DNA of 64,000 nucleotides from Pocillopora damicornis (taxonomy: Eukaryota), in assembly GCF_003704095.1 (NCBI RefSeq), contig NW_020843402.1, positions 620,001 to 684,000 of the forward strand, in the 5' to 3' direction. The stretch's first letter is position 1; each line of letters opens with the position of its first letter. The position numbers were made by a program, and so were the translations under genes. The notes beneath the pieces were generated by a model. The model searched no databases. It worked only from the letters and a program-made list of their open reading frames with translations, and was not told the DNA's origin. This document shows positions 1-64,000 of the stretch, one piece after another.

Positions 1-1233
1 AAAAAAAGTATTTGGTGGACCAGCAAACACGATTATGGTTTTGCTGACAGAGCAGGAAATACTGTAAAAGCCTATCCGGGGAGGAGAGACCAGGGAAAGA
101 CTGTTGGCGTCTTCTTGAATTAAGACGAGAGTATGGGATGGACTGACAAAGAGACACACAATCTTCGAAGAAGGAGACTTCTTGGCTAAGGAAGAAAAAG
201 TTATAATCCAAACTCAGACTGTCTATATTAATTGTCTCCAATAGAAAACAATGCCCATTATTTCCTCTTGATGTCTCGAAGCAGGGAAGGGAATAGGAAA
301 TGAGCTTTCTCGTGCCACCTTACAGCGCAAGTCCGCTTTTTGATACTATGCTCGGCAGGGATCTTTATTAAAAACCTCGTGGGACTCGGTGTTAACGCCT
401 TTTACGGCTTAGGGCTGAGGATTGTTGGCTTAAACTATGTTGGCTTACTGAGACGCCTTCAGACGTGACCTAAATCATAGGTACCCAGGGTAGATTCCTA
501 ACGCTAACCTAACTCAAGCTTGAGAAGCTATGGCCTAACAATTGCGGCTTGACAATTCGTGTTCTTTGTGCGTTCCTTGGACACTTCATATGATACTTGC
601 TACGGTTATAATAATCCGATCCTACTTGGATACAGCCTTATTTTGGCTTTTTAAGATAAAATAACAGCGATGCACCCACTGACGAGTGGGCGAACGGTCC
701 AAGGTTGAGATGTTCAGCGATGACAGATTTCTTGTATAATCCTCTGTCAATTTAAATTCTAAATAAGTCGCCTAAATTCCTTTTTATTGCCAACATAGTC
801 TCAATTCAAACGCAGTTGAACATAGCAGTTTCAAATAGTGAAATGGTACAAACTTAGGAAACGGCTTAAATACAAGTATATTACAGATGTTTATAAATAA
901 GTATGACTATTATCAAATTTGTTCTGCATAAGTGTATACATATTTAGTATTTACATTTGCTTTAAGTTTTACCAAACAGATGATTTTTGAACGCGTTTTT
1001 CCGTCACCTCCTTTAGATGTTTTGCCCTGACAACAGAACTTTCTATATTCCTAAAAAAAATTACAGACATGACGCAATAAATTACATTGATGATGCGAGA
1101 GAAGCTGTAGTCTGCGCTGTTTGCACCACATTATGGCTCCGTAAGCCTGAGTCTCTCATCGTATTCCTAGTATGTTGTTTCTTTGAAAAGATAAGTAATG
1201 ATTACATTTTACACCAAAGCCTTTCGCATAAAC

Positions 1234-3198
1234 TCAGTGAATAACTCCTATGTTGGGATACAGCTGTTGTACATTAACTGGACGCGGCTGGCAGTTGTTT
1301 ACCGAGTCGTAATAGACCCACTCAGGCACATAAGTATAACCATATCCTGATAGCAGCCTTGGGTCAAACGGAAAAGACCTCGAAGAGAAAGGCGATGACA
1401 CATACCCAGAGCTCAGAGGAACTGGACGTGTAGGAACTGCGATATTACTGTCTTCTAGATCTCGATCAACTTTTAGCCGCTTATTTTGGTGATAAGAATG
1501 GGCTTCATCCCCAACAGGTGAACCTTCAACATCCTGAAGATCATCATCCGCATTTTTCTTCTTTATCGTTTCTTGGTCATCCTTACTTTCCAGGTCACCT
1601 GTTTCTTTAGATCCTTTAAGTTTGCGATACTTGGCCCGACGATTTTTAAACCACACCTAAGAGACAGGTAAAAGAAGACGGCGACTAACTAAGTGAAAAT
1701 CAGAACGCTTGAAGGCCTAAATTTGGTAGTGATACCCTACTATCAGTTACTTATTTGACTTCTGCTTTTTTTTTCTAAAAAGAAACCGTGACTAGGGTTT
1801 TGGGCGGCGTAACGAATCTTTCAGGACATAAACCAGAACTAAAGAAACAAACAGACAAACAAAACAAAACAAACACACAGACATAAAAAAGTGTTTTCAG
1901 AGGGGATGATAAATTTACATCCATGACGATCATTCGTTGGTTTTGAGTTCCTATTTATAGCTATGAGTCAGTTGCATATCGATGTCATTACGTTTCCTCC
2001 GCCAGGAGGTAACACCTGTATTTTTATGTAAATCTCGTCTAAAGAAAGATGCCCTTACTATTTTAAGGGAAGGGGGAATTAAGATTTTGGATTTAATTTC
2101 TACTATTTGTAGTTGCTAATAATCTATGAGCCAGTGTTTAAAAAGCTCATTTTAACTCTATTGAGCTGACAAGGAAGTGTTTAGTAATCAGGTAGGAAAA
2201 TCAACTTTCGGATCTTTGTAGTGGAAGGGTTCGCGCCGGGAGGTAACACCTGCATTTTTATGTAAATCCCATCTAAAGAAAGCTGCCGTCACTATTTTAA
2301 GGGAAGAGGGAGTCAAGATTTGGGATTTCATTTTTACTCTGTGCTTACGTCACATAAAATCATATCTTTTGAATCACTCTTCTGTACCTCAGTCCATAAT
2401 TGACAGATATTGCTCAACTGATGTGATTATGACGAATGGAAACCATGTGTCTCATTTGCGAATAGCCTGAAAAACTAATTCTCAAATCTTCTATAAAAAA
2501 ATCATCGGTTTACTCACTGTGACCGGAATGTGGAAATTAGGGCTTTCTTTATTAAGCCGAATTAGGAAGAGGTCATGTCCTCGAACTCGTTTGGGGAATC
2601 CGGGCCCTTTTATTTGGAAAAGATTTTTCCCGATTTGGTGGATTTCAATTTTCTATTTAAAATCGAGGTACGGCACCATTTGCTGCTAGGATGATGTTCT
2701 ATTTTAAGGTGACTTGATGCTCTGAATATGTCCTTTGCCATAACTTGTATCTAAGTTCAGCTTATAACATCTTCTGTTTGATATCTTTAGGCATATTTTA
2801 AATTATATTTCTCGACTGCAAAGAATGCCGGGTCATTCCTTTTTCCTACAGTTCCATGCAGAAATATTTGCAGTACTTTACTCGGGAAAATACAAACCAG
2901 GTCTTGAAAAAAAAAAGTTTTAAGATTATTATTTTGTTAACAATACTTCCTCGATATGTACCCTCTGAGAAGTTAGGATCGAAACTAAGTCCTTTTTTAA
3001 TGAGTTGATTAGCAGGTGTGATTTTAATTTTGGGGTCAAACCAACCTGGATACGTGATTCAGGCAAACTTGTGTAAGCTGCCAACTGCTCCCTTAGCATC
3101 AAGTCTGGATAATGAGTTCTTGCAAATGTCCTCTCGAGAGTTTCAAGTTGGAATTGGTTGAATGTGGTTCTTGTACGCCGAATTTTCCGTCCTTCCAT
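1234..3198 (-). CDS. Dmbx: PRD-class K50 homeobox transcription factor, Dmbx-like; exons 3198-3046 and 1656-1234 (a further 5' exon is possible)
   Basis: Spliced homeodomain [48 protein letters not shown]|[12 protein letters not shown] with K at position 50. Phase-0 intron CAG|gttggt...ttag|GTG lies between residues 46 and 47, the canonical PRD-class position. The ERTF.RTHYPD..RE.LA..T.LPE pattern fits Dmbx better than Otx, Gsc or Pitx. An in-frame aag| acceptor near 3208 allows an unseen upstream exon. Confidence 0.8.
2000..2338. repeat. Imperfect ~105-bp direct repeat (2000-2104 and 2234-2338) in the Dmbx-like intron
   Basis: cgccaggaggtaacacctgtatttttatgtaaatctcgtctaaagaaag... versus cgccgggaggtaacacctgcatttttatgtaaatcccatctaaagaaag... 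Confidence 0.85.
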
Positions 3199-6100
3199 AC
3201 AGCTGACCTTTAATATAATATCTATATTAAAAAAAAGATCACGCAAAGTTTTACGTCCCATATGTACCATTATCATCAGCTCAAAACATCCTGTATAACA
3301 GCGATATAGACTTTTAAACTTGCTTTCCAAAGTCTCTACTTCAACCAAACTGACCCACGTGGCTGGAGCTTATTCAGAAGCGAATAAGTTTTTTTTCTTT
3401 ATTTACTTCCAATGAAATGCATGCTACTCCGTCGCTTATAAAAAGCTCCCACTTAAAGTATGAGGAGAATTCAGAACTAGACCGTAAAGAAAAGATGCCA
3501 GTTCTGATCTACAAATTGTGGACTTTCTATTATTATTTTCAAAGGTTTTTCTTGGAAGAATGGCAATCCTTCTTGCATGTTGATGACTTTCCCTCAAAAG
3601 TGGTGATAACAAGCAACTAATTGAGTTAAACAAGAACGTGCAGGTAACACTTTTTTTTACATTTTACGGAAGAGGAAAAACCCAGGTGGGATTATAAGAG
3701 GATTTTTGCATGCTCAAAATAGAATCATTGCATAGCCCTTCTATCCTGTGTATGTAGTGGCTGATTAAATGGAAACAATATGCTTACTGATCGATTTTCA
3801 GAAATAACTTTAGCTCATTTGTTTAAACAGCTTTTTACAGTGCACGTATAGTAGAAGTCGGTATAGCTTGTGATCTGACAGTTCTTATTTAAGCGGCACT
3901 CGCCTTTGTTACTCTTCATTCGCAATTTCCGGCGTTCTTTGCAACCCTTTCAGACAATCGGCATTAACAGGCTACTGATTACAGAGAATTACGTTAAGGC
4001 CAGTAGGGGAGATGCATTTTAGAAAGTCCATATTATTGATGCAAGGGATCTATCTCATTGAAAATAATTCATGACAGTAACATACTTCTGCCTACACTCC
4101 AAAATGTGAGCTGTTAATGTAAACAAATGATGTACAGTCTAAGAAATGCACCTTATCTTGATGCCAGCAAAGAACACACTTTCTTTCGAAAGGTGGGATT
4201 ATTAACCATCCAATTATGAGTACGCTCTTTAGGTTATTTGTGATGATAAGGAGCTGTCTGACAACAAACCAGTTAAAATAGAAAGAACAACCTTATACAT
4301 ACAAATCGAATGGTTAATTTAAATTCTCTCATGACTTTGCAACCCATGTGTAAACTCTTCCACCTGGAACTGTCAACATCCATAATTAATAGTTCCTTAC
4401 AGCCTGACAATGTGCTCTGATAAATCTGTTTAATTGTTCTCTTGTTGATCGTAAGGCTTACTGGGCGCCGAACCATTGCAAACAAAGCTTATGAATTTGT
4501 CAGAACTGACTTTTCCAATTAAGCACAGTAACTAGAGAACAAAGAATAAAAGTCGTATCTTGATTAATGGGACTCTCAATGGATCAGTGCTAAAGAAATG
4601 GTGATGTTTTAAAGACGGCGTCGTAAACAAGGGAAACGCCCCTGGAGTTAAGCAGAATTTGAACTGATTCGTTTTCGAAAAGAACGTTTCCTCAACGTTT
4701 CGTTGATGAGATAAATTGACTCGGAGACATAAGGTGAAAACGTCTTTTGTCGAATATTCCATCTCTGTTACATCGGTTAAACAGAGTCGTTGTAGAGAAA
4801 GAATTCGTCGGAATGCATATTTGTGTTTTTTTTTTCCTTTTTTTTAACTATCGGAAGTCGAGCTTTACATTTTGAGATTTCCTTATTTGAATAACCCGAA
4901 AACAAGCGCTGCTGTCATCAGTAAGACTGCACTTTAGTAATCGAATAAAACGTATTTATCACAATGCTAGCAACCACCAGTAAACAGAGCGGCTTAAATT
5001 CTAATACGCGAAACCAAAGAATCATCCATAATTAAGGGTGGTTGTAGATTGGAAATACTTAAATAAGAAGAACTGTGCGTGCAACATCTTTATACTTTAT
5101 ATATATAAGTAATCTGTGCATGATTAAAAATGCACAGTCCTTTCATTTCCCCGTGGTAAAGAATTCAATGGAACCGCGCTGAGCAGAACAAAAAGGAATT
5201 TCCTGAGGTTTACGGAGGCTTTATACTGGGGTTTTTAAATCTCTTGTAAATTAAGGATTGCGGAAATGCAATTGAAGGATGGTGAGAACAATGAAGGTGG
5301 TGTTTCATTATTCCACGATTCAGACTTCATTACCAACATCTCAAGCACTAACAAAACACTTGCGGGTTTTTTCGGCTAATCCAATGTCCCCTTTAAATTC
5401 CCAAATCGCCTGGAAACATTTTGTATGGAACTTGTCCATCTAAGATTTGGTAAGGTTTAATATAATTCCTTATTTTAGCCACAAAAAAAACCCGGAGTAG
5501 ATTTGAGGTTTGACTTCGACAAAAACCACATGGATGAAAGATACCACTGACACCTTTTATCTCACTTGACCCTTCACCAAAAATATAAGTTAATTATGCG
5601 ATGATTAATTTTTGGCTGTGATTTTAGATTCCGTAAGTGTAAAAAATTGGCGCCTCTGAATTACTCAAGAGCTTCCAAAAACCGAAAACCGTCTAAACAA
5701 TGTAAAATTTAAGAAGACTCTCGAGAACAATCAGTTGAGTAGTTGGAAATACCGAATGAGAAGAATTTCCCGTTTGGATTGAAAACAGGCGAATGCCTTC
5801 ATCGAATTTCTCGGCAATTGGTATGGAGTATAAAACAAAGATGCATGCTCATAAAAAACCTTTGAATTTAAAGGAAAGTTCCTTTCGCAAATTAGTAGCT
5901 AATCGTATTTTAAACCAATGGTCTTTGATAACTCTAAACCAAATAACATAATCGTAGTTTTACTCCGTTAGAGAGCTTACATTGAAGTGTGACTAACCTG
6001 CCATCCTCTCTGCCAGTGCCAAGGCTTCAGAAGTTGGTGCAACCTTAAGGATGCTACTACTACCTCGTGTGTCCTTTAAAATGTTTTCAATAGAGAAAGG

Positions 6101-9100
6101 GTGACGCTCCATGTCTTAATATTGGTGTAGAACTGTAGGAAAAAGTTGGTGAAAATTTTGTCACTTATAATGATTCACTTCTGTCTAAAGCGAGTCCGTT
6201 TTGCAGGAATGTTTTTGAGAGTGTTTTTTTAATCCTCTTATGATGGATGCGCTCTATTTGTTCCAGCAGCACGTTTAATTTTTGAGTTGTAGTAATTTCT
6301 TTGTCGATCGATCTATCAGAACAAGTAAGCTTCAAAATCTTGAGACAGTCTAAATGGCGTAAATATTTATCGCACATATAGTCAGGTGAAATCCACTGTC
6401 TCATTGAATCTCACAGGAGCGCACTATTTTGCTATTTTGACTCCACGCCAACAAGCCAATACCCCACGATACATCTTTGCAAATATTGTGCGTGGTCATT
6501 GGCCAAGTTTAAGTGAATTCATCCAAGTTTCACTGTACTCCTCTATTAAATTTTTAGAGGCACTACAAAACGGCTCACAACTTTGAAGGTCTAACCGACG
6601 CTGAGAAAGTCGTATTGAGACGTACTTGTCTGTAAGTGTCCCCATCAAGAATGCCGTAATTTTTCAAAAGCACTTGAGATTGAATCAAAGCAAACAATGC
6701 TCGCAGTTCGTAACTCAACTGCATGATCAAGTGATATAAAAATTTACTCTAATTGCTTCGTAAATAAGTCGAATAGCTATCCGAAGGAAGAGATGTACAT
6801 ACCAAACTCACGTTTCAGGGTTCCTTTACGGTGTGTTATTAAACTGATAGACGCACTGCGTAGCTTAACACCCTTGAATTTAAACTAACCGTTTGGGAGG
6901 GGCTTAATGATAACATAATAAGCTTGCTGTCAGGAAATTGTCGTGGTAAATGACAGCGGCATGCTCATGAAGACAGCGCTGCGGACATGTCGTTTTATTT
7001 CATTTTTTGTGATTACAATTCGCCGAAAACCCCGTGCGGAAAGTAACGCATCGACTCCGTTATTGTCTACAAATCTTCACGGCTTAATCGCTCGAATTAT
7101 TGAATTTTACGTTTAATGCAAGGAGTTATGAACGAAGAATGCCAACACGAAGTTTTAATTTAGCGCTGGCTAACGCCTGAAGGAGCACGGAAAATTATGT
7201 TAATTCCTGATTCAATAAGAAACACGATTTGAGTCACAGAAGCGGGCAAAAAAACAAATAATATTTATAAACCAAGGTATGAGATCTGAGCAAAATTTCC
7301 TTCGCGACGTTAAATGTAGTATCGACGACGTCTCTGTAATCATTTGTTACTGCAGAAGTGTTGCTTAAGAGTTTTAGGAAAGCGATTGTTTTAAACTGCG
7401 GAAACATAAATCGTTTCATGTGAACAATGAATCCTTTTAGGGTTCTCTGCCGATAAGCACGACAGTCGCCCACATCCTGCATATGTAAATACTGGTTAGC
7501 ACATCTTATTGTGTCAGTAGAAGATGTCATATTTCTACCGAAGGATTATCTTAATTCTTTTCTTAACCCAGGTCACGCAGCTAGCCTGACGTCATGCTAA
7601 ACTAGGGGCTTTAGGAAACAAACAAATAATCTAATTATGGTTAAATTACCACTTGTCTTCGAGTAGTTAGAGGCTCAAATGAGATTTCACTTTCATGCTT
7701 GAGGTGACCAACCTTCAAATTACACGGTTCAAAACATTTTGCAGAAAAAATAAAAGCATATCAGTTTTAGCAACAGCTAAATTGCACTAATTACAGAGAA
7801 GTTTGCACTTTTAACGTCTCTCGAGCTAATCGGAAATACTTTATTTTTCCTCTTCGCCCCCCCGCTTGGTATTAAGAACATCGCATTATCCGTTGATCAC
7901 GTATTGCTTGTCACTCTCTCTTAGCAGTGTATATATATCCGAGTCCTCGGTCTCTTGCATCTGTGGCAACCAAGGCGTTAGTCTTTGCGGTTACGGTTAC
8001 TGACTCACAACTCGGGCTTAAAGCCCGATGGAAATCCGTTTAATAGTTTTATTATGATCAGATTATATCCAGAGGAGGCAATAGGCTTCTATAAAAGAAT
8101 TGATTAATTTGGCTTTCACTCGATAAAATGGACCTTGCCCGTCATTCACAAAAATGCCAAGCCTCGCTTGGCCATTGAGATCGTGTCGGTAAAAGAAATC
8201 CGCTCAATCAGAATCGCGTGATCCCACTGAAGGAAGTAATTCCAAACCAATCTAACAAAGAGTACAATATAACACCTTTACATGAACCGGCTGCCGACGT
8301 TGCTCGAAGAAACTATTATAATTGAAATGCTGCGGGCAACCGAGTGAATTTGCTGCTCCACATTGAACTTACGCCCTTAAGAACATATAGCCATGCTCCA
8401 AATTTACTTTTTCACGAGGCTTAACGAATTTGAGAAATCTATGCTATAAGCGTAAGACTTACTGAGAAGGATCTTATCAAAATTTGTCATGAGGCTCACT
8501 CAAAAGTTCATGCTTAAACTTATCGTTCAGGAAGACCTTCGTTGATAAGAAACAGGCCTTGCTTTAAAATAAAAAATTTCTTTTCTTCGATAAAGCCTTT
8601 ACTAAGCTGCTAGAAGCATGGCAAACATGAAGATCTTCAAATATTGACTATATCTTGTGAAAAACCTTCTTATCAGTATTGGTAATGAATTCGAAATCAA
8701 TCTATCTAGCCACCTTATGATAATATTCTTTTTTAAGTAAGGGCTTCCACTGCTCTCGTATCCTTGCTTAGTTAGATTGATATATTCGCCTTTCTAACCA
8801 TTTGATACAGCCATTGATGTAACCGGCGTAGCGAAATATTTTCTTTTTCCGCATTGCGGCGATCCCGAAGCATAAGTCTTGGAAGAGTTACTTCTAAATA
8901 AACTCTGTTGAAGTTTCAATAGCTTGGAAACGAGCATGCTAGATATTGGTATTGCATATCTGCCTGTTTGATTGTGTTTTCAGTAAAATCATGAATTGTG
9001 TTACCAGCAAGGAGAAACTATTTTGTTGGATAATCTCTTGCTTCTTTTTCACTGCTCGCAAACAAAGGAGGTTTGAGAAGCCTTCCTCTGCTTCAACTGT

Positions 9101-12100
9101 TCAAGTGTATTTAGGCATTTCTAAGTTCGCCATCTTCAATTAATTTGTTTTAATCTTCAACTTCTGCAACCAACTTAAAAAGTATTGCTTTCTTCTTTCC
9201 TATGCGGCGTATGTCTTTCCAAGTGAGCTATTATTTGTAAATTTTCTTCTGCTGAAACACATGTCGGAAATCAAAACATCGTGAAGCAGGCTTGCTACTG
9301 AAAGGTGCCCTTCTTATAACACTACTGAGGTATCAGTGGATTTCCGGATTGAAGTTACTCTCGACAAAAATCAAAATCTAAATTTTAGGAGACACGTACA
9401 TGTACCTGTAGTAGGAAATAGCACAGGTGTTTTAAACCCCAGAGTCACTGACGTCGCTTCCTCCGTTAAGTGGTGGAGGTTTTACCTGTTAACCTTGCCG
9501 CAACAGCCTACAAATGGGCTTAACTGACCAGAAAAGGTCACCGCGTTCGTCGGTCTTCTAAGATTTCTTTTATACTTATGTCACCTTTGTTAATAAATGA
9601 TGATTGAGAAGTGATGATTTCTTTTTGTTGTCCTGGTTCATATGTACTGAGACTTAGAGATGGTTTTTTGTTTGACAACCGAGAAAATTTCAAGGAAAAA
9701 ACTCTGTATATCGAAGTAAGGAGGTTAAGCGAAATTTTAAAACTTCTCAACAATAGTGACAGTTTAATTCATTCCTTTATCTACATGTCTAGGTCCTTTT
9801 CCTAAAGTAACTGCTTTCATAGAAGATGCAATCCTTTGCGGCTATTGCAGGCCTTTCATAAAATTATCGTCCTCGATGGTCATCCCCTATGGCTGAACGC
9901 CGCGGACTATAGTTGACCCCTGAATCACAAAGTGAGCCACGTTGTTGAATTCTTTAAACATCATTGTACTCAAAGCCTAATCAAGGTTTGGGCCAAACGT
10001 ATCAATAATCATAGGAAGATTAGAACTAAATCGATTCTTCTCGCCCAAACGGAAACACAATCGATAATACAACCAGCTAAGAGGAAGACATTGGCGGCAA
10101 TCAACTATATTTACTACCAAAAGTGTGAAAGGATAATTGCTCGATGCAGAGCGAAAAAAGCAACAAAGAGTTAAATGCATCATCTTCTTTATTTCATAAC
10201 TGGGTTATTAGATCGTCTGAAGATTAGCCCCCCTAGTGATGTCGACATGTTGACAGTTACTGTCTAACCCACTGAGCTCAAACATCCCACACGATGATGG
10301 AAAATTAAACGGTTCAATTAGAACGGCACATGTCGAGAAGCACAATGCCAACTTAAGAGCTTCCGGAAGTGATAAAAGTTTAAAGGATTAAAAACCAATA
10401 ATAAAGAAATTTAATAAGGGTTTCGTGTGCACTGAAATAAACTATCAGAAGGATTGGCGACCAAAAAGTGCATCCATCGCATTTAATAGCATTCTACAAA
10501 GATTAACAGAGTGTAACTGTGTGTTTCGAGAAAGTTTATTTCGCTCGGTAGAAATTAAAGCCTCAGGTTCGGTATAAATACCTCGATGTCACATCGCTGA
10601 AAAGACGGATTTCAAGCAATTTTGATACCATATACAAAACGATTAATCCACTGTTGTTTACGGTAAGAGATCTTAGTTTGAATAAATTTTGCAAGACAGC
10701 ATTAACAACTTGATGGCGACTTTTCGCGAACTACCGACTGTGTACTTATCGTCAAACGCTTAGTTTAACATAGAATGAAACAATTTACCAGAAATGTTCC
10801 TCAAACGTTACCAGATAAATTTAGTTATGACATGAATCAAGGAATCATATTCATATGGAGTAAGCAAAAGTATTACGTATAAAACTGAGATCCTCCAAAG
10901 CACGTCATTTTCATTTCGGAAACTCAGCTTAACTGTTTACTTACCAAGCAATTAAAGAAGAAATGTTCAGCAAAATTTCTCACTTATTAATCCGTAGAAG
11001 GTTCTTAAATTCTTTGCTGGATTAAGTTGTGAGTCTATGACAAGAAAGGTAGCTAGCTAGAAAAGAGATGAACTGAGATCCAAGAAATGCTCCAGCGTTT
11101 GGGGTGCCCTGAGTCACTCGGAAGCTCTGCTTTTCCTCAACTTATGACTGCTTGGCCAGAGAGCTGTGATAAGGAAGATTCAAGGTTCCCTTCGTTACGT
11201 TTAATCTGATTTACCCAGCTTATTTTGGTTGTCTCTCAGTGGACACCGGACGGTGTGGTCGGCATGATCAAGACGAAGATCAAATATCAGTCGAGCTATT
11301 CCAGATGGATACCCTGCTTTATGCTTGAATGGTCAGTAATCTTTCGCTCACACTTTCCCACTAGCTATAGTGGACAACTTCTTTAATACTACCCAACCAA
11401 GAAGTATAGATCACAACTAGAGTCGTATTACTTTTTAAAGTCAGTTCCGCGTCGCTTCTATCGTGGTCGACTAACTTCGAGTTTAGAAATTTGCCACGGT
11501 CCTCATTTATAGTAAGCGTGGTCTGGTGAATTAGGCCAAAAATGTTCTTGAACAAAGCACATATATGTATCTTGTAGAAATGATATATTGACTGGTTTGA
11601 ATTGGTGTCGCAAAATATGTGGAAGATCGTTTCTAATGTCAGCATTTTCAAAGCAACAAACTTATCAACTTTTAATGATAAGTTATACTCTCTCTATCTT
11701 TCCCCTTTTTCCCAGTTCTTTTCCCTATCATTTTATTCCCCTCATTTTTTCGATTTCTTCTGTTTTCTTTTTTAAATTAAATAGCTTATTGTTTACCTCT
11801 TTACAAATCATAATCGATGGGAAGTACGTGATCTGTTACCAACATATCAGCCGCGTCTTGAAAATTTTGCCTTTTCTCCCGTTTATCTTCACTAAACACT
11901 AATCCCACTTCAAATTGTTTTTTTTTCTTTCTCTGTTCCTCACTCTTAGATCCTCTTAGAAAGGGACAAAAAGAAAACATACCAAAAAAGCTATTCAAAA
12001 AAGACAAAAGACAGAGCAAAAGTCAGCGAACAAAGACAAAAACGTCAAATCAAAAAGCAAAAATTGCAAATCCCATTTTACTCTTTTGTCCCTAACGGCA

Positions 12101-15100
12101 TCATGACTCTTTATGTAGTCTTTCTCCATACGCACACTCGCGTTTCTGTTTTTACCAATCCTTGCACTCGAGCAGCCACTGCATATGAAAAAATGGCTTA
12201 TTTTAGAAGTGCAGCTTCATAATTTATCTCTGAAACCAATCGCTCAAAACTTTCGCTTGAAGACAATTTTTCTGCAAAATTGAAAATTTAGGTACGAGTA
12301 GTTATATCCGGTATATACTTGTATTTACACACGTCACCATCAAATGATTATTTCGTGAATGATAGTAATAAAAATTAAGGCCTTAACTTACGATTTATTC
12401 TATTTAAGACAACAAACTCATAAACAAAACACTTAGGTTCTTTTATTTTTTTATAACTGATCGACTTATAGTGTTAGCAGTGAATGCTAAAAACATTGGG
12501 AAGTGGATCGTCGTCATAGTAACCATGATGACTGGAAGCTATTGCAAACAATTACTCTTGCCAAACATTTTCCGTTCAGCTCGCTTGTCTGTGAAAAATG
12601 TAGGCTGAAGTGAAAGGGAAAAACATAAACAACTATTTACGCCTTTAATTATCCTGTCTTTAAGAGCTTCTTTATTTCCAGTGACTTGGAATGGATCTTA
12701 TGAAACCAATTTGGTCCAGTGCTCTAGAAAGCATGGGAAATCACTTTAAAGAAAAACATTTAAAATACTTGAGGTTGTTTATCCTTTTACGTATCCTTCT
12801 CCAACTACTAGGGGCAAGACTGCTGAGAGACAACCTCGTTTGTAACACCATGCATTTGACGAGTAAACGCTTGGTTTACCTCTTCAGAACCGAATAGTAT
12901 GTTTTTCTATTAAAAGCAATGAGAATGGGTTTAGAAATAAAGTCGGTGTTGAAGAGCAAGTGAAACACAGGAGTTTCAAAAACATCTCTGCGCTTTTCTC
13001 AGGGTACCAAACAGCCAGCAATTCGTTTTTAGGAAAAAAGAAAAAGTTTTCAAGTTCCGTCTCGGAAAGCATGCGGGATCATTAAAAAAAGTACCATTTG
13101 TCAGACTACTTTCATTTTAAAATCCTTAGGAGTGCTGCTTGACAATTCTGCCCAGGCAAGAGAGAGTGAGTAGTTATATATAAAAAAATTACATAATTTG
13201 GGGGGGGTACAAAAATCCCGACACGATACGTTTATCGTGTAGTTTTATGCGAGTGAAGGCTACTGTGTTACTATCTGGAAAAAAATAGCTGTTAAGTGCT
13301 TTCATTCTTAATGGATTCTTCACTTGAATGATTCAAGTACGCTTTCAGAGAATACCAGTTTCTTTTCATTGTTTTGTTTTCAATATGATTGTTAATGCAG
13401 CGTCGTCGAGCAACGAAACCATGCCCTCAAACTAGTTTTACAAGAGGTCATGGAGGAACATTTCAAACTGACCCAGCATCACTGGCTCAATCGTGAAATA
13501 TCTTAACCGAAAAGGTAAACAACGTGGAAGACCGCCTTAAGGAAAAAAATTTCCAGATTTAGGCCTGAAAGATGAGGAAAATTGAAAACAAACGATCACT
13601 CTAACGACCAAGCCCGTTATCACGGAAATATGTTTTTGAAGGTTGTTAATTTTTCCGAGCTGCAGTACCGCTTCTAACATGTTTGCAATTCTCTTTAACT
13701 TCGTTTACGTTTACAAGCCCTACTATAACTTGCTTTTGCTTGACTTTCTTTATTTCTGATATTTTCAACGGTAAAAGTAACATGAAGGCAGCTCTTTCGT
13801 GCGGTAAATTAAAACGACAAGGTTGATTGACTTGCGGTTCATATCATACCCAACCTCTGTGGGTGGGGGTCCAAGGCGCCGTAAAAGACTTTTTTGAAAA
13901 TTACAATAGTTCATTAGCATTTAAAATAGAGTTTTGTCGTTTGCACGTAATGTGGGTTACGGACTTCGAATAAACGTGGCTGTCAAGGAAAACTCAATCA
14001 GACAACGCTTGTTTGAGAAAAAAATTTTCTTGCTGAGATTTCAAGAAGTGACAAGTACACTGTCAAAGCAGATAATGACAAAATTTTCCGCACGCCGTTT
14101 ATCATGTCAAGTTTCATATGGATAGAGGAAGCCTATCTTTCATAAATTTTCACCGTCCTACGTTTCCTTAAACGTATGGAGGTTTTTTTTAACTACCTTG
14201 ACGACACATCATCGTTATCGGGAACACTGTGGTTCCTTGTTGTGCGCTATTGTTCGTATGTGTCAATAAACGAAAAAAATGTAATATTAGGAGGATTTCA
14301 ACTTGCAAGTGATGCGTCCTTTGTGAATAATTACACCTCTTGAGTATTGAGTTAACAGCTAAATCTGGTCGGAATAAGATGGTATTACTAAACGTTACGT
14401 TTATACGTATAAATTAAGTAGTTGATTAAGAAATAAGTTCACATTTTGGTAAAGTTATGAACTACATACATAATTGACATCGGATGGTGCTTTTGAAGAC
14501 CAGGATTTACACCAGGAAAAATGCATGCACCTGAAAATCTTTAAAAATAAGGGTGTCGCTCGTTAGCTTTTTCGACGGAATATGTTCGCAGAGCATGAAA
14601 TCCGATAAATTTCGGTTTTGAATAAATATGTATATTTGTTGTTTTTCTTAACCCACCAACTATTTCAGACTCAAAGTACTTGCAAGCGGTCGAGAGTAAG
14701 GATGTTAATTGGGCCCCTTACAAACAGTATTTGTTAAAAAAATAACAATATACATTTTATCCAGATACATTAAGAGAAAAAACAACAGATGATTTTTTTC
14801 GGTTCATTTTCAAGTGACTCTTTGTATTTCAGGCAGGGTTTGGTAAGCGTCCAGTAATTAACAAGTAGCGTTTGCCGACTGAATCATCAAGCTCCGCGGA
14901 AACTTTTTTCCGGGCAAAACTCAGCTGGCTTTTAATATAACAGCTCTAAGCCTCTTGTATTATTTTGTGCATTAGATATGTAACATTTTTCTATATGTAT
15001 TCCGATAGCATTCGTCATTATCCACTTTCATATTGATGCGAAAAAAAAATTAAAGCCATCCTTCGTGTGAAATATAGAGCCGAATACTCTTGAAAATTAT

Positions 15101-17956
15101 CTTTGCAAACAAAGCAAAATAAAACCAGGGCCAAAAAACATTTCCAGATAATGTGTTTGCGTTATCCAAGCTGTTCTCTCTGATGTACTCCGTATCATGT
15201 ACATCCTGTAAAAAACATGAAAATTTTTATTTTAAAAACTATTCCCACACAAATACATTTGTACATATATTCAAACGATGAATACTTTTGTTGCGCTGAT
15301 ACATCGATATATCAGCGGAGATTTTCTGAGATGATGGTTCACTGATAGTCTAAAACTAAACGAGAAACTGACATAATAAACAACTGAGCGAAATATTGAG
15401 TATTTCTTGGTTTCAGAGAATATGGAATTGAACACAAGCGAATAGTGAGGAAACTTCGAAGTGTAATATTATCTGAGAGAAGTGGATTTTCGTGTGTTTA
15501 TTAAAAACAAGAAGAAATGCTTGCGCCTCAAATCGTCAGGAAATTTAAATATTGTTATGTATTATTGAGTTATTTTTATTTTCGTAATCACCATTAACAC
15601 CATTTGAGGTCTTGTTAAATATAAGATTGGCAAATAGTACATATATTTACTTCGTTAACCAAATTTCAACCAGTTCGGTAAAGCTTTTTTGTTTAAACAG
15701 CGATTTTTTTCTCACACCATAGGTGTTGGGTTCATTTTCAAAACTGCCTCCGGTGATTCCTATTTCCACGATGCGCATAATGGGTGATTGAAAGTGTGTG
15801 ATGAAAATGCTTATTTCCATAGTAGGACAGATGTGTATGATCACAAGCCATTGTATTTTTGCCATAGGTAGCGGAAATATAGCCGAAAACATGAAATAAT
15901 TGCCACACAATGGCGGTACTTCTGTATCGACCAACAAAGATATTAAAGGTTTTTCAAAGGAAAAGTATATTAGAAAACCTAAGAAAACCGCCTTCCAAAA
16001 AGCAATTAAAGTGAAGCCACTACAAGATTTCTTTGCAATATCTAAATTATCAGGAATCATTTGTACAAATCTTTTCCGAGTGAATCTGATACGAATAGAA
16101 AAAATATATGTATATCGCGGTTTTAGAGGCAGACAAATGAATACAATCGTTGCAAAGGTGATCAGTTTTCCGTTGATTCCTTCCTGGAAATTGCGCCGTA
16201 AATTAACCCTAAAGATGACAAGAATTGATAACTACGCGCGGACCTTGTCAACTTTTAATAAACAAAGACGAGCTCAAAACGATTCAAAAAGAAAACCTGT
16301 GTATTGAAAGATTCCGTAGTTTTGTTCTTGTGTAGCCAAGAGGAAAAGCGAGACAGGTCTTTGGTTTGTTCATTGTATATTTCAATAATGCTTGTCAAAC
16401 TTCTTGTCTCGCGCTTAAAAATATCGAGCGATTCCGTGCAAGATTCATCTCCGTAAGTTGCATGCAATTTATTTCTTGGCATAAAGACGTTTTGTTGACA
16501 ATTTACGGTGTATTTATCTTATTTCATCAGATACATCAATGTAATGGGCCTATTTAGTCGCATCCTTTCGCGTCCGGCAAACTGCGTTTTTTTATCGCTT
16601 TTTTTGACATTCATAGTCAATTGAATTTTTAAACAGCTATTTTGAAAAGAAGTCTAGCCAATTTGCATTTTCCTGTGTTCATTTTAGATGCATTTCTTGG
16701 AAAGAAAAACTTAAAATTCAAAGATAAACTGAGTTTTTTTTTTCGTAAATTTTTCGGTTTCATAGTAAAACTCAGGTGGTCATAAAAAATCCCTGGGAAC
16801 CGAAGCGCTTTCGAGCGGTCTCTTTTATGGCTGAAGACACACGTACAATGGAGCTCTCTCTTTTGTCTATGTATGTGAAAAGACTGAATTACCACACAAA
16901 GACTGCGCACAACATTTAGCCTTTTATTGACTGTGTAAACTTAAATACAGCTGAAAATTCCCAGGGCAAAACAACACGGCCTCTAGAGATTGCATTCAAA
17001 CATTGTATACTGTTCGGGTTTATGCAATTGGCGTCGTAAATTAAAAATATTATGCTCTAGTGCGTCGCGAGATTTTTCTGTTTTATGGGGGTGCACTTTT
17101 CCAAAGTGCTTGTTATGGTAACTCGGGCGTGTCTCTTGTAAACGCTTGTAAGTTGTGACTTCTCACAGCTGAGATTAAAAGGAAAGACTTATTCATTTGA
17201 GTTAGCACTTTTCAACAGTTCATCGCCTTATACAAGAATAGTTTGATATTACCTTAATAACTTAGTCAATGTACTCCGGGATTAAGACGCGAGAAATACA
17301 CGGGCCTGAGACAAAACCATTATTAGGAAACGCTTATATCTTGTATCAAACCGTTCTTAACTGAATGAGGCGATAGATTTACGCGAATTAACTTTGGAAA
17401 ATATACGCGAAGTCGTGTTCGTTTCGTCCAAAATGATTATGCGCCGAGAGTCTGCCAGGAACAATAGAAAAATTTGAATGTCGTTGAAGCGTGATCCATG
17501 AAAGTGTCTAGCAGAGACTGTTGAACAATATTACATTCTAAACTATTAGAAAAAATTTCAGGGAAATCTAACCTTCATTTATAATTTCAGAAACTTTTTA
17601 ACACTTTGCTTGTCTAAAAACTGACACGACGATCTTTTCTATAACTACTTTAAATACATTGAATCTTGTAACTAAAACCTTTAAATAAAATGTATTCAGC
17701 ATTGACTACACAACACCCGAGCTCAACTAGATTGCATCTATTAACTTCAAAAGATCGTTTTCGCTTTTTAATTACGTTTTAGTGCTAATGTCGGTTTTAA
17801 ACCTAGAATCAAACTGAAGAATCAAATCAGTTCAAACTGTTCTGCTTCTAGCAACTGCTTTTCGAACGAAAGGCATCTTTAAAAGAGTGTTTTTAAAACT
17901 TCTTTTCTCTGTGTAGTCCTTTAAGTAACTCCATTGACAGGCATTGTTTGTTAACG

Positions 17957-20566
<2,610 letters not shown>

Positions 20567-20805
20567 CTTACTCGCGGATATTTTTGGTGCTGAAATTTTA
20601 TTGCACGATGATTTCCAGCCGCAGCACAAAAACTTTAAGTCACCTGAGGCGCTGAACAAGGCTTTAGGGATGGTTTGATTGTGTAAGTTGCTGACACACT
20701 ATGGGGTCGGCCGCGATCCAACCGGCATACGTCCAAGTTGGGACTGTGACTTTATGCGTCACTGAGTTTCTTTACAAACTGTACATCGAAGCTCAGTGTA
20801 CCGTC

Positions 20806-20852
20806 AGCCAATCAGAGAACAGCCTGATAATAAATAAACTCATATCTATATT
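20806..20852. promoter_or_regulatory. Candidate Pitx proximal promoter (CCAAT box plus AT-rich element)
   Basis: agccaatcag NF-Y consensus at about 20806-20815, roughly 240 bp upstream of the Pitx ATG. Motif evidence only. Confidence 0.35.
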
Positions 20853-23800
20853 AATTACATTTTAACGCATTCAATTGTTTAGTTTGAAAAATACTTCGCA
20901 AATGTCAATTGCGGTGTGTGGCGCCGACCCTTTTGTGAGGTGCCGTTGGCTAATTATCTGCCGGAACACTTCATTGACGTCCTTGCGTCACACAGTAGTG
21001 AAAAAGCAAAGGAAACCACGGAAAGTTCAAAACGCGAAATCTTTATCGAAATGAACTCTGTCGGGTACACAAGGCAAAACAATTGACGTAGAGATGTTTC
21101 GGTAACTTTTTTGGATTGTTGACGTTAACGAAAGGCTGCACCGTTAAACCATGTCGAGGCTTGCCTTATAAAGTATCGTATTCCTAACAATGTGTAAATA
21201 ATGTTGACTGTATCAAGACGAACAGGCGAAACAACTTGACAAGAATTTGTTGATTAAATTTTATTCAAGTACTTTATTGTGGAGCTAATACGCTTTGATA
21301 GTAAGCCATCGAGTTATAATTAGCCATGCTGAGATTTGATTTGTAAACCGTTTGACTTTTAGCTAGCAAGAAGCTTTTTCTGTCACTCTTGTCTAGCTTA
21401 CAATGGTGAACTCAAGTACATTGAGGCCTTTGTCAAACAGTTTGACGATAAATGATTCGGCGATAAAAATCGACCACAATTGAAATTCATGACATAAAAT
21501 TGTCAAAAGAAGACGATCGATATTTCTTTTTCGCCTTAAAGTCACGGAGTTACCTGTTTTCTCACTTCTTACTGATTAGATTTCTGCATGTTTGTTTAAC
21601 GCACAAAGGCAAAATTTTCGAGAAGTCAAAACTTTATTAAAGTTCGTGTATCGATTAATTCGTTATAAAAGACAGTGCCGAGTAAACAGAACCTTTTGAA
21701 ACCGCTTTGTGTTGTCTACAATAAATAGTTTATTAAATTCGGTCTTGGCGCCTTCCGCAGATTTGTTTCATTCACGAAGTTTTCTTAAATTATTGGCTTC
21801 ACAATGGAGTTTGGATTTGCGAAAAAAACTGTAAGATTCAAAATTGTAACTTGCGCTAAATGCGATTCATAGCTCATTTACAAAGTACTTTCCGATTCCG
21901 AAAACTCTAACAAGACTCACGGTAATTTTTTCTTTAGACTTTTAAGGCAAATCTGGGCTTTTATTAAATTTGTTCGGGTGAGAAATGCTTCTTACGCCAA
22001 ACTTGTTAATATATTCATTATTTGCCGAGCCATAGACCCGCTACCGACAGCGCGGGTAATGTTTACAAAAACGGTTTTCACTTTTCCCTATTAGGTCAAA
22101 TAAATTAGAACAGTGACTCGATCTGATTTCAGTTAGGTTTTAGAGTGCTCGTGGCTTAGTGAAAAGCCTTTTCTTCGTTTTTTGTACACTTTCTAATCTT
22201 CTCATGGAGAAGAAAATTATATTCGTCAAATACTTAGGGACTATCCTTGTTGTCTGTCGGCTCGCTCTATCGCTTGCTAATTAGCTATTAATCTAGAGAA
22301 AAGCTAACAAAGATTTTTTTAATTAACTAGAAACACTTTGCAAAGTACAAGTGAAAGGTTTCTTTTCCTGAAGTAAGCTTGTGTCTCTGTGTGTTCAACT
22401 TAAACGTCCATTACCAAAAAAAAGCTGTCTTAATTGGAGTTTTAAAAGGAGATTGTGAGTTTTATACTGAGCTCTCTGCCGAGCGACAAGAAACAAAAGA
22501 ATCTATTGAGAAGGTACTATTTCAGCTTTTAAGTTTCCTTCCGAAAGGAACCGAACTACGGAAACCGTCATGAAGTTACGACACCGAGGTTCGATTTACC
22601 AACGGATAGGGAAGAACGTGAAACATGGAAGATGTTGAGTCTCTGTAACCACAAATCTTCCTGCACCACCGGCAAAAAAACACGGCGTGTAGATATATCA
22701 ATTTATAACACAGCACGATAGATATATAACCAGCTTTAGAACAACACTTTTTTTAATTTTCTTGTCATTCATCTTAAAGTTATTTGAAGGAAATCGAGAA
22801 CGACAAAATTCTGATCTACGTTTCTTTTTTAATTCAAGTTTGAGATTTCTTCTGGCTGTGAATAATTTAAAACCATCTGCAGTTCGGCACGTAGTATACA
22901 GAATAAATTGACAAATGTTTCACTGTACAATGGAGGAGTTATCCTTTAATTCAGAACTATAATTTCCATGTAGCATCCTGTATTTTCTCTGAGAGCATGG
23001 AAAATGTATTTCCCACACTAATATCTCATTTGTGATCAATGAAATAAATTGAATTTGTTTACAAGTAACGTGTCTTGTGTCTTTTCCAATACAATAGTTG
23101 TTACTTCCTGATTTCTCTGAAGGACGCAATTATCTAAAGAACCTTTTAGCGAAGACTTATAGCTAATAATTAATCTGTAATTACTGACTATCACATCAAC
23201 ACAATGTTGCTGGCCGTTGCACAATATATGTTTTCTGTGTAATTGGCAAAGTTAAATCAACTGTATTATATGTTGTTGTTTTCTTTTTTATATCTTCCAA
23301 GTTTAACAGACTGCATGTCTGTTGACATAACTCTGTGATGTTTTAAGTTGATATCTTCTTCTAGTATTTGTGAAAAGTCGATTTATTGTTTAAAATGCTC
23401 TGGCTTACATGATGATTTTTCAGTTTAGTCTTGGAAAAAAATTTCACTGCTGTCATTGATTTGGAGAACTATAAGATTTTCTGTCATCTACTCTGAGGCA
23501 CCCCCGAGGCACACCCGTTCCGAAGTTCTCCTAAATTTTAGTTCATTGAGAAAGGAATTCAAAGGAACATTGTCGTAAAGGTTTTCAGGAGAGTTTTAAA
23601 AATTGCTTAAGTCTTTAAATCTTTAATTGTAAACGATTTCATGGCTGAATAAAAGTTGACTTAAATTGGAAGGGCGTCGAAATTATGAGGAGTTATGTCC
23701 CTTCGTGTCCCAAGAACGTAAATTCTGGATTGGTCGGGACTGGTTTCAATTTTATTGAACATAAGAATTATTTCAAATCATTTTTGGCATTTTAAGACAA

Positions 23801-26773
23801 TTTCATGTAGCCAATGTTTCCTTTAAACCTTTTCTGCAACTTCTTGAATTCAAGATCATAGATGTACATTGAGCTTACTCATTTGAACCAATAAAGCCAA
23901 ACGGTATTTTCTGCTCTCGTAGTCTTGAGAATCCCATTTGCGACCCGTTCTACCGTGTATATCGCTTGGGAACAACAGTTAATAAGTTTTTACTCCAAAT
24001 AAAGTTAAAACTTTCTTACATGCTTGTTCGTGCATTGCAGTTTCTTTCGCCGTATACCGCAGAAAACTTTTGCGACCAAGGAATTTTTCCAATTAACAAG
24101 AAACCGCAGTCTATTGTAGCTCTCTTTGTTTTGTGGCTGATATCTCTTGTCGTGACGCGTTGACAAACATAGTGGATTGTCACATGTGATGACTGAGAGG
24201 ACATTGATCCGAAATTAAAAAGTTATTACCTCCTTCCAGTGGATTGCAGGAAATACAAACAAGGTATTGTTCCACTCAACTGACGTCTGACCGAGTCTAC
24301 AGCGAGGCAATAACGCGCGGTATAGCTCTCGCGGTTTACTAAAGCAATAACTTGAATAAAACAAAACAAAGGACCCTCAAGATGACAGATTTTCGGTTCT
24401 GTTAGCTTTGTAACTTGAAAACGTTGAATAAATTACGTGGGTCTGAGTCAATAAACGAACCCTTTTCAGGGACGTTGATTGACCTTGCCTTTGGTCTAAA
24501 CAAGAATCAGTGCATGATGTCGTTCCAAAGACGGAGCATTCTTATTCACAACCCGCTGTGCCTTATGTACCCTTCCTATTCAGTAAAACTGGTTTTTAGA
24601 GCTTAACCAATTTGTTCTTAACTGAGATATTTGCATGTCCATGCTTCGAATCTTCTGAATCCTAATAACTTTATCCAGTTTACATCCAAGGGCAGTTCAG
24701 TGCCTTTTATGCAAAAATCTGCCGGTAAGCGTCAGGTGCAAGTAAGAGCATTTCAATATCCACACAGCTACATGTAACAAATGCGAACATCATGTGGATA
24801 TGAACTCCCGGACAATGAACAAAGAAACCGAAGAATTTATGCTATGGTTCGCTTTTCACATTTCCCAAAACTTTTTAGATAAATCCGTTGCTGATACGGA
24901 CAACAGAATCATATCGATGTCTTGATTGCAAGAAAACTATGTTTCCAACACGGATTAAGATTTGACGAATTTGAACAAGTTAAACCCATTCATGTATTAT
25001 AACAACTTAAAATAAATTAGAATCCTTTTGTTGCAACAAACTTCTCTTCTGTTTAGTGGTCTAATAGTCCAGGTGTTTATTCCATACCCGCTAAGACTAC
25101 CGGCTTAGAAGATTATTTTGTTGACACTGTTAGATTTTCGTGTTATGCCTTTATTGTCCAAGGCCTGTACACTCCAGTAACCAATCCTAGTCACACGTTT
25201 TCGTCCTAATAGTTTTAAAACGAGTATCCAATGATACACATCTGAAGCTAAACCGGGGAAAGTGTGTCGACCTTGTTCAGCTGGGTTCGACTCAGCTAAT
25301 AGGAGACAAAATCTGAATTGACGCTTATTTTGAATGAATATGGCATTCAACGAGAACAAGCAAGGAGAGAGCAAACGTCTTTTACAAAACGTCAGTCAGC
25401 CACAAGTCGGCTTTGGGTCATTATCTGTTGCATTATTTGCAGTGTAATCCCAAGTAGCATCCTTTATATAGTTACGAGATTTTCATCGTTTGCTGCCAAA
25501 TTATGTATAGTTGCTTTCAGCGAGGATAAAACAGTATCAAACGAACCCATTTTGTGTTTCTTTAGTAACCAAAAATTAATTTTTGGAAGTCATCGAAGGT
25601 TTTACCTAATAACAGAACTCAAAGATCTATCGCCCGTTGAAGCAATTGAGAGAGGTCATCGAGCACTCTTACAAATCATGTGATAACTTGTTATTAAATA
25701 ACAAAATATACTTATAACTTTTAATTCTGTGAACTAAACACTTCATTGAAGTTATATAAGACTGTACTGGCCTTTATAGGTTTTAATTGTCTCCTAGTCT
25801 TCCACTTTATTATGATACAACTTATTAAAAAAACGCTTTTACCACTGAGAACTTCTGAATTTACTCTCACTTATTTTTTTTATCATGACGCTTATAACGC
25901 TTTGCTTTCGCTATCACTTTCGAGAGGCTATTGTAAAAACTTCATTTATTTGCTCTATAAACTGCCTCAACGGGATCTCTTTGAGTGATGGTTCTTTAAT
26001 GTAATCCACAGACTTGATAAAGGTTAGCATTTCAGAACCATTATTTCTATGAATTGCTATAAATGATTGAACTTGTTTTGAATCTGCAGACCCCACATAA
26101 TATATTCTTGATCAAAGTCTGCATGTTTACCCCTTGAGTAAACTTACTACATACGCTTTCTGACAAGGCTGCTTTAAGATGCCGAAATTAGCTTGAAATA
26201 CTTCCTTTTAGAGTAGCATAAAGTGGAGACAGGAAATGAAACTGTCCATGGCGGTGTCCTTTGAAATAGCCACCATCAACACCTTTTTGACGTCAGAGAG
26301 CAAATCGTTCACAAACGTGACCTTCTATTATTAGTTTTGTCGTTGCCCGTTCCATCAACAACATAAAATTACATGCACAAATCCTCGTGATATTTATTGT
26401 GTTACTCATTGACTCTATTCGCTAACGTTGATTTCGAGTAAGGAAGAAAGAGGTAACTTGCAATGTCTGCCGGGTGCAAAAGTTTCGGGTGTCGACGGAG
26501 CTAATATCCATTATTTCACAAGTTAGGCAAACACAATATTCTAAACACTTCTTAGTACATAGCAGGACTAATAATACTCCAATATGTCAACGCCAAACGG
26601 TTGTTTGCCAGGTGTAGAGATTCTTTAAATGTGTCAGGTTGGACTCGTCGCGTTACAAAAAATGCCTCTTGCCCAACCATCTCTTATGCTTCTTCTTCAG
26701 TTTTAAACTGCACGATACGGCTTGCTTTACAATTCCTTAAGAGCACACTATCTTTAATGTTATTTGTCACACG

Positions 26774-26981
26774 TTCTTTCACTCCCAAGATCTAATTAGT
26801 AATTCTCCTTTCTATCTGTCACACAATTCTTATGATGTCAGTTCAGAGAATTTGGTATTGGATCAACTGATGATCCCATGATTAATATTCTTCTCTATTC
26901 TCATCACCTACCTGCTTGATATTGTATTGATATTGTAAGGAGAAATTCTGTCTTGGTCACTTGTGGGAGTGAAACGGTTAA
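26774..26981 (+). mobile_element. ~200-bp piggyBac-like MITE copy
   Basis: Near reverse complement of 42572-42780 and similar to 56441-56620. Ends ctttcactccc...gggagtgaaacggttaa are short TIRs abutting TTAA. Confidence 0.65.
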
Positions 26982-27998
26982 CTAATTTTCGTTTGATGTT
27001 GACCTTCTTCATAACTGAAGAGGTTTGTGCTTCGTCAAGTCGAAGTTACGTAATATGTTCTAACGAGTGGTTTTCAGGAGCCTTTATTGTTGGCGTTCTT
27101 TTTTCAGTTCAAAAGAAAAACCTCAAAGAATGAGTATCTAGAAATTTTTTTTTCAGATTTAAGGAAAAATGGAATGTCGCAACTGTTGAGTTCTCAAGCA
27201 TTTGATGCGGCATTAATTACCTAAGCCTCTCAATAATTCTCAAAAGAAATGAATTCACGACTATTATTGTTGAGATTATTATTTTTACTATTAACATTAT
27301 TTATTGTTATTTTATCGTTCTCCTGTGTCAGTCTTAGTCTCCATATAGCAGAAAGTGGTTTATCATAATGAATTTGAGGCAGTATAAACTCAATATTGAT
27401 AACATAAAGGGACGTATAGAGAGAGATGTTGCATAATCTTGTTCCGATTTTTCTCTTTTCAATTTTACCGTACCTGTTTAAGATTTAATTTGACCATTCG
27501 ATCATTATTCAATGACCAATTGAAACAAAGAGCAAAGTTTTATTTTATTGTGGCCCATGATGTAATCTGATTACGCTCCTTAAATAATCAGGTGTTTGTT
27601 CCAATTCATAATTAATTTTTATATCAAAATTATGCAGATAGCATGAGTTGTAATTCATCTTAAACCACGAATTTAAAACCAGCGCTTATTTGTGGATGCT
27701 TAAATGCTGATGCTGCTTGACAAGTGTACTGCCTTCCAGTTATTTTATTCTCAAATACTTCATCAAATGTTTCCGCATCTTGCTGAAATTGGAAGGGATC
27801 CGTTGTTTGCAGTCTGAGCACGTCCCTGCACATTAATCCAATCCATTAAATCCTCTGGATTATCTGCTCAAAGTCTCTGTTGGTAAAGTTTGCGCACAAT
27901 ACACGTGGCTTGACATGCGGAACATATCACGTTTTCCAAAGCATTCAGCAAGTAAAAGCATTGCTACTCCCTCTCTCCTCCCATCGCTGTACCCTTCT

Positions 27999-28008
27999 NN
28001 NNNNNNNN
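27999..28008. other. Assembly gap (10 N)
   Basis: Run of n characters next to a poly-C tract. Confidence 1.
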
Positions 28009-29446
28009 CCCCCCCCTTTCCGCTTCCCCTTATCCCAAGCATTTATTTTGTCAGGTATTTTGGAGTGTTAGTTGTCTCATTTTCCTAAGACCGATTATTC
28101 GAAACACATGGAAAGGTGGAAATCCTAACCCTAAGCTAACAGTCGGAAATAATTGAAGGAAGAAATGTAAACAATGAAATTGTTGGTGAAAGCTATTTAA
28201 AAAAACCGTGTAACAAACTGGCTTAGGACCCACGCATGTGGTGAAGCTAGTGATCCCAACTCAGAATACAGTTGTTGCCCGCGCGCCGAATACAACAGCA
28301 TATGATTGTTTAAGGGAAAGTCTCAGGAAACATGAGGACTCTCGGGAAAACAAAACTGTTTCCCTCGGGACCTTACGCTAAGTGTAGAATGATAACCAGC
28401 TCTGAAATCTTTGTTCCCAGTTCCTTTCGTTAACTTTTATAAGGGCAAGAGGGGGAAGAAAGACACTGAGGCGAGGGAATCAAACTCCGTTATGGTTTTA
28501 CAAGGTTGAAAACAGCGTTCATTCCTTCATATACACAGAGAAACTTGAAGACACTTGTCCAGAATTTTACATCTCCCCAAGAATTCAGTTTTGTGCGTGA
28601 ACTGTGAGAAATTCATAATGATATTCACGTTAGGGTTTTAATTGCTTTTCAACAGACTCGGTTGCTTGGAAAACCAAGTGGCTCACGAAAACACGTGTGA
28701 TAATTTTTTGTTTCTACCGTAATTCGGCAGACTATTCTTGTAAAAACAGAATTAAATATGCTTTGTGTCTCGGTTAAAAAAAGCTTAAGAAATAAACCTT
28801 GACTTATGAGCGACTGAATCTATTTTTATGAGTGTTTCGACTTGTAAAGTTTCCTACTTGTCAAGGTAAGAAATGAGCATTAACAAACTCTTACTATGCT
28901 GAATCATTTTGGAATCCGCTGCACAAGCCAAATTCGATCTCATAATGGCATACTGACATGATATTGCTGATACGTTTTACTGATAAGAAATACCGCTGTA
29001 TCTGTAGCTCAGTATTTTGCGTCACATCGTTCAACTTCATTTAAATGCTTCGAATGTAAATCGACGTTGAAAAGATCAGTTTCTGAGTTAATTTTTGCAG
29101 AAAACTGAGAAGCGCATTTTTTTTATAGAAAGAAATCAAATAATGCATTGAGAGTCACGGTACAAAGCATGACATTACAGAATTAAGAGGAATAATGTTG
29201 TGATCATCGGGATTGCGCTCCACCAATTGGCGTTCTTCGTGTTCGTGTGAATTTGTTGTAATTCGTAGTATCAAAGGAAGATAAACTTTATCTTGGAAGC
29301 ATACTGATAATTTAAGAATCAGTAGCAAACAACATGAAGAGCTACTTGTTTTCCTTGTTGGACTAAATTTGCAAGAAGATCTCAACATTCAATCCAATGA
29401 TACTAAAAACACTACTCGAATCTGACAGGTGTGTTTACTTCGCAGG

Positions 29447-30740
29447 ATGTTTGCAAAAAAACAGAAAGTACTTCTATTCTCAGCTTTGATTGTTGCTTTG
29501 TGTATTATCAATTCTATGATAGCGAAAAAATGGATTCAAGGAGAAAAAAACAGAGTTAGAAAAATGCTGTGCTGAAGAGGAAAATATTTTGCATGATCTG
29601 TGAGACAGTGCTAACTGTAATCAGCTTCTTTTATACTGCTTGACGCACGGGGGATGGCATCAAAAAGCAGGTGTGACTAAAGAAAAGATTGACGATAGAC
29701 GAGAAGCAGACAAAGCGATTCTTGAAAACCTTGGATTTCCAAGAAAGTTTCCCAGAGAGGACAGCCGCTGTGGTCAAGTTTACCATCTTCCTTTCTCAGG
29801 TTTGGCATCACTGTGTGATGAAGAGAGTGAAACGCCATGTTGCAACGAAGGAACGGGACTCTGTGGGAATTCCAACGAGGATTGCACGTGCCCGAAATGT
29901 AGGGATTTTAATAAGTATATTGCAGGAGAGGTTGCCAAGTAGAAACCCTTATGCTCAAAGTGCCCGTATCAATCTTTTAACTGTGAAGAAGCTTGCGCTT
30001 TACTGGATGCGCATGTTTCGGAACTTGTTTTCGTTGGAGACTCATTCATTTCGACACCTTTTTGGGGCTGTCACTACTGCTTACTGGTGATCTATGGAAA
30101 GGCGCGCTAAGGAACAATCTCTCCAACATAGAAAGAGATCAGTGTAGTGGAGAACTGCAGTTTGTGGACAGAGGAAAACACTCCTGCCATCTTAAAACTA
30201 TTAAGGCTTGGGACGAATTTAGTGAAAATCAAGTGTGTGGTGGAAAGGCACAATTTAAGAGTTATTTATTTGAAGCTTACGATTTGCTCCAGCTCCCTCT
30301 CGCTGAAAAAGCCGTGACGAATCTTTTAGGAGAACCAGGGGCGATTCTCGTCCTTGGAGTTGGTATTCACATAAATTTGGGTTTAAATGCTACTAAGGTA
30401 ATTGCAAAATACCTAAGGCCTTTGCTTGCTTTGATTGAGAGTAGAGGAAATGGAAGACCATCGATAATTTGGGCGAATACACACCGATAATTTTTTAACT
30501 TCTGATAACTCAAAGAATTACGTGCCAGTTGGAAATTTCAGTCATGAAACGTCTAAGTTTTGCCGCGCAAGAAAGATTCTTGTCCTGGAGAAATCCACCG
30601 TTACTCGTTACATTAAGAGTAATGACAGGAGAAATTTTTGTTATGACGGGAACATGGAGAAGGTAGATATTTCTGAATTATTTGGAGAATCGAGATCAGA
30701 TATGTCAGCGTCCCCAAAAGTGATTTATTTCGCATTTTGA
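29447..30740 (+). pseudogene. Disrupted type II membrane protein: Cys-rich (chitin-binding type-1-like) module plus GDS/SGNH NXPE/PC-esterase-like domain
   Basis: N-terminal anchor MFAKKQKVLLFSALIVALCIINSMI; Cys module REDSRCG...CDEESETPCCNEGTGLCGNSNEDCTCPKCRDF; then AK*KPLCSKCPYQSFNCEEACALL...ELVFVGDSF. TAG at 29940-29942 sits where Trp is expected. Frameshifts occur near 29545, 30050, 30064 and 30490. The expected DxxH motif reads DRRN. Confidence 0.7.
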
Positions 30741-31022
30741 AATGAAATTGAAATGAGGTTTGAAAGGTTGAAACCTTTCGACTCGCATGATCCCCCCCGA
30801 CATCCTCGTTACCCTTTTACTGGTAAACAGGATACTATCAGCTTTTAGATTACTACCATGAAACAGTTCTATTGTTTATTTCTTCGACTCAGTTTCCACT
30901 TCCTTAGATAATGAATAATTAGCTATTAGTTTTAATTTTATTCGGATGTATCTAAACTTTGTCATATATCTGTCGTATTTTTCTCTCTGGTGAAACTCCT
31001 ATTAGGATTTAGGTAAGTAGAC

Positions 31023-34000
31023 TTATGACTTGGTCGAGGCTATGCCATAACATTTCAGTTTTCCCAAAGTATGAAAACCTTTTTCTTCTCTTGGGTCTCC
31101 TGTGTCACCAAACCGGAGCTGCGTAACGGGCAAAGTGGACTTGTCAGTCAGTAGTCCACTGTCCTCTCTCCACGTCAGATCATTGGCATCGCAGTTACAC
31201 GCTTCGCCCGTGGCGCATGAGTCGTTCATTCCACATGCGCACATGTTGCTGTCGGGGGAAGCTCCTCCCCAATACGTCATTTTCTGTCCGTCACGTGACA
31301 CCCACCAGCCGTAAGGTGATCCCCTCCAAAGAAGCACAGAATGGCGGCATTCATATTTTATGAACTGTTCACAATGGGTGGATGCCTGGATGAGGTTCTT
31401 GATCTGAGTCATAGTTGCCCCCACGTAAGTCACTTCTTGTAAATAGCTCCCTGGGTAAAAGAAGCCTTCGACGGCCGTTCTCTGCTCTGAGTTGTGACTG
31501 ATCACCGAAACCCCAACACCACCCTTATCAGTCATGTTACAAAACACTTTGAACATCGGTGAATCATCATCTGCTTTTACATTGAAAATACCACTGCGAT
31601 TATAACCTGCGAGTCTCCACTCACTGCATGATCGCACCTGGACTGTTAGGGCAGAAGTTGCATTTATGACTGCGATTTCGCTTTCTGCTGCACAGCGGTA
31701 CCATCCACCATCGAGAATAGATGTTACATTTATAATTAAAGTTCCGTTGCGCAAAATCTCGAATGCTTTTGGCATAGCGTCACCTTCCTTAGCCCATTGC
31801 ATTGGTTGTTTGCTTGCTTGGCAATGCAGTGTCACTGTGCTGCCGAGATATGCATTCATCTGCTCGACTGGTCGGATAAGAAATTTCAGTTTAGGGAGAA
31901 CGGATAACTTTGCAGACGCTTTGACTTCATTTACGTCATTTTTAGCAGTACACGTGTAGTAGTCACTATCATTAAGGGTGGCGTTGTAGATTGTCAGCTG
32001 TCCCTTAAGAGAAGTTGACCCATTTGTAAGTATGCGCCCTCTCTCGGATAGCGCTGTCCAAGTTATCACAGGCTCAGGAAATCCAGATGCTTCACATATA
32101 AACATGGCTCTCTGTCCTTCTTCGATCCGTAGTGGAAGAGGCGTCCTTGTCAGTTGAACGGGAACTGGACGAAAAAATTAAGTGAGTATAACAAGTTTAC
32201 CAATTCTAAAGTTTGTTAAGAGCCCACCTCCCCCGTCCCTCAGCTAATATGAATTCCCACGTTCCTGTTTTTGAACGTTTTAAATCACTTAGGGGTGAGA
32301 CTGGATATATAGGTAAAGCCTGAGTTAAAGTTCAGCCGGGATCAAGTTCCCTGTTGGCTCATTAGTAACTTATGGGTCCAGATCACAGCCTTCTTTTTAT
32401 TGACTTTTCCCTAAATCGAGAAAATTTAAATGTTGTACCGTGCACAATCAGTAGCATGGTCGATTTTGCGATTCCCAGCACATTCTTGGCTTGGCACACA
32501 TACATTCCAGCGTCTTCATACAGAACCCCACTGATAACCATCGTACCATTACTGTGAATCACGTGACGACCACTGGGTAAAGACCCATAGACTCGAACCC
32601 AGGTTGTTTGTGGTGAAGGAAGTCCTTTGGCTCTGCATGACAGTGAGGCTGTTTGTGTCTGTCTGATGGTTATCACTTTTGATGGTGTAATAATTGTAGG
32701 AGCAGCAACTGAAATACCAGGATCACCTTAAAAAACAATAGTGGAACATTTTGGTTTAACCCTCACGGTGTGTTGCTTTCTAACCAGCGAGAACGTGATT
32801 GATATTTTAAAACTTTTAAAATTTTAATTGTGTCGCGCATCCGATGAATTGAGAAATCAGTAAATCCTCACCAGCAATATGCGATCGTTGGGCGGAATCT
32901 TGCTATTTTCCTCTAAATAATTCGGCTACATCTTGGAGTGGTGCGTTCTTATTGCAGCCCTAAAGCTGTAGAAACTGACTGGATCAGACTTTAGATTCGC
33001 TTGGCGGCTTTCACGCAGCTGTAAGGTGCCCAGTTATTGAATAGCCTAGTGTTTATTTCTACATGCATTGAGGTCTCTAAAAGAGTAATCCTATGAACTG
33101 AAACTATCATAATCATCATCAAATTTCCATTATCATCTTCATTTTTATATTGTACTCATAGATGAAGAAGAAGGTTTCTTGTATTGAAGTAAGTCAACTG
33201 ACCTTTATCTCCTTTCGGTCCAGTCGGTCCAGCGACTCCTTTTTCCCCGCGAACTCCAGGAATTCCTTCAATGCCCACGTCACCTTTTTCCCCTTTAGGG
33301 CCCCCAAAACAAAGTCTTTCTTCTTTTGCGCAGAAAACCTGAGTTAGTGAACCCAGCACCATGCGAATTTCGTTTTTTATCTCCATTTTCATCTTTCGAT
33401 TGATACCTTTCTTGCCTTCCTGGCGTAGCTTGGATTCCTGACCCAGCCCCAGGCCTCTAGAGAATCTTCTTTGGTGATCGTTTTGTTTACTTTCTTGTAT
33501 TTCCAGGTGGTCTGAAAAGAAATCTTGCGTAATAAATAAATAACGATCGAATCTTAGAATGCTGTCAAACTGAACTGTGTCAAATTCTCAGACCATTTTT
33601 AATCTCACCTTCTTAAGTTTGTTTTCGAGTGGCCGAGAGGAGTTCGCGCGCGTCCTAAATGACCGGTTCTATGCCCACATATTTCAGAAATAGTATTTTC
33701 TCATGAAATATCTTACATTGAATTTAGCTTGGTAAAATTTCCGCACAGCCCCACACTTCATCATGCATCTAGTTCTTAGATAAAGAAGACAACAACAAAA
33801 AAAATTAAATTGCCTTTGAGACTACGACTTTATTTTAGAACAGTATGGGGCTGTGCAGAAATCTTACCCTCCATTCTAGCAAGGTCATAAATCATACATG
33901 GACAAAACAAATGAAAGACCCGGCTGACTTTGACGTATCATGCCTCGACACACTGTAAAATGACCCGAACAGGAAACGAAATGAAACAATGGCATTTTTT

Positions 34001-34914
34001 TTATCTTATTTTCTGAGTCAGTATCGAAAGAATTGTTCGAAAAACAATGAAGGCAATACATGCTTCATCTCACTCATCTCCTTGAGAGGGATTTTTTTTT
34101 TATGTGAACGCATAGGTCATAACGATCGGGGTTTATATTGAGACTTTGGATCTTCCCTAAACATGATCGCTGTTTCTGTTTTTAATATGACTGGGTGTCG
34201 ATTTAGATCACAGAAGGATTTCGTTTGAAGGGGCCATAACCACAGACAAATAGAAAACCAGTTCTTTCGAGTAGTTTAAATTACCATCGTACCACTTGTT
34301 CAAACTGAAAAACTGCAACAACCTTTAATCAAAAAAATATCTATAAAGTTGAGATGAGATACATTGATCGGTCTGATGGAATTTGGGATGTTTTCTATTA
34401 ATTTCCGGACATCATTGAAAATTTCGATGAGACCCCTAAACTGTGTGGGATAAAGTACCGCCCGAGCCTTAAGGGGACTATATTATGACAATATAGCATC
34501 TTGTACAACTGAACCTCAGTGCCGGGTTTAAACTCGACATGCGAATAAAATCCGCGTCAATCTTCCTTTACTATTCCTCAATCCTTGTTCTTTGTCATTC
34601 ATTTCTACCTCTTTAATGTACATATTTCCCCTCTAAACTGCTACTTGAAAGCCTTATTCCGTCCGCGACTGTTTAAAAAAAAAAGACTTTGGAGGCAAGT
34701 TGAAAAATCAATTGAAGAATACTTCTATGTACTTACCGCACGGTTTACATGGGCTGTCCTCTGCTTTGAGAATTTGAATCTCCAGATTTTTAATATTTTG
34801 GCGCATCAAAGACAACTCGACAGAATTTGTGTCAAGGCGAATGAGAGCTACACTTGAAAGCAACAATGCCGCCACCGCCACTGCAAGGAGGAAACCTTGA
34901 AACGCGTCGGCCAT
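31023..34914 (-). CDS. Type II TM - furin site - collagen - 3 Ig(I-set) - Caspr/neurexin-IV-type fibrinogen-like domain protein, paralogue A; exons 34914-34737, 33511-33203, 32726-32439, 32164-31023
   Basis: All three introns are GT-AG, phase 1 and in frame. TM FLLAVAVAALLLSSVALI; QRRFSR|GLG; about 12 Gly-X-Y triplets (GPKGEKGDVGIEGIPGVRGEKGVAGPTGPKGDK|GDPG); three C..W..DxGxYxC Ig domains; C-terminal RSCSEW...CEQFIKYEC...WWVSRDG..MTYWGGA...CACG..CNCDAND..REDSGLL..LPVTQLRFGD..HTLGKLKC. Confidence 0.88.
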
Positions 34915-35959
34915 TTTAATCTTAGGTTGAAGCTCTTCTCATATGGAAATGAAATACTGAGTAAAAAACAATCGCTGCATGATACTGACAAGTTCATGGC
35001 CCCAAGGAAGACGGGTATTTTTAAAGCTCTTCCTAACGAAACAAAACTCACTGCATGCCTCAAAATCGGTCATTTTAGATCGAGCTCTAAAAACCCTTAT
35101 TCTTTCGAATTGTGGCTAAGTCAGCTGGCCATTTCAAGTGAAAACGACATTCTTTTTTCCTTTATTTATGCTTTGCGGCCAAATAATTTTTTTCATATCT
35201 GAAGCTTCGTACTTACCTTAGTTTGTTTATGACAGAGAATTCTTCGCGCATCTCAGAAATCGAATCTCATGATCTACTAGGGCCCATTTTCTGGGGTTTT
35301 CACCGCGGTTTTGAAAAAACGAGTCACCCCAGTTCTTTCCTTTAGCTATTAAGAATCGAGGAGGCTTTAATGTTGTATATAGCTGAATAACATAGTGAAC
35401 AACATATTTTCATTTCATATTATTTTTGATTAACTAAGTTGGATATACCCACAGCAATGTATAACATGTATAATACTCATATGTGTGTCTTCAAATATGT
35501 TTTTATTGAAAGGGTACGTTTTACACAACGTGTATTTAATAAAGATTATACGCTTTATTAAAGAATTCAAGTGTCTAGCAATACTTAATAGTATGTCGGT
35601 ATATTGATTACCTCTTATAAAACCAAGAAAAAGCGGGTTTGGCGGTTTATGTGATCATTAGTTAAGAATTGCTACATTCTAGCCGTCTTCATTTTCTTTG
35701 AATAATTTCTTATCACTCGATTCACTTAGTCCTCGAACTAAGTTTCTGTATTTTGACTATGATATGACAAATAACTAAATCGCTATAGCTGCAGCCAGTT
35801 ACACTTGTAGGCCATCTTACATTTCGTAGCAAATCTTCAGTTTAACATAGTACTATAACGGTTTTGAATATTGACCAGGCGAGTGTCCTTGCAAAACAAT
35901 CTTCAGGGAACGTTTTGCAGTCACACCTTAGCGACCGGAATATTGAAATACCGAACGTC

Positions 35960-37451
35960 TTACTGAAAAAGTCCAAAACATTTCAGTTCCCCAAGTGTAT
36001 GAAATCCAAACTCGCGGTTAAATTTGCCAGCGTCTCCGAATCTTAGCTGAGTTACAGGTAAGGTGGCTCTGTCCGTCAACATCCCCTCGTCACGGCGAAG
36101 GACGTAGTCATTAGCATCACAGTTACAGATTCCTCCCTTAGCGCACGTGTTGTTTACTCCGCATGCACACATTGCACTTTCAGGTGGAGCTCCTCCCCAG
36201 TACTTCATCTTCTCTCCGTCGCGTGACACCCACCAGCCTACAGGCATACCTTGGTTCAGTAGCAGTGAGTTCATACAGTCGTATCGGATAAATTGTTCAC
36301 AGTGAGACGAGACATTGATCACCGATACAATCTGAGCCAATGAGGTTGTTGTGTAGTTGATATTTCTTTTGTAGCAACCTGGTGGATCACATGTGAAAGT
36401 TTGAATTCGGCCTTCACTGTCGTGACGAAAGATTGTAATTCCGACGCCATTTTTATCCTCCATGTCGCAGAGCGCTTGAAACGCAGGAACTGGACCCTCA
36501 ATATCTGGATCAATCCGGTACTCTGCACTTTCTGTGTAACCAAGCTTTCTCCATTCAGTACAAGTTCGGACCAGTACGTCCACTTCCACTTCAATTTCAA
36601 TAGAAGTGATGATATTTTTCGCAATGCACTCATAAGAACCAGTGGCGTCAAAAGATGCGTTAGCGATGAACAAAGTTCCATTTTCATCTAAACGAGACCC
36701 AGAAGGTAAACCGCCAGATGTCTTCGACCACGTGACAACAGGAATGAATTCTCCACTGTCTGCTACGCATGTCAAAACTACGTCATCGCCAACATGAACC
36801 TTCGTCTTTTTCTTTGGAACAATAACAAATTTCAAACGAGGAACTACAGTCACTCCCAGAATAACGACGACTTCGTTAAAGATGTTTTCAGCCAGACATG
36901 TGTAGAAGCCGCTGTCTTCAAGCTCAATTTTGTTAAATCTTAATTCTCCTTCATTTAGAAACGTTTCCCAGGCGGAGGGGGCACCGGAAGTTTTATTCCA
37001 TGTGATCTTCGGCTCAGGTCTTCCAAATACAGGACAGCGGAGTGTCAATTCGCTTTCCTCTTCTACGAACGTATGGGGCGAATGGTCTAAGATGCGAACG
37101 GGAACTACAGATAACAAACAAACATAAAAAAGAATAGTAAGCAAACAAATAGACTGGAACGATAACACCTCGCAAAAAACTGAAATGAAAGTAAGAAGAA
37201 GATCTGAATCAGTGGATCGTGCTTGGTTCGTAATCCTATACAGGACAGGTCATTGTTAATTACTTTGGAGAGGGGTGGGGGTGGAGGAGGTCGCTCTATA
37301 ATTATTATGCATATGATCCCCGCCTTCATGCTTTGATGGCGATGAATGATCCCCCCCCACCTTGTGATTTCCCCCCCCCCAAAATCAACAAAGCCGTTTT
37401 TCTGGTATTCAGGGCTGACTTTTTTCGGATTAAGGGGGGGTAAGTTTCTGA

Positions 37452-37484
<33 letters not shown>

Positions 37485-39498
37485 TATAACAGGGTAATTT
37501 AGTATTATTAATTGAGTTGATAATGTAAATTGGCCACCGTGAAGAGTTCGCTCTGACGAGGGGCTTACGCTCTAAACGTCAGTTTTTAACCTCTTTACAG
37601 TGGCCAATTTACGTTATCAAATCAATTGATAATACTAAATTACCCTTTTTCGGATTACCCGGTCACCTAAATTGTTTGACTTAATTACCGATCTATGTTC
37701 CATAACTACATCTTACCTAACACAGTTAAGTTTGCCTTCGCTTCCACCTCACCAACAAAGTTCAACGCTTTGCAAACGTAGGTACCTTGATCACTGGGGA
37801 CAGCGTCCATTATCATTAAGGAGCCGTCAATCAAAGTAAAACTCCTCTCGTTCTGCAGTTGGCCGCCTTCTCGACTCCAGATTATATCAGGCCTCGGCAT
37901 TCCACCGGTCATGCAGAGAATGGAGGCGGTGTCATTCTCTCTCACTGTTACAGGCTGTGGTTTTACAATAAAAGCTGGCATGGAGGGCGTCAAAAGTCCA
38001 TCAGCACCGGCCCCTAGGGTAAAAAATCATAGACGTGACTTTGTCCGAAATCCATCTAGATAAAATTTGATTCACCTGCCGTCCTTGAAACTAGTTTAAT
38101 TGGATGAATCTAAATAACGCTGAATAAAAAAAAACTGTAACTGTTTCACGGTAAGATCTGGGTACGAGATTAACCTCGGCTTACCTGAGTCACCTTTTTC
38201 TCCTTTTACCCCCGGCTGCCCGGTATCCCCCTTTTGTCCCTGGGGGCCCCGTTCTCCAGCTGGTCCCCTATCACCTTTAGGTCCTACGGGTCCTTGAACA
38301 CAAATGTTTTCGTCATTTACACAGATCTTGTTCTCAAGAAGGGAGCGCAGTTGATTTTCTGTGAACTTCTGTACACATGCTATCAATTTCTGACTGCACT
38401 CCAAGTCATGCTCAATAACATCATCGTTGTCCCTCTTGGCTCTACGAGCGTTTGTTTCATCCAGATCTGAAGCGTTCGAATGGTTCAGTATTAGGTACTG
38501 TTATTGAATATCTTAATAGTTCATACTATCTCATAGCTAAAAACAGATGAGCGCTAAATTGGGACAAGTTCATTTTCAAAGTCGACTGTTGACGATCACA
38601 TAGGAGTAGTCGAAATGATCGCTACTGTAAATCCTGGCAGCACTTTTTCTTCTACGGAACAACAGAAGGGGATTGTTTTACAGTACAATTTAGTTCCGGA
38701 GGTACTCAAAAGAAAGCTGAATGCCAGCTCTAGTTGACGAGAGTCACTGTAATAACTTTGAATGGGCGTGGCTCATACAGTGTCGGAGGAGAACAATAAT
38801 ACCTTTCGGACATTTTATATGGGACCTTTTTTTGAGGAGGATCCTTCTCGAGAGGAACAACAGTACCGTGCACCTCTAAGCTGTTTACAAAATCTCGTTA
38901 AGAGAACAACTGAGGAGCAATTATTTCAAGGTTTATCTATTTGTTGTTTATTTTCGTTTAATGAAATCTGTAGCGATGCCAATGTCCACCTCTCCTCCTT
39001 TTGGTCTCTTCCTACTTTGTCAAAAACGACCTGCACACTAAATTTTACTGCGGTATTCATAATCCTATTATTAGGCAGATAAAAACTTCCGAACTTATCA
39101 CGTGCAGTGCATTCAACTTCTGTTTTTGAGTGTCCTGATTGCCAATTGATGAAATGAAAATAACAGGTGTGACGAAAATGACAGTTATGACGAGAAACTC
39201 CAAGTTAACATAAACGACAAAAAATAACGGAAGGGGAAAGTAACATTGAATAAAAACAAAAAGAGAGAGAGAGCTCTACAACTGGATTTTGTATAGAGTG
39301 AAATTAGAGGAGGAGCCGTTTGAAGCTAGCGAAGCCAACAGCAAAGTGGTTATGAAAACAATACCTACATGGTTTAGCTGCGTGTTCCAGTGTTTCTACC
39401 CGCCGCTGCAGTCGTCGATGCTCGTGTGACAGCAGAAAACACAACAGAAAGCAAATTGTGAGAGCTGCGAAGGATAAATATGTTCCTGTTTTAGACAT
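35960..39498 (-). CDS. Type II TM - furin site - collagen - 3 Ig - Caspr-type fibrinogen-like domain protein, paralogue B; exons 39498-~39369, ~38466-38185, 38013-37717, 37104-35960
   Basis: Same exon and domain layout as paralogue A. TM YLSFAALTICFLLCFLL; NARRAKR|DND; collagen GPVGPKGDRGPAGERGPQGQKGDTGQPGVKGEKGDS|GAG; three Ig domains; same C-terminal domain. The exact exon 1/2 junction is uncertain. Confidence 0.86.
37433..37645 (+). mobile_element. Small palindromic element with a degenerate minimal type-I hammerhead ribozyme core (Penelope-like/retrozyme-derived), in the last intron of paralogue B
   Basis: About 55-60-bp inverted arms (agggtaatttagtattat...aaattggccac at 37491- and gtggccaattt...ataatactaaattaccct ending 37646) around CTGACGA-g-GGGC-ttac-GCTC-tAAAC-GTC-ag (37553-37582). 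Flanked by the 12-bp direct repeat tttttcggatta (37421-37432, 37646-37657). Confidence 0.65.
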
Positions 39499-40059
39499 AC
39501 TTATTTCTGAAGGAGTGATTCGTGTTCCAAGGCCTGTTTTTGAGCTCTAGTTGGATATTAATGTAATAAGTTTGGTCTTTCAAGGTGCTTATTCACGTCA
39601 ATGCTGAGATTTTTCATTACTTTTGGGGCGTATTTGGAAATGTACCAGCAACCAGATTAGAGAGTAATAACAGCTGATCTGTCACTCATGCCCTCGGGTA
39701 ACAAGCTTATCAAATTTTTCATAGGGGCCGATTGCACTGCGCCAGAAGATACTGGAGATCGTTTTTCAGATAATATTAAACATCAAAGAGGCCGATATCT
39801 TGCCCTCAAATAAGAAACAATTATCGATTGTTTTTTTCCTAATTTAGTGTGCAATATGTCCTTATCGCTCACCAACGTGCAATTTGCTAAATTTTCCGAA
39901 AAGCACGACATACAACGTAAGTGTGATCAAAAAAATAACTCTCATCATTAACAACCATTTGGTTAAATTAAAGTAATCGAACTTGATAGTTTAATTGATT
40001 TTCAACTCAACCTCTCTCAATAATCCCCGCCTATTGCCTTTGGGATCTCACGCAACCAG

Positions 40060-40889
40060 GATCCTGTCTAAAGTACACAGGAGTGACCACGAGTGACCAC
40101 GAATGACCATGATTGACCACGAATGACCACGAATGACCACGAATGACCACGAGTGATGAAAGTTTTAAAAAGTTAATCATTATCTAAAATAAAGATAATA
40201 ATAAGAAGAAAAATATTACAGACAATTTAATGGGAAATATCAAAGGAAAACAACTTTAGCCCTTATTTATTAAAAACCCCGAATAAAAGGAGAAAAGTTA
40301 AATTCTCTGATTTTTCCGTTTTTGGAATCATTTATCGACTTTGTGCATGACACGTGATTTTATTGTAAGTTTTTATGAAAGCTTATAAGTCAAGTCTAGT
40401 TTTCAACTCTTCATTCATAGTTTGACCTATAGGTCGTCGACTGAAGTAACGCAATCTTATCGTTTAGCCGCAATAAATAACTTTTGAAAATGCTTTAAGT
40501 ATATATCTATTAATAAAATTAATATATTAATTATCTTAAATATATTTTTGTTTTAAATAGTCATTCAGAAAGCTTAAAATCCTTTTTTTGGTTGTCTAAA
40601 TCAGCGATGCAGAATGACAGATCGGTGTCATTGTGTAAATAAACAAGCAAATAATAACGGAAACATCAGGGCATTTAACTTTTTTTCCTTTTATTCGGGG
40701 TTTTTAATGAATGAGGGCTACAGTTCTTTTTTCTTTAATATTTCTCATTAAATTCACTGTAATATCTTTTTTCTTATTATCATTTTTATTTTAGTTAATG
40801 ATTAACTTTTTTTAAATTTTTCCACTCGTGGTCATTCGTGGTCATTCGTAGTCACCCGTGGTTACTCGTGTGTACTTTTAGACATGATC
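40060..40889. mobile_element. Non-autonomous Mutator/Foldback-type MITE (830 bp)
   Basis: Termini gatcctgtctaaa...tttagacatgatc; imperfect TIRs of roughly 230-240 bp with 10-bp (gaatgaccac)n subrepeats; perfect 9-bp TSD cgcaaccag at 40051-40059 and 40890-40898; no ORF. Confidence 0.9.
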
Positions 40890-41007
40890 CGCAACCAGTG
40901 AAACCTTGAAGAGCAAGACATCGGTTGACATTTGATAGCAGTTGATAGCCTCTTGCATTTTGTACACACAGAGGGAGGGGTGGTGCTGAGGAGGAAACAC
41001 TATCATC

Positions 41008-41213
41008 AACCCTTTACACCTAAACATCAGTATGCACGTTCTCCATACAGTTGTTTATACATTTGCTAAGGTGCTGACAAGGAGAATTTGTTTAATAATC
41101 AGGAGCTTCTTTAGTTGGTGATCATTTCCTTTATTCTTATGATCCCAAATGAATGATTCTGCAGTAGTCAGGAGAAGCTAGACTCTGGTCACTTTTATGG
41201 TGTATGGGGTTAA
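41008..41213 (+). mobile_element. ~200-bp piggyBac-like MITE copy (second subfamily)
   Basis: aaccctttacacc...ggtgtatggggttaa termini; the reverse complement matches 53129-53307 (gctgacaaggagaatttg, tggtgatcatttcctt). Confidence 0.7.
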
Positions 41214-42157
41214 TGAGCTGCATGGCAATGCTCTTTCCAAAGGCATGTCATTTCCAGGCTGGAGGTATACAAAGGAAAGAAGATTCCATGACATGGGGTG
41301 TTGATAGGAATAAGGAAAACTTTAATTGAATCGAGAGGGTAACTGTATGGGGGCACTGCAAGGAAAAGCAGTTTTAACACAATTTTTTAGCAACTCAGTG
41401 ATGTCAATACTACATACTTTACTGATGTGACATTGAGTAGAAGGTAAATTAAAGGATTACTTAAATACCATGGACAATGTGTGTCCAGTAGAACTTTAGT
41501 TTGCTGTTGTTGTTGTTTTCTGTACTGATAAAATCTGAAAACGTTATGGATGGGAAATCCGAGGGAATAGATCTCGACAAATATTTGTTACAGTCCTCTA
41601 TTGAGCTTTGGTGTTTCCCATCAGCATCATTGCTCACCAATGGTGTAGCAATTCACACTTAGCATATTCAAGTTTACAGCAGCTGCATGTTACAAATGCA
41701 GGTGAACAAGTGACTCTTACTAACAATTGTGTTATATAAACTAAACATTTATTATTCTTTGCTAGAATTCATTCATACATATGAAGTTGTTACATTGTTA
41801 ACATTCAGGATAAATATGTCCAGATAAATATCTTAAATAATACAAAGAAATACTATTCATTACTAGTCTTGTTCCTTAGTCATAACAACATTGCACTAAG
41901 GAAGGAGTTTAACTTTAATGTCCCTGTGTAACACAGAGGACGGGAATATGACATAAAAAAATCTAAATTGCAACTTGGCTCAATCTGTCATTTAGTTTAA
42001 CAATTCATTAAAAACAGAAAAAAAGAAAATTTCTATGAAAAAGTCCAAATTTTAACATTCTAGAAAAGTATATGTGTCATTACAATGTGGCACAAATGAT
42101 TAATATAATGAAATGAATACAACTTTTTGTTAAGGAGCCATTCCAACACAAGTGTCC

Positions 42158-54023: not shown

Positions 54024-56440
54024 ACTTATGTTATTTAGTGTAAATAAACAAAACACAGTTACTAGTTTGATACATCTGTGCAGTTTATAGAACCATGAGA
54101 TGCATTTATCATACTCTGTTTTTATGTTACCAAAATGTAGTATTAGCTTTCATGCATCAATACTTTAGATTGTGAACAGTTCCTCTCAATTTTGCACAAA
54201 TGCTGCATACATTGCATGTAGAATTGTATATGGAACCACCACAATCTTAGATTATATGACATTAGAATTATGGGAAGGGGGGGCAGGTCAAACAACTACT
54301 GGTGTGGGAGCTCAGGGTAAGGAATAGACTAGAGATGATGTCCCCCTCACACTTACCCAGTTTTGTGCTATTGGTGTAGACAGTCTTGTATCGCATTGTA
54401 TTTTTATATGTTTCATACATTGTACATTGCTCTTTCAAAAGAGAAATTAACAACATTCATTTTAAACATAAATTTTTTAGGATGTTAATGTTTTTTTTTT
54501 TTGTTTGCTTATATTTATTTAACAAGTATTTTGCATAGCAGGACATTCCTGAAAATAAATAGCTGACAAGGTGTTACATTTAAACTTAAGGCTTATGTTG
54601 GATGTGCTTGAAACCTGAAGGCATTTCAAATTCAAATTTGAGAGCTATTACTGTGTTATATGTTTGGACTGTAGAAGAATTGAATTTGGTTAAAAATTTT
54701 GATCAGAAGGCTCTCAAGCAATTGGCATGAAATTTCCAATTGTGAAGGAGAGGATGAAAAGAATATATTGTCTCATACATGTGGCAGCATGAGAGAAGCC
54801 TTCAAGAAACAAAATAGCTTTCTATTTTGTTTCACTATACACATAGGAAACTTTGTCAATTGATCTTTCCATCCTTAAATTTTTAAATTAATAATTATAC
54901 AATGCCATCTCTTCAAAAATTGGAGAGCATTATACCAACAACATATACAAATTTCTGTTCTGGGCATGGTGTTGGATTTTAAAATTTTTTCTAGCATTTG
55001 TCAAAAGGGAAGAAAAGTAACTTTTCATTTGCTAGCAATTTGCACTAATTCAAAATAATGTTTTACCTCAATATTTTTCAAAAATGTTGGATATATACCC
55101 CACCACTTTGCAGCATGACAAATATCAACCACTAATTACCTCCACTTTGGTGAATAATTGTTAATTATTGCAAGTTAATTTGACACTGTCTTAATTGTAA
55201 CAGGCTGAACTGACCTCCACCTTAAAAAAAAGGTAAAAATGGAAAAAAAAAACAAAAACAAAAGGTTACTGTGTAAATTAAATATGCTTATACTCTATAT
55301 GTACTTACCCATCAGTTTTAACAAAGCTACATTTAGTACTAATTGTTTATTTCTCAGCTATAATGGTTACTGTTACTTGTGGGCTATTCAGGGAGTGCTC
55401 TAGCCTTAGTCAGTTAGAGAATTGCAAATAAATTATTATGAGATATCTAATAGTTAAGTTTTAACCAAATTGTTATTGATGATTTTATTTTGACTGTATT
55501 TTTTAAATTGTTTTTACCTATAGTGTACATGTATGCTAAGGTTTGCATAAAAACCTGTCACATTTAACACAAAAAAAAAATTGATTTTTTTTTACTCTTT
55601 ATCTGATCAGACTATTTATCATTTACTTGTAGCAGGTATTGAATTATTAGTTAAAGACAACTTCCAAGTGCATCCTTTAAGTCAACAACAGAAGTTATTT
55701 TTTACCCTTTCGCTGCAAAACCCACTGAGAAGTCCTGTGCTAATGCAAATCAACTTATTTTTCAGAATTCAAACTTGTTTTGAGTTTTATAGGCCAGGAT
55801 ATTTTACATCTCCATCGCCAGGAATTTGACTGGTACTCTCTAACTTTCAATGTACTGAGTAAGTCATGTAGGCACACAAACTGCAAATTGAGTGATGTAG
55901 TGAATACATCAAAGAGGCAGTGGAGGGGTGAAGCAGTACCACTTTCCATTCAAAATCCACAACCAGATAATGGACTTGTTGTCATTGGTGGAGATTTAAG
56001 CTGTATGGGTACTAGTAAATGTATTAGCATAAATCATATTCTTGCATTAGCATGCATACCAAAATTATGTAAAACAAGAAAAGATTTTGATTCTACCAAA
56101 GTTTCAACCAAAAAAAAAGACCACATAAGGATACATAATTTCTTGTGCTAGCTGATGGAATAATTTTGTGGGAATTACATGTGATTACTCTAAGCAGTCT
56201 GTATAGATATTGTAGAAACAAATATAGTTTTGAGAGTACAGCACATTGTCACATTCAATAGTGTAGAATGATTTAGTGCTAAGGGTGAAAAAATGTCACT
56301 TTTAAAAAATTCCAATCTTGGGAAATGTAAAGATGGGTTTGGTTACCACCTGTAAGGGGGTTCTGCCGTCAATGTGAAATCTGGAGATGTTTGCCTCATG
56401 GACCATCTGATTCACCTGTACCCCATTCCTTTTAAACCTT

Positions 56441-56620
56441 TTAAACCTTTCACTCCCAAAATCTCTTAAGAAATTCTCCTTACTATCTGCCATACAATTC
56501 ATATCACAATACCTCAGAGAATTTGGTACTGGATCATCTGATAAACCTCTTCTTCTTATCACTTTTCCACTTGATATTGGATTGATATTGTAATGATATT
56601 GTAATGAGAAGTACTCATTT
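56441..56620 (+). mobile_element. Truncated piggyBac-like MITE copy
   Basis: ttaaacctttcactccc...cagagaatttggtactggatca...gatattgtaatgagaa is similar to 26774-26981. Confidence 0.6.
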
Positions 56621-57046
56621 ACATGTAACTGAGAGATTGAGCACACTACAGGAGATATGAGAAATTTGTTCTTCATCCAGGAGATTCCAGTAAAACTAGG
56701 GGGAGTTGGCATATATCACACATTTTGACTTACTTTCCATTGTATTTTATCTTATACCTTGGATTAGAAGTCACTTTTGAAGGCAAAGGTTGTGAAACAA
56801 GAAATGTCTTTTTTAACTGGAACTGTAACAGTTGTTTTCTATTGTTGTCCAAGAACATGACCTTTGGCAGACTCTCAAACATTTCCTATGTTAACCGAGA
56901 GGTATGCAAAATGGCTGTGTGAATCACATTTCAAAGAAGCATTTTAACTCCTTGGTTTGCCCATTACCTTCACTGCAGTAAAGAGTAATTTTGTGCTAAA
57001 CACTCTTCTGATTGATAGGGATGTCTATGATTATGCTATAAAAAGT

Positions 57047-59498
57047 TTAAAAGTACCAGTTAGATTTAACATGGTGGTTCAGTTCCTGTGAATCTCTCAC
57101 ACTTTGATCATACTCCTGCCACCAAAGATCCCTCTGACCATCACTATCATGGTTAGATGAATGAGCAAAATTGTACTTTTCTGGTCTTGGACAGCCATAA
57201 TGTTCTTGAGAGGCAAAATACTTATTTTCCACTTGACCTGCTGCTTTGCGCTTTAAATTTTCATGAATTCTATCACAAACAAAACACTCAAATCCTGTAA
57301 CATAATTCTGTTCCTCATAGGATGTCCCCCATGGTCGGTTTTTCATGAACGATAATAGTCTCTCATTAGTAATTCCTTGATCTTTAAATTCTAAGTACTT
57401 GGCATATTCTTTATCATTTTTATCCAGCTTTTTAATGAAATTAGCCAGATCCTTTGGACTTTTGAAATCATCCACATTTATAATAGTGTGATTATTTGGC
57501 ATCCAGTCCTGGATGCTTGGTGATCCTTTATAAATTGGCACAGACCCTAAGACAAGAGGTCTCCAGAGTTTTTCAGTTATGTAGTCTTCACAAATTGCAT
57601 TCTCAAAGGCCAATGTAAACTTATACTTTGCAATAATATCATGGAAACCATCATCATCCATGGTTAAAGGACTCTTAAATGCTTCTGGAAGATCTTTATT
57701 GTGCAAGCAGGCCCCATAGGAGTCTATTTTTATAAATTTCATTAGCTCTGTCACAAATTCATCTCTGTCAGAGGGTGGATTACATCCGCTCTGGACATAC
57801 ACAACTGATGCAAGATCATAAGTGCTCTTCTCATGGATGTCAAACCTTGGCTTCTTCAATAATTCAGGTATAGATGACAGCATTTGAGTGATTAATGGGT
57901 AATCTGATGATCTCCGAAATGTAGCAGTGTGGTTAAAAAGTTCAATGGTAGTATCATGGTGGAGAAGAGGGTTGTTTTTTGGGGATTCTTCATGGAACAG
58001 GCCCCATTCATGGTGTCCTGATAATCAGAAAGATATATGAGTTAGACTGTGTAGAAACACCAGTTTTTCCTGGCAGGCCATACTCTTATTTTATTTTTCA
58101 GTTTTTGTCACAATGTGCAGGTTATGCAAGGCAGGGCATGCTAAAAAAATTTGTGGCTGTTGTTAGTCCATAATCATGTCACCTTCATTCTCATTACCTA
58201 ACAAAGTCTGAAACCACTGATTGCCTCTAGGGGTAAAAGCATGTAAAGAAAGGTAACTGATCCCTTAAAACTGTATGTATTGCATGCACTTTAGAACTAC
58301 AGATCATATATATGACTAAATTTCCTGACAAATAGTGGTAAGTAATAGCGAAAAAAAGGTCTTACCAAGCCTTGGTAATGGAAGGTCTGTTGGAGTGAAA
58401 TATGTACCATAGAACAGAAAAGCCTGGGTTCTTGGATGTGTTTTAAATTTGCGTGCCTCTGTGAAATAGCACTCCCCAAGTTTACATCTCTTGATATCAT
58501 TTCCATGTGTAAAAGAGGTCCACCAGATAATTATGGGCAATTTGTACTTGGCTGCATATGCTGCAGGCTTGCGCAGGTTTTTCAAGGTGTGGTCAATGCT
58601 ATCATAGTAAACTTCTTCTGAAAGATAATGCAAGTGAAATAAACAAGACAAACTGCATTGGATTAAATAAGGTAAAATAACTAGTTATTGTTACAGTCTG
58701 ACTTCCATGGTACTGAACCAGCCCAGTTAATTAATGCACCTGACAGGTATGCATTCTGGACTTTCTCTGAAGCAGATCAATTTGGCTGGCTCAGTTTTCA
58801 GGAACTCCCCTCATTACCAGGTACTATGTGAAAGGTGGGATCTGTTCATCAAGATCTCCATAATAGGGGGAAATATTCCCTATGGACAATTGAGCTTAAT
58901 AACCAGAATTAACTAGAAAAGTAACTCCTTGTTAATTTTGGTAACTTGGCTGAAATTCCTAGACTGATATTCAATCGAGCTGAAATGCCAGGAAATTCCG
59001 CATTTATTCATCCGAAATTCTGAATGGACATCAGTTTCCCCAATTCCCACCACCGCCATCCTTTCCTCTTTCAAAAGAAACAAACAATAATTTAGCATGT
59101 TATCAGGGCTCATCGTTCCGTCATGCAGGACTGAGCAAAAATCGTGCATACAATGAGGCCGGAAGTGCTGACGCTGACGGTAGTCCCACTACGTATAAGT
59201 ATTTGAAAATCATCGTTGGACGAAACATGAGATTTGTACAGTCTGCGATATGCCCACCTTCAGAATATCGTTCATTCCAATTTTCATCCACCTCTAGAAA
59301 ATTGAATATTTTATCTTCCGTTTCCTTGATTCCAACAGCGTCCACACTCCATGATTGGATCACCTCTCCACCTTCATCAAAGAAGGTTTCATCATCATCG
59401 AAGCTCAAAAAAATATTAGTGGATAGCAGAAGTATCGTAAGCACCAAACACAAGACAACAAATTTTCGGAAGGAAATCCAGGATCCGCTCACCGCCAT
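57047..59498 (-). CDS. FUT11: GT10 fucosyltransferase of the FUT10/FUT11 (POFUT3/4) family; exons 59498-59258, 58617-58366, 58017-57047
   Basis: Type II anchor; PIIIWWT, FLFYGT.F...DLPLPR, WGLFHEESPKNN, FNHTATFRRSSDYP, VVYVQSGCNPPSDRD, IDSYGACLHN, YKFTLAFENAICEDYITEKLWRPLVLGSVPIYKGS. Phase-1 GT-AG introns. FUT10 versus FUT11 cannot be resolved by eye. Confidence 0.92.
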
Positions 59499-59723
59499 TC
59501 GCTAGTTGCGACAGGAAGTGCGAAGTGAACGGCGGGAAAATAAATGAAAGAAATTAAACTCATTTTGATTGGTCATTTTTAGACAAATCATAATAAATTG
59601 GACCAATCACACATCATGATATAATGGTTTTTGACTATTGTACCACGTTTTTTAAGAGATCGTGAACTCGCTTTCGAAGCCTGTGGCAACTTTTCGTGCG
59701 AGTCAGCAAATTACAATTTAGAA
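59499..59723. promoter_or_regulatory. Bidirectional promoter between FUT10/11 and MRG15
   Basis: The ATGs are divergent and 225 bp apart. ETS caggaagtg (59512-59520), E2F-like ggcgggaaaa (59531-59540) and two opposed CCAAT boxes (gattgg ~59567, ccaatc ~59603). Confidence 0.7.
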
Positions 59724-62700
59724 ATGCCTCCTAAATTGAAATTTGGCGAAGGAGAACGTATTCTATGCTACCACGGTCCTTTGATATACGAAGCAAAGTG
59801 TATGAAAGGGCAGATGAAGGATAAAGTGACAAGATATCTCATTCATTACAATGGTTGGAACAAAAATTGGGACGAGTGGGTACCGGAAAATCGGGTGCTC
59901 AAATTTAACGAGGCTAATCTTCAAAAACAGAGGGAGCTCAGAGAACAAAACTTGTAAGTCTTTTTGCAGTCTCCGAAGAACTTTAATCGTATCTTCGCGA
60001 AAAAAACCGATAACCTGTGTTCGAAGTTCGTAGATCAGTCTCATCAGTCTCCGGTTCTGCTAACCACGTGCGCTGTAGTTGATGCAAGAAACCTTTCTCT
60101 TTCTTTTTCACAGATGTGCGGCTTAATTGAAACGTATACGTGGCTGTTGTTAATTGTGCTTCTCTTAAGTCTAAAGTGAAATTCACCAATTATTCATTTT
60201 CGTGATGGAGTTAAGAATTTTTTTGGTTTTTATTTTTAGCAAATTACAAACACAACCTCATGATTGAGCTAGCTTGAGTTTATATTTGCTAGCAGCAAAA
60301 CTAGCTCATAGACAGAAATAGTACAAATTTGGATATATCGTGTCCATGGAATTGGCTGTAACAGGATAAATTCTACTGTCGTCAACTTTCATAAGTAAAT
60401 ATTTATCAAGGGATCGGAGTTAGTTGGATCAATACAATGCTTTAAAAGCTGTGCTGTCTTGGAAAACTAAGATAATGCAAGACCAGAACGATGCAAAACA
60501 ATAAGTTTTACTAAGCCTCATTCATTGTGTCTAATCCCAATAATATTATTTTGATTATTCCAAATCACTTTGAGGGGTTTTTCTCAGTAGCTATTTAGTT
60601 GTCAAAGCAAGGTACATGCAATTCAACAGTGGAAGTCTGTTGCATAAGATGTGATTGTAAACTTGATGGGAGGAATTCTTTTCAAAAGTGGTGCATGAAG
60701 TTAATGGAATTTTAAAGGAACCAGGAGATATGTTGTCTTCCCTGTAGATGCAATTTTATGGTTTATTGCATGGTATCAATCCCACCTTTCCTCACCAATC
60801 AAACAAAACAGTACTGTAGTTATTGTTTGAATACAATACACAAAACAAAGGCATTGCTGACAATATTGGATGCAGAACCAAGAAGAGTCAGGGAAAGCTT
60901 AACTAATTCTTGCCAAGTAATATCTTTTTTTTCCACATTGCTATTAATGATGAACATTTTATCCGAGTGATATTGTCTTTGGAAATGTCTGGAGAGAAGC
61001 GCATGTCAGCATCAAATTTTCAATATGAAGATAACACACTGTTTGAGGGGTTCTACAGTAATTTGGCGATATTTTGTAATCATGAGAGTGTTTTTGAGAG
61101 AGAAATGTAGAACAACCTTAACCAAATGTTAAATGTGATTTAATATGAAAGTTCTTGTTTGTCTGTTTTTGTTATTATTGTGGTAAAATCTCTATGAAGA
61201 ACTGTGAATGGGATTGAAGTTAATTGGCACAGCTTTGAAAAAAGCCATTAGTAACTCAATTCTCAGTGACTGCTTGTAGAATTTGAAGTTTCTTTCTAAT
61301 TTACTTGTACCATCATGGTTGTAATGGCTTTGTCTCTTGCCTGGTGAGGTGATGGAAATAGTCATAGCTCTTTTGGGTTTGGGTTTTGGTTATTGGCTGG
61401 GATTTTTCAACAAAATATTTACTGTGGCTGTCTCAAAATATCCAATATCAACTAAGTGAAGTATTTGAATTCACACCTGTAAAATGTTGGGATAAACTGA
61501 CAAATGAATGGCTGGTAAACCTGTACAGACTGAATTTTTATTTTATATCTTATTTCAAAAACTGTGACTGCATATTTTTTTCTCCAAGCACTTAGGTTCC
61601 ATTGAGGTAAATTGAAACCTCTTTGCATTGCATATTAGGTTTTAACCTTTCTGTTTCCAGAACATTCTTTAAAAAATATTGTGAAGTTGTGCTCAGACTC
61701 AGAAACAATTGGTTGTACAAATATCTGTTATTCAAAGATGAAAGTTTATCACTGGTCCTTTGATTTAAATTATTTTATTTGGAAAAAGTTAAAATCAGTA
61801 GCAGCTTTGCCAATTAACCAAAAAGTCAAGACATATATGCTCATGAAAGATAGTTGTTTGCAAATTTTACACAGCAGTTGAATACGGGCTGTGAAAGAAG
61901 AACAGTGTGGTGCAAAGTTGTGAAGAGCCTCACATAGTAATCAAGCAAAAATCATTTTCATTCTACCCACAGGGTACACACAGTTATTGTGCTATCTATT
62001 TCACTTCAAAGAAAAAAATTTGAACAATTTAGTGGTGAATGACAGTTTTTATTTCTACAGATTTTTATTGAAATATTGCTGTGCACTGTATGACATTAGG
62101 GTGCTGCTTGGGTCTTTGGTTTACAAATGATTTTGTTCAGAGATACTTATCAAGAGCATTCCAGGCTGTGACCATTTTGGTTGCTGTGGCAAGTTGTAGA
62201 AATTTTTAGTGCAAAATTTTCACACATGGTTATCAGACCAGTGACTTGTATCTAGTGGTTGTGCAGAAAGCTGTAACATTTTTTGTCACTTATTGTTTAG
62301 GGTCCTAAGTTAAAGGGTTCTTTTTTCAAGCATTTTGTTAGTTAAAGAATAAATGAAGAAAGTGTTACTCACCAGCTTAGGTTTGTTCATATTGGGGAAA
62401 ACTATCACCTCTGTCTTGAGTATTGCCTTCAGCATTGGGCAGTATCTAAGACATAGGGCACAAATTTTCCTGATATAGACCTCCTGGCTGGTGAATAACA
62501 TACATTAATTAATACTCTGACACTGCCTTTTTCATCTGTATTTTGTTTCATTTTTTCCCTCAAAAGAGAAATTGACTTGGGGCAAACATTTTAAGTTTTT
62601 TTGGGTGGCTAGATGATGGCATCTAAAAGTGTTGAACTTTGAGCTCTAATGTGAATGTGAAAATTCACATTTATCTTCAATTTATTTTTTTTATTTTAAC

Positions 62701-63431
62701 TTCCATCATAATGATGTGTTAAGTTAAGACTCTGACTTAGAAAACTGTTTTCTTTTGGCAGAAAAAGCAAGAAATCAAGAAAGAGAACAGACAAACAAGG
62801 AGGGGACAGTGAGAAACCTTTGAAACGCGAGTCAGTTGTAGATGCCCCTGGGCCAGCACGGAAAAAGAGATCAAGGATAGTTAATCCAATAGAAAATGAT
62901 GAAAACTACATATCACGTGTTGATGTAAAAATAACTATTCCAGATGATCTCAAACAATGGCTCATAGATGACTGGGATCTTGTTACTCGGCAAAAACAGC
63001 TTGTCCCTATTCCAAGGAAAAAGAATATTAAAGAAATTTTGGATGAATACATAAAATCAAGAACTGCTAATCCCGATGAAGGGTTCAAGCCAGGAGTTGT
63101 TCAAGAGGTTGCAGATGGTATTCAGGAGTATTTTAATGTTATGCTTGGAACACAGTTGCTCTATAAGTTTGAAAGGACTCAGTATGGCGATATTCTTGCT
63201 GAACACACAAATCTTCCCATGTCTCATTTATATGGTGCAGAACACTTGCTTAGACTTTTTGTGAAGTTAGGGAATGCCTTGTCTTTTTCCAACTTGGATG
63301 AAAAAAGTGTTCAATTTGTGGTTACGCACATTCAAGACTTCCTAGACTATCTGTCAAAGAAAGCAGATAGTTTGTTTACCACAGACTATGAGACTGCCAC
63401 ACCAGAGTACCATCGCAGGGCAGCAACGTGA
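59724..63431 (+). CDS. MORF4L1: Mortality factor 4-like 1 (MRG15/Eaf3): chromo-barrel + MRG domain; exons 59724-59953, 62762-63431
   Basis: KFGEGERILCYHGPLIYEAKC...YLIHYNGWNKNWDEWVPENRVLK; LKQWLIDDWDLVTRQKQL, GIQEYFNVMLGTQLLYKFERTQY, YGAEHLLRLFVKLG, ATPEYHRRA. The phase-2 intron TT|gtaagt...gcag|A is in frame. Confidence 0.96.
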
Positions 63432-64000
63432 AGTATTTAAAGACAGCAATGTGAATTATTTTATGACTAATGACATAAATTTTCAAATTCCATGCACTCT
63501 TTCATGTAAACTGCAACAGAATGTGGTAAATTAAACTTTTCAGAAGGAAACATATCTCAAGTTTTGAATGCAGTGCTTTGTTTTCATGAATTATACAGAC
63601 TTTGTTTTAAAGTGTGTTAGTTTTGGACTAACTGTTAATCTACGTAGTAAAGTTTTATCTCTTCACTAGGCCTCCAAACATGGTTATGAAAATTATCTCT
63701 CTATGATCCCATATTTTGTATTTACTAAGTAGTGTATTAAACATGCTTTGTGTCTATAGTTTACTTATGCATTGATAAATGTTTGAAGCTTCAACATCCC
63801 CTCCCCCCTTGCCTTTAGTAACCTCTTGGCATTTGAACTTTTGAAGACTGTTTTGTTCAAATTCCTGCTTCCCAGAAAAATAATTGTGTTTAAATGCCTC
63901 ACTTAATTTTTGTTGTAAATGCAAAATAAGAAACTATGACTTTTTTCACAATGGCCGAGCCTTAAGACCTAGACCTTGCTATTTTCTGCCAAGAGTGAAC

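Follow-up and report, generated by a model that had tools for sequence, protein, structure and literature searches.

Two adjacent CniFL genes of Pocillopora damicornis with a short collagen stalk and Caspr-type heads of predicted procollagen C-propeptide-like fold

Two genes, A and B, lying in tandem on the minus strand of the analysed window (64,000 nucleotides of the Pocillopora damicornis genome, contig NW_020843402.1, positions 620,001 to 684,000), are, on sequence comparison, members of the published CniFL family, and belong to a sub-clade characterized by a Caspr-type head. Taken together, the data make it probable that this CniFL pair encodes homotrimers with COLFI-fold, Caspr-type heads, anchored in the membrane in type II orientation and shed by a convertase. 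The two products are most likely shed trimeric adhesion or matrix ligands, and not ficolin-type complement activators. The Caspr-type match of this CniFL head, combined with its predicted C-propeptide-like fold, appears to be new; the consulted portions of the CniFL literature make no mention of a conserved convertase site or of a COLFI-like head fold.

The features of the two genes are reported in Table 1, numbered from the first letter of the window. Gene A covers positions 31023-34914 (31023 being the final base of its stop codon), and gene B positions 35960-39498 (39498 being the A of its ATG). The four exons of each gene add up to 638 codons (about 638 aa) for A and 617 codons (about 617 aa) for B, closing in frame, and each of the six introns has GT-AG borders and lies in phase 1; the coordinates agree with the first-pass annotation, which had described two adjacent four-exon genes at 31023-39498. 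In both genes a hydrophobic N-terminus is followed by heptads, a basic convertase motif, C-x6-C, 13 uninterrupted Gly-X-Y triplets, three Ig domains and a Cys-rich C-terminal head of about 200 aa. Pfam and a motif scan support the order anchor, collagen, three Ig, head that had been proposed, the triplets having then been estimated at about 12. A second heptad stretch, with the C-x6-C pair, is located between the convertase motif and the collagen. Against a cutoff of 27.2 bits, the Pfam Collagen profile (PF01391) reaches 31.1 in B and 26.9 in A, and three I-set/Ig_3 matches per gene, with E values from 1e-14 to 1e-27, are found between collagen and head. All of the N-glycosylation sequons (18/18) are C-terminal to the collagen. 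Pfam reveals no discoidin, LamG or EGF domain in any exon of A or B, and no olfactomedin (OLF) domain is detected in either gene by Pfam and motif scan, which find one short collagen run in each.

Table 1. Features of genes A and B, as positions of the window
Feature	Position	Strand	Basis or remark
Gene A exon 1, coding part	34737-34914	-	RNA joint, hydropathy; orthologous exon kept in L002
Gene A exon 2	33203-33511	-	aligned with P0002 residues 25-134
Gene A RRFSR basic motif	33456-33470	-	exon 2, upstream of heptad-like stretch
Gene A C-x6-C	33309-33332	-	exon 2
Gene A collagen Gly-X-Y run	33204-33302, running on into exon 3	-	13 triplets across exon 2/3 junction
Gene A exon 3	32439-32726	-	final two collagen triplets and Ig1 (I-set E 1.9e-14); GT-AG, phase 1
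Gene A exon 4	31023-32164	-	Ig2, Ig3, head, stop; I-set and Ig_3 matches in Pfam at E 1e-23 to 1e-24; 89% identity with P0002
Gene A head, 203 aa	31026-31634	-	AF2 model, structure comparison
Gene A stop codon	31023-31025	-	exon 4
Gene B exon 1, coding part	39369-39498	-	RNA joint 39369|38466 in X1, X2, X5
Gene B exon 2	38185-38466	-	convertase site, coiled-coil-like stretch, collagen run; Pfam and RNA
Gene B RRAKR convertase motif	RAKR at 38432-38443	-	exon 2
Gene B two C-x6-C pairs	38375-38398 and 38300-38323	-	exon 2, in coiled-coil-like stretch
Gene B collagen run	38186-38293, ending in exon 3	-	13 triplets in all
Gene B exon 3	37717-38013	-	collagen end and Ig1; Pfam I-set E 4.7e-18
Gene B exon 4, coding part	35960-37104	-	Ig2, Ig3, head, stop; Pfam and RNA
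Gene B head	35963-36568	-	53% identity with gene A head
Gene B stop codon	35960-35962	-	exon 4
Gene B 3' untranslated region	35489-35959	-	extent is the reach of RNA contigs

CniFLs, which the Aiptasia genome paper (Baumgarten 2015) was the first to describe, consist of a TMD, a collagen repeat (PF01391 in the family definition), three Ig domains and a fibrinogen-like head; van der Burg et al. 2016, in their survey of the family (PMC5094078), give one TMD and three Ig domains for most members. A and B share the collagen, the three Ig domains and a C-terminal head of the fibrinogen superfamily, with a hydrophobic N-terminal segment as candidate TMD, and the family is likewise anthozoan and multi-copy. 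Within the published alignment (Additional file 5), a clade formed by Adi_CniFL1, Ap_CniFL1-3 and Cp_CniFL3 contains head motifs identical to those of gene A ('VFCNM TDKGG', 'GWWVSRDGQKM' and 'CNCDANDLTW'), and the diagnostic Ig1 motifs of gene A are also found in Adi_CniFL1 and Ap_CniFL1-3. Survey and clade together show that the architecture had been described, contrary to the initial suggestion of an undescribed cnidarian family; as far as description goes, this is one of the two outcomes that the first-pass annotation had itself named as refuting it. Because the same head motifs occur in published members, membership follows from direct comparison, despite a Fibrinogen_C (PF00147) match that remains below cutoff (18.4 and 16.8 bits in the two genes; cutoff 22). 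The published family mixes canonical heads ('YCDM TTDGGY ... GAWW') with the type found in A and B, whose collagen is unusually short (13 triplets versus 19-27).

A homologue word search returned 2825 matches; full-length relatives among them, of 610-640 aa, combine a collagen run with three Ig domains and a head of this type. The Stylophora model P0002, 89% identical to gene A, is annotated as 'contactin-associated protein-like 2', a type of label that had been anticipated for automated pipelines, and paralogues carry the name 'roundabout homolog 3-like'. In many cases the public model of a relative begins at an internal Met or within the collagen.

The best 19-residue Kyte-Doolittle mean is located directly after the start codon (2.6 in A, 2.1 in B), and these segments are kept in L002, a locus of another coral, where the orthologue of gene B exon 1 lies at 7412-7534. 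Exon 1 of A encodes Met, a tail of 4 residues, 21-22 residues with no charge (about 34840-34902), a heptad-like stretch and a CKPC pair, and ends in phase 1. Exon 1 of B encodes MSKTGTY, 16-17 hydrophobic residues and a basic, heptad-like stretch, and ends in phase 1 after ...AAKP, before any Cys, leaving the CKPC pair without counterpart. The basic cleavage motif noticed earlier is a full furin consensus in B (RRAKR), but a weak, minimal R-x-x-R in A (RRFSR). At the A site, Stylophora keeps RRFSR and L002 has RRFAR; that of B is replaced by RHRARR at the same place in L002, and in 13 of 15 paralogue models an R-x-[KR]-R precedes the collagen by about 45 residues. To judge from these alignments, the site is conserved across orthologues and paralogues, and cleavage is predicted.

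Gliomedin, collagens XIII, XVII, XXIII and XXV, and ectodysplasin A have an N-terminal anchor followed by a juxtamembrane coiled coil, a furin-type site, a collagen part and, at the C-terminus, a head for binding. The furin-type site between putative anchor and collagen, with its predicted cleavage, sustains the analogy of A and B to shed type II membrane collagens and colmedins, which the first-pass annotation had drawn; however, the head is neither olfactomedin nor TNF-like, the cytoplasmic tails are almost absent and the multiple interrupted collagen domains of MACITs are missing. No sequence homology to this group was demonstrated outside collagen and Ig. The Atlas places an arthropod Ig+OLF cluster near them, though weakly (score 0.78).

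An alternative which we regard as unlikely, though worth weighing, is that both products are ordinary secreted proteins, never membrane-bound, in which a signal peptide is cleaved and the convertase then trims a short N-propeptide. The tails are indeed very short (4 residues in A and 7 in B) and nearly uncharged, having no more than one Lys; in A, an S-V-A after a 12-residue core is a plausible context for cleavage; and the relative P0257 has a classical signal peptide, followed by collagen and the same head type. Moreover, TMHMM often scores signal peptides as TM helices. The published CniFL TMD calls, as given in the methods of the survey, come from TMHMM alone (PMC5094078). On the other hand, uncharged stretches of 21-22 residues exceed typical signal-peptide cores, and the charge difference between the flanks in gene B is compatible with an N-in orientation. 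In addition, textbook type II anchors, with basic tails and 21-23 hydrophobic residues, are present in the relative P0197 (a single model in which a basic tail and a TM precede a long coiled coil, RRRR, the collagen, three Ig domains and the head) and in an Oculina paralogue, whose basic tail and 21 hydrophobic residues lie just upstream of the annotated start. A conserved convertase site in juxtamembrane position is also how shed type II collagens are built. The role preferred for the hydrophobic N-terminal segment is that of a type II signal anchor, which would hold the protein in the membrane until shedding.

The head is homologous over its full length to the domain found between EGF and LamG in Caspr/CNTNAP/neurexin IV. 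Identity is 44% with P0243 (over head residues 1-198) and 51% with P0260 (over head residues 29-200), at E values of 5e-41 and 9e-39 (about 1e-40); both have the architecture F5/8C-LamG-LamG-EGF-[head]-LamG, and the Caspr-type assignment made from the letters alone is thereby substantiated. Membership of A and B in the Caspr family, in which F5/8 type C, two LamG, EGF, fibrinogen-like, LamG, EGF and LamG domains follow one another in a type I membrane protein, was rejected: the discoidin, LamG and EGF domains and the type I topology are missing, and only the head module is common to both. Heads of this type are single in Caspr-architecture proteins, and elsewhere occur in 2-7 tandem copies, adjoining EGF/VWD, cadherin, TSP1 as well as C-type lectin domains. 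Clustered at 50%, the head family numbers at least 2004 representatives, and the genome of this coral has at least 57 matches to it. Stop codons are present in many of the genomic head copies.

The Fibrinogen_C match is limited to the first 46-56 residues of the head (profile positions 3-47 of 221), whereas the COLFI profile spans it (positions 61-225 of 233), at scores below its cutoff of 26.2 (12.4 and 15.4 bits in the two genes); the relatives P0021 and P0131 score above it. The head was modelled by AF2 (pLDDT 97), and the predicted model was compared with known structures. Its best Foldseek matches are the C-propeptides of procollagen III and I (E 7e-9, TM 0.6). VIA-align yields a Z of 15.6 to the fibrillar procollagen C-propeptide (PDB 5k31, 4ae2; rmsd 3.6 over 176 residues), against 6.0 to fibrinogen gamma, 5.0-5.3 to ficolins (104-117 residues) and 4.9 to FIBCD1. 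On this model, the head would fold like a procollagen C-propeptide or Caspr domain, and not like the lectin head of ficolins. As in procollagens, it is C-terminal to a collagen helix; the identity is however 18%, no coiled-coil stalk directly precedes the head, and 13 triplets compare with about 340 in fibrillar procollagens. Assignment to the latter was discarded, given the sub-cutoff COLFI scores, the few triplets and the three Ig domains interposed between helix and head.

A and B resemble ficolins (L-, M- and H-ficolin, tachylectin 5A) in the Cys-rich N-terminus, the collagen stalk and the fibrinogen-superfamily head, and trimeric units would be expected by analogy. Ficolins are however secreted, have no Ig domains, and their head, which has the A, B and P parts of the fibrinogen-related fold in full, binds acetyl groups at a dedicated site. 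A ficolin-like receptor, whose head binds microbial or symbiont glycans while the stalk recruits MASP and starts the lectin complement pathway, appears improbable for both genes. In collectins and ficolins, the MASP-binding motif of the collagen stalk is Hyp-Gly-Lys-Xaa-Gly-Pro. A motif of this type (PGKHGP or TGKHGP) is present in 15 of 15 long-collagen paralogue models, which speaks for such a role in the family. In the collagen of A and B, however, no G-K-x-G-[PYN] is found, the 13 triplets of either gene have no Lys in X position, and PGKHGP is absent from P0002 as well. Together with the limited Fibrinogen_C match and the low Z to ficolins, this makes it unlikely, to judge by sequence, that A and B start the lectin pathway themselves. 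The family name and the hypothesis, due to Baumgarten 2015 as cited in later papers (PMC5094078), favour the receptor, as do the published transcript data, which pool both head types: in Exaiptasia challenged with Vibrio, CniFL transcripts go up along with those of lectin-pathway genes (PMC7654579), and CniFL transcripts are more abundant in aposymbiotic than in symbiotic anemones. These links to immune challenge and symbiotic state fit a recognition role. The consulted text of PMC7654579 reports neither biochemical function nor binding data for any CniFL.

Both genes are transcribed, and RNA contigs show the four-exon splicing in full for B and in part for A. In gene B, contigs of 2.1-2.5 kb from runs X1, X2 and X5, belonging to two studies, join exons 4-3-2-1 exactly at the predicted junctions (for exon 3, 38012/38184, cut +1, and 37104|37717), and start in the 3' untranslated region at 35489 (X1 record 4) and 35542 (X2 record 7). 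In gene A, the exon 1/2 joint (34737|33511) is present in contigs of X1 and X2; the RNA check called for by the first-pass annotation thus covers all B joints and this one, while the 2/3 and 3/4 junctions of A are based on GT-AG sites, frame and P0002, whose residues 135-229 are 90.5% identical to exon 3. Orthologues of A and B show 70-90% identity, and the pair, its order and a neighbouring gene are kept in the other coral, where the Tg1 gene is followed by the B-type and then by the A-type gene. A and B are two anciently diverged tandem CniFL genes. A gene-model artefact or pseudogenes, with collagen and anchor exons foreign to Ig-head transcripts, would suit the internal starts of public models and the stop codons in head copies, but is hardly credible in view of the RNA joints, the open frames, the uniform introns and the conserved orthologues, and for gene B is refuted by the four-exon contigs.

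In the proposed mechanism, the heptads, the cysteine pair and the short triple helix would assemble a disulfide-bonded homotrimer, and a furin-type convertase, cutting between anchor and collagen, would release a soluble three-armed molecule, each arm bearing three Ig domains and one head. Given the domains beside which heads of this type occur, and the absence of most of the canonical fibrinogen-related domain, the head more likely binds a partner of protein or matrix nature than acetylated sugars. A broader reading can be offered only tentatively: the CniFL clade with this head may be mislabelled 'ficolin-like', its members being anchored, shed, trimeric counterparts of gliomedin and colmedins, with A and B as a MASP-independent, short-stalk branch acting in cell-cell or cell-matrix contact. 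As part of the same tentative reading, the head may be a stand-alone COLFI-fold binding module, common with Caspr, that forms a large family with no Pfam model of its own and bridges procollagen C-propeptides and fibrinogen-related domains.

Beyond these two genes, the head represents a widespread metazoan extracellular module, weakly detected by Pfam models, and a model built for it would put right many invertebrate genome annotations that now read 'contactin-associated protein-like'. The conserved convertase site predicts that the released trimer is the active form, to be sought in mucus or mesoglea and not at the cell surface. The literature has repeatedly put CniFLs forward as candidate receptors, both for microbes and for the algae living in symbiosis with corals, an idea that rests on the ficolin analogy. 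If a whole clade combines a C-propeptide/Caspr-type head with the lack of a MASP-type motif, pooling 'CniFLs' in expression studies mixes proteins of two functional kinds, and the lectin-pathway hypothesis would have to be applied to the right CniFLs only.

Genes A and B lie in tandem on the minus strand at 31023-39498 and follow a common four-exon plan, as detailed in the table; searching the window by tblastn, with the Stylophora model as query, returned these two copies only. All six introns are bounded by GT..AG and interrupt the frame in phase 1. The frame closes over 638 codons in A and 617 in B, by arithmetic only, the queries used for searches and folding being single exons or exon parts.

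Exons of genes A and B (window coordinates) and the evidence supporting each of them
Gene	Exon	Position	Strand	Evidence
A	1	34737-34914	minus	RNA joint to exon 2
A	2	33203-33511	minus	RNA joint to exon 1
A	3	32439-32726	minus	splice sites and P0002
A	4	31023-32164	minus	splice sites and P0002
B	1	39369-39498	minus	RNA contigs
B	2	38185-38466	minus	RNA contigs
B	3	37717-38013	minus	RNA contigs
B	4	35960-37104	minus	RNA contigs

RNA contigs were aligned to window positions 33450-39449. The four exons of B are joined within single contigs of 2.1-2.5 kb, obtained in 3 runs from 2 studies, with joints at 37104|37717, 38013|38185 and 38466|39369 and a 3' UTR extending to about 35489. The anchor and collagen exons had been proposed to be spliced to the Ig-head exon; these single contigs confirm it for B, and the possibility that they belong to separate transcripts therefore fails for this gene. 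A phase-2 donor for B exon 1 (AG|GTATTG) was ruled out, as the RNA contigs use CAT|GTAGGT, in phase 1; since the exon ends in this phase after ...AAKP, B does not have the CKPC pair of A. For A, the joint between exons 1 and 2 (34737|33511) was seen in 2 RNA runs, while the 2/3 and 3/4 junctions are supported by their canonical splice sites and by P0002, a Stylophora pistillata model of 609 aa, 89% identical to A, which unites the same four exons.

A MITE-like element of about 165 bp (37485-37650) sits in intron 3 of B and bears terminal inverted repeats, 'CAGGGTAATTTAGTATTATTAATTGA...' recurring in mirrored form at the opposite end. RNA contigs cover it to a depth of about 5,000-20,000, with many loose ends, and copies of the element are therefore abundant in transcripts of many loci. 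Within intron 1 of A, depth is raised to 80-165 over 33650-33849, probably another repeat, the rest of the intron being silent. No Rfam matches were found at 30000-41000; a run of 10 Ns at 27999-28008 is an assembly gap or a mask.

Exon 1 of both genes encodes, in order, a Met, 4-7 residues, a hydrophobic stretch of 16-22 residues (Kyte-Doolittle 19-mer means of 2.6 in A and 2.1 in B) and a heptad-like sequence. Exon 2 continues with a basic motif (RRFSR in A, RRAKR in B), more heptad-like sequence, a C-x6-C pair abutting the collagen, and the collagen repeat, scored by Pfam at 31.1 bits in B and 26.9 in A for a cutoff of 27.2; with the part of the run that continues into exon 3, it amounts to 13 Gly-X-Y triplets in either gene. 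Pfam also identified three I-set Ig domains in each gene, the first encoded by exon 3 and the others by exon 4; these exons contain all 18 N-glycosylation sequons. The C-terminal head, of about 200 aa, produced a sub-threshold Fibrinogen_C match, confined to its initial 46-56 residues.

Similar features were found in 15 relatives whose models cover the region preceding the collagen: R-x-[KR]-R occurs about 45 residues upstream of the helix in 13, and the Cys pair immediately upstream of the collagen in all of them. These models begin at an internal Met, without the anchor. At an Oculina patagonica locus (L001:9400-10260), a basic tail followed by 21 hydrophobic residues is encoded in another frame, shortly before the start annotated for P0063, and the public model probably misses its anchor; at the same locus a retrotransposon (RVT_1, integrase) lies between two family members. 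The complete series, namely basic tail, TM, long coiled coil, RRRR, collagen, three Ig domains and head, is contained within one protein, P0197, whose Atlas neighbours are only cnidarian collagen+Ig clusters, plus a weak arthropod Ig+OLF neighbour.

The first-pass annotation was correct and careful in describing this two-gene architecture, which is real and expressed. Its reading as an undescribed family falls, because the architecture is that of the published CniFL and motifs of gene A are found in the CniFL alignment; A and B are new members of this family. The 'cnidarian ficolin-like' proteins are described in PMC5094078 (van der Burg et al. 2016), with reference to a first report in the Aiptasia genome paper, and defined by collagen, Ig and fibrinogen Pfam domains, most members having one TMD and three Ig domains. 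Two kinds of head are present in the trimmed alignment (Additional file 5 of PMC5094078), the majority showing canonical fibrinogen-related motifs. Adi_CniFL1, Ap_CniFL1-3 and Cp_CniFL3 carry instead the gene A motifs, 'VFCNM/VYCDM TDKGG' and 'GWWVSRDG...'. Adi_CniFL1 also contains the 'CNCDANDLTW' of A and shares with it the Ig1 motif around 'AGMYVCQA'; from these motifs it looks orthologous to A.

Top matches reach 98% with Logan contigs and 89% with Stylophora, which places the window in a pocilloporid coral. A and B are old paralogues, sharing 42% identity along exon 4 and 53% along the head. A locus from another coral (L002) presents, in the same order as the window, a thyroglobulin-1 gene, a B-type gene (81% identical) and an A-type gene (70% identical), with first exons and basic motifs retained (RHRARR in B-type, RRFAR in A-type). 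The thyroglobulin-1-domain gene (L002:1973-2281) lies upstream of the B-type one, in a position corresponding to that of the Kunitz/thyroglobulin-1 gene in the window (42158-44860), so that the three-gene order appears to be kept.

An exhaustive search with the head of A matched at least 2004 representative proteins at E <= 1e-3. P0243 (1276 aa) and P0260 (1303 aa), 44% and 51% identical to it over essentially the full head, have the F5/8C - LamG - LamG - EGF - [head] - LamG architecture of Caspr/neurexin IV, and the 'Caspr-type' label initially given to the head is thus upheld. The module has other settings too: chains with EGF/VWD contain 2-7 copies of it, it follows 22 cadherin repeats or 27 TSP1 repeats, it accompanies C-type lectin, PAN or Xlink-CUB-SRCR domains, and in P0257 it comes immediately behind a signal peptide, a short collagen and a neck. 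In P0052, P0122, P0124 and P0228, Xlink - CUB - SRCR precede two head copies; a newt (Lissotriton) fragment, named 'neurexin-4-like', is among such proteins, and the module is therefore used in vertebrates outside Caspr too. In the genome of this coral (234,350,878 bases, 4393 contigs searched), at least 57 head matches were found, mostly in tandem clusters. Those on contigs C781, C3382, C1291, C906 and C2862 include many open frames of 380-450 aa, of the Ig-Ig-head exon type; several genomic matches have in-frame stops.

The AF2 model of the head, built on 45 sequences, has a pLDDT of 97 and a pTM of 0.91. Its top Foldseek matches are the C-propeptides of procollagens III and I, with alignments of about 230 columns (E 7e-9, TM about 0.6), compared with about 125 columns and a TM of 0.27-0.30 for canonical fibrinogen-related domains. 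By VIA-align, the C-propeptides reach Z 15.6 (rmsd 3.6, 176 residues), fibrinogen gamma 6.0, ficolins 5.0-5.3 and FIBCD1 4.9. Positions 61-225 of the 233 in the Pfam COLFI profile are matched by the head below threshold, and relatives P0021 and P0131 pass the cutoff. In single-sequence and profile searches of PDB sequences, fibrinogen, angiopoietin and procollagen chains were matched only over the initial 50-60 head residues, and no Caspr chain was matched; fibrinogen and procollagen came about equally within reach of the profile, for the first subdomain only. A text search of a limited literature collection found no publication in which the fibrinogen-like domain of Caspr is connected with COLFI. 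A link to the coral skeleton was dropped, the 'Neurexin (contactin-associated protein)' of the core skeletal matrix being, in the paper that names it, a laminin-G protein and no member of this family.

Gene structure and transcription are established, as are the order of the domains, membership of the family, and the homology and predicted fold of the head. Beyond these, the N-terminal hydrophobic segment would insert as a type II anchor, the heptads, Cys pair and triple helix would trimerise the chain, and convertase cleavage would free a soluble three-armed molecule, whose head may bind protein or matrix rather than acetylated sugars. Plain secretion via a cleaved signal peptide is the main alternative to such an anchor, and is retained because the N-terminal tails of A and B are very short.

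O-G-K-X-G-P is the MASP/C1r/C1s-binding pattern of collectins, ficolins and C1q. It is fitted by the PGKHGP kept in 15 of 15 long-collagen CniFL-type models (TGKHGP in one; proteins P0032-P0111), whereas in A, B and P0002 neither this motif nor any Lys in the X position of the collagen was found; A and B would thus recruit no MASP. The ficolin/complement hypothesis of the literature, possible for canonical-head or PGKHGP-bearing paralogues, is a poor fit to A and B; an Exaiptasia infection study (PMC7654579) regards binding by CniFLs, and their activation of complement, as still awaiting demonstration.

What A and B add to the known family is a predicted C-propeptide/Caspr-type fold of the head, a putative convertase site that is conserved, and the loss, in their short-stalk branch, of the MASP-type motif.
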